Made by a program: the position numbers and the translations under genes
Source of the DNA: Candidatus Moraniibacteriota bacterium
Lineage (GTDB): Bacteria; Patescibacteriota; Minisyncoccia; Moranbacterales; GCA-2747515
DNA length: 64,000 bases
Direction: 5' to 3'
Assembly: GCA_027031495.1 (NCBI GenBank)
Contig: JALVQA010000009.1
Span: 16,898-80,897 of the forward strand
Notes under the pieces: model-generated
Database searches by the model: none
Told to the model about the DNA's origin: nothing
Seen by the model: the letters and a program-made list of their open reading frames with translations, nothing else
Part shown: positions 1 through 64,000 of the stretch, in pieces
Position numbering within the stretch: position 1 is the first letter of the stretch
Layout of the letters: every line of letters begins with the position of its first letter

Positions 1-336
1 GACACACTTGGCATTCCTCTGTCACAAATTCGTACAATTACCGCACACAAAGGTATGCGCTTGCATCATGCGCAGATCATTGACTTTACCGATACAATGA
101 AGCCGTTTTCGTTGACAGCACTTTTGCGCCTCCTTGGTGCCGAACGCATTACAAAAGCGTCTTTTTCACTGGAAAATACCGATACACGTACAGATGCGGA
201 TATTCACATTATTCTTGGCACGCAAGCAGATGATTTCTTCAGCGAAAGCGCACTCTCCCAGGAACAATTTGAAGAAGCAAGCGCAATAGAAGGTGACCGT
301 GTTATGATAATCACAGAAGACAAGAGTACCCCCTAA
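1..336 (+). CDS. Partial CDS (5' end outside window); possibly C-terminal part of ribosomal protein L25/Ctc
   Basis: Frame 1 is open from base 1 to the stop at 334-336. The acidic C-terminal tail and the position directly upstream of pth match the classic ctc-pth arrangement. Sequence similarity itself is weak. Confidence 0.3.
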   Translation, partial: DTLGIPLSQIRTITAHKGMRLHHAQIIDFTDTMKPFSLTALLRLLGAERITKASFSLENTDTRTDADIHIILGTQADDFFSESALSQEQFEEASAIEGDRVMIITEDKSTP

Positions 337-355
337 CTACTTACCTTTATACAAT

Positions 356-928
356 ATGCAACAGTTCCTCGTCGTTGGTCTTGGCAATCCCGGAGAAAAG
401 TATGCTACTACGCGCCACAATGCCGGCTTCATGGCACTTGATTTTTGTGCGCAGACTCACGATGCGACATTTGGCATACACAATGACCTCTCTGCATCTG
501 TCGCACGTGTGCACACACCATCCTACACACTTCTTCTTGCAAAACCGACAACATTCATGAATCTCTCAGGCGTTGCTGTACAAAAGCTATGTGCATATTA
601 CAAGATTTCTCTCTCACATCTCGTTGTTGTGCACGATGACAGCGATCTTCACATAGGCACATACCGCTTTCACGTTAATCGTGGCGCAGCCGGACACAAT
701 GGCGTCTCCAATATAATCACACATTTGAAAACGCAAAATTTTTGGCGCGTACGCATTGGTGTACGCCCTCACACACCAGATGGCGCACCACGCTTAAAAG
801 CGCACGCATTTGTACTTAATCCTTTTGTGCCAGAAGAAAGGAATATGCTGAACAATGTACTTGATAATGTACACGCAACGCTCTGTAGACATTTTTCTCC
901 ACAAAATACGATAGGAAGTAAAAAATAA
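356..928 (+). CDS. pth: Peptidyl-tRNA hydrolase
   Basis: The N-terminus LVVGLGNPGEKYATTRHNAGF and the whole-length architecture are canonical Pth. Confidence 0.9.
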   Translation: MQQFLVVGLGNPGEKYATTRHNAGFMALDFCAQTHDATFGIHNDLSASVARVHTPSYTLLLAKPTTFMNLSGVAVQKLCAYYKISLSHLVVVHDDSDLHIGTYRFHVNRGAAGHNGVSNIITHLKTQNFWRVRIGVRPHTPDGAPRLKAHAFVLNPFVPEERNMLNNVLDNVHATLCRHFSPQNTIGSKK

Positions 929-931
929 AAG

Positions 932-1010
932 AGTCGTTCCTCTATTCCGGCAACAGACGCACACGTAAGGAGGGAGACGTATACGTCATTACCGGAATAC
1001 AAGAACGACT
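932..1010 (+). promoter_or_regulatory. Long imperfect inverted repeat (19-nt arms, 2 mismatches, about 41-nt spacer) downstream of pth
   Basis: agtcgttcctctattccgg ... ccggaatacaagaacgact is followed by ttt. It is a possible pth terminator or regulatory hairpin. Confidence 0.3.
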
Positions 1011-1044
1011 TTGACACTGTATATATTAGCACTACTTTCCTCTT

Positions 1045-1074
1045 TTGTCAAGATAATTTATTCCTCCCTATAAT
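1045..1074 (+). promoter_or_regulatory. Sigma70-like promoter for dprA (TTGTCA, 18 nt, TATAAT)
   Basis: There is a near-consensus -35 TTGTCA at 1045-1050 and a consensus -10 TATAAT at 1069-1074. They sit about 16 nt upstream of the dprA start. Confidence 0.45.
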
Positions 1075-1089
1075 AACATAGCACCTGTT

Positions 1090-2205
1090 ATGAATACCGA
1101 CACCACCGCCCTTCTTACACTCCTCGCAACAAAGGGACTTGGTCCAAAAACACTCCGCACCCTCAAAGCATCTTTTGCGACGTGGGAAGAGCTTCTTACA
1201 GCATCAGACAGAGATCTTGCGGTTGCTGGTGCACGTAGCAATCATATCACTGCTATACATTGCGCGCGCAATGCTCATACACCACATGCACAGGGGAAAC
1301 TACATGCTCTGTATGCAAAACACAACATAGATGTTATCACCGAGAATGATAAGTCTTACCCTCGTCTCCTACGTGAGGTACCGGATGCACCGCTTGCTCT
1401 CTTTGTGCGCGGACACTGTGACGCACTACTGCACGAACCGTTTGTAACAATTGTCGGTGCACGTGAACATACATCGTATGGTGAACGTGCCACATACAGA
1501 TTGGCGTATGACCTCGCATCTGCTGGCGTGAATATCGTAAGCGGTCTTGCACGTGGAATTGACGCAATTGCACATCGTGCCGCCTTGGATGCGCACGGCA
1601 CAACGGTCGGCGTTTTGGGCGGGAGTATTGATGATGCACATATTGCACCACGCCAGAATCATCGTCTCGCGCATGCCATAATGGAAAGTGGTGCGCTCAT
1701 AAGCGAATACCCTCTCTTTACAGAACCAACGCCCTATACATTCCCCGCACGCAATCGCATTATGGCAGCTATGGCACACATCACTCTTGTTATTGAAGCC
1801 GCCGCAAAAAGCGGCACACTTATTACAGCGCATACAGCACTTGAATACAATCGCGATGTCTGCGCTGTACCCGGTTCCATTTTTTCCGATGTGAGCGTCG
1901 GCACGCATGCACTTATTCGCAACGGCGCAAAGATTGTAACATGCGCACAAGATGTTCTCGCAGAACTGCCACATAATCATTCATACCAATATGATATAGC
2001 GACAACATCGCAAAGTGTATCATGCGACACGCCAGACGAGGAGCGCATTTTTTCGCTTTTGTCAGCAGAGCCACTTCATGTTGACAAGATTACTGCAATG
2101 TCTAAACTAGAAACAACACGTGTACTCAGCGCACTATCATTACTCGAGATCAAGGGGATGATTCGTAATGTTGGTGGCCAGCACTACATACGCGTACAAA
2201 AATAA
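1090..2205 (+). CDS. dprA: DNA processing protein DprA (Smf family)
   Basis: The Rossmann core matches DprA: FVTIVGAREHTSYGE...VSGLARGIDAIAHRAAL...AVPGSIFSDVSVGTHALIRNGAKIV. The gene lies upstream of topA, which is conserved synteny. Confidence 0.85.
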   Translation: MNTDTTALLTLLATKGLGPKTLRTLKASFATWEELLTASDRDLAVAGARSNHITAIHCARNAHTPHAQGKLHALYAKHNIDVITENDKSYPRLLREVPDAPLALFVRGHCDALLHEPFVTIVGAREHTSYGERATYRLAYDLASAGVNIVSGLARGIDAIAHRAALDAHGTTVGVLGGSIDDAHIAPRQNHRLAHAIMESGALISEYPLFTEPTPYTFPARNRIMAAMAHITLVIEAAAKSGTLITAHTALEYNRDVCAVPGSIFSDVSVGTHALIRNGAKIVTCAQDVLAELPHNHSYQYDIATTSQSVSCDTPDEERIFSLLSAEPLHVDKITAMSKLETTRVLSALSLLEIKGMIRNVGGQHYIRVQK

Positions 2206-2231
2206 AAATAACTTCTTGTTTTGTAAAATTT

Positions 2232-4499
2232 ATGAAGCTTCTTATTGTTGAATCTCCCACAAAGGCACGCACTATCGGCAAATACCTCCCGAAGAATGAA
2301 AATTTTGTTGTTAAGGCAAGTGTTGGCCATGTACGCGATCTTCCCAAGAGCAATAAAAAAGCTATTGATATTGATGCTGGCTTTGTACCGCACTATGAGA
2401 TTTCACCGGGCAAGGAAGACATTGTTGCCGACCTTGCACGCGCAGCACAACAAGCAGACGAGATCTACCTCGCACCTGACCCGGATCGCGAAGGTGAGGC
2501 AATTGCATGGCACCTCATCGAAGCACTCAACCTCAAAAAAGCACCAAACGTCAAGCGCATTACATTTAATGAAATCACAAAAACAGCCGTACAAAACGCC
2601 CTCAAACATCCGCGTGGTATTGATGATAATTTACGCCGCGCACAGGAAGCGCGCCGCGTACTAGATCGTCTCTTTGGCTATGATCTCTCCGGCCTTATCT
2701 GGAAAAAAGTGCGCTACGGTCTCAGTGCCGGTCGCGTACAGTCCCCTGCTCTGCGCATTCTGGTAGAGCGTGAACGTGAGATACGTGCTTTTGTGCCGGA
2801 CATATTTTGGACAATTACTGCAGACCTTATACCAAATGGTCACAAAAAACCGCTTACTTTCACATGCAGCGAAGAGTTTATTGCACACATGAAGGGCAAA
2901 AGCGAGAAAGAACAAGAAAAAGAAAAGGTACGTATCAAGAAAAAAGTAGATGCGCTTATTGCACATGGCTTAAAAGCTTCATGGCACGTAAGCGCTATCA
3001 AGGAAACCGAACAAAAGCGAGCGCCACACCCGCCATTTACAACATCCACATTGCAACAAGTGGCAAGTTCTCGCCTTGGTTTTACACCAAGTCGCACGAT
3101 GCGTGCCGCACAGAAGCTCTATGAAGCAGGCCACATCACGTACATGCGTACAGATTCCGTTACCCTTAGTAATGATGCTCTCAAAAACATTGCCGCTGTT
3201 GTGCAAAAAGAGTATGGCAAAGAATTGCATCAGACGCGTCTCTATAAAACAAAGAGTAAGAATGCGCAAGAAGCGCACGAGGCAATACGCCCGACAGATG
3301 CCGCACTGCAGACTGCGGGTGCAAGCAGTGATGAGAAAAAACTTTACACACTTATTCGCACGCGCACGCTTGCTTCACAAATGGTTGACGCTCGCATTCT
3401 ACGTACAAAGGTTAGTGCGAATATTACATCATCAAAAACGTTTCCCGATTTTATCGTAACCGGTTCGCATGTTATCGCACCCGGTTGGCTCACGGCTGAT
3501 ACAGCAGCACGCAATGAAGATGTGGATTTGCCAAAAATGTCTGTTGGCGATGCACTCACACTCAAAGATATTAACGCTGAAGAAAAGCAAACGCAGTCAC
3601 CAAAGCGTTACACCGAAGCCGGACTGGTCAAGGAACTGGAAAAGCGCGGTATCGGACGTCCGTCCACCTATGCCACCATTGTCAAAACCATCCAAGACCG
3701 CGGCTACGTTAAAAAAGATGGTCGCACACTCATCCCAACAGAAACCGGCATGGTCGTCAGCACATTTATTGAAAAATATTTTGGCCCCTACATTAGTGAC
3801 GATTTTACGGCTGAAATGGAAAATGAACTTGATGAAATTGCTGCTGGCAAGCGCGACTATACTAAAACGCTCAAAGACTTCTATACAGCTTTTCACAAAG
3901 ATGTCAGCGCAAAAGAAGATATTCCAAAACTTACAAACCTCGGCGATGCTAATCCGAAATATACGTGTCCGCAGTGTGGCGGTAAAATGGTTGTCAAACT
4001 CTCAAAAAACGGCACATTTCTCTCATGCGCAAAATTTCCGGCATGCGATGGCGCGCGCACTGCTGACGGTGAAATTATGGAGGGTCCTAAAGAGACCGGT
4101 GAGACTTGTCCTGAGTGTAGCGCACCGCTCGTGGAACGCACCGGTCGCTATGGCAAGTTTATCTCCTGCTCCAATTACCCGAAGTGCAAATACATTAAAG
4201 AAGACCCAGAGGAGGCCGCTAAAAAGAAAACAGGTGTAACGTGCCCGCAGTGCGGTACCGGTGAAATGGTGGAGCGCCGTGGCCGCTTCGGCGTGTTTTA
4301 CTCCTGCTCCAATTACCCAAAGTGTAAAAACGCCATCAAAGCACGCCCAACCGGCAAACTCTGCGCCTACAAGCGCGACGACCGTGACGGCAAAGCATGT
4401 GGCGCACTCATGATGGAAGGTACAAAAACCATCCCTGAGCGGTGTAGTGACAAAACCTGCCCCAACCACAACCCGCACAAACTGGCGAAGAAAAAATGA
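2232..4499 (+). CDS. topA: DNA topoisomerase I
   Basis: The TOPRIM N-terminus reads MKLLIVESPTKARTIGKYL...GHVRDLP. The C-terminus carries repeated zinc ribbons (CPQCGG...CAKFPACDG, CPECSAP, CPQCGTG). Confidence 0.95.
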   Translation: MKLLIVESPTKARTIGKYLPKNENFVVKASVGHVRDLPKSNKKAIDIDAGFVPHYEISPGKEDIVADLARAAQQADEIYLAPDPDREGEAIAWHLIEALNLKKAPNVKRITFNEITKTAVQNALKHPRGIDDNLRRAQEARRVLDRLFGYDLSGLIWKKVRYGLSAGRVQSPALRILVEREREIRAFVPDIFWTITADLIPNGHKKPLTFTCSEEFIAHMKGKSEKEQEKEKVRIKKKVDALIAHGLKASWHVSAIKETEQKRAPHPPFTTSTLQQVASSRLGFTPSRTMRAAQKLYEAGHITYMRTDSVTLSNDALKNIAAVVQKEYGKELHQTRLYKTKSKNAQEAHEAIRPTDAALQTAGASSDEKKLYTLIRTRTLASQMVDARILRTKVSANITSSKTFPDFIVTGSHVIAPGWLTADTAARNEDVDLPKMSVGDALTLKDINAEEKQTQSPKRYTEAGLVKELEKRGIGRPSTYATIVKTIQDRGYVKKDGRTLIPTETGMVVSTFIEKYFGPYISDDFTAEMENELDEIAAGKRDYTKTLKDFYTAFHKDVSAKEDIPKLTNLGDANPKYTCPQCGGKMVVKLSKNGTFLSCAKFPACDGARTADGEIMEGPKETGETCPECSAPLVERTGRYGKFISCSNYPKCKYIKEDPEEAAKKKTGVTCPQCGTGEMVERRGRFGVFYSCSNYPKCKNAIKARPTGKLCAYKRDDRDGKACGALMMEGTKTIPERCSDKTCPNHNPHKLAKKK

Positions 4500-4513
4500 G
4501 TAATTTACATCTT

Positions 4514-4550
4514 AAAAAAACACACACTTCCGGTAGTGTGTGTTTTTAAC
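4514..4550. terminator. Bidirectional intrinsic terminator between convergent topA and the ureohydrolase-like gene
   Basis: aaaaaaaCACACACttccggtagGTGTGTGttttt forms a 8-9 bp stem. It has an A-run on one side and a T-run on the other. Confidence 0.6.
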
Positions 4551-4551
4551 A

Positions 4552-5310
4552 TCATTCCGTTGCTCGCGTAAATGTGTCTTGAATTTCCTGTACAACTTTC
4601 TGCATTGTCTCGCGTGGTAGACGTTCAAGATCTGTCCACGCAGACGAACTAAAAACACAGACGCATTTTGCGCGTTTCACGAGACCTTTTAACTTTTCGA
4701 TGTATAAATTAAACTTATCTGTTCCCGGCTTAATGTTGTTAAAAAAGTCCATGTCAATAGACAAAACTTCTGGTGATAAGGCATCTACGTCATGTACACC
4801 AACTGATTTTATGTACAATGCCGGAGAATACGCCATGTTTGGTGTAGCTGTTGATCTCTCCGGCTGCCAGTTATATGACTGCTGTCTTTGCCACAAGTGA
4901 TTGTCAACACCATATCTTTGCCACGATGCGGAATGACAAACGAAGGAATTTGTATATGGTGCAATATCTGCATGTTCATCAACGTTTACTATTGTGTGGA
5001 TCGGGAGTTGAATGATACCAGCATTAACCGCACGGTACAAAAAAGGAAAAATGAGACCATGTGTGTCACCATACATAATGGCTCTTTTGTGCTTCTTGTC
5101 TATTAGTTCAGCGGTTTCCAGCTCGCACCTTCCTTTTCCTACTTTTATTTTCGGATATTCATTTGGCAATAATTCTCTCGGCTCTATCGGCATATTCTGT
5201 GCAACCTCACGTAATTTCTTGTGCAGAAAAAATTGTACACGCTCTCGCATATCCGTATTGCCTCGTTCCTTTAATTTATCACCAACACCAATGGGCATTT
5301 CTTTTTTCAT
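4552..5310 (-). CDS. Small arginase/ureohydrolase-fold metallohydrolase (putative)
   Basis: Three motifs occur in the order and spacing of the arginase/agmatinase/formiminoglutamase family: YGDTHG (~GGDHS), NVDEHADI (~DAHxD) and SIDMDFF (~SxDxDxxDP). The start lies 12 nt after the stop of the upstream 1117-aa gene. Confidence 0.45.
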   Translation of the reverse strand: MKKEMPIGVGDKLKERGNTDMRERVQFFLHKKLREVAQNMPIEPRELLPNEYPKIKVGKGRCELETAELIDKKHKRAIMYGDTHGLIFPFLYRAVNAGIIQLPIHTIVNVDEHADIAPYTNSFVCHSASWQRYGVDNHLWQRQQSYNWQPERSTATPNMAYSPALYIKSVGVHDVDALSPEVLSIDMDFFNNIKPGTDKFNLYIEKLKGLVKRAKCVCVFSSSAWTDLERLPRETMQKVVQEIQDTFTRATE

Positions 5311-5321
5311 ATCTTCAACAA

Positions 5322-8300
5322 TTAGGTATTTTGACTGTTATTTTCAACGACTTGCACAATTCTCAATGGCACAACATTCCTAACCCGCTTGCTTTCCTCA
5401 TCAAACTGAATCACAACATCGTCTTTATACCACTTTCTTCCCACATTAAGCTGATCACGGAACATACGTGTTAATGTGTTCAACTTACTTGATACTTCTG
5501 ACATAATGCCAGCAATTTCTTCTTCCGTATATTGTTTACTATCACGAAGAATTTTTTCAAAGTCCTTACCAGGATAGCCATTAACCTTCTTTGTAAGAAC
5601 ATAGTTGCCGTACTTATCATCTTTACTGGAAAGAAAACCGAGAGGTTCTGGCGCCGGCACACCAACATCTTGCGCGGCTATAAGCAACGCATGCTCTTTT
5701 CTTGCATATTTTGATGTTCCCTTACCCATGTACCTGGCAACAACTTCTGTGCCATCATTTAATTGAAAAAATACATCTGTTGTTGCAACACCTTCGTTAT
5801 CCATGCTTTTAGCTTTTTGTTCTCTCATGAATTTTTGCGGGTCTTCGGTAAAATCAGAAGGAATAACTTTAGCATATTCACGACATATACGTATACGGTG
5901 ACTTTCTGTATCATAATACACATTATCCGGCACTCTAAAGTGAAGTCGCTCTTGTATCATGTAATGACGTGCAAGCGCTTGTTTAATCATTGCAAAGTTA
6001 AACTGCTCTCTTGCCGTTGTTGGCTTTGCTATATAATGAATCTTACCAGTCTTTTCATCTATAAATAGTCCGCGCGCCATCTCTTCAGGTTTAGCATTAC
6101 TCTCAATACGCTCAACAGCAGCTCCATTGAGATCATAAGACATATTTCTAATTTGACGAACTTGACGATTGATGCGAGTGGTTGATAAAAGACGTATGCG
6201 CTCCTCAATGTCTTCATCATCAAAATCCATGATACGCATCATGTCTTCCGGAACAGTTCCTACATAGCCCGTGTCGTAAAACAATGGATCCATATCTGGT
6301 GTAATACGTTCTTGTTCCAAAAATGCTCGCTTGACATCGTACTTAAGATAATCTCTAAAGTACCGCGGGTACACAATATAGCGCGGATTTATCTCAATGA
6401 TTTCACCACTTGAACGAAGGCGCGCACGTTTCTCTTTTCCAGTTAGAGAGCGCCGTATGGCATCTTGCGCACGTCTACCAATGTAGGCGTAAATACCGTC
6501 ACGCCCAATATAAACTTCCATCGGATACCGGCCACCTTCTCGCCAACTATCAAATTCCTTGTAGAGCTTGTCATACAATGGGATGTCAGTATTATAAACG
6601 TCAAGATAAAGTTTGTAACCCTCTCTGACTATACCCTTGATAGAATCTTTATACACTTCAATAACATAATCTAATTTTTGGGGAGCACCGTCCGCTACTT
6701 GTGCAAGATAGCGCCCAACAAAATTGCACACATTTGGAAAGAGATTATTCATTTTTACTTTACTTTCTTTACTTCCCATTAATGCCGCCTTGTCCTCTTC
6801 TGGCACATATGCATTCACACGAACTTTTTCCAAAAACGATTGATGCTCACTTTTTAACATCTTTGTAATTTCACGAATACTCTCAACTGATCTACTGGAT
6901 AACTTTAGACCAGCATTCTCCGGTGTACTCTTACCAGCTATTACACGACCAAGTCCAAGACTTTGGCGAATAGTGTGTAGTGGATGATCTCTAAACTTAT
7001 CCCCATCAAGAAACCCCATTTCCCCTTCTTCATCAAAACCTTCCTCCATGTTTTTAATTGTTATTTCAGCATCTGTCCCAACATTCTGCACCCATGGTTC
7101 ATGCGCCCACACAGCATTATCGTAAAAGTTGTCAATAAATTTATTTGCAACAGAATAGTGTGTTACCGCATTGTGCATGCAAACAGCAACCCACGGACGT
7201 GTATAATATTTTGGCAGATTCTCAAAAAAGTAGACTGCAGTATTTTTATCAGCTGCGATAGCGCCAGGAAGTAACTCTTTTATTTTTTTAAAGGTTTGCG
7301 GAAAGAGTGTTTCTATGTCATCAAGCAATGGAATCAAGATAGTGATAATATCATGTGTAAATGCTTCTTTCTTTGCTTGATCGAGATCAACACTAGTAAG
7401 TATATCAGCGGAGCCATCTATTGCATTTCGTAAATTCTTTATGCGCTCGACAAATTCTCTATTGTTGTTGCCCATAAAAGAATGGAGTGCCTCACGATAC
7501 AATGTCTCAATTACATTCTTGAGAACATCGTACGCGTGTATACGCAGTGATGAATCTGCCGTTTCATGAAGAGCGTCATTAAAAAATATTGATAATTTCT
7601 CAATACTTCGTCCGTTATATATCAGCGCCTGTGCACAGTATGCAAGTAACTTTTTCTGGATATCAACAGATGGCAGAACGTCTATACCATTTTGTGAGAA
7701 GTTGCATTTATGTAGGTCAGATTTATTATCAATAACAAAACCAGGCGGTATATTTTTGTCAGCACACTTTTGCAAAAGATTTATAAACTGTTTTTTCTCA
7801 CTCAAAGACTCAATGCTCTCATTTATACGTTTTACAAAGTATCTCCGATTTGCTTCATAAGATAATCCCATTGTCATTACTGAGAGCACTTTGTCAAGTT
7901 CTTTGCTATCAGTGATAACTTCCTGCCACAGTGCATAACGCCTCATCTCTTCCTTAACGGCAATAGAGACACTCTCTTCTTTATCAATGTCATAATGTCG
8001 CCCAAATAGTGTTTCTGCTGTAAAATTTCGTGGTGCATCCGGATCAAATAGAATTTTTTTTGCATCAATGTCATTTCGCGCCAATTGGTGTATAAATTGG
8101 CCAAATCGCTCAAGATCATCGCTTGTCTTTATAATTCCATCAATGCCGCGAAGTGCTATAAATATATTCATTTTTTCACTTGGTGATTGATCGTCGTTAA
8201 TCATGCGCACAAGAATTTCTAAGTCACGTGCAAAATCATCACGTATAAGTTGTGCCATATCAGTAATTGTGTAGTGAAGATTGCGTGCAATATATTCGTA

Positions 8301-8675
8301 ACCATGTATAATGACATCATCATCATTTCTTTGCACACATGCCTCAGCAACATCTATTATCACACGTGCATATTTGTAAAAATCTTCTGGTGTTGTAATG
8401 TTTTCAATGAAAACATTATTATCAAGAGAACGCATAACTTCCTGCACAACATTCATGTAACTATACATTTTTGACGAAGAAGTGTTGTGAAAGCGTGCAT
8501 GAACATAGTTTGTAATGTTGGTGATATGCTTCTCTACATCAACCTCATCAAAAGTGCTCAAAACTTCTACAAGTTTACTGTCCGTACATAGACCAAGACG
8601 TCCAGCAATGTCTGATTTTTTTCTCTCTCCTTCCACTACAAGTGACGGCATTTCGTAATAATCTCCCATTTTCAT
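5322..8675 (-). CDS. Large (1117 aa) protein of unknown function
   Basis: This is a long uninterrupted ORF with protein-like composition and no antisense competitor of comparable length. I recognise no family. It forms an operon with the downstream ureohydrolase-fold gene. Confidence 0.8.
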   Translation of the reverse strand: MKMGDYYEMPSLVVEGERKKSDIAGRLGLCTDSKLVEVLSTFDEVDVEKHITNITNYVHARFHNTSSSKMYSYMNVVQEVMRSLDNNVFIENITTPEDFYKYARVIIDVAEACVQRNDDDVIIHGYEYIARNLHYTITDMAQLIRDDFARDLEILVRMINDDQSPSEKMNIFIALRGIDGIIKTSDDLERFGQFIHQLARNDIDAKKILFDPDAPRNFTAETLFGRHYDIDKEESVSIAVKEEMRRYALWQEVITDSKELDKVLSVMTMGLSYEANRRYFVKRINESIESLSEKKQFINLLQKCADKNIPPGFVIDNKSDLHKCNFSQNGIDVLPSVDIQKKLLAYCAQALIYNGRSIEKLSIFFNDALHETADSSLRIHAYDVLKNVIETLYREALHSFMGNNNREFVERIKNLRNAIDGSADILTSVDLDQAKKEAFTHDIITILIPLLDDIETLFPQTFKKIKELLPGAIAADKNTAVYFFENLPKYYTRPWVAVCMHNAVTHYSVANKFIDNFYDNAVWAHEPWVQNVGTDAEITIKNMEEGFDEEGEMGFLDGDKFRDHPLHTIRQSLGLGRVIAGKSTPENAGLKLSSRSVESIREITKMLKSEHQSFLEKVRVNAYVPEEDKAALMGSKESKVKMNNLFPNVCNFVGRYLAQVADGAPQKLDYVIEVYKDSIKGIVREGYKLYLDVYNTDIPLYDKLYKEFDSWREGGRYPMEVYIGRDGIYAYIGRRAQDAIRRSLTGKEKRARLRSSGEIIEINPRYIVYPRYFRDYLKYDVKRAFLEQERITPDMDPLFYDTGYVGTVPEDMMRIMDFDDEDIEERIRLLSTTRINRQVRQIRNMSYDLNGAAVERIESNAKPEEMARGLFIDEKTGKIHYIAKPTTAREQFNFAMIKQALARHYMIQERLHFRVPDNVYYDTESHRIRICREYAKVIPSDFTEDPQKFMREQKAKSMDNEGVATTDVFFQLNDGTEVVARYMGKGTSKYARKEHALLIAAQDVGVPAPEPLGFLSSKDDKYGNYVLTKKVNGYPGKDFEKILRDSKQYTEEEIAGIMSEVSSKLNTLTRMFRDQLNVGRKWYKDDVVIQFDEESKRVRNVVPLRIVQVVENNSQNT

Positions 8676-8825
8676 ATTTTTTACATTAATTCTCTAGCAA
8701 ATTGTTCCTATTCCCTCATATCTCGTCCTGACAACGCAGAATTCTGTTAATCACTACAAAAGAATACCTCAACACTTTTTAGTATAACAGAAAAAGCTCG
8801 TACTTCATGATATTTGCAGTATTTC

Positions 8826-8860
8826 TCAAATAAAAAAGCTGGTGCTATAACAACACCAGC
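8826..8860 (-). terminator. Intrinsic terminator (minus strand) after the 75-aa gene
   Basis: On the minus strand GCTGGTG-ttgttatag-CACCAGC is followed by TTTTTTATTT. Confidence 0.6.
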
Positions 8861-8878
8861 ATTCTGCAACACTTTCCC

Positions 8879-9106
8879 TCAATCTCCATTATAGTTATGA
8901 AGAATAAAATCACTTTCCCTGAAAACAATGATATTACCGTCCCTAAACGGTCCTTGCGACGTAACATCCGCATTACATGGAGCAACAAAGAGCACGCCAC
9001 ATACCTTACCACCGGACACGTTTCGGAAGGCAATGTATCCTTCGCCCTTGGTGATGTTACGTACAGGCTTTGCGTCCTTCTTTCTTCTTGCACTTACTAT
9101 TTCCAC
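8879..9106 (-). CDS. Small protein (75 aa) with GTG start; possible PRC-barrel-like fold
   Basis: A perfect SD (AGGAGG) sits 8-9 nt upstream of the GTG. The TGA stop is followed within about 20 nt by an intrinsic terminator. Resemblance to YlmC/YmxH-type PRC-barrel proteins is weak. Confidence 0.5.
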   Translation of the reverse strand: MEIVSARRKKDAKPVRNITKGEGYIAFRNVSGGKVCGVLFVAPCNADVTSQGPFRDGNIIVFRESDFILHNYNGD

Positions 9107-9166
9107 TTTTACTCTTCCTCCTGTTATTAAAAGACCGTAGCAATTGTACCACTTCCTGCAAAAAAA

Positions 9167-9175
9167 TGCTATAGT
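9167..9175 (+). promoter_or_regulatory. Extended -10 promoter element (TGcTATAGT) upstream of rel
   Basis: TGcTATAGT lies 28 nt upstream of the rel ATG. AAGGA is 9 nt before the ATG as an RBS. Confidence 0.3.
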
Positions 9176-9202
9176 AGTAGTATGCTCTAAGGACTATTTA
9201 CT

Positions 9203-10774
9203 ATGACAACACTCATTACTATTCAGGATGTTATCAAGAGCGCAAAAGCACCACTTGATTCTGCCGGACGCAAGCTGGTAACGGAAGCATTTGTTTTTGC
9301 CGACAAGGCACACGAAGGGCAAAAACGTCGTAGCGGCGAGCCGTATGTTCAACATTGCCTTCATACGGCACGTATTCTTGCACAGATCGGTATGGATGCC
9401 GGTACAATCGCTGCAGGACTCTTGCACGATGTGCCGGAAGATACTGACGTTACACTACAAGAAATTGAAAAGAAATTTGGTAAAGAAATTGCGTGGATCG
9501 TTGATGGTGTAACAAAGTTGGGACATATTCGTCTTCGCGGCTCTCGCGAGGAGATGTTTATAGAAAACCTGCGCAAGATGTTTTTGGCGACAGCGCAGGA
9601 CATTCGTGTAGTCATTGTCAAACTCGCCGACCGCCTACACAATATGCGCACACTGAACGCAGTGCCAGCTGAAAAACAAGAACGCATCGCTAAAGAAACG
9701 ATGGAAGTGTACGCACAGATTGCCAACCGTCTTGGCATTAGCGAAATCAAAACAGAAATGGAAGATCTTGCTTTTATGTATCTCTACCCTGACGAATACA
9801 AAAAGGTCTATGACATGTACGCACGCGAAAAAGATGATTATGAAAAGTATATCAATCGCGCCATAGAAAGTATTGCAGAAGGATTAAAGAAAGAAGGTAT
9901 AAAGGTTATAGAGATTAAAGGACGTGCAAAAAGTATTTACAGTCTTTACGTAAAGCTCAAGCGTTATGACATGAACATTTCGCGCATCTATGACATTGTC
10001 GCCATTCGCGTTATCGTACCAACTGTCGCAGACTGTTATGAAACACTTGGCATCGTCCACAAACGCTACCGTCCGATGGTTGGGCGCATCAAAGATTATA
10101 TCTCTCTCCCAAAACCGAACGGGTACCAATCCATTCACACAACAATCTTCGGACCGGAAGGACGTATTATGGAGGTGCAAATTCGTACTCCACAAATGCA
10201 CTCTGAAGCAGAATTTGGTATCGCAGCGCACTGGATCTACAAAGAAGCAACAACAAAAGGATGGCGTCATTATCTCTTTGGTAAAAAGAAGACACCGAAG
10301 AATATTGAGGATCAACGTCAAACGCGCTGGATCAAACAATTGCGCGAGTGGCAAGATGATCTTGGCCATGATAACGAGGAATTCATGCGCAGTCTCAAAA
10401 TTGACTTTTTCAAAAATCACATTTTTGCCTTTACGCCGAAAGGTGACATCATTGACTTACCGGAAGAATCCACACCGGTCGATTTTGCGTATGCTATTCA
10501 CTCCGAAGTTGGCGACCGTGTAATTGGCGCAAAGGCAAATGGTAAGATGGTGCCACTGAACTATACGATCCGCAACGGCGAAGTTATTGATATTCTCACA
10601 TCAAAAGAGCCAAAACTTCCTAATGCAAAGTGGTTGGAATTTGTTCGCACATCCAATGCGCGCTCGCGTATTCGTCGTCAACTTAAGCGCGCTGGCGAAC
10701 ATATTGCACCACTGCCAGATATCACAAAGCAAAAAGCACGTGAACGTAAAAATGCACGTAAACAAAAGAAATAG
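9203..10774 (+). CDS. rel: Bifunctional (p)ppGpp synthetase/hydrolase (short Rel/SpoT homolog: HD + synthetase + TGS, no ACT domain)
   Basis: The HD motif is HCLHTARIL...LLHDVPEDT. Synthetase motifs are RAKSIYSLYVKL...DIVAIRVIV...GYQSIHTTI...EVQIRT. The TGS region is FAFTPKGDIIDLPE...GAKANGKMVPL. The protein ends at 523 aa. Confidence 0.9.
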   Translation: MTTLITIQDVIKSAKAPLDSAGRKLVTEAFVFADKAHEGQKRRSGEPYVQHCLHTARILAQIGMDAGTIAAGLLHDVPEDTDVTLQEIEKKFGKEIAWIVDGVTKLGHIRLRGSREEMFIENLRKMFLATAQDIRVVIVKLADRLHNMRTLNAVPAEKQERIAKETMEVYAQIANRLGISEIKTEMEDLAFMYLYPDEYKKVYDMYAREKDDYEKYINRAIESIAEGLKKEGIKVIEIKGRAKSIYSLYVKLKRYDMNISRIYDIVAIRVIVPTVADCYETLGIVHKRYRPMVGRIKDYISLPKPNGYQSIHTTIFGPEGRIMEVQIRTPQMHSEAEFGIAAHWIYKEATTKGWRHYLFGKKKTPKNIEDQRQTRWIKQLREWQDDLGHDNEEFMRSLKIDFFKNHIFAFTPKGDIIDLPEESTPVDFAYAIHSEVGDRVIGAKANGKMVPLNYTIRNGEVIDILTSKEPKLPNAKWLEFVRTSNARSRIRRQLKRAGEHIAPLPDITKQKARERKNARKQKK

Positions 10775-10796
10775 CATCTAACATGAACGCACGCAA

Positions 10797-10838
10797 TTAA
10801 AAAAACCGCTTCGTTGCACTGAGGCGGTTTTCTTATTT
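10797..10838. terminator. Bidirectional intrinsic terminator between convergent rel and the SPFH gene
   Basis: aaaaaaACCGCTTCgttgcactGAGGCGGTtttcttattt has U-tracts on both strands. Confidence 0.6.
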
Positions 10839-10840
10839 CG

Positions 10841-11842
10841 CTAAATACCACGGAATGTCGGGAGACCGGTAGCAGGATTGGTTGGCACGTAGATAGTGCC
10901 TTTGCGATCTTTAAGTTCCTTAATGTAGAGATATTCTAGATAGTGAGGCGTAAGGGATTCGTTAATAATCTTCTGAGCATCACGCTGACCCTCTGCTTCA
11001 ATACGCTTACGCTCCGCTTCTTTTTTCTCTTTTTGAAGGAGGAAGTCGTAGCGCTGTGACTCCTGCTCTGCCTGCAATTTTTGCTGAATGCTGTCAGCGA
11101 GATTTTGCGGTAGCGTTACATTGCGCAAAAGCACTTGTTCCACAACAATACCACGTGGCGTGATTGTTTCGCGCAAGCGGTCCGCAATTGCTTGCGTGAT
11201 TTCTTCGCGTTTATCAGAGTATACCGCCTTTGTATCATAGCGTGCAATAACCTCACGGATTGCGCTGCGAATCTCAGGACGGATGATTTTTTCTGCAAAA
11301 TTAACGTTTAAATCACGATATACATCTGATGCACGCTGCTCTTCAAGGTGATAGAAAACCGTAATATCAAGATCAACTGCAAGGCCCTCATTTGTCAAAG
11401 CGCGAATTGCGTCAGCGCCACGACGCTGCCCTTCACCATGCGCAACACTCATTGTGTACTCCTCCGTGCGAATACTCATTGGGATAACTTTCGCAAAAGG
11501 ATTAATGATATGCAGACCACTTGAGAGTTCCTTTTCTTTCACCTTACCGAAAAGATCAACGACACCTGTAAAGCCGGCCGGGACAACAACTATTGACTTG
11601 GAAAGAATTATTATGCCGACAATAATGATAACAATCCACTTTATTTTGCCACCAAGAACACGAAAAGAATTTGTCATAGAAATATTTTGTTTAAAGTCCC
11701 TCAAAAAGTTCTCTATGGGATTTTGAGAGACGTGAATCGTATTTGTCGATGCGCGCTGCATACGCAAGAGTGCTTGTACAAACTTTCCAAAGAGAAGGAG
11801 TGCAATGTAGGAGAATATAATGAAGAAAATAAATGTATTCAT
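10841..11842 (-). CDS. SPFH/band-7 (prohibitin/HflC-like) membrane protein
   Basis: An N-terminal TM segment is followed by a band-7 core (VVVPAGFTGVVDLFGKV...) and a C-terminal coiled coil rich in E/K/R. Confidence 0.8.
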   Translation of the reverse strand: MNTFIFFIIFSYIALLLFGKFVQALLRMQRASTNTIHVSQNPIENFLRDFKQNISMTNSFRVLGGKIKWIVIIIVGIIILSKSIVVVPAGFTGVVDLFGKVKEKELSSGLHIINPFAKVIPMSIRTEEYTMSVAHGEGQRRGADAIRALTNEGLAVDLDITVFYHLEEQRASDVYRDLNVNFAEKIIRPEIRSAIREVIARYDTKAVYSDKREEITQAIADRLRETITPRGIVVEQVLLRNVTLPQNLADSIQQKLQAEQESQRYDFLLQKEKKEAERKRIEAEGQRDAQKIINESLTPHYLEYLYIKELKDRKGTIYVPTNPATGLPTFRGI

Positions 11843-11870
11843 ATGTCAGCGTACATTTTTTGTTACTAGT

Positions 11871-12326
11871 TTAGGATATTTTTTTGATAGTACATTCTGT
11901 TGCGCCATTTGGCGTCTCAACCGTCACGGTATCACCCTCCTCATGTCCCATGAGCGCTTTGCCGAACGGTGACTCTGTAGAGATCTTGCCAGACGTCGGA
12001 TCAGCTTCATTTGAACCAACAATTTCAAAACTTAACTCTTTGTTACCACACACAATAACAACGCGTGAGCCAATCTGTACACCAGAAACACGTCCATCGT
12101 GATGCACAACTTCCGCATCCTTAATCATCTGTTCCAATGTGGCAATACGTGCTTCGTTTTCTGCCTGCTCACGCTTTGCCTCAGAATACTCTGCGTTTTC
12201 ACTCAGATCACCTTGTTCTTTCGCCTCTTTTATCGCCTGCGCAATATTTTGGCGTACAGTAGTCGTGCGGTGCTCGAGTTCTTCTTCCAATTTCTCAAGT
12301 CCATCTTTTGTAACAACGTATGTCAT
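11871..12326 (-). CDS. greA: Transcription elongation factor GreA
   Basis: The N-terminus GLEKLEEELEHRTTTVRQNIAQAIKEAKEQGDLSENAEYSEAK is the GreA coiled-coil signature. The C-terminus is an FKBP-like domain. Confidence 0.9.
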   Translation of the reverse strand: MTYVVTKDGLEKLEEELEHRTTTVRQNIAQAIKEAKEQGDLSENAEYSEAKREQAENEARIATLEQMIKDAEVVHHDGRVSGVQIGSRVVIVCGNKELSFEIVGSNEADPTSGKISTESPFGKALMGHEEGDTVTVETPNGATECTIKKIS

Positions 12327-12457
12327 TTTTTTGTCTTTAAATCGTTATAAATCCTCATTGCATGCACTGCCTTTGTCATCGTAACTCGCATTTTTCTTAC
12401 CGCATATGCAATACAACGCACTGCAGCACACACAATTTGTTTCCCATTCTACTAAAA

Positions 12458-14383
12458 TCACTCCACATCGTCAATGCTCGCATTTTCTTGCCTCGTCGTA
12501 TGTTGCGCATTTCTTTGAGAAAAATACCACTCATAGATATCATGTGCAACAGGCGCACTCGCAGATGATGTTTGCTCGGATTGTCCCTCCATAAGAACAA
12601 GCACGACAATTTCCGGTTTATCATATGGCGCAAAGGATGTCAGCCATGAATGTGTTTTTTTACCGGACCCAAACTGTGCTGTGCCGGTTTTTGCCGCAAT
12701 CGGTACAGAAATTGTTGAAAGAATACGTGCTGTCCCTTCCGTAACAGTCATGCGCATACCTTCGCGCACAACATCCATAATGTGACGCGAGAAAAGATGG
12801 TCGCGCTTCTTGTGCGGTTTGTATGATGTAATCGTACCGTTTTGATCGCGCCAGTATGCAAGAATGTGCGGCTGCCATAATGTGCCACCATTTGCAATCG
12901 CTGCCGTCGCATTTGCAATTTGCAGTGGTGTTGCCGTCACAAATCCTTGCCCGATAGCCGCGTGATAATCATTGCCGATTGACCATTTCTCGCCAAAACG
13001 CTTCTCTTTCCATGCCGGATCCGGAACAAAACCAGTCACCTCGCCCGGCAAATCAATACCGGTTTTTTCACCAAAGCCAAAAAGGTTGTAGTACTTTTTC
13101 ATCGTTTCCATACCCATACCTTTGATAGAGCCATAGCCACCACCAATCGCATAGAAAAAGATATCATGCGACACGGCAATAGCACGCCGCACATCTGCAA
13201 CACCATTGACGCGCCAGTCACGAAACGTATACTTACCAATACGAATCGCACCCGTACTATTAACAGTTGTATGTTCGTTAATTATACCTTCTGTCAATGC
13301 TGCACCGGCCAAAATCGGCTTCACTGTTGAACCGGGTGGATAGGCGCCACCGACGGCACGGTTAAAAAGCGGTCGATCAGGATCTTGTGTCAACGCAACA
13401 TAATCATCATGTGAGATGCCATTGACAAAAAGATTATTATCATAACTCGGCATACTTACCAGCGCACGCACACTGCCATCACGTGGATCCAAGATGACAA
13501 CAGCACCTCGCGAAAGATTATAACGTTCAAATGCTTTTTTCATCGCTGCGATAGTGTGTTTTTGCAGCTCAGCATCAATAGTAAGGTAGAGATCGTTTCC
13601 TTGTATTGCCGGAATGCTTTCTGTAATACGTAGTGATCTGCCGCGCGCATTGATCTCAATACCAGTTGCACCATGTTTACCACGCAAAAGTTTTTCATAA
13701 ACTTTTTCAATGCCAGTGCGACCAACGTGATCTGTAAGATAATATGACTTATCAGTATCTAGGTCTTCTTTTTGCACAATGCCAGTATACCCAAGAATAT
13801 GTGCAAAAAATGTACTCTCAAGATATTGTCTGCGTGGCGTTGTTACAAGACGTGCACCCGCAAGCGTGCGCCCATTTTCAATAAATGAAAAAAGCGCATC
13901 ATGCGATATGTTCGTTGCAATGAGAGCTTCTGGCTGCTTTTGTGTCTGCGCCGTCTTTATCGCATCCTCTATCTGCATTTTTGGGACGGAAAGGATAGTG
14001 TGAAGTTTTTCTATAAACTTCTCACGCTCAGCGTTATCCTCAGGCAGGAGTGATAAGATTACAACAATATCTGTTTGTGGCACGTTTTCGACAAGCGGCG
14101 CACCAAAACGATCAAGAATCAATCCGCGTGGCGCAGGAATGATACTGTAACGCATACTGTTGGCAACCGCGCGCTCTTTGTATAAATCACCCTTGATGAT
14201 TATCAGAAAAACTAAGCGCGCGCCAATACCACAAAGAACAATAATCATGACAACAAAAACAATACTGAGCCATTTTTTATTGAGACGAAATTCCATCCTC
14301 GCAACATCCTCCTCGGATGCCGTTAGCACTGCATCATCAATTTCAATGTACTCGTATTTTTTTCTCCGTGGCCACAGTCGCAT
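12458..14383 (-). CDS. mrdA: Penicillin-binding protein 2 (elongasome transpeptidase)
   Basis: Shows the class B PBP architecture: a TM anchor, a dimerisation domain and a transpeptidase domain. It lies immediately downstream of mreB-mreC. I chose the start at codon 52 of the listed ORF (MRLWPRRKK...), which abuts the mreC stop. The longer listed ORF start at 14536 is also possible. Confidence 0.8.
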   Translation of the reverse strand: MRLWPRRKKYEYIEIDDAVLTASEEDVARMEFRLNKKWLSIVFVVMIIVLCGIGARLVFLIIIKGDLYKERAVANSMRYSIIPAPRGLILDRFGAPLVENVPQTDIVVILSLLPEDNAEREKFIEKLHTILSVPKMQIEDAIKTAQTQKQPEALIATNISHDALFSFIENGRTLAGARLVTTPRRQYLESTFFAHILGYTGIVQKEDLDTDKSYYLTDHVGRTGIEKVYEKLLRGKHGATGIEINARGRSLRITESIPAIQGNDLYLTIDAELQKHTIAAMKKAFERYNLSRGAVVILDPRDGSVRALVSMPSYDNNLFVNGISHDDYVALTQDPDRPLFNRAVGGAYPPGSTVKPILAGAALTEGIINEHTTVNSTGAIRIGKYTFRDWRVNGVADVRRAIAVSHDIFFYAIGGGYGSIKGMGMETMKKYYNLFGFGEKTGIDLPGEVTGFVPDPAWKEKRFGEKWSIGNDYHAAIGQGFVTATPLQIANATAAIANGGTLWQPHILAYWRDQNGTITSYKPHKKRDHLFSRHIMDVVREGMRMTVTEGTARILSTISVPIAAKTGTAQFGSGKKTHSWLTSFAPYDKPEIVVLVLMEGQSEQTSSASAPVAHDIYEWYFSQRNAQHTTRQENASIDDVE

Positions 14384-14384
14384 A

Positions 14385-15200
14385 CTATAACTCTTGTTTA
14401 ATAAGAATAACAGAAACGTGATTTTGCAAACGCGCCTCATACGCCGGTATGAGTGTTGCCTCCTTATAAAGACCATCCTCCGTGACGTGAATGTTATAGA
14501 CAGTACCAATGAGAAGACGGCCGGGTATATGGACATTTCGCGTCGTTAAAACCATGTCACCATCTGTAAGAGGTTGTGATCGCTCCACCATCGTAAAACG
14601 TGCACCGTGGTGCGACACGCCACGCACAATCCCCTTTACATGGAGAGTACTCGTCTCGCCACGAATAACACTCTCCGCATTTGTTACCAAACGCACACGT
14701 GCCACATGTGCACCAACACGAGAGACGGTGCCGACCAATACCGCCTCGCGTGTCACAACTGCCATACCTTCTTCTACATCATCAGCGCGTCCGCGATTTA
14801 TCATAATCCATTCCCTCGCCTTACCGGCATTATACCCAATAACATCGGCTTCCACTTTTTGATAATCTGCAAGAACAGCTGCGTGAGGCAGACCACATTC
14901 CGTACGCAGTGCATTGTAGTCGTGTTCAATACTCTGCAATCGTCCCAACGCACTTTGCAGTGCCTGTTTTTCACGCTCAAGCGTTTCAATACGTTCTGTT
15001 AGCTTCGCAGCAGAACCAAAAACGGCAAAGACATCGCGTGTTGTATCAACGATGCTCTTGCCAACACGCACAAACGGCTCCGATGCGTGCCACAGAAACA
15101 ACTCAACAACAGCTCCTTTCCCATACACCATAAACAAGAAGACACCGAGAAAAATGATGCCTCCTAAAATAACCCTTTGATACATCGCACTACCACGCAT
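14385..15200 (-). CDS. mreC: Rod shape-determining protein MreC
   Basis: Has an N-terminal TM segment, a coiled coil (TERIETLEREKQALQSALGRLQS) and C-terminal beta domains. It lies between mreB and PBP2. Confidence 0.85.
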   Translation of the reverse strand: MRGSAMYQRVILGGIIFLGVFLFMVYGKGAVVELFLWHASEPFVRVGKSIVDTTRDVFAVFGSAAKLTERIETLEREKQALQSALGRLQSIEHDYNALRTECGLPHAAVLADYQKVEADVIGYNAGKAREWIMINRGRADDVEEGMAVVTREAVLVGTVSRVGAHVARVRLVTNAESVIRGETSTLHVKGIVRGVSHHGARFTMVERSQPLTDGDMVLTTRNVHIPGRLLIGTVYNIHVTEDGLYKEATLIPAYEARLQNHVSVILIKQEL

Positions 15201-15227
15201 AACAAAACATACGCATTACACTGCTTT

Positions 15228-16301
15228 TTAGACAAGTGACCCTTTCTCATCCGTATCAATAAGCACCTCCTTAAGTCTATCAAGATCATTGAGCACAATC
15301 CCCGTACCACGCACAACAGCTGTCAATGGATCTTCTATGCGCCGCACTGGAATTTCTGTTTGATCAGCGATAAGTTCATCAAGACCGCGGATGAGACTTC
15401 CTCCACCGGAGAGAACAATGCCCTGTTGCATAATATCGGCAATAAGTTCCGGTGGCGTTTCTTCCACAATCGTCTTAATTGTATTAACAATAACGCGGAC
15501 AGAACGTGCGAGTGCTTTACGCGCATCTTCCGTTGTCATCGTTACCTCCTTTGGCAAACCTGTCACAAGGTCACGTCCACGTACGACTGTCGTTTTCTCT
15601 TCCTTCTGCTTTGTTGCTGCACCGATGGCAATCTTGACATCTTCCGCTGTTTTTTCACCAATGAGCAAATTAAAATGATCGCGCGCATAACGCACGATAT
15701 CTTCGTTCATCTCATCACCGGCAGTGCGCAGTGAGCGCGCAACAACAACACCGCCCAGCGAGATCACGGCAATCTCTGATGTGCCACCGCCAATATCAAC
15801 AACCATATTACCACCCGCACTCGTTACCGGCAATTCCGCTCCAATAGCAACGGCCATCGGCTCATCAATCAAATACGCCTCACGCGCACCGGCACTGATT
15901 GTTGCCTCCACTACAGCACGCTTCTCTACAGCAGTGACACCGGATGGAATACCTACCAAAACACGCGGACGCGTCAGAAAAGAAAATGTGCCACTATGAA
16001 TCTTGCCAATGAAATATTTAAGCATTTGCTCCGTTGCTTCGTAGTCACTAATCACGCCATCAACAAGTGGACGCGTTGCTACAATATGTCCCGGCGTTTT
16101 ACCTACCATACGCTTTGCTTCCCTCCCAATCGCAAGAATTTGACCCGTTTTTTTATTCACAGCAACAACTGACGGCTCATTAATGACAATACCTTCGCCA
16201 CAAACATACACCAGCGTGTTTGCCGTTCCGAGATCAATGCCGACATCTTTTGCGAAATAACTAAAAAAACGATCTTTTGTGTTTTGAAAAGTTTTCTTCA
16301 C
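15228..16301 (-). CDS. mreB: Rod shape-determining protein MreB (actin homolog)
   Basis: Carries DVGIDLGTANTLVYV and the actin/Hsp70-fold motifs throughout. Confidence 0.95.
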   Translation of the reverse strand: MKKTFQNTKDRFFSYFAKDVGIDLGTANTLVYVCGEGIVINEPSVVAVNKKTGQILAIGREAKRMVGKTPGHIVATRPLVDGVISDYEATEQMLKYFIGKIHSGTFSFLTRPRVLVGIPSGVTAVEKRAVVEATISAGAREAYLIDEPMAVAIGAELPVTSAGGNMVVDIGGGTSEIAVISLGGVVVARSLRTAGDEMNEDIVRYARDHFNLLIGEKTAEDVKIAIGAATKQKEEKTTVVRGRDLVTGLPKEVTMTTEDARKALARSVRVIVNTIKTIVEETPPELIADIMQQGIVLSGGGSLIRGLDELIADQTEIPVRRIEDPLTAVVRGTGIVLNDLDRLKEVLIDTDEKGSLV

Positions 16302-16476
16302 AACTTTTAATCATTATCAATTACCCGTATAAGTCCTCTTCAATCTATCATACTACAGACACAATAAAACAGAAAGGTGTTTTTAGTAGCAAAGCAAGAA
16401 CATATAGCGTATATCGTTATATCACGCCTCTTTTTTTGATTTCCCTCTCAAAAAAACGCTCGTCATTTTTACTGAT

Positions 16477-17736
16477 CTATTGGTGTATCATTGTGATTGC
16501 ACCGTGTATAGATACGATAGTTTGTTCACCGGTGCGTCGATGTGTCAATTCAACACCACCATACTCGTGTGTTTTGTCTGACAAAACAACGCGCCATGGA
16601 CATCCAATAAGATCGGCATCTGCGAATTTCTCTCCCGGTCGTACATTTTTGCGATCATCCCACAGAACATCGATACCGGCAGTACGAAGAAGTATGTAAA
16701 ATTCTTCTGCTTCATCATTGTGTCCAATATTAATAAGATGTGCTTGATACGGCGCAATTGACTGTGGCCATATGAGACCACGCTCATCAGAGAGAAGTTC
16801 AACAACAACACCCATCAAACGTGCCGGACCTATACCATACGACCCCATAACAACGCTTTTGTTTTCACCGTCATCATCACGAAATATTAAACCAAGCGCA
16901 TCGGAAAATTTTGTGCCAAGCGAAAAAATATTCCCCACCTCAGCGGCTTTCTTCTGCACAAGCTCCTCTTTCACAAGACCGAGGTCAGCGATGACATCAT
17001 CGGTGTACACTTCTTCATTAATAGCAATACGCCTTTTCTCATCAACGTAAATAATATCTTCACCGGCATCACACACAGTCTGATACTCATGCGAATACTT
17101 GCTAAACGTTCCACCGCTGGCGAATGTCTTGTACGTTTGTGCGCCAATGCCGACACGCTGAAAAATACGCTCATACGCCGCTTGCGCTTTTTCGTAGAAT
17201 GCCTTATGTTCAATTACATCACGGCTAAACGAGTAGAGATCTTTCATGATAAACTCGCGCGATCGCATAATGCCGCTCTTGGCACGCGTCTCGTTGCGAA
17301 ACTTCGTTTGGAACTGGTACGCACTGAACGGCAACGAGCGGTGCGATGTCACAAACGGTTTGACCATCGCGGTAATCGCCTCCTCATGCGTAAAACCCAA
17401 GCCCAGCGGCGTACCGTTTTTGAGCGCCGTTTTGAACCACACATCCACCTTCGCGTCGTCCCAGCGGCCGGTCGTTTCCCAGAGCTCCTTGCGCTGCAGC
17501 GCCGTCATCTGTATCTCCTGCGCACCCAGTGCGTTCATCTCCTCGCGGATGATGTCCATAATCTTGTTCATCACGCGCCATCCCAACGGCAAAAATGCAT
17601 ATACACCCGCCATTTCCTTGTGCACAAACCCGGTGCGGATCAGCAACTGCGCATTCTTGCTCACCTCATCCTTCGGTGCGAATTTCTGTGTTTTCGTAAA
17701 AAGATGTGATTGTCGCATATCTTTCGCATCATTCAT
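16477..17736 (-). CDS. proS: Prolyl-tRNA synthetase, compact form without editing (INS) domain
   Basis: Class II motifs fit ProRS: MLRAGF/LIRTGFV, FRNETRAKSGIMRSREFIMKD, GSYGIGPARL and a C-terminal anticodon-binding domain. Its 419 aa indicates no INS insertion. Confidence 0.85.
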   Translation of the reverse strand: MNDAKDMRQSHLFTKTQKFAPKDEVSKNAQLLIRTGFVHKEMAGVYAFLPLGWRVMNKIMDIIREEMNALGAQEIQMTALQRKELWETTGRWDDAKVDVWFKTALKNGTPLGLGFTHEEAITAMVKPFVTSHRSLPFSAYQFQTKFRNETRAKSGIMRSREFIMKDLYSFSRDVIEHKAFYEKAQAAYERIFQRVGIGAQTYKTFASGGTFSKYSHEYQTVCDAGEDIIYVDEKRRIAINEEVYTDDVIADLGLVKEELVQKKAAEVGNIFSLGTKFSDALGLIFRDDDGENKSVVMGSYGIGPARLMGVVVELLSDERGLIWPQSIAPYQAHLINIGHNDEAEEFYILLRTAGIDVLWDDRKNVRPGEKFADADLIGCPWRVVLSDKTHEYGGVELTHRRTGEQTIVSIHGAITMIHQ

Positions 17737-17827
17737 TTATCTATCCCCATTCTACCATACTTACAGCCGTACGTCTCGCAAATAACAGTGTGCATTTTAT
17801 GATGCATAGCGCATAGTCATTGCCGCC

Positions 17828-20800
17828 CTAGAGCATGTGCTCTATCTCTTGCGCCTTTTGATTAAGGATATCAATATATGTGTTAATTTCAGATAGGTGC
17901 TTTGAAATCTCTCGCAAGCGAGTATCCGCACTCTTTACACGCTTAAGCTCTCCTTCTTCCATGTCTCTAATCTTTTGCACAACGTCACGCCTACGTGAGT
18001 GAAGTGCCGGCGCACGTTGCTTATCTGCCTTGCGCTGCGTCAATTCTCTAATTTGTTTGTCTAGTTTAGTACGTTCCTTCTTTAATAAATTGTGCTGTGC
18101 GCGCAATTCATCTCTTTGGTCGAGAAGTCTTGCCAGTTCATCCCCTTCCGTTTCCAACGTTTCTCGTTCTTTCTCCAGCGCCTCTTGTTCTTCTAAGATT
18201 GCAAGATAGCGCTCATCCGGTTTGCCTTGCCCAATACGCCGCATAATCTCTTCAGGAAGTGTTACGGCTTGTTTTTTTTCACGTTGGTGAGAGTGTTCTT
18301 TTTTAGATTTCTTTTGCTGGGGTCTTTGTGGTGATGATTCCGTATATGTATCAGGCGTCCTCTCTTGCGTATCATCGCCATGCGAAAACCTCTCACTACC
18401 AAGCCCAGCTTGTGCAAATGCATCTGCTAGAGCATTTATCCTCATACCACTGTCAGTAGCAAAGGAATCCATGGACTGTTTATACTCACGCATACGTGTC
18501 AGCAAGTCCTTAAACAGGCGCTGCATTTGTACTTCTTGCTCAATGTCAAATGCTCTATTTTCTGTTTCTATATAACTCTTCACATCTTCAAAATAAGAGC
18601 GAAGATAATCAATGTCGTTACTACTAAACGCAACATCGTACCCACGGCGCGCCATGTCTTCTGCACGCTTAAGAAATACCTTGATATCGGACCATTGTTC
18701 TCGTACACGATCACGAAAGGTCTCACGATTGGCAAGCGCTTCCTCTCGCGCCCTTTGAGCCACAACAATTTGTTCATAAATCTCCGTCAAGTGTCTCTTA
18801 TCATGCTCATTAGCATTGGATCTATTCAAAGCACTCTGCACTGTTCGCCTATAGTAATCATCATCACTCGCAAGCTCTTGTGGTATGCCATCATCAGAAT
18901 CAAGCACATTCAAAATCTTTCGCGCGAGTACATGTATCTCCTCTTTTAAGCGCTTACGTTGCTCCTCACGCTCACGCTCCTCACGCAAACGATTCAAAAC
19001 ACCACCGATTGTGCGCTCATATGCTTGCCGAGCCTCTTCTTCAGAAGCAAACCATTTCTGTTGAAAGACACTCTTATACCCGTCATCATAAATCTCCGTG
19101 CGCACGATACCTGGATACATGTATAATGTTTCACCATCTGCTGTATGGTAATATGCCACTGGTTGTTCTTGTGGTTTCGGAATCTCCGTTGTTTCATCAA
19201 GCACTTCAGCATTCCCTAGTGTGCGCTGCTCATGTGCATCCATAAAAGCATGGCGTGCAGCGGTGCGCAAATCATCATCAACTCTTGCAATGATTTCGCT
19301 CATATGTTTTGGTCCTCTCACTGATACAAGGCGCTGGCGCGGTAGTTGTATTTTATAGGTCGATTCTACGGAGTCATCATCTGTACCAATAGCAAACAAT
19401 GCCGCATCATCCAAATGCAATAAATCCGTTTCTTGCCAAAAAGACAAGACATCGACATCACTGTAATCAATTTCTGCAAAGGCTCTATGCCACTGTGCAG
19501 TGTTTGTTCGCTGGTATTCATATGTAATGTCTGCAACGCGCTGACCAAATGCTGCAGATGTTGGATAGAACGTCTCCAATGCTCCCATGCGCTCACGCGG
19601 TATAATGTCTTCCGGTCGTAATATCAGTTGATTGCTATGTCTCTTTATGCCATCGATTGTAGCAAGAGCACTAGAGTCCTCTTGTGCAATTTTATTTAGC
19701 TTTTGAGTATACCAGTCTATTAGTGAACTTATAGGCATATGTGGGCCAAAGCGATCAATGAGCGGTTTTACATTGTCATTATAGACATGCTTGTTTTCAT
19801 CCGCAAAAGGTAAATTTATTGCATTGTGGTAATCATCCACAATAACCCGCGCCCACTCTTTATGTAAATCCGGATTGTTATAAGGTCGGTGTACACGTTC
19901 AAGTATCCGCATCGTCGTGCGCTTTGGCGTTGTTACGTGATTAACGACAATTGTGCCAGCATCTTGATCATAATATGGACGTCCGTCAATATACTCTTGT
20001 AACATATGTGGTGCAACGTCCCTGATGTCAGCGACAGTTACAGGATGCACCAGTTGCCCATAATTACGCGTAATTTCATACCCTCGTCGCGTACCACGAC
20101 CTTCCGTTATTTTTTCTACAAAACACAATTGTATATTTTTTCCGCGTGCAGCAGAACCTGGCGAAAGGTTGATTTCATCGGAAACGCCGTCAAAATGATA
20201 ATACGCTGGCATACCACGTGTATTGTTTGCCGCATACAACAAATGATCAGCATAGCCGGCAAGCAGCGCTCGCGTGAGTGCCTCCCTATCAGTCTTATCA
20301 AGCGTGTTTTTTAGAGCAGCGCGATTAATCTCTTGTCCTGCTGCTCGTGCAAAATCACCAATATGCGATGCAACGTGACGTAGGGCATTATGATTAATAA
20401 ATTTCTCATAACACCATTTACGTAATGATGACTGCCCATTTTCCTCATCTTTTCCTCTTTTTCCATTTTTCTCCCCTCTCTTTTTATTACCATTGCGGTT
20501 TTGAAAAAGACCATTGTCAAGCGCCGCACGAAACACTGCCAGATTTGCAAACCAATCAGAGCTACCTGTACGGAACGGTGCGTGCGCACTATCCGCTTCA
20601 TTTGCCTTTTCTCGCGGACGCACAAAAATAGATTTTCCCTCTCGCGCCATCGTTGCTAAGATAACGGCCGCCTCAAAGCATCCACGCTCTTTCGCTTCTA
20701 AGACAAGGCGCGCTTGTCGTGGCTCAAGGAACGGCATGCTTATCATTTCCTGTCCAATTTCCGTAATGGCGCCATCTGCGTCAGTTGCACCCAAGTGCAT

Positions 20801-22189
20801 AAGGAGTTTTTCAGCATGCATAATTTGCTCCTTACTTGGTGGTTCAATGAACGGAAATTCTTCTGGTGTCATGCCCATGTTGCGCAGACGCAAAACGACC
20901 TGTTCAATACTTGCGTGACGAATTTCTGATTCTGTATGTTCCGGCATCTTCTCCCATTGTTCCTGCGTTATTACACGCACGCATTGACCGGCACGCACGC
21001 GACCGGCGCGACCGGCGCGCTGCTGCGCAGAATCTTTTGAGACAAATGTTGTACCCGTTTCGCGAATACCGGTTTTTGGATTGAAGCGCACACTCCGCCG
21101 ACGACACGAATCAACAACTGTTGTTACGCGTGGCAACGTGAGCGATGTCTCTGCAATATTCGTTGCTACAATCACACGACGATGCCCGGCTGGTGGCGTG
21201 CCAGTAATAGCATTATCACGCTCCGCCGGACTGAGAGCGCCGTGTAATGGGAGAACCTCTACATTCGGCAATGAACCAATTTGCTGTATCGTCTCCTCAA
21301 TTTCCCTTTTGCCGGGCATAAAAACAAGAATATCCCCATCACCACCTTTTGCAACAATCTCTCGTACTACATCCGCTGTCACCGTGATGTAGCCGGTACC
21401 ATTACTCTCACACAACCGTCGTCGCTGCTCTTTTTTCTCTTCGCTACCGAATGTTTCTATCGTCCTAGTTTCCACAGGATATGATCGTCCTTCAATACGC
21501 GCATATTGGTCATCATCCATACTATAGTATTCCTGCACACGATCCTTATCCAGAGTCGCGCTTGTCATAACAACTAGCGGCGCAACACCGCGCTCACGCA
21601 ACACTTTGATCATACCCATGATGAGGTGATAGTCTACGGATCCCTCGTGGAATTCATCTACAATAATAGCGCCGTACGGCGGTGTATATGATGGATCTTC
21701 TCCGGACGCCTTTACCATCTCAGAGAGATAGCGCAGGGCTACACCGGTTGTCACAACAGAGATTTCCGTTCGACTGCTTGTCTCACGTGCCTCTGATGTT
21801 GCCGTGCCAACAGCGCCATTACGCCCCCACGGCATATCTTCAACAGCAGCAATCGCCTCCGAGATGCCATGTGCTGCGGCGATACGTGGCTGCACGGAAA
21901 ACTGCTTTCGTGGCAGGTTGCATTCTTTCAAAATCTCGCGCACCATCCCGGGCAAGAGCACAGACTTTCCGCTGCCGGTTTCCCCTTGAATAAGTACAAT
22001 ATTTTTACTGCTCTCCACCGCGTCACGTAAGAGTTGCATCACACGTTCGCGCTCTTGCCCAATCGGCAATTCACGCGGCACAATAAATTGTTCCAAGCGT
22101 TCTCGTTTCTGCTCCGACAGCGCATCTTGATAGTGATACTCCTTGCGCTCGGCAGGGTTGGAAGATTGTTGATCGCGATTACCTTGCAT
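17828..22189 (-). CDS. HrpA-like DEAH-box ATP-dependent helicase with long C-terminal coiled-coil extension
   Basis: Walker A is GETGSGKS. A DEAH-type core follows (VVMTSATLD, ATNIAETSLTLP, QRAGRAGR) with HA2/OB-like regions. The C-terminal half (about 600 aa) is rich in E/R/K heptads. Confidence 0.8.
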   Translation of the reverse strand: MQGNRDQQSSNPAERKEYHYQDALSEQKRERLEQFIVPRELPIGQERERVMQLLRDAVESSKNIVLIQGETGSGKSVLLPGMVREILKECNLPRKQFSVQPRIAAAHGISEAIAAVEDMPWGRNGAVGTATSEARETSSRTEISVVTTGVALRYLSEMVKASGEDPSYTPPYGAIIVDEFHEGSVDYHLIMGMIKVLRERGVAPLVVMTSATLDKDRVQEYYSMDDDQYARIEGRSYPVETRTIETFGSEEKKEQRRRLCESNGTGYITVTADVVREIVAKGGDGDILVFMPGKREIEETIQQIGSLPNVEVLPLHGALSPAERDNAITGTPPAGHRRVIVATNIAETSLTLPRVTTVVDSCRRRSVRFNPKTGIRETGTTFVSKDSAQQRAGRAGRVRAGQCVRVITQEQWEKMPEHTESEIRHASIEQVVLRLRNMGMTPEEFPFIEPPSKEQIMHAEKLLMHLGATDADGAITEIGQEMISMPFLEPRQARLVLEAKERGCFEAAVILATMAREGKSIFVRPREKANEADSAHAPFRTGSSDWFANLAVFRAALDNGLFQNRNGNKKRGEKNGKRGKDEENGQSSLRKWCYEKFINHNALRHVASHIGDFARAAGQEINRAALKNTLDKTDREALTRALLAGYADHLLYAANNTRGMPAYYHFDGVSDEINLSPGSAARGKNIQLCFVEKITEGRGTRRGYEITRNYGQLVHPVTVADIRDVAPHMLQEYIDGRPYYDQDAGTIVVNHVTTPKRTTMRILERVHRPYNNPDLHKEWARVIVDDYHNAINLPFADENKHVYNDNVKPLIDRFGPHMPISSLIDWYTQKLNKIAQEDSSALATIDGIKRHSNQLILRPEDIIPRERMGALETFYPTSAAFGQRVADITYEYQRTNTAQWHRAFAEIDYSDVDVLSFWQETDLLHLDDAALFAIGTDDDSVESTYKIQLPRQRLVSVRGPKHMSEIIARVDDDLRTAARHAFMDAHEQRTLGNAEVLDETTEIPKPQEQPVAYYHTADGETLYMYPGIVRTEIYDDGYKSVFQQKWFASEEEARQAYERTIGGVLNRLREEREREEQRKRLKEEIHVLARKILNVLDSDDGIPQELASDDDYYRRTVQSALNRSNANEHDKRHLTEIYEQIVVAQRAREEALANRETFRDRVREQWSDIKVFLKRAEDMARRGYDVAFSSNDIDYLRSYFEDVKSYIETENRAFDIEQEVQMQRLFKDLLTRMREYKQSMDSFATDSGMRINALADAFAQAGLGSERFSHGDDTQERTPDTYTESSPQRPQQKKSKKEHSHQREKKQAVTLPEEIMRRIGQGKPDERYLAILEEQEALEKERETLETEGDELARLLDQRDELRAQHNLLKKERTKLDKQIRELTQRKADKQRAPALHSRRRDVVQKIRDMEEGELKRVKSADTRLREISKHLSEINTYIDILNQKAQEIEHML

Positions 22190-22785
22190 TATTCTGTAAT
22201 CAATTGATTATTGATTGTTATACGTGAAACAAGAGCTGCTGCAGCAATGGCATGTGCCGTGATCCACCATGGCACTGTTTGCGCATTGATGTGTACATGT
22301 TTCTTGTTTTGCATATCAGTTGACAAAATCTTTTGCACAACGGCGCGAGCACGCTGCTCTTGCGACGACGTTGCATCTGACTGCCACCATGCATCCAGAT
22401 CCATCATGCATTCGTTGTCATTACATACACTCTCCTGTAATGCAGGCACATTGTCATCTTCAATATCATCCATCATATTGCGAACCGTTTGTGGACGCAC
22501 AAAATGGTCTTCATCAACAAGAGAAAATACAGTGTAAGACTCCATAGCATTCTGCGAGGGCTGAACCACAACTTCCTGTGCCGTACGCACAAGATGCACA
22601 AGGAGGCGCCACCCTTGCTGCGGCACAGTTTCTTCTGTGCAAAAAACACGCACGCAAAACGGACTCACAAAACCATCTTCTTGCAGTGCCTTGTTGTTTT
22701 TGCGCGCAACATCGGTCGGTATATCATGTGCTATATCAACAGGGATATAAGAAAGTAATTGTTTCACAAGTAAAGTATTTTCCAC
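22189..22785 (-). CDS. Hypothetical protein (198 aa), translationally coupled to the helicase
   Basis: Its stop overlaps the ATG of the downstream helicase gene (22187-22189). I recognise no family. Confidence 0.45.
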   Translation of the reverse strand: MENTLLVKQLLSYIPVDIAHDIPTDVARKNNKALQEDGFVSPFCVRVFCTEETVPQQGWRLLVHLVRTAQEVVVQPSQNAMESYTVFSLVDEDHFVRPQTVRNMMDDIEDDNVPALQESVCNDNECMMDLDAWWQSDATSSQEQRARAVVQKILSTDMQNKKHVHINAQTVPWWITAHAIAAAALVSRITINNQLITE

Positions 22786-22819
22786 ATATTAGTTACTCTC
22801 ATTCTACCACACTTCTTCC

Positions 22820-22880
22820 AATAACTCATAACTCATGATTCACAACCCACCACTCACAACTCATAACTCACTACTAACCT
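22820..22880. repeat. Short direct repeats (ACTCATAACTCA x2-3) in the mraY 3' intergenic region
   Basis: aataactcataactcatga...aactcataactcacta is low-complexity direct repetition. Confidence 0.4.
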
Positions 22881-24019
22881 CACCGTCCCATGCCAAAAAT
22901 TGCGATAATTAGCCCAACGGCGGCGGTAATCATGGTAAGGACCCACGCGCGCATGACGATTTTTGGCTCCGGCCACCCAATCGCCTCAAAGTGATGATGA
23001 ATCGGTGCTGCACGAAAAACTTTGCACCCAAAGAGCTTTTTGCTTGTCAATTGAACAATAACACTTCCACTTTCTAACATATAAATAAAGACAATAATAA
23101 AGAGTACGAGTACACTATTGGTCAGCATTGCAACAACACCAAGTGTTGTGCCCAGCGCCATGGCACCGGTGTCCCCCATAAAGAACCGTGCCGGATAAAT
23201 ATTAAACCACAGGAATGCCGTCAGTGCGCCGGAAACCGCCATACAGAACGCCGCCAGGTCCACCTTGTTGTGCATAAACGCAATCATCCCAAACGCTGCG
23301 AACGCAATTGTCAGCACACCGGCATTCAGCCCGTCCAATCCATCCGTTTCGTTGGAGGAAATGGCACTGAAGAGAATGACAAAAATGAACAGTGGCACAT
23401 ACCACATACCGATTGCAAAATCACCGACGCCCGGAATATGGAGCATATCCCATCCAAGCTTGCTGTAAAACCACCATGCACCGGCACCGGCAATGGCAAA
23501 TAACCACCAAAACCGCATTGCAAAGCGAATGCCACCACCTTTATTCTTGCCCCAGCCGCGCACGCTGGCGATATCATCAAACAACCCCAGCACACCGCCG
23601 GCAACGAGCGCAAAAAGTGGTAAATACGTTTGTTTGCGTGAAAGAAAGTCAAGGCGTGCAACAAAATTCATATCAAGCCACTGTGCGATCAAGGGAAATA
23701 TATATTGCGAAGTAATCGCCAACAACCCAACCGTCACCCACACAATTACGCCGCCCATCGTTGGTGTGCCATTTTTATGTGCATGTAATTTACTTACGTG
23801 TTTAAGTTTTTTACCATCAACAGCTGTTTTTTTGATTTTAATGCCAATTTTATATTTATAGAGAAAATGCGTCCACACCGGTGCAATAAGAAATGCCGCA
23901 ACAAATGCAATAACACCGGTTACCATTACCTTGATCACGTTAACAACTTCCGGAATCGTTTGAATTTGTGCAAACTCCATATTATAGCGGGTTATATAAT
24001 TACTTATCTCTCCTACCAC
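22880..24019 (-). CDS. mraY: Phospho-N-acetylmuramoyl-pentapeptide transferase
   Basis: Carries the KNGTPTMGG, DGLDGLNAG, FMGDTGAMALG and HHHFE motifs typical of MraY. Confidence 0.9.
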   Translation of the reverse strand: MVGEISNYITRYNMEFAQIQTIPEVVNVIKVMVTGVIAFVAAFLIAPVWTHFLYKYKIGIKIKKTAVDGKKLKHVSKLHAHKNGTPTMGGVIVWVTVGLLAITSQYIFPLIAQWLDMNFVARLDFLSRKQTYLPLFALVAGGVLGLFDDIASVRGWGKNKGGGIRFAMRFWWLFAIAGAGAWWFYSKLGWDMLHIPGVGDFAIGMWYVPLFIFVILFSAISSNETDGLDGLNAGVLTIAFAAFGMIAFMHNKVDLAAFCMAVSGALTAFLWFNIYPARFFMGDTGAMALGTTLGVVAMLTNSVLVLFIIVFIYMLESGSVIVQLTSKKLFGCKVFRAAPIHHHFEAIGWPEPKIVMRAWVLTMITAAVGLIIAIFGMGR

Positions 24020-25023
24020 TCATAGGCATCCCATGTCCATGTAACAAGTGTTTTCATATCACGCCAGCGCCATGGATCGCCGAGAATAACCGCAACAATG
24101 CGCTTTTCTTTTTTCTCTGGGTGTACAGCCGCCAGAAGGAGCGACTTACCCGCCTGTGGTGTAAATCCCGTCTTAGCGCCAATCATGCCGGGCACGTCTT
24201 GTGTTTCAGCAAATTTGTTTGTTGCCTCTAAAACATGTGTATACGCACCGTCTTTTGATTTAATCTCCGTGCGTTTTGTGTTGAGTAGTTGCCAAATAAC
24301 AGTATCATGGAGAGCAAGAGCTGCAATGCGTCCAATATCGGCCGCGCTCGAGTAACACGCTTTTCCTTCTACCTCAAGACCAGATGGCGTGCAAAAATGT
24401 GAATCCTTCAAACCAAGCTCTCGTGCGCGATCATTCATAAGGTTGACAAACGCCTCTTCTGAGCCGGCAACATACCGCGCAAGAGATCGTGCTGCATCAT
24501 TGGCACTGACAACAAGCATTGCCGTTAAAAGATCACGCACCGTTACAACCTCTCCCGGCGCTAAACGTTTGCCTGTGCATGTTGTCGATGTTTTACAGCC
24601 AACGCGCGACCCTATAACGTGTAACGCCTCTTCACGCAGCGTTACAGGTGCGTCAAGCGCAACACCGGACGTGCGCACAAGATATGCCGTATAAAGTTTT
24701 GTTAACGATGCAATAGGACGATGTTGATGCGCATTCTGATCATAGAGAATCTCACCGGACGCAACATCAATCACAACAGCCGCATGCGCATCTTTCAGAT
24801 AAAGGCGTTGTGCTGATGTTTTGCGTTGTGGCGCTTTTTGCGAGAAGGCGCGCACCGGCACAGCGTGCACAACCGGCGCTTCCGGAAATGTGCGCGACGT
24901 TGACGTACCCAAGACATGAGCCGATAACGTTTTTTGCTGTACATCATGAGCAAAAATATCATGTGCACTGATATAAGTTACAGCAAGAAATACCACTTGT
25001 GCTATGAGTGCAAATGAAAACAT
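24013..25023 (-). CDS. D-alanyl-D-alanine carboxypeptidase (PBP5/6-type, S11 peptidase)
   Basis: Has a signal peptide, then SxxK (ASLTKL), SxN (SAND) and KTG motifs. Confidence 0.8.
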   Translation of the reverse strand: MFSFALIAQVVFLAVTYISAHDIFAHDVQQKTLSAHVLGTSTSRTFPEAPVVHAVPVRAFSQKAPQRKTSAQRLYLKDAHAAVVIDVASGEILYDQNAHQHRPIASLTKLYTAYLVRTSGVALDAPVTLREEALHVIGSRVGCKTSTTCTGKRLAPGEVVTVRDLLTAMLVVSANDAARSLARYVAGSEEAFVNLMNDRARELGLKDSHFCTPSGLEVEGKACYSSAADIGRIAALALHDTVIWQLLNTKRTEIKSKDGAYTHVLEATNKFAETQDVPGMIGAKTGFTPQAGKSLLLAAVHPEKKEKRIVAVILGDPWRWRDMKTLVTWTWDAYEW

Positions 25024-25028
25024 GTCTT

Positions 25029-25613
25029 TTACAAATCTTTAACCTGGTCAATTTTGCGGTGCGCATTAAGCGTAGAAAAATGTGGTAGCTCTTGTGTTTT
25101 TGTAAGACCGAGATGTGAAAGAAAGTCGTGTGTTACGCGGTAGAGATAACTGCGTTTGTTCTGCTGATCCGGCACACGCTCAATCAAACCGCGCATGAGA
25201 AGTCCTCGTAGCGAAAACGAACAATTGACACCACGAATAGCGTCAATCTCCATCCGTGACACGGGTCCGCGATATGCAACAATAGCAAGCACCTCCAGCG
25301 CCGCTTTTGACAAGTCTTCGTTTACCGCATCGGAAAGCATTTTTTCAACAACCTTCTGTGTCTGTGGCGCCGTTGCCATTTGTATAGCATTATTATTCTC
25401 TACCAGAACCAAACCTCGCTTGTCGCGCTTCGCACAAGTTGTGTATGCATCAATTACATCATTCAGCTCCTTATCACTAAAGCCACACACTTTTGCGAGG
25501 CGCGTTTTTTTAACAGGATCGCCAAGCGTAAAAAGAACCGCTTCTAGTAGAGCCATGCGTTCTTTCATCTCATCGGTATCGTAGTTTTGTTGTTTTTGCT
25601 CTTTCTCTGTCAT
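25029..25613 (-). CDS. scpB: Segregation and condensation protein B
   Basis: Carries tandem winged helices matching ScpB: LEAVLFTLGDPV...LAIVAYRGPVSRMEIDAIRGVNCSFSLRGLLMRGLIE. Confidence 0.85.
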   Translation of the reverse strand: MTEKEQKQQNYDTDEMKERMALLEAVLFTLGDPVKKTRLAKVCGFSDKELNDVIDAYTTCAKRDKRGLVLVENNNAIQMATAPQTQKVVEKMLSDAVNEDLSKAALEVLAIVAYRGPVSRMEIDAIRGVNCSFSLRGLLMRGLIERVPDQQNKRSYLYRVTHDFLSHLGLTKTQELPHFSTLNAHRKIDQVKDL

Positions 25614-25637
25614 ATTATCAGTGTATCATATTTTACT

Positions 25638-26351
25638 TTAGGACTTTTGACTATCACATTGTGTAATTGTAATATCGTCCGCCACCGCCTCTTGCGTCAC
25701 GAGTACAGCATTTTGCTTTACAAGTTCTAAGAGTGCGAGGAAAGAAACGATTACGTCACTGCGATCACGCGCATTTTTCACAAACTCTGAAAATGCCACT
25801 GTACCACGCTCTTTTAATGATCGCGTCAATGTCATAATACGTTCCTCCAGTGCAACAATTTCCTTCATGTGACGCTGATCAAGTTGTTCCACCGTCGGAA
25901 TTTCAGCTAAAACGCCACGAAAAAGATCCTCGCAGTCCTGCGACGTTATATGTGGTGGTACAAAAACAATCTGTCGCTTGCGTGGCGGCACATTACGCGT
26001 AAAACTTTTGCGCCCGTCAGTCCACATTTTTCCAAGCTTTTGTGCGATATCGGCATATTTCTTGTACTCCTCAAGCTGTAATTCAAGATCTTCAATTTCC
26101 TCCTCCTCTTCTTTCTCAAGAACAAGTAGTGGCAAGAGCGCTTTTGACTTCATCAAAATCAGCCGCGCTGCCATGGAAAGAAAGCCAGCCAAATTTTCAA
26201 GTGTGATATCCTCGCGATGCTCACGCAGATAACACAAATACTGCTCCGTCACTTCCGCAAGAGCTACTTCCGTAATACCAAGCTTTTTTTCTTCAATCAG
26301 TGCAAGTAGTAACTCCAGCGGGCCTTCAAATTTTTGAGTACGAAATTCCAT
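25638..26351 (-). CDS. scpA: Segregation and condensation protein A (kleisin)
   Basis: The N-terminus FEGPLELLLALIEEKKLGITEVALAEVTEQYLCYL is typical of ScpA. scpB follows immediately downstream. Confidence 0.85.
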   Translation of the reverse strand: MEFRTQKFEGPLELLLALIEEKKLGITEVALAEVTEQYLCYLREHREDITLENLAGFLSMAARLILMKSKALLPLLVLEKEEEEEIEDLELQLEEYKKYADIAQKLGKMWTDGRKSFTRNVPPRKRQIVFVPPHITSQDCEDLFRGVLAEIPTVEQLDQRHMKEIVALEERIMTLTRSLKERGTVAFSEFVKNARDRSDVIVSFLALLELVKQNAVLVTQEAVADDITITQCDSQKS

Positions 26352-26358
26352 AGTGTTC

Positions 26359-27531
26359 TTATTTCCTCACAATATCTGTGTCACGTATATTCCATGCAAC
26401 ACCTACCCCAATAATTGTTACTGCACTCATTATAGCAAATGGGAAAAACAGTGAAACCGGAAAAAAGTACAAAACAATAGCACATATCATCATTGTTACG
26501 AGAAGGCCTGTGCTGTATGCTGTTCGATATACCAAGATGGCGCCGATATCGTCACATTTGACATGCTTATAGAAAAACACGTCCGACATACTCTCCACAA
26601 GCGCCGCTCCAACACGACTGATAGCAAGTACTATGATCCACGCCATCGCGCTAGCAGGCGGCATAAAAACAATCGTCAAGAGACTGCCCGTCATCAGTAA
26701 AAACCCGCCGATAAGCATTTCACGTTCACCAAAAAACATATCAGCAAGAATGCCGGCAGGATATTCAATTATAACAAACGGTACAAGAATAAGCGTAAAA
26801 ATAAAACCAATTTGTTGCACGCTAAATCCCTGATTCACAAGGATAAGTGGCATGTAAACAACCATTACAGCATAAAAACATTGGAGAACGAATGACATAA
26901 TATACGCACGACGAAACCATGCACTTTGCCATACTTCATGTATAAGCGCGCTGCTACGCATACGCGATACGTGGTGAATATGCTTTAGACGCACAACACT
27001 CAATAATGCACTGACAAAAATTATACTATACAAAACAACGAGCGCACAGAAAACACCACTCATTGTAAAGTGCGCAACGATATAGCCGGCACTGATTGGG
27101 CCGCACAAAAATCCTAGATTGCCGGCACTGAGTATGGCGCCATATACACGCCCATCTTCAGCATCTGTTGAGAAGGCTTGCACAATAATATCCAACGCAA
27201 TAGTCGCTATTGTTGTAGAGATAAGAATGAACAAAGCAATACTGAGCCCCAACCACGAATATGCACTGAAAGTACCGACACTCGAAGCAATTATAACCAA
27301 AAGCAAAAGGAACAAGTAAAATTGTCCACGACCACTATATGCAATAATGCGATACATAAAAAATAGCGCAAACAACGTTGCTGTAGCCACACCAAGAAAA
27401 AGACCACTTACATCACTTGTATTCAAAACATTCTTAAAATATGGTGAGAGGACATAGAGAAATAAACCGACCGCATATCCCATTATGCATTTTTGCGCAA
27501 GCAAAAACAATAAGACTGCTTTCTTCGTCAT
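26359..27531 (-). CDS. MFS-type transporter (about 12 TM)
   Basis: It is hydrophobic throughout with 6+6 predicted helices. Substrate is unknown. Confidence 0.65.
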   Translation of the reverse strand: MTKKAVLLFLLAQKCIMGYAVGLFLYVLSPYFKNVLNTSDVSGLFLGVATATLFALFFMYRIIAYSGRGQFYLFLLLLVIIASSVGTFSAYSWLGLSIALFILISTTIATIALDIIVQAFSTDAEDGRVYGAILSAGNLGFLCGPISAGYIVAHFTMSGVFCALVVLYSIIFVSALLSVVRLKHIHHVSRMRSSALIHEVWQSAWFRRAYIMSFVLQCFYAVMVVYMPLILVNQGFSVQQIGFIFTLILVPFVIIEYPAGILADMFFGEREMLIGGFLLMTGSLLTIVFMPPASAMAWIIVLAISRVGAALVESMSDVFFYKHVKCDDIGAILVYRTAYSTGLLVTMMICAIVLYFFPVSLFFPFAIMSAVTIIGVGVAWNIRDTDIVRK

Positions 27532-27597
27532 AAGAGCTTAAAAATGTATTATCTTATATCCACCAACGAGTACAATAAGAACAAACGACTGAGAACT

Positions 27598-28680
27598 TTA
27601 CCGCCGTTCTGATTGTTTTAACGCCGGCGCAATAAACCGCATTTTTTTCTTCATGAGCGCGCCAAGTCGTTGTGGATTTGCGCTTACGATGCTCAGCACA
27701 CGCTCAACATCTTCCTGCGTCAGATGACCTATATCAACTTCCTCCCCCAAAAGAGATTTCAATCTTTCATAATCGTGCTCAACCGTTTTGAATACTTTGC
27801 CAACGTCATCAACTGTTTGAAATGGCTTGTCGCATTTCATAAGAAGTGCGCGATCTTGTTCTGTGTATTTCTTGGCGTTTTCTCTAAGAAATTGTTCAAT
27901 AAGCGTCAGATTATGTCGCGACTGTATAAGGTAAGTAAAATTCTCTGTTGATGGCTGCCCACCTTCATTGAGAGAACCCATCATATCAATATACGATGCC
28001 AGTAGCATAAAATCTTGCTGGCGCTCCGAAAAACCGGTATCAACAAAGTGCTTTTTATATGTTTTCGGATTTACTTTTGCAAACTGATATGCTACTTCAT
28101 GTTTTCTTACTGCGTTGACAATTTCTTCCGGTACGTTTTCTCTTTGCAAAAGATCAGCGCCTTTATTACCGTGCTGACCAGCCGGACCTTTTGACATGTG
28201 ATAGTACGAAATGGATACAATTGCTCTTCTCTTAAATGTTTTTGCATCATCACTGCCATACTGTTGCCATTCATCCCACGTAATTTCACGTCCTCTGTAT
28301 TCACCCTCAAACTTCAACGTAAGACAATCCGGCTTTGCAATGTCGTGAAGAAATACATAGTCAATAAATTTACTGTCTATTACTTTATTCTCGTTATTAG
28401 ACACAAGTGCTCTAAACCTCTCGCGCATGTTAACTGGCACACTATCATGGAAGCGATCACGCGCTACATCATGGAGCGCATTTAAAACTAATTTAAGGTG
28501 AGCGTCCATTTTCGGACCTTCATTATGATACCGCCCTCGCTGCGGTGTTTCAAACGATCGTTCTATACGCTCCGCCAATTGCGGGTATCGTTCGCAAACA
28601 CTGCGAAGCGCTTGTTCAAAAGACGGCACTTGTATCTGTTCCTGTTTTGATGTGCAGGCATGCGGGTTTTCTATAGACAT
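27598..28680 (-). CDS. HD-domain phosphohydrolase (putative)
   Basis: A His (YHNEG...HLKLV) is followed by FLHDIAKP, which resembles the H...HD(IGK) metal-binding signature. Confidence 0.45.
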   Translation of the reverse strand: MSIENPHACTSKQEQIQVPSFEQALRSVCERYPQLAERIERSFETPQRGRYHNEGPKMDAHLKLVLNALHDVARDRFHDSVPVNMRERFRALVSNNENKVIDSKFIDYVFLHDIAKPDCLTLKFEGEYRGREITWDEWQQYGSDDAKTFKRRAIVSISYYHMSKGPAGQHGNKGADLLQRENVPEEIVNAVRKHEVAYQFAKVNPKTYKKHFVDTGFSERQQDFMLLASYIDMMGSLNEGGQPSTENFTYLIQSRHNLTLIEQFLRENAKKYTEQDRALLMKCDKPFQTVDDVGKVFKTVEHDYERLKSLLGEEVDIGHLTQEDVERVLSIVSANPQRLGALMKKKMRFIAPALKQSERR

Positions 28681-28706
28681 ATACTTTATTTACATGCATC
28701 TATTTT

Positions 28707-31124
28707 TTATGAAGATTGTACCTTGGATTTTCCGTAAAATGTGTGAAAAACTTTGTAAGCCCATACCTTAATCGTATCGTTAAGTATAAACCATACCGTA
28801 CTGTAAAGCCAAATTGCGACGACAACATCCCACCCCAGCGGTGCCATAAAAAAGCCACCAAGTGCAAATATTGTCCCGATAATGCGTGACGAAAAGGCCG
28901 GTACAAAAAAAGCGAGTGACGGAAATGGTTTGTGCCAAAAATGGTAGCGACCGGTACGTGTCGTGTACAGTGTGGAGTGACCGGAAACATCAAGTTTTAG
29001 AAAAATAGCCGTTTGAACCATTGCGAGTGACCACCCCAAAACATGCTGCGTGTACCATAACAGGAGAAATGACGAGATAAGACCGGTTACACCAAGAATT
29101 GTTGCAATGAACAATGTCTCCGGTAGATGCCAGCGCACTGGCTTGCTATCAGGTGGCGCATTATCGTAAGCAATTGCCATCACCGGAATATCATTAAGAA
29201 GCGCAAGTAGAATAATCATGATCGCTGTCAACGGCACGTCGCCGAAGAATATTGTTGCGAGTGAGATAAAAAATATGACGCGAATTGTCTCAGCGATACG
29301 AAACGTCGCATAGGCCTGCATACGTGCAAATGTTGTTCGCGCCAGACGTATGGCATGTTCAATTACCGACAAACCTTTATCCAAAAGGATTAAATCCGCC
29401 GCGGTGCGCGCTGCCTCCGATGCACCGGAGACCGCAATGCCAACGTCCGCCTTCTTAAGAGCTGGTGCATCATTGACGCCATCACCCGTCATTGCAACAA
29501 TATGCCCTTTTGATTGCAATGCCGCAACAATATCATACTTATCACGTGGTGCAACTTCAGCAAAAACATCGTTGCGCATTACCGCTTTTGCATCAATGCC
29601 ATCGTCTTTGATACGAATATCTTTTGCACGCACAACACGTGTGCCGATACCGATAAGCTCAGCAATATAGCGCGCAATTTTTGCATGATCACCGGTAAGC
29701 ATTTTAAGTGTAATATGATGTGCGCGTACACGCTCTACGGTACGTGCCGAATCTTCGCGCGGTGGATCCAAAAGTGGAACAAGTCCGACCGGCTCCAGTG
29801 TATCATTGTCAATATATTCACCAAGCGCCAACGTTCGGAAACCGTTGCGCGCAAAAGTGTCAATGTCGTCACTGACACGTGTACGCACGGCGGCGTTCTG
29901 CAAGCGTTCCAGAAGAATTTGCGGCGCACACATTATAATATTGCGCGTATGCTCACGGTTATGTGCGCGTACTCTCGTAACTTTACTGGTCGGATTAAAT
30001 GGAATAAATTTATCAATAACGTAATTACGCGCATCGCTGACGTATCCGTGAACAGCTGCATAGTGTGCAATCGCACGCTCAATCGGCGACTGGTTTTCTT
30101 TCTCGCTTGCCAATTGTGCATCTATAAAGAGATCACGCTCTGTATAACGCCCATAAACAATTGGTTTCGCAATAGAAAGCTCATTTTTTGTCAATGTACC
30201 TGTCTTATCAACACACAATACATCAGTGCCGGCAAGCTCTTCAATAGCAGTAAAGTTTGCAACAATTGCTTTACTCTTGGCAAGTATATGTGCACCAATT
30301 GCCATTGTGACCGACAGTACCGTCGGCAGCGCCACTGGCACAGAAGCAATTGCCAGTACCAATGCAAAGCGCAGTGTTTCTACAAATGACGTCCCTCGTA
30401 CGAAAAGGACGATAAATGTAATTATCACCATTATCAACGCCACAACAATTAAAAAAACACCGATGCGTACAATCGCGCGCTGAAAGTGACTTCTCTCATC
30501 AATCGCTGCCTGTGATACCAGTTGCATGTTAATGCCAATAGATGTTGCCGCCCCAATTGCTGTTACACGCGCCCACATACGACCACGCACAACGACGGAT
30601 GACGCAAAAAGCACATCGCCTTTTCCCTTATTTACGGGCAACGACTCTCCCGTCATGCTCGACTGATCAACAGCAATATCTATTCCCCCCAAAACCTCAG
30701 CGTCCGCCGGCACAATATCGCCAATATTGAGTTTAATGATATCACCCGGTACAAGTTCGCGTGCCGAAATCTCTCGGACAACGCCGTCACGCACAACAAG
30801 TGCTCGTGGCGTAAGCGTTTTTTTAAGTGCTGCAAGCGCCCTGGTCGCTTTCTGCTCTTGCGCAAAGTCAACACCAATATTAACACATAACAAAAGTGCA
30901 ATGATGGTAAAATCCTCCCACCGCTCCATGACCGCCGAAAGCACAAGTGCAATTTCAATCATTATAGGGATCGGTCCGACAAATTTCTCAAGAAAGCGCC
31001 CAAACGCAGAACGCTCTTCTTGTTTCACCTCATTAAAGCCGTATTTCTTACGCCGCTCATGTACGTCATGTTCTGATAATCCTTTCCACTTTTTTGCGCC
31101 TTTGCTTTTCTCTTCTTTTGCCAT
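28707..31124 (-). CDS. P-type ATPase, P3A (plasma-membrane H+-ATPase/PMA1-like)
   Basis: Carries DKTGTLT and MTGDGVNDAPALKKADVGIAV. The N-terminal third aligns closely to fungal and plant PMA1 (KYGFNEV...TGESLPV...LCVDKTGTLTKN). Confidence 0.85.
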   Translation of the reverse strand: MAKEEKSKGAKKWKGLSEHDVHERRKKYGFNEVKQEERSAFGRFLEKFVGPIPIMIEIALVLSAVMERWEDFTIIALLLCVNIGVDFAQEQKATRALAALKKTLTPRALVVRDGVVREISARELVPGDIIKLNIGDIVPADAEVLGGIDIAVDQSSMTGESLPVNKGKGDVLFASSVVVRGRMWARVTAIGAATSIGINMQLVSQAAIDERSHFQRAIVRIGVFLIVVALIMVIITFIVLFVRGTSFVETLRFALVLAIASVPVALPTVLSVTMAIGAHILAKSKAIVANFTAIEELAGTDVLCVDKTGTLTKNELSIAKPIVYGRYTERDLFIDAQLASEKENQSPIERAIAHYAAVHGYVSDARNYVIDKFIPFNPTSKVTRVRAHNREHTRNIIMCAPQILLERLQNAAVRTRVSDDIDTFARNGFRTLALGEYIDNDTLEPVGLVPLLDPPREDSARTVERVRAHHITLKMLTGDHAKIARYIAELIGIGTRVVRAKDIRIKDDGIDAKAVMRNDVFAEVAPRDKYDIVAALQSKGHIVAMTGDGVNDAPALKKADVGIAVSGASEAARTAADLILLDKGLSVIEHAIRLARTTFARMQAYATFRIAETIRVIFFISLATIFFGDVPLTAIMIILLALLNDIPVMAIAYDNAPPDSKPVRWHLPETLFIATILGVTGLISSFLLLWYTQHVLGWSLAMVQTAIFLKLDVSGHSTLYTTRTGRYHFWHKPFPSLAFFVPAFSSRIIGTIFALGGFFMAPLGWDVVVAIWLYSTVWFILNDTIKVWAYKVFHTFYGKSKVQSS

Positions 31125-31221
31125 TTTTGTTTTATTTTTCTCAATATATTATTATTGTATCACAAAGGTACATAATAACACGCGAAGTTAATAGCTAATT
31201 GAATAACACTTTTGCCGCAAT

Positions 31222-31260
31222 CAAAAATAAAACCCCTTCTGTACACATGTACAAAGGGGC
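31222..31260 (-). terminator. Intrinsic terminator (minus strand) upstream of the P-type ATPase
   Basis: On the minus strand GCCCCTTTGTACA...TGTACAGAAGGGG is followed by TTTTATTTTTGATT. Confidence 0.5.
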
Positions 31261-31406
31261 TAATGAATAATGTTCTGAAAATATGACATGTTATCCCTCA
31301 CCTTAAAAACAATCTCTCCTGCAAAATGCGCCACACATTGCTGCGCGACACACCCTCGCCATTCGTATGGCACTTTTACATAAGAAGCGTTGCTAAACAC
31401 TCTCAC

Positions 31407-31778
31407 TTATTGCACAGCATCACTGCATGCTTTTATGCAGATCTCCTCTGCGCAACTGTCTGGTATTCCACTATATTTCGCACGTGTGAAAAATGGTTGC
31501 GGAATATCAATTTCTATTGGCGCAATCTCCAAGAAATCCTTTTTGTCCTCGACGCGTGTAATGCGCGCCAACGGCACAGAAAAATCGCCAGCAAGATCCT
31601 CCATGCATCTCTTGAAATCTTCAGAAGATGTGTAGATTTCGTGCATCTTTCGTCGCTGCATGTAGCGCAAAACATGCACATAAAGCCGTGCCACAAAAGG
31701 GCGTGGCATATCCTTTACCCTCTTTTTAAAGAAGGCAAAAAAAGTATCCGGCACCCTTAGAAGGTGACTTCGCATCAT
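31407..31778 (-). CDS. Hypothetical protein (123 aa)
   Basis: An ORF sits between tyrS and the terminator. It is protein-like but I recognise no family. The plus-strand alternative looks like junk. Confidence 0.3.
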   Translation of the reverse strand: MMRSHLLRVPDTFFAFFKKRVKDMPRPFVARLYVHVLRYMQRRKMHEIYTSSEDFKRCMEDLAGDFSVPLARITRVEDKKDFLEIAPIEIDIPQPFFTRAKYSGIPDSCAEEICIKACSDAVQ

Positions 31779-31812
31779 TTCTTCTCCTTCTCTTGTTCAA
31801 TTTTTTAAAAAG

Positions 31813-33009
31813 TTAAAAAACAATTTTACGGAAATTTTTCTTTCCAACTCTTAGTATGCTGTTGTTTTGTTCTTTTGTCAATGTTTGCATCACGTCGGTG
31901 ATTTTTTCGTCGCTGATTTTGATGCCGCCCTGCTGGATTTTGCGGCGCGCATCACTTTTGCTCTTTGCAAGGCCGGCACGCACAAGTACATCCACGAGCG
32001 CTTCACCATCCGTTACAGCAAGTGTCTCCACATCCTTTGGTATAACACCTTTACTAAAAGTTTCTATAAAATAACGCTCTTCAATATTGGCACTTGTCGC
32101 GTCATGGAGAAGTGTTACAAGCTCTTTAGCAAGACGGATTTTTGCATCGCGTGGGTGAATACGTTCATCTGCCATACCACGCTCTATCGTGTGGACATCC
32201 GCCATTGGCACACGCGTACAGTGCGTAAGGTACGGCACAATCAACTCATCAGAAATACTCATTACTTTACCAAAAACATCACGCGCACTATCAGTAAGGT
32301 TAATTGTGTTACCCCAACTACTACTCATCTTACGCCCGTCCGTACCAATGATCAATTCTGTCATTACGACATCTTGTGGCGCTTGACCAAAACGTGGCTG
32401 CAGTGTACGACCTGCAAGGAGATTAAAGCGCTGATCAGTGCCGCCGACTTCCACATCTGCCCTGAGAACGACACTATCATAGCCCTGCATTAGCGGATAG
32501 AGTACTTCACGCAAATTGACACGTTTACCGGCATCCAACCGTCGCTTAATGTTATCTCTCTGGATAAATTCATGCACACTGAATGCGTCCGCCAATCCTC
32601 CGATTTCTTTAAAGCCAAGCTTATCCAGCCATTCAGCATTGTAAACGACTTCCGCTTGTGCGATATCTATGATCTTGCCGGCCTGCGCAACGTATTGTCG
32701 CATATTTTCCGCCACTGCTTCATGACTAAGCATTGGTCGCTCAGCGTCTTTATCGGACGTATCACCGATAACACCCGTTGCATTACCAACAAGAAGAATA
32801 ATTTTGTGTCCCAGCTTTTGAAAATCGCGTAATTTCAGTAATGGCACCATGCGCCCAATATGCAAATGGGGGCTTGTTGGATCAATGCCGAGTTTGACAC
32901 GCAAAACATCACCGCTCTCAAGACGCTTCTTGAGATGGTTACGCTCAATCACTTCATCAACACTTCGTGTGAGCAATTCTTCAATACGTTTATCCCTATC
33001 GTGGTGCAT
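31813..33009 (-). CDS. tyrS: Tyrosyl-tRNA synthetase
   Basis: Has a HIGH-type motif (PHLHIGRMV) and KMSKS (KMSSSWGN), with a C-terminal S4-like domain. Confidence 0.9.
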   Translation of the reverse strand: MHHDRDKRIEELLTRSVDEVIERNHLKKRLESGDVLRVKLGIDPTSPHLHIGRMVPLLKLRDFQKLGHKIILLVGNATGVIGDTSDKDAERPMLSHEAVAENMRQYVAQAGKIIDIAQAEVVYNAEWLDKLGFKEIGGLADAFSVHEFIQRDNIKRRLDAGKRVNLREVLYPLMQGYDSVVLRADVEVGGTDQRFNLLAGRTLQPRFGQAPQDVVMTELIIGTDGRKMSSSWGNTINLTDSARDVFGKVMSISDELIVPYLTHCTRVPMADVHTIERGMADERIHPRDAKIRLAKELVTLLHDATSANIEERYFIETFSKGVIPKDVETLAVTDGEALVDVLVRAGLAKSKSDARRKIQQGGIKISDEKITDVMQTLTKEQNNSILRVGKKNFRKIVF

Positions 33010-33021
33010 AGACAGAAAGTA

Positions 33022-33378
33022 TTATTTCAAACCAAGACGCCTCTTCGCAAGACGATACTGATCATCACTCATCATGCCGGCCGCCTTCATGGCATCCAAC
33101 TGCTTTAGGATCTCATCTTTATTCTTTTCAATATTCTCCGGTGTCATTGCCTTTTTCATGATTTCCCGTTGCTTCTCCGGTGACATTTTTTGAAACTGCT
33201 TCCATGCAAGCCGTTGAATCATGTTCATCTTTGACAGGTCCGGCTCGCCTTGTATACCGGCAAGCGTATCCGCAAGATCATCTGATGATAACGCCTTTGC
33301 ACCATCATTGCTACTACTGTTTTTCTTGCTATCACTATCACTTTTTTTTACGCTTTTTTTGAAAAAATTTTTTAACAT
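33022..33378 (-). CDS. Hypothetical Met/Lys-rich small protein (118 aa)
   Basis: An ORF lies between secF and tyrS. It is low-complexity and Met-rich in the C-terminal half. Function is unknown. Confidence 0.4.
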   Translation of the reverse strand: MLKNFFKKSVKKSDSDSKKNSSSNDGAKALSSDDLADTLAGIQGEPDLSKMNMIQRLAWKQFQKMSPEKQREIMKKAMTPENIEKNKDEILKQLDAMKAAGMMSDDQYRLAKRRLGLK

Positions 33379-33399
33379 ATTTTTTATACGCTATACTAG

Positions 33400-34341
33400 T
33401 TACTTATCACTTTTTATACGCTTTCTATGGTCATTGCGATGACGCCAATTGTATGCCGTTACAAGAAGTGCTGTTGCAATAAAAATGGAAGAATACGTCC
33501 CGGCAACAATACCAATGAGCAAAGCAAGCGCAAAGTAAAAGAGTGGCGCACCACCGAAGAAAATAATTGTCAAGAGAACAACAACCACCGTCAATGATGT
33601 ATTCAGGGAGCGCGCGAGTGTTTCTTTAATGGATCGCCCTACAATGTCCTCAAAGGATCTCTTTTTACCGAGACGCAAAATATTCTCGCGCACGCGGTCA
33701 TAAACAACAATTGTGTCATTAACAGAATACCCAAGAACTGTCAGGAGTGCCGCAATAAAAGATATACCAACCTCAACATCTGCAAAATAACCAAGAAGTG
33801 CGAAAATACCGAGAACAATCACGATATCGTGCACAAGCGCAATAATCGCACTCAGACCATATCCCCACGACGACACAAAAAATGAAACTTTGCGGAATGC
33901 CCATGCTATATAAATCATAATCACAACAATCGCGATTACAATTGCTTTAAATGCATTGTCTTTGAGTTGTTGCGATACTGATGCACCGACAAAGTCAACG
34001 CGCAACTGTACGAGATGTGGCGATTGCTTGCGCAATGCATTTATAATTTTCTCGTTTTGCTCTTCTGTTGAGCGCGCATAGCGCATCACGATCGTATTTG
34101 CATCTGTTTTTTGAACAACTGCCGTCGTAAAGCCGGCCTGTGCGATACTTGCACGTACAGCATCAATGGATGGCAGCATACAGTCCTTTGCATCCTGCTG
34201 ACAGCCAATCTCCATCAGAGTACCACCCGTAAAATCAATACCGGGCTTCAAACCAAAATGTACAAGCGCACCGATACTCACAGCAACGATAAGTGCTGAA
34301 AAGGTATACGTGTACCGTCGTATTGTAAGAATCTTATCCAT
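33400..34341 (-). CDS. secF: Protein-export membrane protein SecF
   Basis: Matches SecF: GLKPGIDFTGGTLME...RVDFVGASVSQ, with a six-TM C-terminal half. Confidence 0.9.
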   Translation of the reverse strand: MDKILTIRRYTYTFSALIVAVSIGALVHFGLKPGIDFTGGTLMEIGCQQDAKDCMLPSIDAVRASIAQAGFTTAVVQKTDANTIVMRYARSTEEQNEKIINALRKQSPHLVQLRVDFVGASVSQQLKDNAFKAIVIAIVVIMIYIAWAFRKVSFFVSSWGYGLSAIIALVHDIVIVLGIFALLGYFADVEVGISFIAALLTVLGYSVNDTIVVYDRVRENILRLGKKRSFEDIVGRSIKETLARSLNTSLTVVVVLLTIIFFGGAPLFYFALALLIGIVAGTYSSIFIATALLVTAYNWRHRNDHRKRIKSDK

Positions 34342-34347
34342 AATATT

Positions 34348-36102
34348 TTATACGCCAATCAACCATTTTAATTTTTCCAGACGCTCGTCCGCAATAGAAC
34401 GCAAAAATGTACGCACAAGCACCACCGCCGTAAACATAGATACCGTCACACCGATAAAGAGAATAATTGCAAAACCCTGTACGAACCCACTGCCCACACC
34501 AATGAGGATAAGACAGATCAAAAGCGTTGATATGTTACCGTCACGAATACTTGGCCATGCGCGCTCAAAACCAATCGCAACCGCACTCTTGAGTGTCTTG
34601 CCACGACGGCGCTCTTCTTTGATACGCTCAAAGACGAGGATATTTGCATCAACAGCCATACCAACAGAAAGGATGAAGCCGGCAATACCCGGCAGTGTCA
34701 GTGTGATTGCAAGACCACCAGGCAAAAGACCGGAGAGCTTAAAGATTGTTACAACCGTCATCGCATAAACAACGAGCGCTACCGCTGCAACAAAACCAAA
34801 AAAACGATAGTAAAAGATCATGTAAATCATTGTTAACGCAAGACCTGCCATACCGGCCTTAAGCCCTGCCTTAAGTGCTGTCGCACCAAGTGAAGCATCC
34901 ACCGATTGCTGGGATACAAGTGTGATCGGTACCGGCAACGCACCTTCGTTAAGACGTGATGCAAGCGCCTTTGCTTCTTGTGGCGTAAAGCTACCTGTGA
35001 TCTGTGCCTCACCATTCGTAATTTCCGCTTGAATAACCGGTGCGCTAATTAACTGGTTGTCAACAAAAATTGCAAAACGCTCACCAATATGCCCCTTTGT
35101 GATATCAGCAAACATTTTCGTGCCTTCATCGTTAAAATGAAGTAATACGCCCGGCTCGCTAATACCACTACGTGACGCACTACCGGGATCATAATCCGCA
35201 CTCTCCAACTGTGCCCCGGTAAGTTGCGTTGGTTTCCACATAAGATCTGGGAAATCGGCAACTGTACGTTTCGCTACGAGAATATGTCGCGCACGCACTT
35301 CCCGCACCTCTTCCGTTTCACCGGGAATATCTTCCCCTGTCAATTGATCCTTCTTTGGGCGCGTTTTTATGCGCTCATCCTCTTTCTTGATAATGTGCCA
35401 CCCGTACTGTGTTTCCACAAGTTTTGGATAGACGGCACCAACAGCAAAATCGTCACTAAAAAGCACCTTATCAAACGGCTCTACAAACACGCCTTGTTCT
35501 ACGAAGCCGAGATCCCCACCTTTCTCAGCGCTGGCACGATCATCACTATACTCTTTTGTCAACTTCTCAAAATCCTCACCACTCAGCGCGCGCTTAAGAT
35601 ACTCCTGGGCACGTTTATGTGCTTCTTCGTTGACTTTTTTGATAAACTCCTGTGTTTGTGGATCATCCGAAATATCCTCGCGAAAATCAAGAAACGGTGT
35701 CTCCTTAATAACAGCTTTTGCTGCGTCAATATCGCGAAGTCCTGGCAACTCTACAACAAGGCGCTGCTCATCGCCGGCTGTAATGCGCTGTACAATTGGC
35801 TCACCAACACCAAAAGCATTGACGCGCCGCTCCACAACGGCTTGCACAGCATCAAGTGCATGCGCTTTCTCATCTGCTGTCGTACCATTGCCATTGCCAT
35901 CGTGTATATCTGATAAATCAATTGCATATTCCAGGTGGATACCGCCCTGCAAATCAAGACCAAGATTAACCTTCAGTGCTGCCACTTTTTCACCAAGCCA
36001 TGGCACACGTGCAACAGTCTGCGGAAATGTAATCACGGTAACACATACAACAAAAAGGGCGATAAGGCCAAGAGCTATACGATTCTTTGTTCGTCGTTTC
36101 AT
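34348..36102 (-). CDS. secD: Protein-export membrane protein SecD
   Basis: Carries GLDLQGGIHLEYAIDL and a periplasmic domain followed by the RND-like six-TM region. It lies directly upstream of secF. Confidence 0.9.
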   Translation of the reverse strand: MKRRTKNRIALGLIALFVVCVTVITFPQTVARVPWLGEKVAALKVNLGLDLQGGIHLEYAIDLSDIHDGNGNGTTADEKAHALDAVQAVVERRVNAFGVGEPIVQRITAGDEQRLVVELPGLRDIDAAKAVIKETPFLDFREDISDDPQTQEFIKKVNEEAHKRAQEYLKRALSGEDFEKLTKEYSDDRASAEKGGDLGFVEQGVFVEPFDKVLFSDDFAVGAVYPKLVETQYGWHIIKKEDERIKTRPKKDQLTGEDIPGETEEVREVRARHILVAKRTVADFPDLMWKPTQLTGAQLESADYDPGSASRSGISEPGVLLHFNDEGTKMFADITKGHIGERFAIFVDNQLISAPVIQAEITNGEAQITGSFTPQEAKALASRLNEGALPVPITLVSQQSVDASLGATALKAGLKAGMAGLALTMIYMIFYYRFFGFVAAVALVVYAMTVVTIFKLSGLLPGGLAITLTLPGIAGFILSVGMAVDANILVFERIKEERRRGKTLKSAVAIGFERAWPSIRDGNISTLLICLILIGVGSGFVQGFAIILFIGVTVSMFTAVVLVRTFLRSIADERLEKLKWLIGV

Positions 36103-36164
36103 AGATCAATATTATCCTCAATAACGTTACAATCTTACCTCAGATTGCAAAATAAGGCAAAGTA

Positions 36165-36731
36165 TTACTGCACCGTCAGGTATTCATGTGCGCACGCCAA
36201 AATACGTCGTCCATTATCAAATGTTAATTTGTTGTACGCCGCTTCAAACGGCAACCACGCATAGTTTTTGTGCTCGTGAGAGAGCTGTACCTCCTCGCCA
36301 CCATATGCTTCAACGAGATAAAAATGAACTTTTTTGTAGATAAAAATACAGCGACGTTGTTTTTCCCGTTCTGTACGCTCACTTCCCTTTGCTGTGTACG
36401 AAAAACTCATGCTTTCACGAAAGCCCTCCACGCGCTTTAACTTCGTCAAGTGTGTTTCCTCTTTGATCTCGCGATACATTGTCTGCTCCTCTGTCTCACC
36501 TTCCTCCATGTGTCCACGCGGAAATTCCCAGTGTCCATGGCGATACTGGATCATGAGATATTGAATGCCACCACCACGCGTACGGCGAAATACAACAGCG
36601 CCGACAGACACTTCCAGCGACAAACACCACGGCGCAAACGCGCCCAAAATTTTCTTTTCTACAGACATTTTGCAATTTTTTAGACTTATAAGAATCCGTA
36701 CTGTGTGCCACACCAAAGTACACTGCAACAC
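36165..36731 (-). CDS. NUDIX hydrolase
   Basis: The Nudix box is GHMEEGETEEQTMYREIKEETHL. The true start may be the internal Met near 36668. Confidence 0.7.
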   Translation of the reverse strand: MLQCTLVWHTVRILISLKNCKMSVEKKILGAFAPWCLSLEVSVGAVVFRRTRGGGIQYLMIQYRHGHWEFPRGHMEEGETEEQTMYREIKEETHLTKLKRVEGFRESMSFSYTAKGSERTEREKQRRCIFIYKKVHFYLVEAYGGEEVQLSHEHKNYAWLPFEAAYNKLTFDNGRRILACAHEYLTVQ

Positions 36732-36820
36732 ACAACTTTTTTTCTCTATACACTTAAAGACACACTCCTATCGGCACACTATTGCCGCAAAAAGAGTACC
36801 GTTTATAGGGCTAGTATAAC

Positions 36821-36855
36821 ACACAAAGAAATACTTCGCACGTATTTCTTTGTGT
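36821..36855 (-). terminator. Perfect 13-bp hairpin immediately after the thioredoxin-membrane gene stop (possible terminator or attenuator)
   Basis: ACACAAAGAAATA-cttcgcacg-TATTTCTTTGTGT has only a weak U-tract. Confidence 0.35.
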
Positions 36856-36857
36856 AT

Positions 36858-38138
36858 CTAAAATACCAATAATTCCGGCACAAAAATCATAATAACACCG
36901 AGCACAATCATAAGAATTGCGCCAACAAGCGTTGTCCACTTGTTATACTTCATTGTGTCGGAAAGGTGGCCTGCACCATAAAGTGCTGCAGCAAAGACGA
37001 CAATATCATCAATCATGTACGTAGCGATGTAAAGCAACATCTGAAACTGTGTTGCAAAAAAGCCGAGATCATTAAGTTCAAGAATTTTTGTATATGCTTG
37101 CGGAATACCAATACTGCACGCAAACTCAAAGATATTTACACTGAATGCAAGCATAATAATACCACCGGCCGTTGCAAGCGTGAGAGGGCGTTTGACAAGT
37201 TTTTCAACTCTGTGCGCCATCGTTTTTTGTTGCGATGCGTCAGTAACCGAGCAAACCGGCTTCCAAACAAGAAATCTCTTAAGAAAGTAGAGACCGCTTC
37301 CGAGCGCAAGAAAACCAACCAATGGCGTTACGATCCGTGAAAGACCAATAAAGTCCCATGTACTAAACCATGCCATCAAGATAAGCCAGTACATAATGGC
37401 CTCGGCAAGGATAAAGAGGCCGGCATACTGCCACATGCGCTTTTTTGAACCTGTTTGCAAAAGCAGCGTAAGAAAAACAATCAGCACCCACATCGCACAC
37501 GGATTGAACCCATCAACAAGGCCGAGAATAAGTGACACCGCCGGCAGTGGTAGTGTTGCCAAAGAAATTGTTGTACCAATAAATGGCAAGCGTACAACAA
37601 ACGCGTCTGTGTCACACCCTTTTGTCGGATCAGCATCACACACCTCAGCATCAACAAGTGATGATGCAACCGTCACAGGTGGCGCTGTTCCATCAAGAAT
37701 CGCATCAAAAGTTGTAGATACTTCACTTGTTTTAATAAGCTTCTCTATAAATGCACCTGTTGTCTGTGCCGTATCAAAACCGCTAAAGAGCGTCGTGCCA
37801 ACAAGCGTAATCGGCGTACCCTGTGAAAGACCAAATTTTTTTGTAATCACACTGAATTTTTCATACTCCTGTGGCACATCAATGTTATGATATCGTATAT
37901 CAATCTTCTTACCGTAGCGCTTTTTCAGCGTAGCAAGAAATGCTTTCAGCGCGATACAGTGTTTGCAGTCATCACGCACAAAAGCAGAGATGATGACAGT
38001 TGTATCATATCTTTGTGCAACACTTTCATGTGCAGCGCTACCTTCTTGTGCTACGACTGTTATCGGCGTAATAAAGAAAGTGATAGCAGCAACCGCACCT
38101 ATCAAGCTGCCTATTGTTACGAGAAAAATACGTTGCAT
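36858..38138 (-). CDS. Thioredoxin-like domain fused to CcdA/DsbD-type transmembrane thiol-disulfide transfer domain (putative)
   Basis: The N-terminal soluble domain carries CKHC (CxxC). The polytopic membrane domain has conserved Cys in helices (GFNPCAMWVL, FEFACSIGIP). Confidence 0.5.
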   Translation of the reverse strand: MQRIFLVTIGSLIGAVAAITFFITPITVVAQEGSAAHESVAQRYDTTVIISAFVRDDCKHCIALKAFLATLKKRYGKKIDIRYHNIDVPQEYEKFSVITKKFGLSQGTPITLVGTTLFSGFDTAQTTGAFIEKLIKTSEVSTTFDAILDGTAPPVTVASSLVDAEVCDADPTKGCDTDAFVVRLPFIGTTISLATLPLPAVSLILGLVDGFNPCAMWVLIVFLTLLLQTGSKKRMWQYAGLFILAEAIMYWLILMAWFSTWDFIGLSRIVTPLVGFLALGSGLYFLKRFLVWKPVCSVTDASQQKTMAHRVEKLVKRPLTLATAGGIIMLAFSVNIFEFACSIGIPQAYTKILELNDLGFFATQFQMLLYIATYMIDDIVVFAAALYGAGHLSDTMKYNKWTTLVGAILMIVLGVIMIFVPELLVF

Positions 38139-38245
38139 ATTTTTTATTTACTATAATTGTTTCTCATTCTATCACACATTGTATCACACGTTTCCTCTGC
38201 ACATATACCACCATCTTTGGTGTTGCAGAATACATGTCACTTCAT

Positions 38246-38292
38246 GCTAAAAAACAAAAGACACGCACACCCTCTGTTGTGTATGCGTGTCT
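38246..38292 (-). terminator. Intrinsic terminator after the DoxX-like gene
   Basis: AGACACGCA...TGCGTGTCT forms the stem. On the minus strand it is followed by TTTTGTTTTTT. Confidence 0.5.
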
Positions 38293-38308
38293 TTTGCATT
38301 ATATCACC

Positions 38309-38794
38309 CTAGAGCCACCACAGGATCGTCGTTGCAAGACTTGCCATTACAGCAATTTCTATTAAGTCAAACCATCCCAAGCGTGCACGAAAAACTGTCC
38401 CCATACTGCCGGAGTAAACAACTTTTCCGTCGTGAAGTGCAAGATAAACGCCAAGGCCCGTTAGCGTCAACACAAACAGTGTAATGCTATTAAGGACAAC
38501 GGGATTGGCATTAAAAAGGTAGCCAAAGCCAAGTGCCAATTCAATAAATGGGTAGAGGTAGCCGTATGGCAGAAAATTACGTGCAACAAGGTCGTAGCGC
38601 GCAAACGTCGTCGCAAACCCGCCAAGATGCATGATCTTTGGAATACTGAACGTCAAGAAGAAAATCGCTATAAGAAGTTGCATGTGTCGCAGTGGCGGTT
38701 GTGCGTGCTCAATGTGAATCATGATATATGTTACTACTAAAACGATGACCCACATCGCAATGCGCGGTATTTTTGAACTTTTGTATTTTTGCAT
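38309..38794 (-). CDS. DoxX/MauE-like small membrane protein
   Basis: It is 161 aa with four predicted TM helices. It lies adjacent to the thioredoxin-membrane protein. Confidence 0.45.
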   Translation of the reverse strand: MQKYKSSKIPRIAMWVIVLVVTYIMIHIEHAQPPLRHMQLLIAIFFLTFSIPKIMHLGGFATTFARYDLVARNFLPYGYLYPFIELALGFGYLFNANPVVLNSITLFVLTLTGLGVYLALHDGKVVYSGSMGTVFRARLGWFDLIEIAVMASLATTILWWL

Positions 38795-38937
38795 ACTCTT
38801 TTTATTTTTTGTTTACATATCTGATGTACTTATCATATCACAGAAAAGGAAAAATCTCCAGAATATAGGTACTCGCTGTTGACATGCAATCAATATGTGT
38901 TATTGTTCTATCGTGTAAAACAACAGAGGCCTTTAAA

Positions 38938-39408
38938 ATGAAATTGAAATCTTTGTCTTTCATCAGGAGATTTTTATCTTTCATCGGAAAGATATTTGCA
39001 AAAAGAAGGGATACGACACCCGTTCCCGTTCACAGTGCGTCTCTAAGAGACATTATGGAGAGCGCACCACCAACTCAATCTGGGAAGCCAACTCTTGGGA
39101 AGAGAACTGCAAGACTTGTGTACACAATCCACCCATATATGTACAGGAATGACTTTGAAACAATCATTCACTGGATTGGCATGGTCGTCAACGAGAATAC
39201 AACACCGAAGCAAGCACGGAAAAGTGTATGTGATTGTTTGCCGCAATTATTCAAAGAAAAAGGGGAAGAAAAGAATATTGCCAGAATGGTTGTCGATTTT
39301 GCGAGAGCTGCGTCAATCCTAACAAAAATCAAGCGCGACCACGGTGAAGACGTACCGCCGAGGATTATCGCATCTCTCATACACGCACACAACATCATAA
39401 ATTTATGA
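38938..39408 (+). CDS. Hypothetical protein (about 157 aa), basic amphipathic N-terminus
   Basis: The listed ORF 38884..39408 has an internal ATG at 38938 with AGAGG about 10 nt upstream. A strong intrinsic terminator follows the gene. I recognise no family. The locus is AT-rich. Confidence 0.45.
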   Translation: MKLKSLSFIRRFLSFIGKIFAKRRDTTPVPVHSASLRDIMESAPPTQSGKPTLGKRTARLVYTIHPYMYRNDFETIIHWIGMVVNENTTPKQARKSVCDCLPQLFKEKGEEKNIARMVVDFARAASILTKIKRDHGEDVPPRIIASLIHAHNIINL

Positions 39409-39433
39409 TTTTTTTATAAATTTAGCATTTTTG

Positions 39434-39480
39434 CACACCGCAATAAGATCATAAGAATACATTGCGGTGTTTTTTTATTT
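39434..39480 (+). terminator. Intrinsic terminator after the 38938..39408 gene
   Basis: cACACCGCAAT-16 nt loop-ATTGCGGTGT is followed by TTTTTTTATTT. Confidence 0.55.
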
Positions 39481-39629
39481 AACAAAACGTTTGTGAATAA
39501 TGGGGCTAAGCTTGCATATATACATATTATGTGATCGAATTCACATCATGCATTAGAATTTGACAGGAGAAATCATGTACTGTAGCATGTTAGGTGGTCC
39601 TTTTACACTTACAACTGCTGGGGGATGTT

Positions 39630-39932
39630 ATGACGGATAACATAAGAAAAGAGAGACTTGTGGACAGCGCATTCGATATCGTGCGAGCTGTTGTACTCAA
39701 TAATGTCGCCGCCTCTCTTTTTGATGAAGATGAAGTGGTCGACTGGCGCGCCGTGAAAGAGCGCATACAAGAATTTCGCCGTGCCTTTGAAGATGTCTAC
39801 GGCGATGACCTGGAAAAAGCAACGGACATCGAGCTGGTACGTACTGCCGATGATGCAGACGTCTACAGCAAGATTATTTTTCCAATGGTTGCCCACGTCG
39901 TCACGAGGGCTACAAAGAAGGATGGCACATAA
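39630..39932 (+). CDS. Hypothetical acidic small protein (about 100 aa)
   Basis: An ATG at 39630 is preceded by GGGGGA. The listed ORF starts at an upstream GTG at 39594. I recognise no family. Confidence 0.4.
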   Translation: MTDNIRKERLVDSAFDIVRAVVLNNVAASLFDEDEVVDWRAVKERIQEFRRAFEDVYGDDLEKATDIELVRTADDADVYSKIIFPMVAHVVTRATKKDGT

Positions 39933-39983
39933 AAAACTTCCAGTGCTCTCTTGACGATCTCTATATTTCAAAGGATTATATAT

Positions 39984-40946
39984 TTAATCCTTTTTTTGTT
40001 GTGGAAAAATGCTACTTAGATGCTCGTATATGTTAACAGCCCACTCTGTAATATCTTCCCTTCTCTTAAAATTGACATTATCAGGTATAAATATCTGAGG
40101 CGGGAACTTGACCCTCTTGACATCAAGAGGTTCCCTTCCAGTCCTTTCATAGAGATCATCTTCCCACTGTTCGATTGCATTTCTGTCAATATCTGCAAAC
40201 GCATGTGCAATGAATCTAATAGCCATATTAATATCACTCATCAAAGCATCATGTACTATGCTCCGCATTTTATCACGCATTCTAATCACACCTTGTTCGT
40301 CATTATCACTTCGGTAGATATTACCAGATCTTTCAAGTGCAGCGATCGCATCAATGTATCGCGGAATATCATTAGAAAATATTTGACGTAACATTTGCAG
40401 TGCTTCTTCTTTTTCTTTTGCTAATTGCTCCCATTCTTCCTCAGGGTGATCTCCTTCTTCTAATGTCGCACTTTTTATAAGACTTATAGCGTTTTTTACA
40501 TACTCTTCAGGAGTTTGTGGCATTTCTTTTTCATGATGGGACGCTGAGGTATCTCGCTTTTCGCTTTCTGTTTTAGTGGATACTGTGGCGATTTGAGGTT
40601 CTTCCCTACCAACATTTCTATCAGCGTTATATCTCTCTTCTTCTGTATCCTTATGTCGCATTTTAAACCTCATGTATCTCTCATACTCTTTACTACCCGG
40701 CGAAAATGGTGCATTGTGATAAAGTCTTAGCGTTCTTTGTATTCCTTTGGCTTCTTCGCGACGCAGTTTTCTTTCTTGTTCTTTATCTTCTTGAATTCTA
40801 TTGACATTTTCTTGCCCTTCTTGCTTGCTTTCTGCGGCATAACAATTAAGGCTTCCTCCAGCATGCTCATTGGAATAATTTCTACCGCCCTCTAAATACA
40901 TCATACTTTTAATGCTATGACTACATATTATTCTATACATGCTCAA
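39984..40946 (-). CDS. Hypothetical highly charged protein (320 aa)
   Basis: A long ORF in an AT-rich segment, rich in E/K/R. I recognise no family. Confidence 0.45.
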   Translation of the reverse strand: MSMYRIICSHSIKSMMYLEGGRNYSNEHAGGSLNCYAAESKQEGQENVNRIQEDKEQERKLRREEAKGIQRTLRLYHNAPFSPGSKEYERYMRFKMRHKDTEEERYNADRNVGREEPQIATVSTKTESEKRDTSASHHEKEMPQTPEEYVKNAISLIKSATLEEGDHPEEEWEQLAKEKEEALQMLRQIFSNDIPRYIDAIAALERSGNIYRSDNDEQGVIRMRDKMRSIVHDALMSDINMAIRFIAHAFADIDRNAIEQWEDDLYERTGREPLDVKRVKFPPQIFIPDNVNFKRREDITEWAVNIYEHLSSIFPQQKKD

Positions 40947-41090
40947 TTATACCATAATTCGTAAAAACAATCAAATCATGTCCATGCATTAATTCTTCTC
41001 AATGACGCGAGATGACAATACGTACAGTAAAACAGCTGTGTTATAATAGACGAATTATTACCACATAAACGTGAAAATGTTACTAAAATT

Positions 41091-42155
41091 ATGCAAAACA
41101 TCCTTATCACCGGCGGTGCCGGCTACATTGGCTCACACACGGTTGTCGCGCTTCATGAAGCGGGCTTTCGTCCCGTTATCATTGACAATCTCAGCAATAG
41201 TGACGCACGCGTACTAGACGGGATCGCGCACATTACCGGCACTCGCCCGTCATTTTATCGTGGCGACTGTCGTGATATAGATCTCCTGCGTAAAATTTTC
41301 ACGCAAGAGGACATCGCCGGTGTCATTCACTTCGCCGCATACAAAGCCGTTGGTGAGAGCGTACAAGAACCGCTTAAATACTATGATAACAATATCAACG
41401 CGCTCTTACGCGTTCTTATAGCATCACAAGAGCACTCAGCCGGACAAGAGCATGTGTTTCCTTTTATCTTCTCTTCCAGCGCCACCGTCTACGGTGAGGC
41501 AGATACGATGCCACTGACGGAAGAAACGCCGCGCAAACCAGCAACCAATCCTTATGGCAACACCAAAGCAATTGCCGAGGATATTTTGCACGATGTCGTT
41601 CATGCACAGCGCAGAGCGAATGCATCATTATACGCAACGCCGCTTCATGCCATCGCACTGCGCTACTTTAATCCTATTGGCGCGCACCCGAGCGCCGCAA
41701 TCGGCGAGAATCCCCACGGACGACCGGAAAACCTCGTTCCCTATCTCGTCCAAGCCGCATCCGGCAGGCGCGAGCCGCTCACGATCTACGGCAACGACTA
41801 CCCCACACCAGATGGTACCGGCGTGCGCGACTACATCCACGTCGTGGACCTCGCAGAAGCACATGTAGCAGCGATGCAATACGCCTTTGCCCAAACCGAC
41901 GCGCCGCGTTTTGACATCTTCAACATTGGTACCGGTCGCGGCACGAGCGTCAAAGAACTCATCGCCACTTTTGAAGAGGTTACCGGTGTAAACGTTCCAC
42001 ACACAATTGGCGCGCGCCGTCCCGGAGATGTTGCCGTTTGCTACGCTGACACAACTAAAGCTGCAGATATCCTCGGATGGCGCGCTCGCTGTAGCATCGC
42101 TGACGCATTACGCGATGCCTGGGTGTGGGAACAACGCCAACACACCACATCCTAG
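41091..42155 (+). CDS. galE: UDP-glucose 4-epimerase
   Basis: Carries GGAGYIGSH as the NAD-binding motif and YxxxK (YGNTK). Length and overall architecture match GalE. Confidence 0.9.
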   Translation: MQNILITGGAGYIGSHTVVALHEAGFRPVIIDNLSNSDARVLDGIAHITGTRPSFYRGDCRDIDLLRKIFTQEDIAGVIHFAAYKAVGESVQEPLKYYDNNINALLRVLIASQEHSAGQEHVFPFIFSSSATVYGEADTMPLTEETPRKPATNPYGNTKAIAEDILHDVVHAQRRANASLYATPLHAIALRYFNPIGAHPSAAIGENPHGRPENLVPYLVQAASGRREPLTIYGNDYPTPDGTGVRDYIHVVDLAEAHVAAMQYAFAQTDAPRFDIFNIGTGRGTSVKELIATFEEVTGVNVPHTIGARRPGDVAVCYADTTKAADILGWRARCSIADALRDAWVWEQRQHTTS

Positions 42156-42163
42156 ATGCTCAC

Positions 42164-43479
42164 TTAGAGAAATATGGAATCATGCATGATAAAGACACAG
42201 TACACTATGATGCACAATACAACGTTATACAGAATTTGTATATGCAGGAGCTTTTGCGGAATATGTGCCAGCGCGATAATAGCCAATAGCCCCGGCAGGC
42301 TGTAGCGTGGCTCAATCAACCAGTGCAACGCCAATGATGCCACGGTGGCACCGGCCCACAACAGTGCCAGCGTTATATTACGCCAGTGCAACGCAAAGAG
42401 TGTTCCCAACGCGACAACCACAACGACATATGAAACGCCTCGGGCAAATGGTGCTGTTGCAATGGCAATAAGCACATCGTTATGCAAGAAACGCTCTGCT
42501 GTTACGAAATTGTAAGCGTGATCTATGACAAACGTCTTGTCATAGAAAAACCACCCGGCGAGAATGAGTAGCACCAACCCCACTTTTTGCATCCGAGACA
42601 GCCGTGAGATATTACGCATGATGTCCGCACTGATGCAACAACCAGTGGCAAAAACAGCACCGCAAAACATAGCAAAGAGAAATAGATATTCCCCCAGTGC
42701 AATGCACCTGCCGGATGGGCACTCTTGTCTCCCAGTGCCACGCCGCCATTAATGACAACAAATCCGGCAAACGCAGCCATCACCAGCCCATATGGAAAAT
42801 ACCACAAGAGAAACTGCCATGAACCCACTCTCTGTAGCAACGCTATCCAATGGCGACGCTGTATTGGAACACGCACGCGCCCATAAATATCTACAAGCAT
42901 GAATGCCACAACGGCAGCGGCAATGTATATCACCATATCCTGGCGCACGAGTAGTGTCAGTGCAAAGAGGCCGGCAGCAGCCCAATGACATCGCTTGTAT
43001 GCCAGTGCCACCGCCAAGAGAAAGAGTGAGACTGCCGGGATATCCGTATACACAATAAACGTGAAGAGAAACACTAGTGGCAGTGTGAGTACAGCAAACA
43101 TCTCTTCTTCTGCACGCCCTGTTGTCCTCACAAGCACATAGATTCCCAGCACAAGGAGTATGCCAAACACCGTTGCGGAAATATACCGAATATGGCGCTG
43201 CTTTGGATACTTCCCAAATGGATGCGCTATCACCTGTACACCACGTGCAACATAAGCTACGGCGTAGTGGTAGCCGGGAATATTGGTGAGGTTTTCAAAA
43301 TCCGCCTGTGACTGAATCTTGTCGCTATAGATGCGCTTGATCATCTTGCTGTGTACTTTTTCATCACGCCGAAAACCCTTTTCTGTCGCAAGCATGAAGA
43401 GTGCAATAGCCTGCAAGAGAATGAGTGCTATGATCGCTGTCCGATGACGTGACCAGAAGCTTTGTGTTGTCTGTGCCAT
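42164..43479 (-). pseudogene. GT-C-type (ArnT/PMT-like) polytopic membrane glycosyltransferase, apparently split by a frameshift into 318-aa and 168-aa ORFs
   Basis: Two same-strand ORFs (42523..43479 and 42164..42670) overlap in different frames. The tail of the first and the head of the second look out of frame. Combined length is about 480 aa, similar to the neighbouring 497-aa membrane protein. Confidence 0.45.
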
Positions 43480-43501
43480 TTGTGTGTTATTACGTCTTAC
43501 T

Positions 43502-44995
43502 TTACTGCAGCCATTGTGGCATCATCCACCCAAGCACGTTGTGCGCTACCGGTGTCGGCAGTGCACTCCAGCGCGCGGCAAGCTCTGCGTCCGAGAGCGC
43601 ATCCACTTGCGTCGGCGTCAGGTGCAACAACTGCGCAATCTTCGTTTTCTTGACCAACAGCGTCACGCGTCCTTGGCGAAACACCACGCGGTAATCGCCA
43701 CTCTCAGCAATACTGCGACGGTATGACATCTTGCGTGTCTCCAATGCCGGACGCTTTGTGCGCTTCTTGTCAGCATATTTGCTGCGCTTGAGGAGAACGT
43801 AATCCGTTAGTTGCCGATTATCCGGCAGGAAAAACTCCGCGCGCCGATTCACATGCGGTCCTACCGATGCGTCCGCTGTCACGCTCCCGCCATCCTTGAT
43901 CTGCCGCACTGCGGCATCCAGCGCATCCGTGTGCACACTCGTTTTGAAGTCCATGCGGTCCAGGAAGTGCGGCACGCCGGCAATCACCAGCCACAGTGCC
44001 ACAACCGCAAACAGCGCCTTCTGCCGCCACTTCCCTTGCCACCGCGCGGCAAGCTCAACGAAAATTATCACAAGCACCGGCGGGATAAGGACAAACACAT
44101 GACTGCCGCCGTTGATGCGCCCGTAGATGATAATCACCAGCGCAATCAGCAGCGACGGGATCAACAAAATGCTGTACCGGCTTGCAAGCGGCAGCACCCA
44201 CGCAAGCGGTGCGAGCCACTCCCCCACGCGCTTGAGTCGCTTGGCAAACTTTGGGACCTCGCCGTGAAGCGCATTGAGAAATTGCTGCTTGATATAGTCG
44301 GATGACCCAAACCCGACGGTAATGAAGAACTTTGCCGCCAGTTGCAGTGCCACACCCGCCACCATCGGCGGCAGCACCCACTTCCAGCTGCGCCGCTGCC
44401 ACAGTGCCAGCACACCCACGAGAAACAGCGTCGGCGAGACAAATTCACTCACAAGCGCCATCGCTAACACCAGCACTAAAAACCGCTTGTACCACCGCTC
44501 GCGGTATGCCATCAGTAACCACAAGAAAAACACCCCGCCGATTGCCACCACATGCATCGGACCGATCACCTGCTTGAGTGTCAGCGGATGTAGCAACCAC
44601 AGCGCGAGCGCTAGATATGCCGCAAGCCACCCAAGCCGCCGCGCCACATAGAAGTACAGCGTCAGCGCGCCGGCAGCAAAGAACGTCTGGATGATAAACA
44701 ATAGCGTCAGTGTGTGCGGCACGAGTGCATACAGCGGTAGGTATAGGAACTGTACGATGTTCAGGTGCTCGCGCAGATTGAACTCATTGCCAATCAAAAA
44801 ACTCTGATGAAACAGCCGCCCGGTAAACACCGTATTCCACAGCGCCTGCTCCGCCACCGCCGTGTCACCGGTACTGAACACATACCCCTCGTACTTCTTG
44901 TGCGTCGCGGCCATCCACACACCAAGCATACACACAACTAACACTACAGCAAGCACGTTGTGCCATGTTAATATGGATTTCTTTATCATAGCCAT
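43502..44995 (-). CDS. Polytopic membrane protein, GT-C/DUF2079-like (putative glycosyltransferase)
   Basis: Has about 10 N-terminal TM helices plus a C-terminal soluble domain. The segment is GC-rich relative to the neighbours. Confidence 0.5.
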   Translation of the reverse strand: MAMIKKSILTWHNVLAVVLVVCMLGVWMAATHKKYEGYVFSTGDTAVAEQALWNTVFTGRLFHQSFLIGNEFNLREHLNIVQFLYLPLYALVPHTLTLLFIIQTFFAAGALTLYFYVARRLGWLAAYLALALWLLHPLTLKQVIGPMHVVAIGGVFFLWLLMAYRERWYKRFLVLVLAMALVSEFVSPTLFLVGVLALWQRRSWKWVLPPMVAGVALQLAAKFFITVGFGSSDYIKQQFLNALHGEVPKFAKRLKRVGEWLAPLAWVLPLASRYSILLIPSLLIALVIIIYGRINGGSHVFVLIPPVLVIIFVELAARWQGKWRQKALFAVVALWLVIAGVPHFLDRMDFKTSVHTDALDAAVRQIKDGGSVTADASVGPHVNRRAEFFLPDNRQLTDYVLLKRSKYADKKRTKRPALETRKMSYRRSIAESGDYRVVFRQGRVTLLVKKTKIAQLLHLTPTQVDALSDAELAARWSALPTPVAHNVLGWMMPQWLQ

Positions 44996-45054
44996 TTTGT
45001 ATAGAATGTCGTTAATGTATTCCTACATTACAAGTAGTCAAAGTATTCTACTTT

Positions 45055-46134
45055 TCATTTATTTGCAATAATCTTCATGATCTTTTCAGCACTTTTACCG
45101 TCGCCAAATGGATTTGTCCATACGACATCCTTTTTTATGAGAGCACTGGCACTTGTTAAGATACGCTCATTGTCACTGTTACCAACAAGGACGCAGCCAC
45201 CAACATCAACAGCTTCTGGTCGCTCCGTATTCTCACGCAAAACGATACACTTCTTTTTTAGAATACATGATTCTTCTTGTAAACCGCCACTATCCGTTGC
45301 AATAAGAACTGCCATCTTCTGTAACATGAGCATGTCAAGATAACCAACAGGATCGATAGTTGTAAAATTTTGTGGCAGAGTGATATGAATTTTTTCTATC
45401 ATCTTTTTGGTTCGTGGATGCGCCGGGAAAACGACACGAACATTATGCATTTTTGCAATTTTCGATACAGCTCCTATAACTACCTTCAAATTGCTCTCAA
45501 CATCAACAGTCGCCGGTCTATGTGCTGTCATCAATATATAGTCATCACCACTCAAATTAAGTGTTTGTAAGATCTTTGATTTTTGTTCAGCAATCTGTAC
45601 ACCTTCCAGAACAGCGTCAACAATCGTATTACCAACAGTAAAGATCTTTGAGCCCTCAATCCCTTCTGTCATTAGGATATCAGCCTGTCTTTTTGTCGGC
45701 GCAAAAAGGTAATCTGATACATGATCGGTTACAATACGATTGATTTCTTCCGGCATAGAACGGTCATAGCTCCTTAGACCTGCTTCAACATGCCCAACTT
45801 TTATATCTATCTTTGACGCAACAAGCGCCGCTGCCATAACAGTATTTGTATCTCCTTGCACAAGCACGATATCAGGATTCTCTTTTTGTAGCACTTTTTC
45901 TATTTCTATCATCATACGTCCCGTCATTTCGCCATGACTTCCAGAACCAATGCCGAGATTATACTTAGGCTGCACTAGCTCAAGTTCATCAAAAAATATT
46001 TTGTCCATATTCTCCGAATAGTGCTGATTCGTATGTATAACGAAATACTCTTTGTTGTAATTCTCGCAAAATCTGATAATCGGTGCCATTTTAATAATTT
46101 CCGGCCGCGTTCCAAGAATAATTGCTGTTTTCAT
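45055..46134 (-). CDS. wecB: UDP-N-acetylglucosamine 2-epimerase (non-hydrolysing)
   Basis: Carries MKTAIILGTRPEIIKMAPI...QGDTNTV...HVEAGLRS, the typical WecB/MnaA motifs. I chose the start at the internal Met (codon 16 of the listed ORF). Confidence 0.9.
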   Translation of the reverse strand: MKTAIILGTRPEIIKMAPIIRFCENYNKEYFVIHTNQHYSENMDKIFFDELELVQPKYNLGIGSGSHGEMTGRMMIEIEKVLQKENPDIVLVQGDTNTVMAAALVASKIDIKVGHVEAGLRSYDRSMPEEINRIVTDHVSDYLFAPTKRQADILMTEGIEGSKIFTVGNTIVDAVLEGVQIAEQKSKILQTLNLSGDDYILMTAHRPATVDVESNLKVVIGAVSKIAKMHNVRVVFPAHPRTKKMIEKIHITLPQNFTTIDPVGYLDMLMLQKMAVLIATDSGGLQEESCILKKKCIVLRENTERPEAVDVGGCVLVGNSDNERILTSASALIKKDVVWTNPFGDGKSAEKIMKIIANK

Positions 46135-46144
46135 AAAAAAATGA

Positions 46145-48271
46145 TTATCTAATCTTCTTTGCCAAAAGACGCTCACCATCTATAACTTGCATTGCAATTT
46201 TGTCCAATACTCTTTTATTAGTTTTAACCCACTCTTTCTTATTTATTTTGTCTTCACTATAACTGTTTAAAAATCTCTTATAAGAAATATACTTATAACC
46301 TAATTCATCAAAATCACCAATTTGTACTGTATCAACAATTGGAATAATATCATGCTGCAAATATTCTATAAGTTTGGTTGGGCAAGCTGCGCGATTCACA
46401 ATAACATCTTCACGCAACACGAGTCCAAAATCAGCCTTGTTGTACCAATATTTTACATCGTCTGGTCCGGCAGATATAACTATACCTGGAAATGATTCCC
46501 GAAACTTCTTAGTATAAATGTCTTTTAATTCATCTGGCTGAGGAACAAGAAATACAAAATCATATCTTTTCTGTAGAGAATGCACAAAATCAAGCATCTT
46601 GTGTACTTGTTGCCACTTCTGTAATCCGCCGCAATAGATAATAACTTCTTTATCTTTTATTGATTTCATTGTTGGCTTTGCGCTCCCGCTAGAGGAAGTC
46701 GGAAAGATTGGCAAAAGTAATATTCTTGATTTTTTAAGGAAAGAATACTTACATCTTAAGTGCTTTGCCATCATATTTGTGACAACAATAACTACATTAG
46801 CTCTTCTAATAGCAAATTTTTCTATTTCATTAAAATCTTTGTAGCCAATTTTGTCACCATGAAAGAGAAACTCTTCTGGAACAACACCGTGAACATCAAG
46901 AATTCTTTTTCTAGCAGTTCTGAAAAGAATTCTATGCAATTTAGAATTTAAACGAAGAATACTATGCAAATAAATCCTCCCAGAAAGAATGTGCACAATA
47001 AGAAGAGCAAGAAATCCTATCGGATTCTTCTTATTAATTGATATTTCAAAGGTGTTAGCATTAATTTTGTTAATCATTCTAAAATCATTGCGAGATATCT
47101 TCCCGGAATAGTATCTTACATAAAATTTTAGGTATACTGACAATATTTTATCGATAGCATTAACTCTCTGAAAGTAGCCATCTTTTAGATCATCTTCGGT
47201 AGGATAATGTACTAGAAATAATATTTTTCGCGTTAATACGATATATGATATCCTTTTGTATCGTATATGTATAAAACGCCATATTCTATTCAAAAGATTA
47301 TAGAAACGTAACGATGCTTTTATAAAAAGGCTATCGCATTTCTGAGTTATATTTGTTAAGTGATCGATTGTACTCACTATTATCTCGTAGTAGTTGTCAA
47401 AAACATTCTTCGCATACTTATCATCATTATGCGACAGTAGAAAATGCATATCTTGTTTGAAGCCAAGATATGGTAAAAGACTCCTGTCTTTCCAAGTAAT
47501 ATTGTGCTTATATTCAAATATAGTCTTATTCTTCTGCAAATGTCGCATTAGTTTGCGCACTGGAATTTGCGAAAAAGATGCGGTACCCCAATGGTATAAG
47601 AAAACGTCTCTTGCTATGTGCATTTTGAATCCTGCATTTAAAATGCGCAAACAATAATCATCGTCTTCGAACGCACCGCGCCCGAAAATCTCATCAAGAT
47701 ATCCCACCTTCAAAAATAGCTCACGCGTCCCGATAAAACAAAAAAAACCTAGAAAATTCGTTTCTTTTACAAAATTCTCAAATAAGATATACCTTTTTTG
47801 AGCAAATTTATTAATTTTTTCAAAGTTATTATCGCAAGAATCCAATTGTAAATCTGTAGCAATTGTTTGCTCATTTCCACAAGCATTTGTTACGGGACCA
47901 ATCGCATCAGAATCATGAGCAATTAGACGGTCTAGCCAGTAATCAGTAAGAATAACATCACTATTCAATAGGCAAATATGTGTAATATCATCTTCTTTAA
48001 GAAATTTTTTGATACCAATGTTGTTACCACCTGGAAAACCAGTATTATGATTCATTCGAATTAACTCATCGTCAAAATCGACGCGCTCTTTCTTTAATAA
48101 ATCAAACGCACGTTTAATTTTTTTAAATTCTGCCAATCTTGATGCATTGTCAATAACACAAATACTAAAACGTGTATCATTCTTTGCGCGCACCAAAGAA
48201 TCTAAACACTGCTCAACAACATCAGCTCTATTATAAGTGAGTATGACAATGCCAACTCTTATCTCATTCAT
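46145..48271 (-). CDS. Multidomain glycosyltransferase (N-terminal GT2 + C-terminal GT1/GT4-like)
   Basis: The GT2 motifs are VGIVILTYNR...VIDNAS, a DxD and FEDDDYCLR. The C-terminal part (about 230 aa) is Rossmann-like. The segment is very AT-rich. Confidence 0.8.
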   Translation of the reverse strand: MNEIRVGIVILTYNRADVVEQCLDSLVRAKNDTRFSICVIDNASRLAEFKKIKRAFDLLKKERVDFDDELIRMNHNTGFPGGNNIGIKKFLKEDDITHICLLNSDVILTDYWLDRLIAHDSDAIGPVTNACGNEQTIATDLQLDSCDNNFEKINKFAQKRYILFENFVKETNFLGFFCFIGTRELFLKVGYLDEIFGRGAFEDDDYCLRILNAGFKMHIARDVFLYHWGTASFSQIPVRKLMRHLQKNKTIFEYKHNITWKDRSLLPYLGFKQDMHFLLSHNDDKYAKNVFDNYYEIIVSTIDHLTNITQKCDSLFIKASLRFYNLLNRIWRFIHIRYKRISYIVLTRKILFLVHYPTEDDLKDGYFQRVNAIDKILSVYLKFYVRYYSGKISRNDFRMINKINANTFEISINKKNPIGFLALLIVHILSGRIYLHSILRLNSKLHRILFRTARKRILDVHGVVPEEFLFHGDKIGYKDFNEIEKFAIRRANVVIVVTNMMAKHLRCKYSFLKKSRILLLPIFPTSSSGSAKPTMKSIKDKEVIIYCGGLQKWQQVHKMLDFVHSLQKRYDFVFLVPQPDELKDIYTKKFRESFPGIVISAGPDDVKYWYNKADFGLVLREDVIVNRAACPTKLIEYLQHDIIPIVDTVQIGDFDELGYKYISYKRFLNSYSEDKINKKEWVKTNKRVLDKIAMQVIDGERLLAKKIR

Positions 48272-48282
48272 AGTGTATTTTT

Positions 48283-50622
48283 TTATAAAAGCTCTTTATA
48301 TAATTTATCGTACTGTTTTGACATATTTTCTACAGTATATTTCTCCTTGATTTTTTTGCGTCCTTGCAATGCTTTTTTGCGCCATGTTGTATGATTACGA
48401 TACATCGCAACCATAGCATTTTTAATGCTATCGATATTCTTAATATTTTTATCGTTAGTATAAAAATTATGCACATCTTTTGGAGATATATCTGAGACAT
48501 CATTATACGGATTATCTACTATAATGCCAATGTCAGAATCATTAATTACATCTCTTGCAGATCCAATATCCGACAAAATCATTGGCAACTGCGCATACAT
48601 TGCCTCTAAAACAGCAATGCTACAACCTTCAATAAGTGATGGCATAATAAAACAGTCTGACATCTGTAATATGCTCATAACCTTTTTCTTCGGCATATAT
48701 TTCATAATGCGAATATTTTTGTCGAGATGCCGTTTTTTAATCTCACTTGCTATATAATCATAGCATGATTTGTCCAAAATATTGCCCATAAAAATCATTT
48801 TGAACTTTGGATATTTTTCAATGAGCCGATCCATTGCAACGACCATGCTAATATGGAATTTATGCCAGTTAAATGAAGCAATATTAATAAAGATAAAATC
48901 ATCTTCAGAAAATCCATATACATCACGGCATCCTTTTTCAAAATTTTTCACTAAATCTACATTGATACCATTTAATATAACAGAAATGTTATCTTTTTCG
49001 ATATGAAATTTTTCTGTGAAGTATTCCTTTACCTGACTTGAAACAGCAACAAACCGATCAATGCCCGCATAAAACCTCTTTCTAGATTTAATAAATTCTT
49101 TGTCAGCCCAGATATAGTTGTTATGTATCGTGTAGACACTTTTAATACCCAATTTTCTATATATATCGAAACCAAAATCACTGTAGTGAAAATGTATAAT
49201 ATCGGGTCGGTATTTATTTAGCACTTTCTTTAAAAGAAACCTGTTTCCATGTAGATTAATTACGTTAATTCCGCTTTTTTTTGCAACTTTTTCCATGTAC
49301 CCATTCTTACCAAATGATGCAATTACACAAACATTGTAGGTTTCTTTAAGTGAACGAGCCAGAGCAAAGACAACCTCTTCTAATCCACCTTTATCAAAAG
49401 AATGCACTTGCAAAAAAATTAATTTCGCTTTTCTTTCATTAAAATGTAAACGTTGTTGATTTATTGACAAAAGAGCGTGAAAGAATAAAATACCATTTTT
49501 TATGTTGGTTAAAGGCACATACTTCATTAAACAAAAATTCTTGGTTTTTTCTTTGCAATGCCTTACAAAGATATTCGGTTTCTTTATAACTCTCGTAATA
49601 TTTTTTTTATAACGAACGTACACATTTCTCAATTGCCAAAATTTTGATGATTTCATATATCGAATTTCAAAATCTTTCTGTGCATTCACTTTTTCTTGCT
49701 CAGCTATCTGTTTTGAGAGTTGTGCATTCACTTTTTCTTGCTCAGCTATCTGTTTTGAGAGTTGTGCATTCACTTTTTCTTGCTCAGCTATCTGTTTTGA
49801 GAGCTTATTTATTTGTTCCAAAAGAATGTAGAATTTTTCATCTCTTTTTGTTCCTTTGTTTAAAAAGGCATCACTTGCAAGATTAACAACGTCTTCATAA
49901 CTAAAATCATCACTACCAGTCAAAAAAACCACCTTATTATGACGTAATTTATCACTGATAAAATTAGCTATTTCTCGTTGCTTTGCGCTATCCGTATAAT
50001 CAATATTTAAAAAATCACAAACTCTTCGTAATTCTTTATGCGCATCAACAAAATAGTTATCAAAGAATGTAAAAATCCTATCTTTGCCTTTCGTGTATTT
50101 TAAAATTGATCTAATATACGTTAACCACAACATTATACCATCGTCCAGGTTAATGCCATCACGCTTGTGTAATGACGCCGCTACATTTGCTGGATGCCTA
50201 ACAGGAATCACATATTTCATATGCGGAATAACTTTTTGCCAAAAAGGAAGCGTCAACGACGTTCTCGGCTCCTTAAATCCCCAAATTTCATGTGCACCAT
50301 TCATTTTTTTAACAACTTCTCGTGCTCTTTCATACAACTGATTTAATCTCTTATCGTCTTCCCATTTATCAAGAAGTCTTGGCGGCATGTCCCACGTACC
50401 GCCAAAGGTTTCGAGTATCTTTTCATTAATATGAAGAATTTCTATATTCTCCCAATGTCCCTTTATATTTTCACTATAACTCTTTGTCATGATGTTTTTC
50501 TCATCACCAAGAGATAGGCCACAAATATTCAAAAGGCGTGTTATCATTGACGTACCACTTCTGTGCATTCCCAGTATACAGACAACTGTATTCTCTTTCC
50601 TGTTCATAATTTTGTTCAGCAT
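48283..50622 (-). CDS. Sulfotransferase-glycosyltransferase (GT4) fusion protein with tandem-repeat coiled-coil linker
   Basis: The N-terminal domain has a PAPS 5'-PSB loop (GMHRSGTSM) and a 3'-PB motif (VRHPANVAAS). The linker is LSKQIAEQEKVNAQ x3. The C-terminal GT4 has the EX7E-type motif (PSLIEGCSIAVLEAMYAQLPMI). I chose the start at an internal Met to avoid overlap with sat. Confidence 0.8.
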   Translation of the reverse strand: MLNKIMNRKENTVVCILGMHRSGTSMITRLLNICGLSLGDEKNIMTKSYSENIKGHWENIEILHINEKILETFGGTWDMPPRLLDKWEDDKRLNQLYERAREVVKKMNGAHEIWGFKEPRTSLTLPFWQKVIPHMKYVIPVRHPANVAASLHKRDGINLDDGIMLWLTYIRSILKYTKGKDRIFTFFDNYFVDAHKELRRVCDFLNIDYTDSAKQREIANFISDKLRHNKVVFLTGSDDFSYEDVVNLASDAFLNKGTKRDEKFYILLEQINKLSKQIAEQEKVNAQLSKQIAEQEKVNAQLSKQIAEQEKVNAQKDFEIRYMKSSKFWQLRNVYVRYKKNITRVIKKPNIFVRHCKEKTKNFCLMKYVPLTNIKNGILFFHALLSINQQRLHFNERKAKLIFLQVHSFDKGGLEEVVFALARSLKETYNVCVIASFGKNGYMEKVAKKSGINVINLHGNRFLLKKVLNKYRPDIIHFHYSDFGFDIYRKLGIKSVYTIHNNYIWADKEFIKSRKRFYAGIDRFVAVSSQVKEYFTEKFHIEKDNISVILNGINVDLVKNFEKGCRDVYGFSEDDFIFINIASFNWHKFHISMVVAMDRLIEKYPKFKMIFMGNILDKSCYDYIASEIKKRHLDKNIRIMKYMPKKKVMSILQMSDCFIMPSLIEGCSIAVLEAMYAQLPMILSDIGSARDVINDSDIGIIVDNPYNDVSDISPKDVHNFYTNDKNIKNIDSIKNAMVAMYRNHTTWRKKALQGRKKIKEKYTVENMSKQYDKLYKELL
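49681..49806. repeat. Three perfect 42-nt tandem repeats inside the sulfotransferase-GT4 gene
   Basis: tgcattcactttttcttgctcagctatctgttttgagagttg occurs three times, identical at the nucleotide level. It encodes a 14-aa heptad-like repeat. Confidence 0.9.
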
Positions 50623-50626
50623 TTTA

Positions 50627-51694
50627 TCAATCAACAAATATGCTTTTTCTACTCTCCAAATACGCCACAACCTCTTTCCGCATAAATTTATCAGGAATTT
50701 CTTCTTTTTCGATCAGTCTGCGACGCAACTCTGTACCGGATAAAAAGACTTTGTCATCATCTGTGTGCGGACACGTACCATCAGGCGTCATGTTCTCACA
50801 CTTTTTACAATAACACACATTGTTATATTTGAATATTTTAATACAAAGTTCATCCTCACGAAACCGCTTGAAAATATTTTGTGCATCATACGTACCATAA
50901 TAATTGCCGACACCGGCATGGTCGCGTCCGATAATCATGTGCGTGCACCCAAAATTTTTCCGTACTTGCGCATGGAAAACAGCCTCACGCGGACCGGCAT
51001 AGCGCATATAGGTGTGAAATGTTGACAATTCAACCGTATCTTTTTTGTAGTAGCGCTCAATGAGAATGTTATAAGCGCCGATGATGTATTCATCCTTGAT
51101 ATCACCTTCCTTTTTTGGCCCGATAACCGGTTGAATAAGGAGACCATCTACCTGTGCTAGAGCACGTTTTTGCAAGAATTCATGTGAGCGGTGTGGTGGG
51201 TTGCGTGTTTGAAACGCAACAATATGCGTCCAAGCGTGTTTCTTAAAGATCTCCTTCATTTCTGCCGGTGTTTTGTAGTATGGATACGTATTTTTAAATT
51301 CGCGCCCGACAACACGATCTACGTTGCCGCCGACAAAGTATTCCTTCAATCCATATAACCGCGCAACGCCGGGATGTTTTTTGTCGGTTGTGCCATAAAG
51401 TGCCTGCGCCATGCGATCACGATCAATTTTATAGATACTTGGTTTGGAAATATAGAACTGTTTACCTTCTCTGTTTTCAATAATAAAATCGTTGTCACCA
51501 ATCTCTTCTTTTTGCTCACGTGTTATGTCAAGAATAATTGGCATCGCCCATATGCGTCCATCTGTCAGACGGAAATGTGTGGCAATGCTCTCAAAATCGT
51601 CCTTGCCCGTAAAACCTTTTAGTGGCGCGTAAACACCATCAGCAATATTGCACGCCTCTTGCATGACAACATCATCAACAAGTATTTTCTTCAT
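50627..51694 (-). CDS. sat: Sulfate adenylyltransferase (ATP sulfurylase, homo-oligomeric Sat type)
   Basis: Carries QTRNPPHRSHE and GRDHAG motifs. Confidence 0.9.
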   Translation of the reverse strand: MKKILVDDVVMQEACNIADGVYAPLKGFTGKDDFESIATHFRLTDGRIWAMPIILDITREQKEEIGDNDFIIENREGKQFYISKPSIYKIDRDRMAQALYGTTDKKHPGVARLYGLKEYFVGGNVDRVVGREFKNTYPYYKTPAEMKEIFKKHAWTHIVAFQTRNPPHRSHEFLQKRALAQVDGLLIQPVIGPKKEGDIKDEYIIGAYNILIERYYKKDTVELSTFHTYMRYAGPREAVFHAQVRKNFGCTHMIIGRDHAGVGNYYGTYDAQNIFKRFREDELCIKIFKYNNVCYCKKCENMTPDGTCPHTDDDKVFLSGTELRRRLIEKEEIPDKFMRKEVVAYLESRKSIFVD

Positions 51695-51701
51695 ATCTTT
51701 A

Positions 51702-52490
51702 TCATTCTCTAGAGCAGAGTGTCATATCACCGTTTGTTACAATATAGCCGTTGCGTAATTTTGTGTTGGCACAATTATAAAAAATTCTGCGCCCTTTTTT
51801 GTCACAAATATTCCCGCCGGCTTCACGCACAATAACATCGCCGGCGCAAATATCCCATATACCGCTTTTATCACTGGAGTTAATGTAGAGCTCCGCCTCA
51901 CCTGCTGCAATTTTGCACATTTTAAGACCTGCTGATCCCATGGGAATAGGCCGCATACTATACAGGCGAGCGATGTCTTGCTCCCATGTGCCCAGATGAT
52001 TTCTGCTTGTTAGAATTCTGCCACCCTTTAGTGGTTTTTTGCTGACAAAAATGCGTTCTTTCACAGAACCTCTTTGCAAGAAAGCGCCCGTATCACGGAT
52101 GGCATAGTACAGAACATCCATTGCCGGTGCATACACAACGCCGGCAACAGCACACCGGCTACTATCAATCAAACCAATCATAATGCTGAAGTCACCGGTT
52201 TTTTGAATAAAATCCTTTGTGCCATCAATAGGATCAATAATCCAGATGTATTCACTTTCAGATGCCACAGAAGTATCACCACCTTCTTCACTGAGAACCG
52301 GAAAGCTATAACGTGATAATTTGTCTGTCACAAGACGATGCACTGCCATGTCCGCTGCTGTAACAGGAGATTTGTCGCGTTTCTGCTCAATGGCATACGA
52401 CGCATTATAAAACGTCAGTGCAACGTCACCGGCTGCACGCGCTATGTCAATAATGTCGTCAATTTCAATGGGAATGCTTTTTAGCGTCAT
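51702..52490 (-). CDS. cysQ: 3'(2'),5'-bisphosphate nucleotidase (CysQ/IMPase family)
   Basis: Carries EEGG and WIIDPIDGTKDFI as IMPase metal-binding motifs. It lies between sat and cysC. I chose the start at the internal Met (MTLKSIPIE...), since the listed ORF overlaps cysC. Confidence 0.75.
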   Translation of the reverse strand: MTLKSIPIEIDDIIDIARAAGDVALTFYNASYAIEQKRDKSPVTAADMAVHRLVTDKLSRYSFPVLSEEGGDTSVASESEYIWIIDPIDGTKDFIQKTGDFSIMIGLIDSSRCAVAGVVYAPAMDVLYYAIRDTGAFLQRGSVKERIFVSKKPLKGGRILTSRNHLGTWEQDIARLYSMRPIPMGSAGLKMCKIAAGEAELYINSSDKSGIWDICAGDVIVREAGGNICDKKGRRIFYNCANTKLRNGYIVTNGDMTLCSRE

Positions 52491-53010
52491 TGTATTTCTT
52501 TTCAATATATGCAATGATTTTTTGTACACTTTCATCAATGCTCTCCTTCTCCGTATCAACCACAATCTCCGGCTTTGTCGGCTCTTCAAAAGGATCTTGT
52601 ACGCCTGTAAAATCTTTAATCTCACCTCTCTTTGCTTTCGCATACATCCCCTTTACGTCTCGCTCCATACACTTCTTTACACTTGCCCTTACGTACACTT
52701 CCACAAAATTTTCACCAATGAGCGCACGCGCACGTTCGCGCATATGACGATACGGTGATACAAACGCCATGGAAACATTAATGCCATTGTTTGCAAGCAT
52801 TTGTGCTACATAAGAAAGGCGTTCAATATTCGCCTCTCTATCAGCTTTGCTGAACCCAAGATCTTTGCTGATTGTTGTGCGTACAACATCACCATCAAGA
52901 CGTTGAAACGGCAAATCCTTTTGACGAAAATACTCCTCAATCCCCAGCGAAAGAGTCGTTTTACCACTACATGGCAGTCCCGTAAGCCACAAAACGATAC
53001 CATTTTTCAT
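52465..53010 (-). CDS. cysC: Adenylylsulfate (APS) kinase
   Basis: Carries GLPCSGKTT as the P-loop. Length and motifs match CysC. Confidence 0.9.
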   Translation of the reverse strand: MKNGIVLWLTGLPCSGKTTLSLGIEEYFRQKDLPFQRLDGDVVRTTISKDLGFSKADREANIERLSYVAQMLANNGINVSMAFVSPYRHMRERARALIGENFVEVYVRASVKKCMERDVKGMYAKAKRGEIKDFTGVQDPFEEPTKPEIVVDTEKESIDESVQKIIAYIEKKYNDAKKHSH

Positions 53011-53016
53011 AACACT

Positions 53017-54315
53017 TTAGCGTTTTTTTGACCACTTATGTTCAATGCGCATTATACCACCACCAGCACCTTCTTTATGCACGATTTTGACAATCTTTTC
53101 GTTTATTTCCTTACACGAAATAGTATCAATAATAACAATATCATTATCACCCTTTCTCTCAAAAACAACAGCGCGTACATAGATTTCACCCATATTAAAC
53201 ACATTGTCTTTGAAGAAAATTTTGATTGTATTTTTTCCCGTGCGCCACTTGCAATCAAAATGGTCATTATGCGTATTATTGCCGCAAAGAAAAGCATCGT
53301 TACTGTTATCAAAAATTTGCACCGCAAGAAAAAGGTTTTTTCTTCGTCGCCTCACATCAACCGTCGTTTCAATACTAAACGGTTCACCATGTGCAATTTC
53401 CATCAATTCATTGCCACGTGCATCAAACAACTGTATATCTTCTATGACAGCATCTTTTTCTTTTCTTCCCTTCTCCTTGTTCTTTTTTATTTCTTTTTCC
53501 CGCTCTTCTTCTTGTCTCTTTATGTGTTCTCTCTCTTCCAATTCTTTCCTCTGACGAGCATGCATGTTTTTCGCAATATACGCATCACACACGGTATCAA
53601 CATCACCAACTTCAAGAACTGTGCCGTTGTGTAACAACAATGCGCGGTTACAGTACTCACGCACAATACCTATGTCATGCGTTACAAGAATAACTGTTTT
53701 TTCTTGGTTCTTGTATCTCTTAAAAGTATCAAGGCACTTCTTTTGAAAGTTACTGTCCCCTACCGCGAGGACTTCGTCCATCAGGAGAATGTCGCGGTTG
53801 GCGTGGATGGAGACGGCGAAGGCGAGGCGGACTTGCATGCCGCTGGAGTAGTTTTTGAGCTTCTGATCTATGAAACGTTCCAGCTCGGCGAAGCGCACAA
53901 TGTCGTTGAATTTCTTGTCAATCTCCTTGCGCGAGAGCCCGAGTACCGTCGCGTTCAGGTACACATTGTCCCGCCCGGAGAGCTCCGGATTGAAGCCAAT
54001 CCCCAGTTCCAGAAACGGCGAGATCCGCCCATTGACCGTGACGCGTCCGCTGTCGGGGCGGTAAATCCCGGCGAGGATTTTCAGGAGTGTACTCTTACCC
54101 GAGCCGTTGCGCCCGATGATGCCAAAAAACTCTCCCTTTTTAACGCTAAAACTTACTTTATCCAGCGCCTTGAATTCTTCGTACGTACGGTCGCCCTTGA
54201 AGGCACTCACAAACGCCCCGCGCAGGCTACTGACCTTCTCATGCGGGATGCGAAACATCTTGGAAACATTATGCACGTCAATTGCATTCTTTAATTGTGT
54301 CTTTTTTGTACGCAT
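53017..54315 (-). CDS. ABC transporter ATP-binding protein for polysaccharide export (Wzt/TagH-like) with C-terminal extension
   Basis: Walker A is GRNGSGKST, the signature is LSGGMQVRLAF and Walker B is ILLMDEVLAVGD. An extra C-terminal domain of about 180 aa is as found in Wzt. Confidence 0.85.
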   Translation of the reverse strand: MRTKKTQLKNAIDVHNVSKMFRIPHEKVSSLRGAFVSAFKGDRTYEEFKALDKVSFSVKKGEFFGIIGRNGSGKSTLLKILAGIYRPDSGRVTVNGRISPFLELGIGFNPELSGRDNVYLNATVLGLSRKEIDKKFNDIVRFAELERFIDQKLKNYSSGMQVRLAFAVSIHANRDILLMDEVLAVGDSNFQKKCLDTFKRYKNQEKTVILVTHDIGIVREYCNRALLLHNGTVLEVGDVDTVCDAYIAKNMHARQRKELEEREHIKRQEEEREKEIKKNKEKGRKEKDAVIEDIQLFDARGNELMEIAHGEPFSIETTVDVRRRRKNLFLAVQIFDNSNDAFLCGNNTHNDHFDCKWRTGKNTIKIFFKDNVFNMGEIYVRAVVFERKGDNDIVIIDTISCKEINEKIVKIVHKEGAGGGIMRIEHKWSKKR

Positions 54316-54337
54316 CTTTTCGATTATAATACAGTTC

Positions 54338-55120
54338 TTATACCTTCTCTGCAATAGACGGAATCAGGCGACGATATACCCAGATGCTAAATGCAAACGC
54401 GCCGGTAAGAATTGCAACGAACAGCAGCGTCTGGTGCGCATCCGGCAAGTGGTCTTGTGTGAGCGCCATCTTGGTAAAATGCCCGATAAACGCCAGTGGA
54501 TTGAGTAAAATCCACTTATGATACTGCGCCGGCAACAGTGAGAGCGGATAGATGATCGGTGAGGCATAAAAGAGAATCTGTACTACCACATCCCAAATCA
54601 ATGCAATATCACGAAACAAAACCTGTAGTGGTGCTGCCATGAGTGAGAATGACACGATCAGGATAAACAGTGCCAGTGAGAATAAAATGAACAATCCAAT
54701 CGCCTGTAACGACGGCACGAGGTGATACAGCGCAAAAAACAAAATAATCACCGCAATATTCGCGATGTAGATTATCGCGCTATTGAGTGTTGCCGCAAAG
54801 ATAATTGCCCAGCGCGGCACATAGATTTTTGTGACGAGTTGCGACTTGTTTAGGAGTGCATTAAGACCCGCATTTGTTCCCTCCGCAAAAAAATTAAACA
54901 TCATGATCCCGACAAGTAGCTCCAACGCGTAGTAATTTGTCCCATCATTACGCATATTAAAAATAGATGAGAACACAAAGTACAGCACCGTAAATGTCAA
55001 CAGCGGTTTTAGGAGTGCCCAAACATACCCAAGAATAGACCCTTGGTAGCGTAATTTAAAATCCATTTTTGCCAGCATCCAGATGAGTTCTCTGTAGCTC
55101 TCGTGCTGCAACTCTTTCAT
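54338..55120 (-). CDS. ABC-2 type polysaccharide export permease (Wzm/TagG-like)
   Basis: It has six TM helices and an ABC-2 signature region. The gene overlaps the Wzt start by a few nt. Confidence 0.85.
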   Translation of the reverse strand: MKELQHESYRELIWMLAKMDFKLRYQGSILGYVWALLKPLLTFTVLYFVFSSIFNMRNDGTNYYALELLVGIMMFNFFAEGTNAGLNALLNKSQLVTKIYVPRWAIIFAATLNSAIIYIANIAVIILFFALYHLVPSLQAIGLFILFSLALFILIVSFSLMAAPLQVLFRDIALIWDVVVQILFYASPIIYPLSLLPAQYHKWILLNPLAFIGHFTKMALTQDHLPDAHQTLLFVAILTGAFAFSIWVYRRLIPSIAEKV

Positions 55121-55145
55121 AAAAAATGATCAGATCAGTTATTGC

Positions 55146-55307
55146 CTACTTTGTTATGCGTCGATTGCGCCATGCGCGCACAGCAACTTTGCGCTGTCGC
55201 AACCACAGCATCCACTCCGGATGTTTGCGCACAATGTAGTTACAGATGTTTGTGATACCTAAAATGAGCAACGTCAAATAATAAACAATACGTGCTGGTG
55301 AAAGCAT
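55146..55307 (-). CDS. Possible small membrane protein (about 53 aa) at the head of the glycan operon
   Basis: An unlisted short ORF (MLSPARIVYYLTLLILGITNICNYIV...) has one TM helix plus a basic tail. It lies 25 nt upstream of wzm. Confidence 0.2.
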   Translation of the reverse strand: MLSPARIVYYLTLLILGITNICNYIVRKHPEWMLWLRQRKVAVRAWRNRRITK

Positions 55308-55412
55308 GTGTTTTTTGTTTTAACTTAACAGTACACAACGATAGTATAACATATACTTTACGCGTGGAATATTAAAACACTCTCCATGCAATAAATGTAT
55401 CCACTTCTACCA

Positions 55413-56546
55413 CTACGCATCCAAAACAGCAATGCCAGGCAAAGTCTTACCCGCCATAAACTCCAAGAGCGCGCCACCGCCTGTGGAAACAAAATCTATA
55501 GCATCCACTGCATCATAGTACTCCAATGCTTCTAGAGATTCGCCGCCACCAACAACAGTAAAGGCATCTGTTTGTGTAAGTGCCTTCACAATACGCTCCG
55601 TACCGCGTGCGTATTCGTCTTTTTCATACCATCCCATAGGGCCGTTCCATATAACGGTACGCGCACGCATAATGTGTTCAACAAACACATCGCATGTTGC
55701 CGGCCCAATGTCAAAGCGATCACCTACAAAATCCGTCGGCAATACAACGCGCTCTGAAAAAGAAATGTTTTCATCAATAGCTTCATTGGCAATTTTACCA
55801 CCAACGAGGATTGTGTCATACAGCGGCTCAAGTGCGCGAATAAACGGCAGTTTTGTTGCAATTTTCGCACCACCAATTACTGCAACCGCTGGGTGCTCCG
55901 GTGCTGTACGCACACGTGAAAGCGTGGCAACTTCCTGCGCAAGTTGCTCGCCGGCATACGACGGTAACACACACGCAAGCTCAACCACTGACGCATGCAT
56001 GCGATGCGACACGCTAAAAGCATCATTAACGTAAATGTCAAAATTGCGCGCAATGTCACGCGCAAAAGCCATGCGCTCTGCAGTATCATCTGCTGTTTCT
56101 CCCCTATAAAAACGCACATTTTCCAGAAGAACTAGTGATCCAGCTGCACTGCCATCGAGAATATCACGCACATGTTCACCTGTGCACGCATCAGCAAAAA
56201 CAACAGAGCGTCCTAAAATACGTGCAATATCATCTGTTAGTTGTGCCATGGAAAGCTCTCTCGTGTAATATGCGCCGGCATGTGCACTCTCGGATATCGC
56301 CTCATCTCCCTCTTCCTTACCACTTTGCGCACGCTGTTGTTCACACGCCTTACGTGGACGACCAAGATGCCCAAGAAGTGCAACATGCGCACCAGCATCA
56401 CACAAAAAATCAACTGTTCTCTTGAGTGATGCAATGCGAAACTTTTGCTTTGTATCACCATCTTTAATCGGCACATTGAGCGGTGCGCGTACAACAACGC
56501 GCTTGCCAGCAAGATCAGCTGACGCAAGAGAAGAGAGAAGACGCAT
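55413..56546 (-). CDS. pgk: Phosphoglycerate kinase
   Basis: Carries GKRVVVRAPLNVP...RIAS at the N-terminus. The C-terminal nucleotide-binding region reads FVSTGGGALLEFMAGKTLPG. Confidence 0.9.
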   Translation of the reverse strand: MRLLSSLASADLAGKRVVVRAPLNVPIKDGDTKQKFRIASLKRTVDFLCDAGAHVALLGHLGRPRKACEQQRAQSGKEEGDEAISESAHAGAYYTRELSMAQLTDDIARILGRSVVFADACTGEHVRDILDGSAAGSLVLLENVRFYRGETADDTAERMAFARDIARNFDIYVNDAFSVSHRMHASVVELACVLPSYAGEQLAQEVATLSRVRTAPEHPAVAVIGGAKIATKLPFIRALEPLYDTILVGGKIANEAIDENISFSERVVLPTDFVGDRFDIGPATCDVFVEHIMRARTVIWNGPMGWYEKDEYARGTERIVKALTQTDAFTVVGGGESLEALEYYDAVDAIDFVSTGGGALLEFMAGKTLPGIAVLDA

Positions 56547-56554
56547 ATTTTTTC

Positions 56555-56890
56555 CTATTTAAGAATATGATATGAGAACCAGTTAACAACTGTAAGTAAC
56601 AGTGATACCGCAAGAGCGCTCCAGAAACTTGCAATTGCAAATCCCTCAACAAAACTTGCAAGCAAAAGAAGCATTGCTGCATTGATAACAAAGAGGAATA
56701 ACCCAAGCGTCAAAATCGTAATCGGCAATGTCAAAAAAACAAGAATGGGACGCACAGTAATATTAAGTAAGCCAAGCAAAATTGCAACAACAAGCGCAAT
56801 ATAAAATGATGTTACCGTAACACCGGGAATAAGCTTTGTTGCCACAAGTAATGTTAGCGCAACAATAATAAGACGCAAAAGAAAAAACAT
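56555..56890 (-). CDS. DUF360/YvlD-like four-TM membrane protein (holin superfamily IV-like)
   Basis: It is 111 aa with four hydrophobic helices, a pattern typical of the family. Confidence 0.45.
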   Translation of the reverse strand: MFFLLRLIIVALTLLVATKLIPGVTVTSFYIALVVAILLGLLNITVRPILVFLTLPITILTLGLFLFVINAAMLLLLASFVEGFAIASFWSALAVSLLLTVVNWFSYHILK

Positions 56891-56927
56891 AAAAAAAATT
56901 TTTTAATTTTTATAACACATCAAACTA

Positions 56928-58193
56928 CTAGAATTTTTCGTAGTCACGCATCACCATCTGTCCCTGTATTTGCTTGATCATGTCAATGACAACAGATACA
57001 ACAATGAGAATACTTGTACCGCCGACGGTCAACGCCTGAATTTGCGTCATCTCCTGCACAATCAACGGCAACACTGCAACAATGCCAAGAAATGTGGCGC
57101 CGGCGAGTGTGATACGATTCATAATCCTGTGTAAATACTCCTCCGTTTGATGACCAGGACGCACACCGGGAATATATCCACCCTGCTTTTGCAGATTTTC
57201 AGCAATCTTCTTTGGATCAAAAATAATTGCAGTGTAAAAATATGCAAAAACAATAACAAGAATAAAGTAAATTAAACCGTATAAAAGTCTGTTCTGAAAA
57301 AATGCATTAACCGCTTGCGCTATCGCGGCGACTGTTTCATTTGGCGCATTCACAAGTGCGCCGGCAACTACACTCGGGAAAAGAACAATGGAAATTGCGA
57401 AAATAATCGGAATAACACCGGCCTGATTAACACGCAGTGGCAGGTGTGAAGATCCTCTGTTAACACCGCCGCGCATGCCTTTGGCATATGCAATCGGAAT
57501 ATTGCGCTGTGCCTCCGTCATAAAGACAACACCTACAATCGTCAGCAGCGCGACAGCAATGAAAAGCACATATGTAAAGAGTTCTGTTGTCTGAAACTCT
57601 GAAAAGAATCTACTCAAACTTGATGGTAGCGCCGCAACAATACCGGCAAAAATAAGAATTGACACACCATTACCAATCTTCTTCTCTGTAATAAGCTCGC
57701 CAAGCCACATAAGGAAAATTGTACCGGCTGTTGCCGTAATCATCATGAGAATAATGTCAAAACTACTCTCTACAACAATCACACCCTGCGAACGCAAGAG
57801 TGTCAACATACCGAATGTCTGCAGTAACGCAAACGGCACTGTAAGCCAGCGCGTAATCTGTGTAAATTTTTGACGCCCCACTTCACCCTCTTCTTTATTC
57901 AGTTTCTCCAGTGACGGCACAATCATCTGCAACAGTTGCATCACAATAGACGCTGTGATGTACGGTCCAAGACCTAACAGTACGATAGAAATATTTGACA
58001 ATCCACCACCAGAAAATATATTTACCATGCCGAGGAGTTGATTGTCTGACAGAAACGATTCCAATCGTGCAGGGTCAACACCCGGCAACGGAATATTTGC
58101 AGCAATGCGAAAAACAAACAAAAGCGCCAAGATGAAGAAAATCTTATTGCGAATATCTTTCACGCGAAAAACATCAAGTACATGCTTAAACAT
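56928..58193 (-). CDS. secY: Preprotein translocase subunit SecY
   Basis: It has 10 TM helices, and conserved SecY blocks run throughout. Confidence 0.95.
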   Translation of the reverse strand: MFKHVLDVFRVKDIRNKIFFILALLFVFRIAANIPLPGVDPARLESFLSDNQLLGMVNIFSGGGLSNISIVLLGLGPYITASIVMQLLQMIVPSLEKLNKEEGEVGRQKFTQITRWLTVPFALLQTFGMLTLLRSQGVIVVESSFDIILMMITATAGTIFLMWLGELITEKKIGNGVSILIFAGIVAALPSSLSRFFSEFQTTELFTYVLFIAVALLTIVGVVFMTEAQRNIPIAYAKGMRGGVNRGSSHLPLRVNQAGVIPIIFAISIVLFPSVVAGALVNAPNETVAAIAQAVNAFFQNRLLYGLIYFILVIVFAYFYTAIIFDPKKIAENLQKQGGYIPGVRPGHQTEEYLHRIMNRITLAGATFLGIVAVLPLIVQEMTQIQALTVGGTSILIVVSVVIDMIKQIQGQMVMRDYEKF

Positions 58194-58277
58194 AGTTTTT
58201 ATAGAAGATAAAGAATAATATAACGATCAATGCTATTTGGCAATCGTCTTTACTATACCATACAACGCGCCAGTATG

Positions 58278-60593
58278 CTAAGTACTTTGTGGTGGAGGCG
58301 CCACAGAAGCATCATCTTTAATATCGTCAATCTTGACACTTAAGAGTCGCGACACACCATCTTGGTTCATTGTAACACCATAAAGTACTGATGCATGACG
58401 CATTGTTTCGCGATTATGCGTAATAGTAACAAACTGCGTTTTTTTAGAGAGTGCCTTAAGGATATTACCAAAACGACGCGCGTTGGACTCATCAAGTGCT
58501 GCCTCCACCTCATCCAACACAACAAACGGTGGCGGGTTAAAAGCAATAACAGCAAATAGTAATGCTAGTGACACGAGCGAGCGCTCACCGCCGGAAAGTT
58601 GCGCAAGACTATTTACGCGCTTACCCGGTGGTGTTGCGCTGATAGCAATACCAATTTGAACATCGTCATCTTTTTTTACAGTACTCTCGTCATCTTCTGT
58701 GACATCTTCGCTTGCTTGCACGTTCTGATGACGTGGCGCAAATGTCACTTTCTTCAAAGACGCTTTCCCACTGCCAAACATCATGCGGAAGTAGAGACCG
58801 AACTCGTTATTTATGAAGCTGAACGCTTTCTTAAATGCCTTATCAATTTCTTGGTCCATCTCTTTAATGACCGTCACTAAATCAACAATGGCACGTTGCA
58901 AATCATCATATTCTTGCGTTAAGAAATCGTATCGCTCCTGTGTTTCTTTATACTCATCAATAACCAATGGGTCAATTGTGCCAATGGATTCGTGTTGCAC
59001 CTTAAGACGCGCTACACGTTGCTCAAGGTGTGCCTCATCTTCTACCGGTTCGCATACGCACGCCTCAAGATCTTCCGGCGTCATATTGAGCTCTGTCATA
59101 ATGAGACGCTTCAAATCTTCTTCACGCACTTCCACGCGCGCAAGGCGAATTTTTGCTTCGTTATATGCGTCGCGTAAGGCATTGAGTGCACGTTCTTTGT
59201 CACGCAAAACACGTTCTTGTTCAAAAAATGCGGCGCGTGCGGCACGCTCTGCTGCCGCACCATCAGCGAGCTTTTTATCAACAGCCACCAAAGCCGCCTC
59301 ATACTTTGCAATACGCTCTTCTACGGTAGCACGTTTTTGTGTAATCGCGAGAATTTTTTCATCGCCTTCTTTGCGAATACGCTCTTTTTGTGCGCGCGTG
59401 TCAACTTCCACGCTACCACGCTCAACATCAGCATTCAATGACACAATGGCCTTGCGCGCTTTGGCAAGAGCATTTTTAAGAATCTCAACATTCATTTTTT
59501 CATTCTGCAGAACACTGTCTATATTTTTTGCCATTGTATCGAGATGTGCGCGCACATACTGCGAATCTACCGGTACGCGTGATTTAAGCGCTGCGATTTC
59601 TCGCGCGATACGCTCGCGCTCCAATGCCATATGTCCTTCAATAATCGCCAGCTCTTTGCGTGCAGCCGCAAGCTTATCACCGATAACACGCTTCTCTTTG
59701 AGAAGTTCCGCATCTCCCGCTGATGCGCGCGCTTCCATCTTTTGCGCCTGCATGCGCAATTCATGCGAAAGTGCATCCACTTCTTTCTGTGCACTTTGAA
59801 GTGCGGCATTACGCTGTTCAAGTTCTTTCAGTGCAGAAGACTGTTCTGTTTTAAATGCATTCCATCGCCATTGATAAAGTTGTTTCTGCCTCTCCGTGAG
59901 TTCCTTCGCAACATCTTCCGCCTTTGCCGCACGATCCGCTTGACGCTTCAGCATTTTTAAATGTGGCTCAATTTCCTGAATAAGACCCGCAACACGCTCA
60001 AGATTGACGCGCGTACTATCAAGTTTTGTTAACGCGCGTTGTTTCTTAATCTGAAATGGTCGCACACCGGCGGCATCCTCAATAATTCGCCGTCGGTCCA
60101 ATGGCGTTGCACTCAAGAATGCATCTGTCATGCCCTGTGTGATAATACTGTAACTTCCCTTACCAAGACCAATGTGTGCAAGCAAATCAACAACATCAAG
60201 GAGACGTGCTTTTGCACCGTTTATATGGTATTCTCCCGAACCATCACGATAGACTGTACGTGAGACAACCACATCACCAAACTCCACCGGCATGCTACCA
60301 TCCGTGTTGTCAAAGTAAAGCGCAACAGATGCTGTATTCATTTTACGTTGTGTACTACTACCGGCAAAAATAACGTCGTCAGACTTTTTTGAGCGCAGAC
60401 TTTTCATTGACTGCTCACCCATCACCCACCGAATTGCATCCGCCACATTTGATTTACCGCTACCATTTGGTCCAACAATTGCCGTAATGCCATAGTGTCG
60501 CGCACCGTTAATCGTGTGCATCGCCGCCGTAAAATCAATCGTCGTTTTCTGCGCAAATGACTTAAAGCCGTGTAATTCAATCTTTTTGAGAAA
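58278..60593 (-). CDS. smc: SMC-family chromosome segregation ATPase, unusually short (about 770 aa) with no recognisable hinge
   Basis: The N-head reads KKIELHGFKSFAQKTTIDF...IVGPNGSGKSNVADAIRWVMGEQS. The C-head reads LSGGERSLVSLALLFAVIAF...VLDEVEAALDE...FVTITHN. The middle of about 440 aa is all coiled coil, with no GRxTFLPL-type hinge. Confidence 0.8.
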   Translation of the reverse strand, partial: FLKKIELHGFKSFAQKTTIDFTAAMHTINGARHYGITAIVGPNGSGKSNVADAIRWVMGEQSMKSLRSKKSDDVIFAGSSTQRKMNTASVALYFDNTDGSMPVEFGDVVVSRTVYRDGSGEYHINGAKARLLDVVDLLAHIGLGKGSYSIITQGMTDAFLSATPLDRRRIIEDAAGVRPFQIKKQRALTKLDSTRVNLERVAGLIQEIEPHLKMLKRQADRAAKAEDVAKELTERQKQLYQWRWNAFKTEQSSALKELEQRNAALQSAQKEVDALSHELRMQAQKMEARASAGDAELLKEKRVIGDKLAAARKELAIIEGHMALERERIAREIAALKSRVPVDSQYVRAHLDTMAKNIDSVLQNEKMNVEILKNALAKARKAIVSLNADVERGSVEVDTRAQKERIRKEGDEKILAITQKRATVEERIAKYEAALVAVDKKLADGAAAERAARAAFFEQERVLRDKERALNALRDAYNEAKIRLARVEVREEDLKRLIMTELNMTPEDLEACVCEPVEDEAHLEQRVARLKVQHESIGTIDPLVIDEYKETQERYDFLTQEYDDLQRAIVDLVTVIKEMDQEIDKAFKKAFSFINNEFGLYFRMMFGSGKASLKKVTFAPRHQNVQASEDVTEDDESTVKKDDDVQIGIAISATPPGKRVNSLAQLSGGERSLVSLALLFAVIAFNPPPFVVLDEVEAALDESNARRFGNILKALSKKTQFVTITHNRETMRHASVLYGVTMNQDGVSRLLSVKIDDIKDDASVAPPPQST

Positions 60594-60690
60594 CATGTAT
60601 TCTGTATTTAGGCAAATCACTAAGACGCCCAAGACCTCTAGGCGCGTATACGCCTATTGTACAGTATTTTGCATTAGATGCAAAAATGCA

Positions 60691-60909
60691 TCAAATTGGC
60701 TCTGGAAGCACTAAATTGCGCACTTCCGATGGCACATCACTGTTCGGCACTTGATGCAATTCACTACTTTTACGCTCAATAAAACCATAGAAAATTATGG
60801 TTGATATCATTAAAACAATGGCAATGATTAATTGGGAACAAGTAATGCGCATGCCATATTTCACAGACAACAACCATAATATTTCGTCAATTTTTTCTTT
60901 AATAAACAT
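60691..60909 (-). CDS. Hypothetical small membrane protein (72 aa)
   Basis: An ORF with one TM helix lies between the pilin and smc. Support is weak. Confidence 0.3.
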   Translation of the reverse strand: MFIKEKIDEILWLLSVKYGMRITCSQLIIAIVLMISTIIFYGFIERKSSELHQVPNSDVPSEVRNLVLPEPI

Positions 60910-60912
60910 AAA

Positions 60913-61455
60913 TTAACGTGTCTTAAATGATCCTGTGCAATAATCATGATCTGGGCTTTTCCGAACATTATCCCACCCAAACCTATCACATATATCTATA
61001 TTATCGCGACCAACATAAGCATATAAGACAATAGCATTAAGAAAGTAACCACCGTGCCCTGCATACGTCGGCCAATAATACATAACCAAGCTATAATTAT
61101 CATTTATAGGTGATGGGGCAGCCCTTGTAAATGCATCAGCTCCAAATACAGCATCTATACGACTTTGGTATGCATTTGTTTCCCAATAACCACTTCCGCC
61201 CCAACAGTGTCCTGTTTTAGTGCGACCGACACACCCGCGCAAGTATGTAACATCATCTAATCCTCCGCTCTCTGCAACACCTTTTATTAGTCGTGATGCA
61301 TTTGATACATAAGCAATGTAACGAGCTTCCTTTGCCTTAAAACGTGCACTGGAAAGACTTACCAACACAATACTTGCAAGAATGCCAATAATGGCAATAA
61401 CAATGAGTAACTCAATGAGTGTAAATCCCTGTTTTTCTTTTTGTATTTTGGCCAT
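60913..61455 (-). CDS. Type IV pilin / pseudopilin (prepilin-type N-terminal cleavage/methylation domain)
   Basis: Carries [29 protein letters not shown], which is the class III signal with G|FTLIE. Confidence 0.8.
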
Positions 61456-61498
61456 GTGTACATTATACAACAGACATTAAAAATAGTGACGCACGTCT

Positions 61499-62188
61499 CT
61501 ACTGCCACTGCATTGTGTCAAGTGCTGCCTGTGCTGCCGTACGTTGCGCTTCCTGCTTTGATCGCCCTGCACCTTTGGCGATGAGATCGTTACCAATGTA
61601 TGCACCTACAATAAAATTCTTGTCATGGTCTGGCCCGCTCTCGTCCAAAACTTCGTAATGTGGTGTTGTTCTACGGTGCTTTTGTGCTTGTTCTTGGAAA
61701 TAACTCTTTGGATCACGATAGAGTTTGTTTTCAATTACTTCGTCAAGATGAACGATGATGTGATTTAGAATAAAAGAGCGCGCGGCGTCATAGCCCTGAT
61801 CACGATAGATTGCACCGATAATTGCCTCAACCGCATTTGCCAGTATATGGTGACGTGCACGCGAATTGCTATCTTGCGCTTCACCCTTACTCATACGTAA
61901 AATATCATTAACACCCAATTCTTGTGCAACACGCGCTAACATATCAGTATTCACAAGCGATGCGCGCCATGCCGTCAGTTCACCTTCCGGATTGTTGTAG
62001 TGTGTATAGAGATAATCTGTTACAATAAGCTCCAAGACCGCATCGCCGAGAAACTCAAGGCGCTCATTGTGACCACGCTTGTACGTACGATCTTCATTAA
62101 GATATGAGCGGTGTGTCAACGCCTGCTCTAAAAGACCCTTATCATCAAATGCAACACCTATTCTCTGTGCAAATTCTTCAATTGTCAT
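61499..62188 (-). CDS. rnc: Ribonuclease III
   Basis: The RNase III signature is ERLEFLGDAVLELIV. A C-terminal dsRBD is present. Confidence 0.9.
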   Translation of the reverse strand: MTIEEFAQRIGVAFDDKGLLEQALTHRSYLNEDRTYKRGHNERLEFLGDAVLELIVTDYLYTHYNNPEGELTAWRASLVNTDMLARVAQELGVNDILRMSKGEAQDSNSRARHHILANAVEAIIGAIYRDQGYDAARSFILNHIIVHLDEVIENKLYRDPKSYFQEQAQKHRRTTPHYEVLDESGPDHDKNFIVGAYIGNDLIAKGAGRSKQEAQRTAAQAALDTMQWQ

Positions 62189-62212
62189 ACTTACATATTC
62201 ATTTAAAAATCA

Positions 62213-62743
62213 TTACTCTGTGGCAGACATCTGCTCCCCATCTTCATGGTCCATGCCACCATGTTCTTTTTTCCACGCTTCACGACGCTCACGTCCTTTT
62301 TGCGCATCATCATCCTTCATTGGCTCACCCATTTCACGATAAATTGTACCTAGCACACCATTAACAAAACGCGGCGATGAATCACTTCCAAAATTTTTTG
62401 CAAGTTCAATTGCTTCGTTGATAGCAACTTTTGGCGGCACCGTCTCATAATCACCATAAACAAGTTCTGCAATGCCAATGCGCAAAACATTGCGATCAAC
62501 AATCGCAACCTGATCAAGCGGCCACTCCGGCGCACACTGTGTAATGAGTGCGTCAATTGATTCTTGATTATCAATCACTAATTGAATTAATTCCTTCGCA
62601 AAATCACACGACTCCACACCGGGCGCGAACTCTGCACAATTGCGCTGTATGTAAGTATCTAAAAGCTCATTTTTTTGCCCATTAAAATCCCACTCAAAGA
62701 GGGTTTGCATTGCAATACTTCTTTGCAGATGTCGGTTTGCCAT
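62213..62743 (-). CDS. nusB: Transcription antitermination factor NusB (with C-terminal acidic extension)
   Basis: A NusB-like all-helical core (RNCAEFAPG...[15 protein letters not shown]...FVNGVLG) is followed by an acidic tail. Confidence 0.85.
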
Positions 62744-62814
62744 AAACGTTGTTCAAAATTATATTTTATTGTTTTTTATATTTTCTTCTCTCGATTGCTT
62801 GTTAAGGAAACAAA

Positions 62815-62832
62815 TAAAACCACATAGTGTGG
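62815..62832 (-). terminator. Small hairpin plus U-tract after rpmF
   Basis: On the minus strand GGCCACActaTGTGG is followed by TTTTATTTGTTT. Confidence 0.35.
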
Positions 62833-62841
62833 CCTTATTTA

Positions 62842-63015
62842 ACTATGCTGTTTTTTTGAAAACAGCTGAGTAATCGCGTCCTTTGTAAATAGGGTGATCT
62901 GCAGAAATGCGATGCGATTGCGCACCATCCGCAGAAACGCTCTTGGGTTTTACAGCGTACTGCCCTTTACGATCACGACGGTGCTCTCTTGTGCGACGTT
63001 GTTTTGGTACTGTCA
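62842..63015 (-). CDS. rpmF: 50S ribosomal protein L32 (bL32)
   Basis: An unlisted 57-aa ORF reads MTVPKQRRTREHRRDRKG...SHRISADHPIYKGRDYSAVFKK. This matches the bL32 N-terminal MAVPKxxxSxxRR motif and the C-terminal H-R-I-AD-YY-GR motif. Confidence 0.6.
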
Positions 63016-63150
63016 TTGCCTTCTGATATTAACTAAAAACTTTTAAATATCGCCATAGCGAGAAAGTGTTTGCGTATATAGCGCCGTAGCGCTGCATAAC
63101 AACGCATACACCAAACACGCAGTTTCTCACCTGCTATACACACTCTACCA

Positions 63151-64000
63151 TTAGATTGCGCGTTTGGCAAGATGTACGACATCTCTGTAAACAGCCATAA
63201 GGTCTGCATAGTAGCGTTCATGAGTGAGGTTGGCGACACTTGCACGAGCGTTGGCGCTGATGCGCGCATCATCAATGTGCGGCAGCGCATCCAAGAGGCG
63301 CGTCAGCTTCTGCGTGTCTTGTGGCGGATAGAGAAATCCGTTCTCACCATGCACGATACGTTCTGTGACACCACCGCTGGCAGCGGCAACAACGATATTA
63401 CCAGCGGCAAGCGCCTCCAGCAGTGCGTATGGCGCATTCTCATACCACAGCGACGGCACAACGACGGCACGCGCCTTCTGTGTGAGCTCTGTCAGCGCCG
63501 CGCCACCAACAAATCCGGCAAACGTGATGCGTTCGGCACCGGGCAGTGTCCGCGCATACGCCATGAGCGCGTCTTTATCCGGTCCCGTACCGGCAACAAT
63601 GAGACGCGGCGCGCGCGAAGCAGCAAACGCATCCAACAGCACACGTACGCCCTTCTCATGCGAGAGTCGTCCGATGTAGAGGATGTAATCCTCGCGCTGA
63701 TACGCTGGTACGGCAAACTCTGCCGGCGATAGCGGCTGTGGCACATAGGTAATTTTTTGCGTGAAGCCGTGTCGCCGAGACATCTCAATGAGAAACCGGC
63801 TCGGAGCAATATAGCGATCAACTTTTGCATATGTACCGAGGAGCGCGTGCACATAGTGCTCAAGCGCACATACAGCACTTGCTGATATACTGTCGCGCAC
63901 ACACCGATCTCCCACGCAGTGCCACGGTGCGCGCTCCCACACTTTTCCGCGCACGAAGAGATTGTAGTTCGGCGAGATGTGCTTGTAGTCATGGAGCGTC
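63151..64000 (-). CDS. Glycosyltransferase family 4 (GT1-fold), partial, N-terminus beyond window end
   Basis: The C-terminal GT4 half reads YIGRLSHEKGVRVLLDAF...VPSLWYENAPYALLEALAAG...NGF. The frame stays open to base 64000. The listed ORF start at 63954 is a GTG, not a true start. Confidence 0.75.
   Translation of the reverse strand, partial: TLHDYKHISPNYNLFVRGKVWERAPWHCVGDRCVRDSISASAVCALEHYVHALLGTYAKVDRYIAPSRFLIEMSRRHGFTQKITYVPQPLSPAEFAVPAYQREDYILYIGRLSHEKGVRVLLDAFAASRAPRLIVAGTGPDKDALMAYARTLPGAERITFAGFVGGAALTELTQKARAVVVPSLWYENAPYALLEALAAGNIVVAAASGGVTERIVHGENGFLYPPQDTQKLTRLLDALPHIDDARISANARASVANLTHERYYADLMAVYRDVVHLAKRAI

Follow-up and report, generated by a model that had tools for sequence, protein, structure and literature searches.

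Gene content of the locus

The window, that is, the whole 64-kb stretch of DNA analyzed here, carries a glycan/sulfate gene cluster at 42164–55307, in which all genes from wzm to an ALG10-like gene run in one direction on the minus strand. Pfam and NCBIfam profile searches of the window ORFs were used for the domain calls. All of the domains named in a preliminary description of this DNA were located at the positions given there, and the one-directional order from Wzm to the GT-C genes, with galE adjoining, was recovered. NCBIfam equivalog cutoffs were passed by Sat, CysC, WecB and GalE. According to the coordinates, neighbouring genes from a small ORF at the cluster head to the ALG10-like gene either overlap or are separated by no more than 59 nt, and the sole sizeable intergenic gap (∼105 nt) lies at the cluster head, between pgk and this ORF. 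The cluster genes are presumably co-transcribed; promoter and terminator scans of the cluster gave signals at chance level only. The galE gene (41091–42155, plus strand), which encodes a UDP-glucose 4-epimerase (TIGR01179, 392.5 bits against a cutoff of 262.3), is convergent with the cluster, and 8 nt separate the stop codons. All other features below lie on the minus strand.

A possible small membrane protein had been placed at the head of the cluster, and a hydrophobic, basic ORF of 53 aa was found there by direct reading of the sequence (55146–55307). It has no Pfam or NCBIfam match, and its sequence is the same in the contigs L001 and L002. Wzm, which supplies the ABC-2 permease for glycan export (54338–55120; ABC2_membrane, 57.5 bits), has Wzm/RfbD and KpsM as its closest NCBIfam models, and copies 85–95% identical to it occupy the equivalent site in relatives. 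Its partner Wzt (53017–54354, with a likely start at the ATG at 54315) combines an ABC ATPase (ABC_tran, 84 bits) with a C-terminal Wzt_C carbohydrate-binding module (aa 297–412; 35.1 bits against a Pfam cutoff of 30.4). The best PDB matches of Wzt are to Aquifex aeolicus Wzt (E 3e-64).

The genes cysC, cysQ and sat follow wzt and precede the sulfotransferase gene, tightly spaced, with overlaps or gaps of 6–19 nt. CysC (52465–53010), an APS kinase converting APS to PAPS, scored 186.6 bits with APS_kinase and 203.4 with TIGR00455 (cutoff 138.7). The CysQ-type 3′(2′),5′-bisphosphate nucleotidase (PAP to AMP; 51702–52490; Inositol_P, 164.3 bits) was scanned as the ORF 51702–52643, and its start is probably at 52490; its best NCBIfam model, TIGR01331 CysQ, gave 202.9 bits, slightly under the cutoff of 228.8. 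Sat (50627–51694) is an ATP sulfurylase of the homo-oligomeric type, converting sulfate to APS (PUA_2 plus ATP-sulfurylase, 288.3 bits; NF003166, 426.5 bits against a cutoff of 387), and its nearest genomic relatives are from CPR bacteria (48–54% identity). The set for PAPS synthesis and recycling amid glycan genes is as complete as first described. In line with the preliminary description, searches of the window ORFs of 120 aa or longer found no PAPS/APS reductase, and none was found in the 10 kb beyond the right end of the window; sulfite reductase and cysteine synthase (sir, cysK) were likewise not found in the window or in those 10 kb.

Downstream of the sulfotransferase gene, a 708-aa protein (46145–48271; AlphaFold mean pLDDT 89) contains a GT-A/GT2 module (aa 1–260), a helical linker (266–346) and a GT-B module (349–707), with Foldseek matches to K4CP/ppGalNAc-T and BshA/GlgM for the GT-A and GT-B modules, respectively. 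It had been called GT2 plus GT1. The first half was borne out by Pfam (Glycos_transf_2), whereas the "GT1" half gave only 20.3 bits with Glyco_transf_4, below the cutoff of 28.5; in the AlphaFold model this C-terminal half has a confident GT-B fold. WecB (45055–46179) is a non-hydrolysing UDP-GlcNAc 2-epimerase, making UDP-ManNAc (Epimerase_2, 373.7 bits; TIGR00236, 405.9 bits against a cutoff of 210). Next comes a polytopic DUF2079 membrane protein (43502–44995; 63.2 bits), which we take, from Pfam clan membership, to be of the GT-C type; a literature search returned nothing on this family. Two GT-C genes had been proposed, and the last is indeed of the ALG10/DIE2 family (42164–43479; DIE2_ALG10), but it is one gene split by a frameshift near 42630–42650. 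The upstream ORF alone (42523–43479) covers profile positions 29–272 with 76 bits, while the joined reading covers 29–382 of 391 with 89.2 bits; the split is also present in ENA scaffold_31.

The two glycosyltransferase genes have a GC content of 32%, compared with 44% for the window, so that the cluster is a mosaic whose parts may not be co-adapted. The DUF2079 gene departs in the other direction (0.568 against 0.438). Neither an initiating phosphoglycosyl transferase nor a sulfate importer or a ligase could be recognised in the window, where the sole PNPT is MraY (NCBIfam).

The sulfotransferase–helix–GT4 protein and its homologues

The gene at 48283–50607 encodes a protein of 774 aa in which a sulfotransferase domain, a long helix, a basic amphipathic segment and a GT4 module follow one another (Pfam; AlphaFold model meeb1ce0c8134). 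The true start at 50607 is given by an exact database match, P0001; in the longer scanned ORF (48283–50670), Sulfotransfer_1/3 was matched at aa 30–296 and Glyco_transf_4/Glycos_transf_1 at aa 428–723. The sulfotransferase domain (aa 1–225; 49933–50607) is modeled with pLDDT >90. Across 16 homologues, H15-R16-S17-G18-S20 of the 5′-PSB and K112/P114/R115 and R137...S145 of the 3′-PB are invariant, and all PDB matches of the profile are PAPS sulfotransferases (TPST1, 6e-6; CurM ST, 1.6e-4). On these grounds the domain looks catalytically competent. The domain searches thus upheld the preliminary assignments of the sulfotransferase and of the PAPS enzymes.

The long helix (aa 252–339; 49591–49854) was predicted by AlphaFold, in a monomer, as two helices (252–319 and 322–339; pLDDT 75–84) and shows a 14-residue periodicity. 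Within it lies a perfect 42-bp tandem repeat of 3.0 copies (49679–49803; TRF, 100% matches, score 250), which encodes LSKQIAEQEKVNAQ three times, each unit being two heptads; the Logan contig L002 terminates inside this repeat. Based on the monomer helix and the 14-residue repeat, we infer that the segment may form a coiled coil, a putative spacer or ruler. Gln or Asn occupies half of the candidate core positions of the 14-residue repeat. The helix is followed by the basic amphipathic segment and then by a conserved S-x-S/K-W/F motif, and in homologues the spacer from the sulfotransferase domain to this motif ranges from 94 to 266 aa. The GT4 (GT-B) module (aa 392–774; 48286–49434) scored 91.8 bits with Glycos_transf_1 and 79.3 bits with Glyco_transf_4, and its best Foldseek matches are GT4 enzymes. 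The helical spacer had not been mentioned in the preliminary description.

In the homologue P0002, a methyltransferase and a helical region take the place of the sulfotransferase, and the GT4 module begins at residue 393, compared with 392 here; the two GT4 modules are 40% identical (E 1e-100). All three glycosyltransferase modules of the two window proteins are present in the single chain of P0017, with which both halves of the 708-aa protein align, and Vibrio, Photobacterium and Brucella proteins of ∼1,140–1,230 aa likewise carry GT2, GT-B and GT4 on one chain. In GCA_040961595.1, the window's gene pair is kept, with WecB downstream. These single-chain homologues of the P0017 type, together with the conserved pair, indicate at the sequence level that the two glycosyltransferase proteins belong together. 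The sulfotransferase–helix unit stands alone in P0008 and is fused elsewhere to GT2, GT4, GT92-like, WbsX, RgpF or glycerophosphotransferase modules; two sulfotransferase domains are present in P0006.

The sulfotransferase subfamily comprises 13,268 clusters/representatives at E ≤ 1e-30. Of 80 metagenome loci that encode a member of this sulfotransferase family, 13 have an adjacent Wzt (at least 37% identity); in the majority no Wzt was seen, and many such contigs are short. Among the 13 Wzt proteins, eight have Wzt_C above the Pfam cutoff, one has a methyltransferase domain instead, three have no extension, and one is incomplete because the contig end cuts the gene. Wzt proteins without a binding module were found in L021, L059, L093 and L102; since three of the 13 linked loci, as well as L021, are without it, the sulfotransferase family is not strictly tied to cap-reading transporters. 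Synteny was observed with the metagenome contig L023 (Wzm...Wzt(Wzt_C)-CysC-CysQ...ST-helix-GT) and with the public genome Moranbacteria GW2011_GWC2_40_12 (Wzm...Wzt-CysC-Sat), in addition to the GT pair and WecB of GCA_040961595.1. Clusters of this kind had been described as rare in bacteria, which is overstated given the size of the subfamily, its frequent position beside wzm/wzt in metagenomes and these related public loci.

Comparison with known capping and export systems

Known terminators carry their catalytic module distally on a coiled coil, and the polymerase glycosyltransferases belong either to that protein or to a partner (PMC11231755, PMC3482155). The helical spacer between sulfotransferase and GT4 gives the window protein the look of such a terminator fitted with a molecular ruler, and by analogy its layout matches those of WbdD, WbbB and Klebsiella pneumoniae O7 ORF6. 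O7 ORF6 and the O12 (Raoultella) WbbB carry terminator, coiled coil and polymerase glycosyltransferases in a single chain, for a Wzm/Wzt-dependent O-antigen (PMC11231755). The window protein shares with them an N-terminal, putatively cap-forming enzyme, a helical spacer in the middle and one or more GT modules at the C-terminus, with an extra glycosyltransferase on a partner protein, wzm/wzt in the locus and a binding module on Wzt. It differs in having a PAPS sulfotransferase instead of a methyltransferase-kinase or Kdo transferase and a shorter spacer with a perfect tandem repeat, and the donor-synthesis genes for Sat, CysC and CysQ are within the locus. To our knowledge, CPR organisms lack an outer membrane, so the product cannot be an LPS O-antigen.

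WbdD of E. coli O9a and K. pneumoniae O3 is a kinase-methyltransferase with a coiled-coil molecular ruler (PMC3482155, PMC9445017). The likeness lies in a small non-sugar terminating group, an enzyme kept off the membrane by a coiled coil (predicted here), a Wzt C-terminal module gating export (proposed here) and a basic amphipathic segment after the helix, like the membrane-binding region of WbdD. WbdD, unlike the window protein, contains no GT module of its own but recruits WbdA as a separate polymerase; its chemistry is phosphate plus methyl rather than sulfate, and the catalytic domains share no sequence similarity. The WbdD spacer is also said to be longer than the helix of the fusion protein (∼10–13 nm if fully extended).

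In rhizobial Nod-factor sulfation, NodH, NodPQ and NodIJ provide the sulfotransferase, PAPS synthesis and an ABC-2 exporter (PMC3557214). There too, genes for a dedicated PAPS supply, for carbohydrate sulfation and for ABC-2 export stand together and serve a secreted sulfated glycoconjugate and not assimilation, but NodPQ is a CysDN-type sulfurylase without CysQ, the substrate is a non-polymeric lipo-chitooligosaccharide, and the coiled-coil fusion and Wzt_C are absent. The O-antigen cluster of Aeromonas salmonicida contains Wzt, a "sulfotransferase-domain" hypothetical protein, WbbB, WecB, GT2 and an ArnT-like protein (PMC4483657). Its order is strikingly similar: Wzt, sulfotransferase-domain gene, multi-module coiled-coil glycosyltransferase, WecB, GT2 and GT-C-type membrane protein. 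However, in that cluster the sulfotransferase domain forms a protein of its own, encoded by a 216-aa ORF, PAPS genes are absent, and sulfate was not found in the published O-antigen structure (PMC4483657).

A likeness to the wall teichoic acid exporter TagGH lies in the best NCBIfam models of Wzt, which are TagH (210 and 190 bits), and in the host, which, like bacteria using TagGH, probably has a single membrane. These scores are far below the TagH cutoffs, however, and Wzt has a Wzt_C module and an Aquifex Wzt as its best solved relative. No glycerol-/ribitol-phosphate transferase, TagO or TagA was found in the window.

Proposed pathway and alternative readings

Judged from sequence, this locus of a Moranbacteria-like CPR organism likely serves to make and export a dedicated sulfated glycan, for which it provides its own PAPS. 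The preliminary proposal that PAPS serves glycan sulfation and not assimilation is favored by the retained PAPS motifs, the gene placement and the lack of a visible reductase in the window and the 10 kb to its right. There is an even chance that the pathway is an ABC-transporter-dependent ("polymerase-terminator") one for a sulfate-capped surface glycan that activates its own sulfate. Sat and CysC would turn sulfate into PAPS, and the by-product PAP would be cleared by CysQ. WecB would supply UDP-ManNAc, and GalE probably a 4-epimerised UDP-hexose or UDP-HexNAc. Extension of a lipid-carried glycan at the cytoplasmic face of the membrane would fall to three modules, GT-A and GT-B in the 708-aa protein and GT4 in the 774-aa protein, and the sulfotransferase, at the far end of a ∼70–90-residue helix on the same protein as GT4, would sulfate the growing chain from PAPS. 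Sulfate would most likely be put on the non-reducing end, and extension would stop once the chain reaches the enzyme. Wzt_C would then recognise the modified end, and Wzm/Wzt would export the glycan; outside the membrane, the DUF2079 and (frameshifted) ALG10-like proteins, as well as a Wzy_C ligase-family protein encoded ∼9 kb upstream, may decorate or transfer it. On this reading, the locus encodes no new kind of machine but a sulfate form of a chain-capping system already known from bacteria. Domain identities, gene order, PAPS-binding motifs, the predicted helix and homologue architecture were obtained directly with the tools, while the lipid carrier, the ruler function and the final acceptor of the glycan are presumed. 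Counting against the model are the Gln and Asn residues at candidate core positions, the modest helix length compared with WbdD, the initiating transferase, importer and ligase not recognised in the window, the frameshift in the ALG10-like gene, the mosaic GC content, the Wzt proteins that have no binding module, the loci where no Wzt was seen and the chance-level promoter and terminator signals.

We infer that sulfate caps the chain end and does not decorate the chain internally, and a terminal cap formed by a sulfotransferase on a spacer is about evenly balanced between true and false. It is possible, if doubtful, that the same pathway places sulfate on internal residues to give a polysulfated polymer, the helix only oligomerising or scaffolding and chain length and export being independent of sulfate. 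Characterised bacterial sulfated polysaccharides have sulfate within repeat units, as does the capsule of Cobetia marina (PMC11766843); the complete set of enzymes for making and recycling PAPS looks generous for a single sulfate per chain, and the Wzt proteins without a binding module and the two sulfotransferase domains of P0006 point the same way. A cap, however, is favored by the position of the sulfotransferase, held distally on a long predicted helix away from the GT modules, by its interchange on homologous GT4 with a methyltransferase, a known cap-forming activity, and by the Wzt_C module in the window and in 8 of the 13 linked loci. Moreover, in a small genome with no other visible use of PAPS, a cap alone would need the whole pathway. 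Sequence does not reveal the acceptor, and the solved relatives closest by profile are CurM ST, a polyketide sulfotransferase, and protein-tyrosine sulfotransferases, so that sulfate could go to a lipid, a small molecule or protein tyrosines and the GT4 fusion could serve another product, such as a sulfated glycolipid; this is improbable, as those PDB matches are weak (E about 1e-5) and mostly cover the PAPS-binding core, and the family is repeatedly fused to glycosyltransferase modules in glycan loci.

It is very unlikely that sat-cysC-cysQ serves sulfur assimilation through a PAPS reductase elsewhere and lies in the glycan cluster incidentally. The sequence covered is 64 kb plus a flank of ∼10 kb, and Sat/CysC pairs in Bacillota, Bacteroidota and Thaumarchaeota may well be assimilatory; against this stand the tight packing of the three genes, the PAPS-using sulfotransferase encoded by the next gene, the Wzt-CysC(-CysQ/-Sat) adjacency found again in L004 and L023, and the failure to find cysH, sir and cysK in the window and its right flank. 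As far as we know, CPR genomes generally lack assimilatory sulfate reduction, which also argues against this reading. Equally hard to credit is a decaying or chimeric remnant, possibly mis-assembled across the low-GC segment and yielding no product. The frameshift in the ALG10-like gene, the GC drop from ∼44% to 32% over the two GT genes with 57% in DUF2079, and the breaks of independent assemblies within the region would fit it, but the remaining ORFs are intact with conserved catalytic motifs, and the GT gene pair with WecB is kept elsewhere. Both low-GC junctions are spanned by independent contigs, L001 running from sat into the fusion gene as far as aa 517 and L019 from the 708-aa gene into wecB. 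Low GC in central GT genes is, moreover, typical of surface-glycan loci.

Sulfotransferase-helix-GT4 protein and its glycosyltransferase partner

The ORF at 48283-50670 (-) matches Pfam Sulfotransfer_1/3 followed by Glyco_transf_4/Glycos_transf_1, and from a start at 50607 it encodes a protein of 774 amino acid residues that is identical to the database protein P0001. The sulfotransferase domain comprises the N-terminal 225 residues (AlphaFold pLDDT > 90), and both Sulfotransfer_1 and Sulfotransfer_3 exceeded the Pfam cutoffs. In the homologue alignments, the 5'-phosphosulfate loop G-M-H-R-S-G-T-S (residues 13-20), K112/P114/R115 and the 3'-phosphate motif R137...S145 were invariant or nearly so; G50 and E53 did not vary, and the window protein has H51. 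The PAPS-binding motifs aligned with those of TPST1. Since Foldseek with the model of the whole fusion protein retrieved GT4 enzymes only, the sulfotransferase domain was run as a sequence profile against the PDB, where it matched PAPS-dependent sulfotransferases only, namely TPST1 (6e-6), the CurM sulfotransferase (1.6e-4) and cytosolic SULTs.

In the monomer AlphaFold model, a long helix spans residues 252-319 and continues to 339 (pLDDT 75-84). It has a periodicity of 14 residues, with Gln or Asn at half of the candidate core positions, and may form a coiled-coil spacer that acts as a ruler. Within the helix, a perfect 42-bp tandem repeat of 3.0 copies (49679-49803) encodes LSKQIAEQEKVNAQ three times, with two heptads per unit; L002, a public contig matching the window, terminates inside this repeat. 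The helix is followed by a strongly basic amphipathic stretch beginning S-S-K-F-W, and the GT4 module begins at about residue 392. Among homologues, the sulfotransferase domain and the S-x-S/K-W/F motif were separated by 94 to 266 residues, and the spacers of 6 of 39 homologues contained tandem peptide repeats, with periods of 14 or 28 residues in four of those repeats. Because these 14- and 28-residue repeats lie at the same place, the sequences suggest that spacer length changes through gain or loss of repeats.

The neighbouring gene (46145-48271, -) encodes a 708-aa protein that had been described as a GT2+GT1 multidomain glycosyltransferase. The GT2 part was borne out by Pfam (Glycos_transf_2); the second half remained below threshold (Glyco_transf_4, 20.3 bits against a cutoff of 28.5) and was assigned to the GT-B fold from structure, with a confident AlphaFold model (mean pLDDT 89) and Foldseek matches to BshA, GlgM and sucrose-phosphate synthase, in addition to GT-A matches for the N-terminal half. 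With this GT-B half beside the GT-A and GT4 modules, the locus encodes three glycosyltransferase modules.

Homologues of both halves and of the GT4 module occur in one chain in the database protein P0017 (identities 39%, 32% and 35%; E 2e-62, 5e-54 and 7e-51), and proteins of ~1,140-1,230 aa from Vibrio, Photobacterium and Brucella have an identical three-module composition; the fusion and 708-aa proteins are thus linked functionally. In GCA_040961595.1, too, their genes occur as a conserved pair, followed downstream by WecB. The sulfotransferase-helix unit was found by itself in P0008, paired with a second sulfotransferase in P0006, and joined to GT2, GT4, GT92-like, WbsX, RgpF or glycerophosphotransferase modules. 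In P0002, which equals the fusion protein in overall length and whose GT4 module is 40% identical and starts at the same residue, the N-terminal position is occupied by a methyltransferase, a known cap-forming activity.

Exporter, PAPS genes and related loci

Pfam detected both components of a Wzm/Wzt exporter: ABC2_membrane at 54338-55120 (-) and ABC_tran plus Wzt_C at 53017-54354 (-). The nearest solved relatives of Wzt in the PDB search were the Aquifex aeolicus O-antigen Wzt structures (E 3e-64). Its C-terminal Wzt_C module (aa 297-412; 35.1 bits against a gathering cutoff of 30.4) is predicted to bind carbohydrate. Within the window, Wzt is an uninterrupted ORF of 445 aa; in the public gene calls on identical ENA/Logan contigs, an antisense ORF of 205 aa (53677-54294, +) displaces the N-terminal half of Wzt, and just a 215-aa "Wzt_C" fragment is annotated. 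A wall teichoic acid TagGH pathway was rejected, the NCBIfam TagH models scoring 210 against a cutoff of 538 and 190 against 320. Domain searches of the window found no Glyphos_transf domain, TagO or TagA.

Between the exporter and the fusion gene lie CysC (APS_kinase; 52465-53010, -), CysQ (Inositol_P; 51702-52643, -) and Sat (PUA_2 plus ATP-sulfurylase; 50627-51694, -). In NCBIfam, Sat scored 426.5 (cutoff 387) and CysC 203.4 (cutoff 138.7); CysQ was the best match of its ORF, yet fell slightly below the equivalog cutoff (202.9 against 228.8). The closest ATP sulfurylases among species-representative genomes belong to CPR bacteria (48-54% identity).

The sulfotransferase subfamily comprised 13,268 cluster representatives at 50% identity (E<=1e-30), and at least 570 matches were found in JGI metagenome contigs. 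An adjacent Wzt (>=37% identity) was present in 13 of the 80 metagenome loci fetched; Wzt_C exceeded the Pfam cutoff in eight of the 13, the C-terminal extension was absent in three, one gene was cut by the contig end, and the remaining one (L034, 2439-4022, 528 aa) carries a methyltransferase domain at the usual site of Wzt_C. CysC, Sat or CysQ lay nearby in only 4 of the 80 loci, so the embedded PAPS set is a less common feature. With such a large family, and with comparable loci already public, clusters of this kind are more ordinary than the rarity first claimed for them. The metagenome contig L023 has the order Wzm...Wzt(Wzt_C)-CysC-CysQ...ST-helix-GT, and Moranbacteria GW2011_GWC2_40_12 (L004) has Wzm...Wzt(Wzt_C)-CysC-Sat, with no recognisable sulfotransferase found within 10 kb. 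At 8165-14806 of L004, the genes for Wzt(Wzt_C), CysC, Sat, DUF4915 and a methyltransferase-GT2-GT2 protein follow one another, and DUF4915 is a candidate user of PAPS there.

Layout, base composition and genomic context

The ORF listing gave an unbroken minus-strand series from 55307 to 42164, and Pfam assigned all the domains named in the preliminary description across the cluster, in agreement with the co-directional gene run reported there. The possible small membrane protein at the cluster head is present as a 53-aa hydrophobic ORF, for which the NCBIfam and Pfam searches returned no family match. Downstream of the glycosyltransferase genes lies WecB (Epimerase_2; 45055-46179, -), and both WecB and GalE exceeded the NCBIfam equivalog cutoffs. 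The cluster genes overlap or are separated by 6-59 nt, the sole larger gap (~105 nt) lying between pgk and the 53-aa ORF; from this spacing, co-transcription is plausible, presumably as a single transcript. In the promoter and terminator scans, the counts stayed at the level of chance (44 with 39.4 expected, and 20 with 14.5), so the scans were uninformative on operon structure. The tRNA and Rfam scans of the window found nothing.

Two GT-C-type membrane proteins had been proposed at the end of the cluster. These correspond to DUF2079 (43502-44995, -), for which the literature search returned no paper, and to a single ALG10-family gene, the latter being split by a frameshift at ~42630-42650. 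The ALG10/DIE2 gene consists of two overlapping frames, 42523-43479 (-; DIE2_ALG10) and 42164-42670, and when they were joined, the ALG10 Pfam match widened its coverage of the 391-position profile from 29-272 to 29-382. The frame junction contains no homopolymer, and an identical split was seen in an ENA assembly.

The base composition of the locus is a mosaic. The GC content is 32% in the two glycosyltransferase genes (46145-50607; GC3 28-29%), 39% in WecB, 42-45% in the PAPS genes and wzm/wzt, and 57% in DUF2079 (GC3 70%), against 44% for the window as a whole. Several independent assemblies break inside the locus.

The window carries the housekeeping genes dprA, topA, relA/spoT, mreBC, PBP2, mraY, secDF, secY, smc, pgk and nusB, and the named homologues of its SecY (62-68% identity) all belong to Candidatus Moranbacteria/Moraniibacteriota or the "Patescibacteria group". 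In relatives with a SecY identity of 88-90%, a Wzm 85-95% identical follows pgk, and the contigs end there; a relative with a SecY identity of 80% has other genes at the site. These differences between close relatives indicate that the locus behaves as a variable surface-glycan region. PGK itself (55413-56546) is just 68% identical in three relatives (L026, L029 and L030), despite SecY and Wzm identities of 88-90% and 85-95%, and the window PGK is 21-27 residues longer than theirs. A Phage_holin_4_2 family gene (56555-56890) lies between secY and pgk, a position kept in every relative examined.

A possible sulfate cap and competing explanations

In the published model of Wzm/Wzt-dependent export, the cap-forming enzyme is carried on the far tip of a coiled coil, the polymerase glycosyltransferase modules lie near the membrane, either in that protein or in a partner, and the cap is recognised by the C-terminal module of Wzt (PMC11231755, PMC3482155, PMC9445017). 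Each element of this polymerase-terminator scheme is predicted in the present locus, with the sulfotransferase taking the place of the terminator, GT4 carried by the same fusion protein, and GT-A and GT-B by its 708-aa neighbour. Sat and CysC would make PAPS and CysQ would recycle it; WecB, and probably GalE, would provide the sugar donors. The three glycosyltransferase modules would polymerise the chain, presumably on a lipid carrier, and the sulfotransferase would place a sulfate on its non-reducing end. The sulfated end would be read by Wzt_C, the chain exported by Wzm/Wzt, and the final steps, towards a presumed final acceptor, carried out by the extracytoplasmic GT-C-type proteins and perhaps a Wzy_C protein. 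The system would work like Klebsiella pneumoniae O7 ORF6 and O12 WbbB, from which it would differ in the chemistry of the cap, in its shorter, repeat-bearing spacer and in the donor pathway built into the locus. It would differ, too, in its host, which is not known to have an outer membrane, so the glycan would not be an O-antigen.

Sulfate may thus constitute a further, uncharacterised class of cap, added by a very widespread sulfotransferase-coiled-coil family and read by Wzt_C, with a PAPS pathway kept solely for the cap in this CPR bacterium and a ruler, and hence a glycan length, that gains and losses of 42-bp repeats could reset. This joint reading is tentative, and we give it somewhat less than an even chance. 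The literature search found no paper describing sulfate as a chain terminator, and nothing relevant on a sulfated-glycan locus or sulfotransferase in CPR/Patescibacteria. Sulfotransferase-type candidates may already be listed or predicted in the census of terminator chemistries that Mann, Kimber and Whitfield published in Glycobiology in 2019. The component types are all known and similar loci occur unremarked in public genomes; the locus is an extension of a known system rather than a departure from it.

The sulfate might instead be placed internally along the chain. Known bacterial sulfated polysaccharides carry sulfate within their repeats, and at several related loci Wzt has no binding module; set against the terminal position suggested by the domain arrangement, internal decoration appears rather unlikely. 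That sat, cysC and cysQ serve sulfur assimilation is very improbable: the genes are tightly packed, the Wzt-CysC adjacency recurs, and no PAPS/APS reductase (cysH), sulfite reductase or cysteine synthase was found in the window, in line with the preliminary description, or in the 10 kb past its right end. A non-glycan acceptor for the sulfotransferase is a minor and improbable alternative. Decay or mis-assembly of the locus is likewise minor and hardly to be expected, independent contigs spanning both junctions of the low-GC segment. Among the window ORFs of 120 aa or longer, no WecA- or WbaP-type initiating transferase was found, which is weak evidence against membership of the scheme, since known systems often encode the initiator outside the locus. 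A Glycos_transf_4 protein (22880-24019) considered as a WecA-type initiator was identified as MraY, the sole PNPT (TIGR00445 180 bits; WecA model 29.9).

Should sulfate caps prove real, they would add to the polymerase-terminator scheme a chemistry beyond methyl, phosphomethyl and Kdo caps, and a testable function could be assigned to a protein family of over 13,000 sequence clusters; through the perfect repeat in the putative ruler, chain-length control could be probed experimentally in a simple way. CPR/Patescibacteria are thought to be host-attached and to retain hardly any biosynthetic genes. In this reduced genome, ~13 kb, with a PAPS pathway of its own, is given over to an anionic surface glycan, an investment suggesting that the glycan probably matters for attachment, protection, or phage or host evasion.

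Four large or membrane ORFs without a Pfam match lie elsewhere in the window (5322-8675, 27598-28680, 36858-38138 and 39984-40946), and among them a sulfate importer or an initiating transferase could be hidden. The NCBIfam search of unannotated membrane ORFs near the cluster returned nothing useful, and the ORF at 36858-38138 gave a weak glutaredoxin-like match only. Just past the right end of the window, ~9 kb upstream of the cluster, the contig L024 carries genes for a Wzy_C protein (O-antigen-ligase family, 460 aa) and a GT4 protein (406 aa) between murG and nusB (6926-9593), the 3' part of the GT4 gene corresponding to 63151-63954 of the window. This Wzy_C protein is a candidate for the ligase acting on the glycan after export.

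What the first reader, a model, noticed from the sequence alone, without database searches (positions are those of the whole stretch)
48283..50670. Single polypeptide fusing a PAPS-dependent sulfotransferase to a GT4 glycosyltransferase
The N-terminal domain of about 270 aa carries both PAPS-binding signatures. The 5'-PSB is GMHRSGTSMI and the 3'-PB is VRHPANVAAS. It is joined through a repetitive coiled-coil linker to a canonical GT4 retaining glycosyltransferase domain. The fusion implies coupled glycosyl transfer and sulfation of the same acceptor. This is an unusual architecture that could define the chemistry of the product.
Basis: partly seen in the sequence, partly recalled or inferred. 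Interest (0 to 1): 0.75.

Follow-up and report, generated by a model that had tools for sequence, protein, structure and literature searches.

The report
Sulfotransferase-capped glycan polymerase with helical ruler
A candidate-phylum (Patescibacteria) bacterium encodes one protein that joins a sulfate-adding enzyme, through a long repetitive helix, to a sugar-adding enzyme inside an ABC-transporter glycan operon with its own sulfate-donor genes; it most likely builds a surface polysaccharide and ends each chain with a sulfate cap, a cap chemistry not yet described for this well-known chain-length-control design.

Summary
A single uninterrupted ORF on the minus strand (48283-50670) encodes an intact PAPS-type sulfotransferase domain, a ~90-residue helical linker containing a perfect 3x42-bp tandem repeat, a cationic amphipathic helix, and an intact GT4 glycosyltransferase with its EX7E motif.

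The architecture is not rare. The sulfotransferase family has about 1,600 to 15,000 cluster representatives. About 91% of members with an N-terminal sulfotransferase carry a coil-like stalk right after it, and many are fused to GT2, GT4 or other GT modules.

The gene sits in a tight operon: wzm, wzt (with Wzt_C cap-binding domain), APS kinase, CysQ, ATP sulfurylase, the fusion, a GT2-GTB protein and UDP-GlcNAc 2-epimerase. Syntenic relatives keep the coil end, GT4, GT2 protein and epimerase. They replace the sulfotransferase head with a methyltransferase, GT2 or GT8 and lack the PAPS genes.

This matches the polymerase-terminator "molecular ruler" design (WbdD, WbbB, Klebsiella O7 ORF6). The best reading is a sulfate-capping chain terminator fused to a polymerase module. 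Sulfation of every repeat unit is the main rival. I rate it a new variant of a known kind, of moderate interest. No chemistry has been shown.

The parts
48283..50670 (-). Whole ORF. It is 795 aa from TTG 50670. Likely true starts are ATG 50622 or ATG 50607 (774 aa = P0001). The stop codon is 48283-48285.
49930..50607 (-). PAPS-type sulfotransferase domain (P0001 aa 1-226), the proposed chain-terminating 'head'.
50548..50571 (-). 5'-phosphosulfate-binding loop GMHRSGTS (aa 13-20). H15, R16, S17, G18 and S20 are invariant in the family.
50449..50451 (-). E53, an invariant Glu in the N-x-x-G-x-W-E motif and a candidate catalytic base. E36, in the TPST-like 'LG-x-E' position, is the alternative.
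   Evidence: inference on role
50263..50274 (-). K112-E-P-R115 (family consensus WGxKDPR). It aligns with the NKDP catalytic Lys segment of TPST.
50173..50199 (-). 3'-phosphate-binding motif R137-x7-S145 (RHPANVAAS). Both residues are invariant.
49582..49845 (-). Long polar helical linker (aa 255-342). AF2 models one continuous helix at 255-319 plus a second at 322-342. Proposed spacer or 'ruler'.
   Evidence: The heptad test is not significant.
49679..49803 (-). Perfect tandem repeat, 3.0 copies of 42 bp (14 aa, two heptads in length), inside the linker.
49579..49656 (-). Conserved junction 'MKSSKFWQLRNVYVRYKKNITRVIKK' (aa 318-343). The SSKFW motif is shared with the head-swapped relatives. 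A cationic amphipathic helix at aa 325-343 (muH 0.64) is inferred to be a membrane-surface anchor.
48286..49422 (-). GT4 (GT-B, retaining-type) glycosyltransferase domain (aa 396-774), the proposed polymerase module.
48604..48630 (-). GT4 EX7E motif EGCSIAVLE (aa 660-668), conserved in the clade.
54338..55120 (-). Wzm, ABC-2 permease.
53017..54354 (-). Wzt, ABC ATPase with a C-terminal Wzt_C carbohydrate-binding domain (35.1 bits, cutoff 30.4).
52465..53010 (-). APS kinase (CysC).
51702..52643 (-). CysQ-type 3'(2'),5'-bisphosphate nucleotidase (PAP removal). The true start is probably near 52490.
50627..51694 (-). ATP sulfurylase (Sat) with a PUA-like domain.
46145..48271 (-). 708-aa GT2 plus C-terminal GT-B-like protein, starting 11 nt downstream of the fusion. 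It is 50% identical to the partner gene in the syntenic loci.
45055..46179 (-). UDP-GlcNAc 2-epimerase (WecB-type), which would supply UDP-ManNAc.
43502..44995 (-). DUF2079 membrane protein, which recurs near the syntenic cluster L006. A role as extracytoplasmic glycan transferase is possible (inference).

Best explanation
The protein is a bifunctional polymerase-terminator of an ABC-transporter-dependent surface glycan in a Patescibacteria (Moranbacteria-like) cell.

**Proposed mechanism.**
1. The C-terminal GT4 module, together with the adjacent GT2-GTB protein and UDP-ManNAc from the epimerase, extends a lipid-linked polysaccharide at the cytoplasmic face of the membrane. A cationic amphipathic helix just upstream of the GT4 would hold that end at the membrane.
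2. The N-terminal sulfotransferase is held roughly 100-130 A away on a long helix. It uses PAPS made by the three operon-encoded enzymes: ATP sulfurylase, APS kinase and CysQ for PAP removal.
3. When the growing non-reducing end reaches the sulfotransferase, it is sulfated, and this stops elongation.
4. The sulfate cap is then read by the Wzt C-terminal carbohydrate-binding domain, which licenses export by Wzm/Wzt.
5. Linker length, variable through 14-residue tandem repeats, would set the modal chain length.

**Shown:** domain identities, intact motifs, operon content, and head-swap synteny.

**Inferred:** the acceptor, terminal rather than internal sulfation, oligomerisation of the helix, membrane anchoring, and the ruler function.
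For: **Domains are intact.**
- All invariant family residues are kept and map to TPST PAPS-binding and catalytic positions.
- The GT4 fold has TM about 0.8 to retaining GT4s, and the EX7E motif is present.

**Operon.**
- On one strand, with gaps between -44 and +11 nt once the probable later CysQ start is used (its longest ORF overlaps CysC by 179 nt): wzm, wzt+Wzt_C, cysC, cysQ, sat, fusion, GT2-GTB, wecB.
- The sulfotransferase is the only non-GT modifying enzyme in the cluster.
- Wzt carries the CBD that marks cap-dependent systems (PMC9445017).

**Match to the known design.** A terminating enzyme at the distal end of a long helix with GT modules at the other end is the described hallmark of polymerase-terminator systems (PMC11231755).

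**Natural head swaps.**
- P0124 and P0128 keep the coil end, the 'MKSSKFW' junction and the GT4 (45% and 40% identity) but carry a SAM methyltransferase head. Methyl is a proven cap.
- Locus L003 is syntenic: GT2 protein 50% and WecB 64% identical, preceded by wzt, with no PAPS genes.
- L006/L007 have a GT2 head plus an amino-sugar-type cassette (ATP-grasp, methyltransferase, aminotransferase) in the place of our PAPS genes.

**The layout is general in the family.**
- 98 of 108 proteins with an N-terminal sulfotransferase have a coil-like stalk, median about 90 aa.
- Short members end after a basic/aromatic helix, which is the WbdD layout.
- 12 of 120 have tandem repeats in the stalk, 9 with periods that are multiples of 7.

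**Context of relatives.**
- L002 has Wzt+Wzt_C, APS kinase and a sulfotransferase-coil-GT4. L004 has wzm-wzt directly upstream.
- Of 80 genome loci, 28 have a Wzt-like ATPase (>=35% identity). 17 of those carry a C-terminal extension, and in 10 the sulfotransferase gene starts within 300 nt of the wzt stop, the wzt-wbdD order.
- Cultured Pseudomonas koreensis has wzm, wzt+Wzt_C, a sulfotransferase-RgpF-WbsX protein, APS kinase and a WecA-like gene.
Against: - No chemistry exists. A sulfate cap has not been reported in any paper I could search.
- The only documented bacterial sulfated ABC-pathway glycans I found are sulfated on every repeat unit (Cobetia).
- The linker shows no significant heptad periodicity, so dimeric or trimeric coiled-coil formation is unproven. 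It could be a single alpha-helix.
- Wzt CBD similarity does not clearly track head type. Identity is 26.5% to the sulfotransferase-type L002 versus 20% to the methyltransferase-type L003. Only the CPR locus L084 is detectable by tblastn.
- 10 of 28 neighbouring Wzt proteins lack a CBD extension.
- A three-gene PAPS pathway for one sulfate per chain looks expensive, although this organism may have no other PAPS source.
- The protein is known from a single metagenomic contig, so the repeat copy number could be an assembly artefact.
Confidence: 0.55

Rival explanations
1. Internal (per-repeat) sulfation. The sulfotransferase decorates many or all repeat units of the polymer made by the GT modules. 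This resembles sulfated capsules, where sulfotransferases and PAPS genes sit in an ABC-transporter cluster. The helix would then be only a scaffold or oligomerisation element that keeps the modifying enzyme in the assembly complex.
For: - Cobetia marina CPS is Rha2S in every repeat, with PAPS genes and sulfotransferases in a KpsMT cluster (PMC11766843).
- A dedicated three-gene PAPS supply suits stoichiometric sulfation.
- Some related clusters carry a second, stand-alone sulfotransferase (L002, L084).
- 10 of 28 neighbouring Wzt proteins lack a CBD.
Against: - The head-on-a-stalk layout is near-universal in this family and is the recognised marker of terminators.
- The same GT4/GT2/WecB backbone cluster occurs with a methyltransferase head and no PAPS genes.
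- Wzt here has a cap-binding-type domain.
- A long rigid spacer is hard to rationalise for an enzyme that must act next to the polymerase at every cycle.
Confidence: 0.27
2. The two catalytic domains act in direct succession on the same sugar. GT4 adds a residue and the sulfotransferase immediately sulfates that residue, for example in a short oligosaccharide or glycolipid rather than a polymer.
For: They are fused in one polypeptide. GT4 enzymes often make single additions to lipid-linked or small acceptors (BshA, PglA and PimA among the fold neighbours).
Against: - A helical spacer of ~90 residues, expandable by repeats, separates the domains.
- The operon contains Wzm/Wzt with a CBD and additional multi-module GTs, typical of polymers.
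- The sulfotransferase head is fused to many unrelated GT types, and often to none, so it is not tied to this GT4's product.
Confidence: 0.08
3. The sulfotransferase acts on a non-glycan acceptor, for example protein tyrosine as in TPST or RaxST. Alternatively it is catalytically inactive and serves as a binding module.
For: The closest solved structures are tyrosylprotein sulfotransferases. One family-conserved Asp is Glu here (D113E).
Against: - Identity to TPSTs is only 15-17%. All PAPS-binding and catalytic-type residues are kept.
- The context is exclusively glycan assembly plus PAPS supply.
- Family members are embedded in GT-rich, Wzm/Wzt-linked loci across phyla.
Confidence: 0.05

Closest known systems
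Klebsiella pneumoniae O7 ORF6 and O12 WbbB (single-polypeptide terminator, coiled coil, polymerase GT modules)
   Same: The order of parts is the same: an N-terminal terminating enzyme, a long helical spacer, and C-terminal GT module(s). The gene sits next to wzm/wzt in an ABC-transporter-dependent cluster, and further polymerase modules lie in a neighbouring protein, as in O7 (PMC11231755).
   Different: - The head is a PAPS sulfotransferase rather than a methyltransferase-kinase (O7) or Kdo transferase (O12).
- The GT module is GT4 rather than GT2 or GT1/GT25.
- The operon carries its own donor-synthesis cassette (Sat, CysC, CysQ).
- The host is a CPR bacterium without LPS.
- The coiled-coil character of the spacer is not demonstrated.
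E. coli O9a/O8 WbdD (kinase/methyltransferase, coiled-coil ruler, C-terminal amphipathic helix)
   Same: A catalytic head sits distal to a long helix, followed by a basic amphipathic membrane-proximal helix. The gene order is wzm-wzt-terminator. Wzt has a cap-binding CBD. Short members of the sulfotransferase family (about 450-530 aa) have exactly the head-coil-helix layout.
   Different: There is no sequence or fold relationship between the heads. Here the polymerase module is fused rather than recruited. The proposed sulfate cap is unproven.
Head-swapped relatives found here: P0124/P0128 (methyltransferase-coil-GT4), P0123 (GT2-GT4), P0131 (GT8-GT4)
   Same: The junction motif (SSKFW/Y) and the GT4 are homologous (40-52% identity). 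The neighbours are syntenic: the ~700-aa GT2 protein, WecB, upstream wzt and DUF2079.
   Different: The N-terminal catalytic head differs, as does the precursor cassette between wzt and the fusion gene. None of these relatives has been characterised.
PAPS-dependent sulfotransferases with solved structures: TPST1/2, olefin synthase and CurM sulfotransferases, mycobacterial Stf9/Stf1/Stf0
   Different: Identity is only 13-19%. There is a ~16-residue longer segment between the PSB loop and the invariant Glu. The family-specific motifs NxxGxWE and LTLPFWQ are distinct. The acceptor is presumably a glycan terminus.
Sulfated bacterial polysaccharide clusters (Cobetia/Vibrio sulfated CPS; cyanobacterial synechan)
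   Same: Sulfotransferase and PAPS-synthesis genes are embedded in a polysaccharide cluster, and in Cobetia the route is ABC-transporter export.
   Different: Those sulfotransferases are stand-alone enzymes that decorate each repeat unit. No coiled-coil stalk and no fusion to a polymerase module are described.

Membership tests
PAPS-dependent sulfotransferase superfamily (Pfam Sulfotransfer_1/_3) | Profile match above the curated threshold | tested here: met
   PF00685 scores 35.8 bits (cutoff 22) and PF13469 scores 35.5 bits (cutoff 27).
PAPS-dependent sulfotransferase superfamily (Pfam Sulfotransfer_1/_3) | P-loop-like 5'-PSB motif and 3'-PB Arg...Ser motif | tested here: met
   GMHRSGTS and R137-x7-S145 are invariant in the family and align to TPST GVPRSGTT and R...S.
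PAPS-dependent sulfotransferase superfamily (Pfam Sulfotransfer_1/_3) | Sulfotransferase alpha/beta fold | tested here: met
PAPS-dependent sulfotransferase superfamily (Pfam Sulfotransfer_1/_3) | PAPS-dependent sulfuryl transfer activity | not testable with these tools
   This needs an enzyme assay. Co-operonic Sat, CysC and CysQ are circumstantial support.
GT4 retaining glycosyltransferases (GT-B) | Profile matches to both Rossmann halves | tested here: met
   PF13439 scores 79.3 bits and PF00534 scores 91.8 bits.
GT4 retaining glycosyltransferases (GT-B) | GT-B fold and EX7E motif | tested here: met
   Foldseek TM is about 0.8 to 7mi0, HepE and BshA. EGCSIAVLE at aa 660-668 is conserved in the clade.
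GT4 retaining glycosyltransferases (GT-B) | Donor and acceptor specificity; processive or polymerase role | not testable with these tools
   There is only context: a WecB neighbour and HexNAc-transferase fold neighbours.
Polymerase-terminator 'molecular ruler' proteins of ABC-transporter-dependent glycan pathways (WbdD / WbbB / O7 ORF6 type) | Encoded in a cluster with wzm/wzt | tested here: met
   wzm and wzt lie about 2.3 kb upstream on the same strand in the same tightly packed gene run.
Polymerase-terminator 'molecular ruler' proteins of ABC-transporter-dependent glycan pathways (WbdD / WbbB / O7 ORF6 type) | Wzt carries a C-terminal cap-recognising CBD | tested here: met
   Wzt_C (PF14524) scores 35.1 bits against a cutoff of 30.4. 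Its ligand specificity is unknown.
Polymerase-terminator 'molecular ruler' proteins of ABC-transporter-dependent glycan pathways (WbdD / WbbB / O7 ORF6 type) | A non-polymerase modifying enzyme at the end of an extended coiled coil, distal to the GT or membrane end | tested here: inconclusive
   - The domain order and a continuous 65-residue helix (plus a further 21 residues) are predicted.
- The stalk is general in the family.
- The heptad periodicity of this linker is not significant.
- Oligomerisation could not be modelled.
Polymerase-terminator 'molecular ruler' proteins of ABC-transporter-dependent glycan pathways (WbdD / WbbB / O7 ORF6 type) | Membrane-proximal amphipathic helix or polymerase at the other end of the coil | tested here: met
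   A cationic amphipathic helix at aa 325-343 (muH 0.64) is followed by the GT4 module. Membrane binding itself is inferred.
Polymerase-terminator 'molecular ruler' proteins of ABC-transporter-dependent glycan pathways (WbdD / WbbB / O7 ORF6 type) | The modification is added once, at the non-reducing terminus, and stops elongation; spacer length sets chain length | not testable with these tools
   This needs glycan structure determination and linker-length mutants. Indirect support comes from methyltransferase-headed syntenic homologues.
Sequence homologue of WbdD or WbbB | Detectable sequence or fold similarity of the head or GT modules to WbdD/WbbB | tested here: not met
   No WbdD or WbbB chain appears among the PDB sequence or fold hits. 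The resemblance is architectural only.

The most novel reading that the evidence does not exclude
Sulfate is a previously unrecognised chain-terminating, export-licensing cap in ABC-transporter-dependent glycan assembly. It would be installed by a very large, phylum-spanning family of stalk-mounted PAPS sulfotransferases: at least 585 genome loci and 1,642 to 15,246 cluster representatives. The family includes cultured Pseudomonas, Paenibacillus and Alicyclobacillus as well as CPR bacteria. In this reading the stalk is a ruler whose length evolves rapidly through heptad-multiple tandem repeats, and CPR cells display length-controlled, sulfate-tipped surface glycans using a self-contained PAPS cassette.
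Probability: 0.45. Interest if true: 0.7.

Novelty: new variant of a known kind. Interest (0 to 1): 0.58.

Why it matters
If the sulfotransferase head is a terminator, the list of known caps (methyl, phosphate/methyl-phosphate, Kdo) gains an anionic sulfate. The cap-binding domains of the matching Wzt transporters would then have to recognise a sulfated sugar, which is a new specificity to study structurally.

The family is large and occurs in cultured bacteria, so the idea is directly testable. Pseudomonas koreensis is one example, with wzm, wzt+CBD, a sulfotransferase-GT-GT protein and cysC.

For candidate-phyla-radiation bacteria, which live attached to host cells and have tiny genomes, a dedicated PAPS pathway spent on a surface glycan suggests that sulfated glycans matter for their cell-surface biology.

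The natural head swaps on a constant GT4/GT2/epimerase backbone also show how such clusters diversify by cassette exchange. That is useful for glycoengineering of defined-length, end-functionalised polysaccharides.

Tried and rejected
1. **Plus-strand reading of the coordinates.** It is full of stops. The gene is on the minus strand.
2. **Exact-sequence look-up of P0001 for its contig and organism.** Taxonomy was obtained instead from SecY homologues.
3. **Genome-contig scan.** It did not recover the source genome, only relatives.
4. **Profile search of PDB with the full-length-homologue alignment A3.** It was swamped by GT2 domains of the fusion partners. I repeated it with an alignment of the sulfotransferase domain alone, A4.
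5. **Covariation of the Wzt CBD with head type.** Identities are all low (20-27%) and the pattern is mixed, so it is not used as evidence.
6. **Heptad a/d and Fourier tests for a canonical coiled coil in this linker.** They are not significant, so I describe it as a long helix, possibly a coiled coil or a single alpha-helix.
7. **The conserved SSKFW stretch as an amphipathic helix.** Its hydrophobic moment is unremarkable (0.32, p = 0.33). The amphipathic segment lies just downstream, at aa 325-343.
8. **Literature searches for sulfotransferase terminators, sulfate caps, sulfated O-antigen termini, and Patescibacteria sulfotransferases.** Nothing relevant was found. The key review (JBC 2020, 'made to measure') is not held.
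9. **Assembly chimera or hidden frameshift joining two genes.** I rejected this because NCBI's independent gene call is identical. Full-length same-architecture relatives also exist (P0006, P0097, P0037, P0109, P0011), and syntenic loci have the same gene order.

Full report

Yes, with one correction: the gene is on the minus strand. The ORF list shows a single uninterrupted reading frame at 48283..50670 (-), 795 aa from a TTG. The plus-strand translation of the same coordinates is full of stops.

The upstream ATP sulfurylase gene ends at 50627. ATG codons at 50622 and 50607 are more plausible starts. An identical 774-aa protein starting at 50607 exists once in the 5.8-billion-protein collection, from an NCBI record on an 86.7-kb contig (P0001).

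Pfam places sulfotransferase models above their curated thresholds at the N-terminus. Both halves of a GT4 enzyme are found at the C-terminus.

The linker contains a perfect 3.0 x 42-bp tandem repeat at 49679-49803, encoding 3 x QLSKQIAEQEKVNA.

**2. Are the two catalytic domains intact?**

*Sulfotransferase.*
- An AF2 model of aa 1-262 is confident (pLDDT 88.4).
- In alignments of 55-63 homologues the invariant residues are H15 R16 S17 G18 S20, G34, N47 G50 E53, W109 K112 P114 R115, F122 W123, R137 and S145. This protein keeps all of them. The only deviation is a conservative D113E at a 98%-conserved position.
- A profile of the sulfotransferase domain alone hits tyrosylprotein sulfotransferase sequences (E=1.2e-5). 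It aligns GMHRSGTS with GVPRSGTT (5'-PSB), WGfKDPR with LCNKDPF (the catalytic Lys segment), and cLRNPldVakS with MVRDGRASVHS (3'-PB Arg and Ser).
- The PSB loop therefore uses Arg, as TPSTs do.

*GT4.*
- Sequence hits reach solved GT4 enzymes (7mi0, BshA, PglA, WaaG).
- The full-length AF2 model has pLDDT 86.5, with Foldseek TM about 0.8 to retaining GT4s.
- An EX7E motif (EGCSIAVLE, aa 660-668) is conserved in the clade.

**3. The linker.**

AF2 predicts one continuous helix at aa 255-319 (65 residues, about 97 A if straight). Further helices follow at 322-342, 345-353 and 369-384 before the GT4 begins at about aa 396.

The three 14-residue repeats make up 42 residues of the long helix. A formal test of heptad a/d occupancy and 3.5-residue periodicity is not significant for this linker (p about 0.2-0.3). 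So 'coiled coil' is an inference from relatives, not a demonstrated property here. A single-alpha-helix spacer is possible.

After the helix comes the junction MKSSKFWQLRNVYVRYKKNITRVIKK. Its downstream part (aa 325-343) has the highest helical hydrophobic moment of the inter-domain region (0.64) and is strongly cationic. This is as expected for a membrane-surface helix, but that role is inferred.

**4. Genomic context.**

The fusion is in a tightly packed same-strand run. Gaps lie between -44 and +11 nt, apart from a 179-nt overlap produced by the longest CysQ ORF, whose real start is probably later. The genes, in order, are:
- Wzm, ABC-2 permease
- Wzt, ABC ATPase with a Wzt_C carbohydrate-binding domain above threshold
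- APS kinase
- CysQ, PAP phosphatase
- ATP sulfurylase
- the fusion
- a 708-aa GT2 plus GT-B-like protein
- UDP-GlcNAc 2-epimerase
- a DUF2079 membrane protein and an ALG10-like membrane protein

The operon thus encodes a complete PAPS supply-and-recycling set, a transporter of the cap-reading type, three or four GT modules, a ManNAc-precursor enzyme and exactly one non-GT modifying enzyme.

The fusion, the GT2 protein and the Wzt CBD have markedly lower GC (0.30-0.36) than the Wzt NBD (0.49) or the window (0.44). This is typical of exchangeable, specificity-determining parts of glycan clusters.

SecY homologues place the organism in Patescibacteria, nearest Candidatus Moranbacteria: 62-68% identity to named entries and up to 90% to unnamed MAGs. 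The product is therefore not an LPS O-antigen but some other surface glycan.

**5. How common is the architecture?**

- The sulfotransferase domain alone retrieves 21,540 cluster representatives (E<=1e-3) out of 1.84 billion. Of these, 15,246 are at E<=1e-10 and 1,642 at E<=1e-30.
- A genome scan found at least 585 loci in many phyla. They include cultured Pseudomonas, Paenibacillus, Alicyclobacillus, Azospirillum, Massilia, Nitrosovibrio and Lamprocystis.
- In the 120 closest proteins the sulfotransferase is N-terminal in 108. In 98 of those a coil-like, Pro-free, charge-rich stretch follows directly (median about 90 aa, range 32-215; a crude proxy).
- Partners after the stalk include GT2, GT4, WbsX/RgpF-type GTs, methyltransferases and TPR domains, or nothing but a basic/aromatic helix.
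- Twelve of the 120 have near-perfect tandem repeats in the stalk, nine with periods of 7, 14, 28 or 35 residues.
- Full-length proteins with the same layout as ours exist: P0006, P0097, P0109, P0037 and P0011.

The exact combination with this GT4 clade is so far unique. The class is not.

**6. The informative relatives.**

Searching with the GT4 half alone shows that its nearest relatives are either stand-alone GT4s or fusions in which a different module sits where our sulfotransferase is:
- SAM methyltransferase (P0124, 45% identity over 100% of the query including the junction; P0128, 40%)
- GT2 (P0123, 52%)
- GT8 (P0131)

P0124 reads '...EIQWMKSSKFWKIKTFYEKFK...' where ours reads '...EIRYMKSSKFWQLRNVYVRYKK...'.

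P0124's locus L003 is syntenic with ours. It runs wzt (C-terminal part), methyltransferase-coil-GT4, a 685-aa GT2 protein (50% identical to our neighbour) and WecB (64%), with no PAPS genes.

P0123's loci (L006/L007) run Wzt+Wzt_C, then an ATP-grasp/methyltransferase/aminotransferase cassette, then GT2-GT4, the 695-aa GT2 protein, WecB and nearby DUF2079.

So a constant backbone module (GT4 + GT2 protein + epimerase) is combined with a variable head. Where needed, a variable precursor cassette is inserted between wzt and the head gene.

Other sulfotransferase-stalk proteins show the same context:
- L002 has Wzt+Wzt_C, a stand-alone sulfotransferase, APS kinase, then sulfotransferase-coil-GT4.
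- L004 has wzm-wzt directly upstream.
- L084, from another CPR genome, has wzm, wzt+CBD, a small sulfotransferase, then a sulfotransferase-coil-GT protein.
- P. koreensis has wzm, wzt+Wzt_C, a 1,646-aa sulfotransferase-RgpF-WbsX protein, APS kinase and a WecA-like initiating transferase.

Across 80 genome loci, 28 have a Wzt-like ATPase (>=35% identity) within 10 kb. Of these, 17 carry a C-terminal extension. In 10 the sulfotransferase gene starts within 300 nt of the wzt stop, which is the wzm-wzt-wbdD order.

**7. Mechanism.**

The published polymerase-terminator model states the following (PMC11231755):
- Chains made on the cytoplasmic face are stopped by a terminal modification.
- The terminating enzyme sits at the distal end of a coiled-coil 'molecular ruler', with polymerase modules or a polymerase-recruiting site and an amphipathic helix at the membrane end.
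- Spacer length sets chain length.

Wzt proteins with a CBD bind the cap and license export. Known caps are methyl, phosphate/methyl-phosphate and Kdo (PMC9445017).

Every architectural element of that model is present here, with a sulfotransferase as the head. The methyltransferase-headed syntenic relatives tie this GT4 scaffold to a proven cap chemistry.

I therefore favour (0.55) a sulfate-capping terminator fused to a polymerase module, with PAPS provided in cis.

- *Shown:* domain identity and integrity, operon content, family-wide stalk, head-swap synteny.
- *Inferred:* the glycan acceptor, terminal position of the sulfate, helix oligomerisation, membrane anchoring, ruler function, and CBD specificity.

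**8. Rivals.**

The main alternative (0.27) is per-repeat sulfation, as in the Cobetia sulfated capsule, whose KpsMT cluster also holds PAPS genes and sulfotransferases. A full PAPS pathway and the second stand-alone sulfotransferases in some relatives fit that reading. The stalk, the CBD and the methyltransferase swap fit it poorly.

A non-glycan (tyrosine) acceptor or an inactive domain (0.05) is suggested only by TPSTs being the nearest solved folds, at 15-17% identity.

**9. Comparison with the known, and novelty.**

Functionally and architecturally the closest systems are Klebsiella O7 ORF6, O12 WbbB and WbdD. There is no sequence or fold homology to them, so this is an analogue built from different parts.

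I found no paper describing a sulfotransferase terminator or a sulfate cap. An Aeromonas salmonicida study noted an unexplained sulfotransferase-domain ORF between wzt and wbbB. My literature access is incomplete: the principal review is not held.

I classify the finding as a new variant of a known kind. The fusion itself is ordinary within a large, uncharacterised family. The interest lies in the likely new cap chemistry, its breadth, the cis-encoded PAPS cassette in a reduced CPR genome, and the repeat-driven stalk-length variation.

**10. Caveats.**

- The protein is known from one metagenomic contig.
- The copy number of a perfect 126-bp repeat can be mis-assembled.
- The coil proxy used for the family survey is crude.
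- Association counts are limited by contig ends and by the +-10-kb window.
- No oligomer modelling was possible.

Noticed in passing
window 53017-53450 vs 53560-54354: The Wzt carbohydrate-binding domain has much lower GC (0.36) than the nucleotide-binding domain of the same gene (0.49). Its GC matches the low-GC sulfotransferase/GT genes (0.30-0.36). This suggests the CBD belongs to the exchangeable, specificity-determining part of the cluster.
   Followed up: partly
window 51702-52643 (-): The longest CysQ ORF overlaps the APS kinase gene by 179 nt. The family match starts at about aa 62, so the true start is probably the Met at about 52490 (MTLKSIPIE...).
   Followed up: partly
window 42164-43479 (-): An ALG10/DIE2-like GT-C membrane protein (318 aa) overlaps a 168-aa ORF with no family match. 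They may be one gene split by a frameshift. Together with DUF2079 (43502-44995), it could be the extracytoplasmic glycan transferase of this pathway.
   Followed up: no
window 34348-36102 (-): SecD carries an inserted PPIC-type peptidyl-prolyl isomerase (Rotamase) domain at aa 153-242, within the P1 region.
   Followed up: no
window 5322-8675 (-), 4552-5310 (-), 27598-28680 (-), 36858-38138 (-), 39984-40946 (-): Several sizeable ORFs, including one of 1,117 aa, have no Pfam match at all.
   Followed up: no
L084 9308-9961; L002 3952-4608: A small (about 217 aa) stand-alone sulfotransferase with a eukaryote-like PKTGGTT loop sits directly after wzt, in addition to the stalk-mounted sulfotransferase. 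A 216-aa sulfotransferase-domain ORF occupies the same position between wzt and wbbB in Aeromonas salmonicida and was left unexplained there (PMC4483657).
   Followed up: partly
L080 7806-19576 (Pseudomonas koreensis B1M1-15); L082 (P. sputi): Cultured pseudomonads carry wzm, wzt+Wzt_C, a 1,646-aa protein with the sulfotransferase head plus RgpF-like and WbsX GT domains, APS kinase and a WecA-like transferase. This is a tractable system for testing the sulfate-cap idea.
   Followed up: partly
P0037 aa 312-509; P0031, P0026, P0043, P0035 and others: Stalks of family members often contain near-perfect tandem repeats, up to 5.7 copies of 35 aa. Periods are mostly multiples of seven residues, which implies rapid evolution of stalk length.
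   Followed up: yes
P0138/P0140/P0142/P0143 (about 800 aa): In some relatives the same GT4 clade is N-terminal and fused to a C-terminal domain homologous to the C-terminal half of our 708-aa neighbour (window 46145 to about 47500). The GT modules of this pathway are therefore shuffled between polypeptides.
   Followed up: no
window 60913-61470 (-) and 58278-60632 (-): Upstream of the glycan operon lie a pilin-like protein with an N-terminal methylation motif and an unusually short (784-aa) SMC-family protein.
   Followed up: no

What the first reader, a model, noticed from the sequence alone, without database searches (positions are those of the whole stretch)
58278..60632. Hinge-less mini-SMC
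Head domains are unmistakably SMC: an N-terminal Walker A with a FKSY-like motif, and a C-terminal LSGGE signature plus D-loop. The whole protein is only about 770-784 aa, however. The inter-head region of about 440 aa is continuous coiled coil, with no glycine-rich hinge and no zinc hook. ScpA and ScpB are encoded elsewhere in the window (25.0-26.4 kb). So this is probably the organism's condensin, which would then have half-length arms and a non-canonical apex.
Basis: partly seen in the sequence, partly recalled or inferred. Interest (0 to 1): 0.6.

Follow-up and report, generated by a model that had tools for sequence, protein, structure and literature searches.

The report
Hinge-less short-armed SMC of CPR bacteria
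This gene encodes a real chromosome-organising SMC ATPase, typical of a large group of tiny-genome (CPR/Patescibacteria) bacteria, whose arms are half the usual length and whose hinge domain is replaced by a small, conserved, uncharacterised tip module.

Summary
ORF 58278-60596(-) (772 aa from the ATG; 784 from the upstream TTG) is an SMC. It scores above the NCBIfam SMC equivalog cut-off, has every ATPase motif, and sits in nusB-rnc-smc synteny with ScpA and ScpB in the same window. No hinge is found by Pfam, by a custom hinge HMM with positive controls, or by profile-profile comparison. There is no CxxC hook.

It is not an assembly artefact. The 120 closest homologues are all 763-794 aa and hinge-less. 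Among the 150 best 50%-identity cluster representatives, 143 are hinge-less, in two length classes (~715-790 and ~845-915 aa).

Residues ~338-399 form a conserved strand-helix-helix-strand module (invariant P342, V343, D344; G394 in 118 of 120) that breaks the heptad pattern. AlphaFold models it confidently, and it has no significant PDB match. A profile of it finds the tip of 99 of 156 hinge-less SMCs and 0 of 58 hinge-bearing ones.

Arms are 170 + 170 aa, against 344 in Bacillus. That is close to a natural arm-length mode reported in 2017.

Dimerisation through the tip module is inferred, not shown. A hinge-less SMC clade was published in 2025 for marine Actinobacteria, so I rate this a new variant of a known kind.

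The parts
58278..60596 (-). smc gene, 772 aa from the ATG (the TTG at 60632 would add 12 residues that homologues lack)
   Evidence: ORF. TIGR02168 638 bits, above the 567 cut-off. SMC_N E=3e-68. Homologue N-termini.
60096..60596 (-). N-terminal half of the ATPase head (residues 1-167). Includes GFKSF, Walker A (60450-60473) and the Q-loop, plus a clade-specific 11-aa beta-hairpin insertion at residues 24-34.
   Evidence: Alignment to the B. subtilis Smc head 5xg3. N-head HMM matches positions 1-154 to residues 1-165. AF2 strands 26-29 and 32-35.
59586..60095 (-). N-terminal arm strand (residues 168-337, 170 aa)
   Evidence: AF2 gives a single helix 179-336. 3.5-residue hydrophobic periodicity is strong at about 250-305.
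59400..59585 (-). Apex module in place of the hinge (residues 338-399): beta 340-342, helix 345-364, loop, helix 370-393, beta 395-397. P342, V343 and D344 are invariant or nearly so; Y347 and G394 are nearly invariant. The conserved EGR motif (320-322) and invariant E328 lie just upstream in the arm.
   Evidence: Conservation. Heptad periodicity lost and hydrophobic fraction 0.33-0.43 against 0.18-0.26 in the arms. AF2 on residues 286-451: pLDDT 89.6, pTM 0.63. No PDB match at E<=0.001. HHalign against the hinge: probability 0.1%. The iterated profile hits 99 of 156 hinge-less and 0 of 58 hinge-bearing SMCs.
58890..59399 (-). C-terminal arm strand (residues 400-569, 170 aa), including the head-proximal joint discontinuity at 58968-59087 (residues 504-543)
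   Evidence: AF2 helices 401-503, 507-511, 521-538 and 544-607. The best Foldseek hit is 5xei, the Pyrococcus Smc head with coiled coil and joint.
58278..58889 (-). C-terminal half of the ATPase head (residues 570-772). Includes signature LSGGE (58584-58598), Walker B plus D-loop (58491-58526) and H727, plus a disordered acidic ~30-aa insertion (58662-58751).
   Evidence: AF2 pLDDT is below 50 at residues 622-644. C-head HMM.
25638..26351 (-). scpA (kleisin), 237 aa
   Evidence: PF02616 E=6e-28, covering the whole profile
25029..25613 (-). scpB, 194 aa
   Evidence: PF04079 E=4e-43
61499..62188 (-). rnc (RNase III) upstream of smc; the order nusB-rnc-smc is conserved
   Evidence: Pfam. The same order nusB-rnc-smc-secY-pgk occurs in the 74%-identical relative P0002.

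Best explanation
This is the chromosomal Smc subunit of an Smc-ScpAB condensin in a Candidatus Moranbacteria-like (CPR/Patescibacteria) bacterium.

Shown:
- The protein keeps a complete, presumably active SMC ATPase head.
- It keeps the head-proximal joint.
- It keeps the head-proximal half of the coiled-coil arm, 170 aa per strand, which I calculate as about 25 nm.
- The hinge-proximal half of the arm and the whole ~170-aa hinge are absent.
- In their place is a conserved 62-aa strand-helix-helix-strand module.

Inferred:
- Two protomers are held together at this tip module, for example by pairing of the two-stranded sheets or by packing of the helical hairpins into a four-helix bundle.
- ScpA bridges the neck of one head and the cap of the other, and ScpB binds ScpA.
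- The result is a closed ring or rod that is half size. ATP-driven head engagement would then load it onto DNA and translocate it (loop extrusion) as in B. subtilis.

This architecture is the norm in a large part of the CPR. It comes in two sharply defined arm-length classes (about 161-171 and 225-235 aa). These lie near arm-length modes already seen in hinge-bearing SMCs, which suggests the hinge was swapped for the small module without disturbing arm-length tuning.
For: SMC identity:
- TIGR02168 scores above its cut-off.
- The Bs Smc head matches at 1e-107 with about 50% identity.
- The fold matches Smc head plus joint structures.
- All ATPase motifs are intact.

Partners and context:
- ScpA and ScpB are in the window.
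- nusB-rnc-smc synteny is conserved.
- The neighbourhood is housekeeping genes: topA, dprA, mreB, secDF, secY, pgk.

Hinge absent:
- Pfam finds none, while the positive control L064 gives hinge E=6e-30.
- A custom hinge HMM separates 7 hinge-bearing representatives (E<=1e-30) from 143 without (best E=0.017).
- HHalign of the tip profile against the hinge profile gives probability 0.1%.

Real and widespread:
- The 120 closest homologues are 763-794 aa.
- Colinear 717-771-aa forms occur in Uhrbacteria, Azambacteria, Saccharibacteria and other Patescibacteria MAGs.
- The representatives show a trimodal length distribution.

What is retained:
- The protein maps to positions 1-~330 and ~850-1187 of a full-length Smc profile.

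Tip module:
- Conserved, non-heptad and hydrophobic.
- Confident AF2 model.
- Its profile is specific to hinge-less SMCs and always hits at relative position 0.44-0.49 of the protein.

Arm lengths:
- 170/170 aa here.
- Class medians are 161 and 225.5 aa with 10-90% spreads under 10 aa.
- The same measure gives 344 for Bacillus-type and ~240 for hinge-bearing CPR SMCs.
- These compare with the published natural modes of 163, 238 and 341 (PMC5344682).

Precedent:
- The B. subtilis hinge can be functionally replaced by a Rad50 zinc hook, and shortened arms can work (PMC5344682).
Against: - Dimerisation at the tip is not shown.
- Only 64 kb of the genome is visible, so a second, hinge-bearing SMC elsewhere cannot be excluded.
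- Proteins named Candidatus Buchananbacteria include both hinge-bearing and hinge-less forms. I could not tell whether the two ever share a genome.
- The tip profile fails to detect 57 of 156 hinge-less proteins, including the Saccharibacteria and Azambacteria ones. The module may not be universal.
- A rough neighbour-joining tree of the heads did not resolve the hinge-less forms as one clade.
- No function has been tested experimentally in any CPR organism.
Confidence: 0.72

Rival explanations
1. It is a true Smc-ScpAB subunit, but the tip does not dimerise. Two protomers would be joined only at the heads, through ATP and the ScpA/ScpB bridge, giving an open V or clamp rather than a closed ring. 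DNA would be held only in the head/kleisin compartment.
For: No dimer evidence could be obtained. The tip module is small (62 aa) and has no significant structural relative among known dimerisation domains. Its hydrophobic surplus could be satisfied by packing against the ends of the arm helices, where conserved LII/IVI clusters lie at residues 316-325.
Against: The module is strongly conserved, with invariant P342, V343 and D344 across 120 sequences at about 47% overall identity. That is more than a simple chain reversal needs. As I recall, every characterised SMC-like protein (SMC, MukB, Rad50/SbcC, RecN) has a dimerising apex. Arm lengths are held within a few residues, which is expected if two arms must align in register.
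Confidence: 0.15
2. It is a specialised paralogue, for example for repair or defence, that coexists with a canonical hinge-bearing Smc encoded outside the window. ScpAB would then serve the other protein.
For: Only 64 kb is visible. Both hinge-bearing and hinge-less SMCs carry the name Buchananbacteria. PADLOC's mad3 model, an SMC-head model from the MADS defence system, matches at 1e-60.
Against: The score for the chromosomal SMC equivalog is far higher (E=2.5e-191 against 1e-60). No defence or repair partner genes are adjacent, and the gene sits in the rnc-smc position among housekeeping genes. The closest hinge-bearing relatives are only 35-45% identical, which is no closer than expected for orthologues in other CPR classes. 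The published marine hinge-less clade did not co-occur with regular SMC in single-cell genomes (PMC12153180). As I recall, CPR genomes of about 1 Mb rarely keep such paralogues.
Confidence: 0.1
3. It is an artefact: an assembly deletion or a decaying pseudogene that lost its middle.
For: None beyond the short length.
Against: The frame is intact. The 120 closest homologues listed, from NCBI, JGI, ENA and Logan assemblies, have the same length and architecture. The deleted region is replaced by a conserved module under clear constraint. Arm strands are exactly balanced at 170/170.
Confidence: 0.01

Closest known systems
Bacterial Smc of Smc-ScpAB (B. subtilis type; TIGR02168, PDB 5xg3/3zgx heads)
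   Same: Head sequence is about 50% identical in the aligned blocks, with all ATPase motifs. The joint, the antiparallel arm, ScpA and ScpB partners, and the rnc-smc gene order are all shared.
   Different: There is no hinge domain (PF06470). Arms are 170 aa per strand instead of 344. A 62-aa strand-helix-helix-strand tip stands in the hinge's place. Each head half carries a clade-specific insertion.
Engineered Mini-Smc and Smc(zinc hook) chimeras of B. subtilis (Buermann et al. 2017, PMC5344682)
   Same: These have shortened arms that work only in certain length regimes, and a hinge replaced by an unrelated dimerisation module. The natural protein's arm length (161-171 aa, depending on where the tip boundary is set) lies at the paper's minor natural mode of 163 aa.
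   Different: This protein is natural and widespread, not engineered. The tip has no CxxC and no similarity to the Rad50 hook. The 2017 survey located arms by aligning a hinge, so I infer hinge-less proteins would have been excluded from it.
Marine 'hinge-less' SMC clade assigned to Actinomycetes (Sussfeld et al. 2025, PMC12153180)
   Same: SMC-type heads (COG1196), an antiparallel coiled coil, no hinge and no CxxC. The clade is abundant and monophyletic in ocean metagenomes and was judged not to be a paralogue.
   Different: It comes from a different lineage (reported as actinobacterial and oceanic, against CPR here). In the passages I retrieved by term search, the paper does not report a conserved tip module, arm-length classes, or hinge loss in CPR, and it does not mention ScpA or kleisin. 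I did not test whether the two groups are related.
RecN / Rad50-SbcC / MukB (SMC-like proteins with non-canonical apices)
   Same: All have an ABC-type head, an antiparallel coiled coil, and a small apex instead of the SMC hinge.
   Different: Head similarity is far weaker: RecN TIGR00634 47 bits and Rad50 26 bits, against SMC 638 bits. There is no zinc hook. No significant structural match of the tip to any PDB chain, which includes these proteins. The partners here are ScpA and ScpB, not Mre11/SbcD or MukEF.

Membership tests
Bacterial SMC (Smc-ScpAB condensin; TIGR02168 / Pfam SMC_N + SMC_hinge) | ABC-type SMC head split between the N and C termini, with Walker A, Q-loop, signature LSGGE, Walker B, D-loop and H-loop | tested here: met
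Bacterial SMC (Smc-ScpAB condensin; TIGR02168 / Pfam SMC_N + SMC_hinge) | Whole-protein score above the curated equivalog cut-off | tested here: met
   638.3 bits against a cut-off of 567.35, in two stretches that skip the hinge
Bacterial SMC (Smc-ScpAB condensin; TIGR02168 / Pfam SMC_N + SMC_hinge) | Long intramolecular antiparallel coiled-coil arm with a head-proximal joint | tested here: met
   AF2 helices 179-336 and 401-607 with a break at 504-543. Top fold hit is 5xei. The length is half the canonical one.
Bacterial SMC (Smc-ScpAB condensin; TIGR02168 / Pfam SMC_N + SMC_hinge) | Central glycine-rich hinge dimerisation domain (PF06470) | tested here: not met
   Absent by Pfam, by a custom hinge HMM with positive controls, and by HHalign at probability 0.1%
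Bacterial SMC (Smc-ScpAB condensin; TIGR02168 / Pfam SMC_N + SMC_hinge) | Kleisin ScpA and ScpB encoded in the genome | tested here: met
   PF02616 and PF04079 at 25.0-26.4 kb. Physical interaction was not tested.
Bacterial SMC (Smc-ScpAB condensin; TIGR02168 / Pfam SMC_N + SMC_hinge) | Homodimer closed at the apex; ATP-dependent DNA loading and translocation | not testable with these tools
Biochemistry is required.
Rad50/SbcC | CxxC zinc hook at the coiled-coil apex; Mre11/SbcD partner | tested here: not met
   The only cysteines are C513 and C515, in the joint. CxxC occurs in the middle of 0 of 77 short-class and 1 of 66 longer-class hinge-less representatives. The Rad50 model scores 26 bits.
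RecN | RecN-type head and about 550-aa architecture (TIGR00634) | tested here: not met
   46.8 bits against a cut-off of 407.85
Defence SMC-like ATPases (Wadjet JetC, Lamassu LmuB, MADS mad3) | Best match to the defence model, and a cognate operon (JetABD, LmuA/C, other mad genes) next to the gene | tested here: not met
   mad3 1e-60, LmuB 2e-16 and JetC 4e-10 are all far weaker than SMC at 2.5e-191. The neighbours are rnc, secY and pgk.
Hinge-less CPR Smc family (proposed here) | SMC head, plus balanced arms of about 161-171 or 225-235 aa, plus a central strand-helix-helix-strand module matching the tip profile | tested here: met
   The window protein itself matches the iterated tip profile only weakly (11.6 bits, residues 325-387). 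It belongs to the alignment that seeded the profile.

The most novel reading that the evidence does not exclude
A large part of the Candidate Phyla Radiation runs its chromosomes with a natural 'mini-condensin'. This would be Smc-ScpAB whose canonical hinge has been replaced by a previously undescribed ~60-75-aa dimerisation fold, with arms quantised at about 165 or 230 aa. If so, neither the hinge (as DNA gate or DNA-binding site) nor a ~50-nm arm is required for SMC function in vivo, and a minimal natural loop extruder would be available for structural and single-molecule work.
Probability: 0.5. Interest if true: 0.75.

Novelty: new variant of a known kind. Interest (0 to 1): 0.62.

Why it matters
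The hinge and the ~50-nm arms are treated as hallmarks of SMC complexes. The hinge is proposed as a DNA entry gate, a DNA-binding site and an obstacle-bypass gate.

A widespread natural Smc-ScpAB without a hinge and with half-length arms would show which of these roles are dispensable. It would give an evolutionary counterpart to the engineered Mini-Smc and zinc-hook chimeras. It would support the idea that arm length is tuned in discrete steps. It would also offer a compact complex that is easier to study by cryo-EM and single-molecule methods.

There is an annotation consequence too. Domain-based pipelines label these proteins 'AAA family ATPase', and surveys that locate the hinge to measure arms would miss them.

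Tried and rejected
1. AlphaFold on a tandem fusion of two tip segments, to test dimerisation.
3. Foldseek of the tip model against the PDB. It returned only generic antiparallel coiled coils, none at E<=0.001.
4. Exact look-up of the window protein's own contig. Not on record, so the rest of the genome could not be inspected.
5. Looking up Buchananbacteria hinge-bearing and hinge-less proteins, to test whether both occur in one genome. They came from different assemblies, so the test was uninformative.
6. Neighbour-joining tree of the head domains, to ask whether hinge loss happened once. No clean split appeared, and the method is too crude to conclude anything.
7. The Moranbacteria-only tip profile against other CPR short SMCs found only close relatives. 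Iteration extended it to 99 of 156 proteins but not to Saccharibacteria or Azambacteria.
8. Literature searches for hinge-less SMC in CPR, Patescibacteria, Parcubacteria or Saccharibacteria found nothing. A phrase search found the 2025 marine study.
9. Considered and rejected: zinc hook, RecN, defence SMC-like systems, assembly artefact. See the membership tests and rival explanations.
Full report
**1. The observation**

The window holds an uninterrupted minus-strand ORF at 58278..60632, 784 aa from a TTG. All homologues start MYLKK or MFLKK, so the ATG at 60596 is the probable start and the protein is 772 aa.

- GFKSF at residues 10-14
- Walker A GPNGSGKS at 42-49
- Q154
- LSGGE at 667-671
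- Walker B plus D-loop FVVLDEVEAALD at 691-702
- H727

Pfam gives SMC_N from residue 2 to 749 (E=2.8e-68) and no SMC_hinge. NCBIfam's chromosomal SMC equivalog TIGR02168 scores 638 bits, above its 567-bit cut-off. RecN, Rad50 and the archaeal SMC-related model reach only 26-48 bits. Crystal structures of the B. subtilis Smc head match at 1e-107. ScpB (25029-25613) and ScpA (25638-26351) are confirmed.

**2. It is not an artefact**

The 120 best homologues, from NCBI, JGI, ENA and Logan assemblies, are all 763-794 aa, and none carries PF06470. The named ones are Candidatus Moranbacteria or Parcubacteria.

A scan of GTDB species genomes found colinear hinge-less SMCs of 717-771 aa in MAGs labelled Uhrbacteria, Azambacteria, Saccharibacteria and Patescibacteria. 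A 982-aa Bacilli SMC in the same Pfam batch showed the hinge at E=6e-30, which serves as a positive control.

I also ran an exhaustive HMMER search of 1.84 billion cluster representatives. The 150 best fall into three length groups: 77 of 700-799 aa, 66 of 800-924 aa and 7 of 975-1049 aa. A hinge HMM built from 41 full-length SMCs detects the seven long ones at E<=1e-30. None of the other 143 scores better than E=0.017.

A second homology search, seeded with a hinge-bearing 1002-aa relative, shows that Patescibacteria also contain hinge-bearing SMCs of about 1000-1050 aa, named Buchananbacteria, Falkowbacteria and Magasanikbacteria. It also returned hinge-less proteins of about 875-930 aa.

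**3. What is retained and what is missing**

Against a profile of full-length (~1187-position) SMCs, the window protein aligns to positions 1-311 and 759-1185. Its relatives align to 1-~330/360 and ~850-1187. Nothing aligns to the hinge.

AlphaFold2 on the family alignment gave mean pLDDT 80.6 and these elements:
- the head
- one 158-residue helix, 179-336
- a strand, 340-342
- helices 345-364 and 370-393
- a strand, 395-397
- helix 401-503
- a joint-like break, 504-543
- helix 544-607 leading into the C-terminal half of the head

The best structural matches are Smc head, coiled-coil and joint crystal structures (5xei, 5xg3).

I set head boundaries equivalent to B. subtilis residues 156 and 1016. 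That choice reproduces the published 344-aa arm for Bacillus-type SMCs. By the same measure the arm strands here are 170 and 170 aa, which is half length. At 0.148 nm per residue I calculate about 25 nm.

**4. The apex is a module, not plain coiled coil**

In the 120-sequence alignment, the 3.5-residue hydrophobic periodicity is strong at about 250-305 and 410-470. It collapses between about 308 and 400. There the fraction of strongly hydrophobic residues rises to 0.33-0.43, against 0.18-0.26 in the arms.

This zone contains E328, V343 and D344 (invariant), P342 (119 of 120), G321 and G394 (118 of 120) and Y347 (113 of 120). It also has extra conserved aromatic residues at e/g-type positions of both short helices.

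AlphaFold2 on residues 286-451 alone gave the same strand-helix-loop-helix-strand topology, with pLDDT 89.6 and pTM 0.63. Foldseek against the PDB found no match at E<=0.001, only generic antiparallel coils. HHalign of the tip profile against the hinge profile gave probability 0.1%. There is no CxxC.

A profile of the module, iterated to convergence, recognises 57 of 88 short-class proteins and 42 of 68 longer-class hinge-less proteins. In the first-round hits listed, the significant matches all lay at relative position 0.44-0.49. It recognises 0 of 58 hinge-bearing SMCs.

So the module is homologous across both hinge-less length classes. The Saccharibacteria and Azambacteria proteins escape the profile. 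Their tips may be too diverged, or they may be different.

**5. Arm-length quantisation**

For the proteins with a tip-profile hit, mean arm length is sharply bimodal. The medians are 161 aa (10-90%: 157.5-167) and 225.5 aa (221-229.5). With the narrower strand-to-strand definition of the tip, each value rises by about 10 aa.

Hinge-bearing CPR SMCs measure about 240 aa and Bacillus-type ones 344 aa.

Buermann et al. 2017 reported natural prokaryotic arm-length modes at 238, 341 and 515 aa, with minor ones at 163 and 423. They showed that only certain arm lengths work in B. subtilis, and that the hinge can be replaced by a Rad50 zinc hook (PMC5344682). Their survey required an alignable dimerisation domain, so I infer it would have excluded hinge-less proteins.

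The hinge-less classes therefore lie near known modes. The longer class has about the same arm as hinge-bearing CPR SMCs. This pattern is what one would expect if the hinge was exchanged for the small module without changing arm length, and the arms were then shortened by about 64 aa per strand in lineages such as this one. That history is inference. A crude neighbour-joining tree did not resolve it.

**6. Function**

The gene sits in the order nusB-rnc-(pilin-like gene)-smc-secY-pgk. The 74%-identical relative has nusB-rnc-smc-secY-pgk. By my recollection, rnc directly upstream of smc also matches the B. subtilis rnc-smc-ftsY operon.

The surroundings are housekeeping genes: pth, dprA, topA, relA/spoT, PBP2, mreB, secDF, tyrS. 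Defence-system models match far more weakly than the SMC equivalog, and no defence partners are nearby.

The best-supported reading is the organism's Smc-ScpAB condensin, closed at the apex by the new module.
- Shown: SMC identity, intact motifs, hinge absence, tip conservation, arm length, presence of the partner genes.
- Inferred: tip dimerisation, ring closure, loop extrusion, and that this is the only SMC in the genome.

**7. Novelty**

Literature searches for hinge-less SMC in CPR, Patescibacteria, Parcubacteria or Saccharibacteria returned nothing.

A 2025 study did describe an abundant marine 'hinge-less' SMC clade assigned to Actinomycetes. It lacks CxxC, and it did not co-occur with regular SMC in single-cell genomes (PMC12153180). 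In the passages retrieved, that study reports no tip module and no arm-length classes; it does not contain the terms ScpA or kleisin, and it does not report hinge loss in CPR.

The present finding is therefore a new variant of a known kind. The concept of a hinge-less SMC is not new. As far as the searchable literature shows, three things are new: the breadth of hinge loss across the CPR, the conserved tip module, and the two arm-length classes.

**8. Limits**

- No dimer model or coordinates could be obtained.
- The rest of the genome could not be reached.
- Co-occurrence with a hinge-bearing SMC is untested.

Noticed in passing
window 60913-61470 (-): A type IV pilin-like gene (N-terminal methylation motif) lies between rnc and smc. 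The 74%-identical relative has rnc directly followed by smc, so this looks like a lineage-specific insertion into a conserved gene order.
   Followed up: partly
window 46145-50670 (-): A low-GC island (GC 0.31-0.33 against about 0.45 elsewhere). It encodes a 708-aa GT2 glycosyltransferase and a 795-aa sulfotransferase plus GT4 fusion, so it may be a horizontally acquired surface-glycan cluster.
   Followed up: no
window 34348-36102 (-): SecD carries an inserted PpiC-type peptidyl-prolyl isomerase (rotamase) domain at residues ~153-242, in addition to its P1 and membrane domains.
   Followed up: no
window 5322-8675 (-): A 1117-aa ORF with no Pfam family at E<=0.001. ORFs at 4552-5310, 27598-28680, 36858-38138 and 39984-40946 also have none.
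   Followed up: no
window 58662-58751 and 60495-60527 (-): Two clade-specific insertions in the SMC head. One is a disordered acidic ~30-aa loop (residues 616-645, pLDDT below 50). The other is an 11-aa beta-hairpin before the Walker A motif (residues 24-34). Both are absent from B. subtilis Smc.
   Followed up: partly
L048:6001-8643 (Anaerolineae MAG DAOUAL010000053.1): An 881-aa SMC outside the CPR that also lacks the hinge by Pfam. It maps to full-length profile positions 1-408 and 781-1185 and is not hit by the CPR tip profile. It could be an independent hinge loss, a mis-binned contig or a deletion.
   Followed up: partly
L011:6001-8288 (Patescibacteria MAG JAHJAM010000010.1): The SMC match covers query residues 1-764, but under table 11 the frame stops after 89 codons. 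That fits an alternative genetic code in this lineage, or a frameshift.
   Followed up: no
proteins P0289, P0315 (hinge-bearing, ~1020-1030 aa) and P0345, P0381 (hinge-less, ~890-895 aa): Both architectures carry the source name Candidatus Buchananbacteria. Whether any single genome encodes both was not resolved.
   Followed up: partly
protein P0337 (892 aa): A rare hinge-bearing SMC with arms of only about 176 aa. Short arms therefore also occur with a canonical hinge.
   Followed up: no
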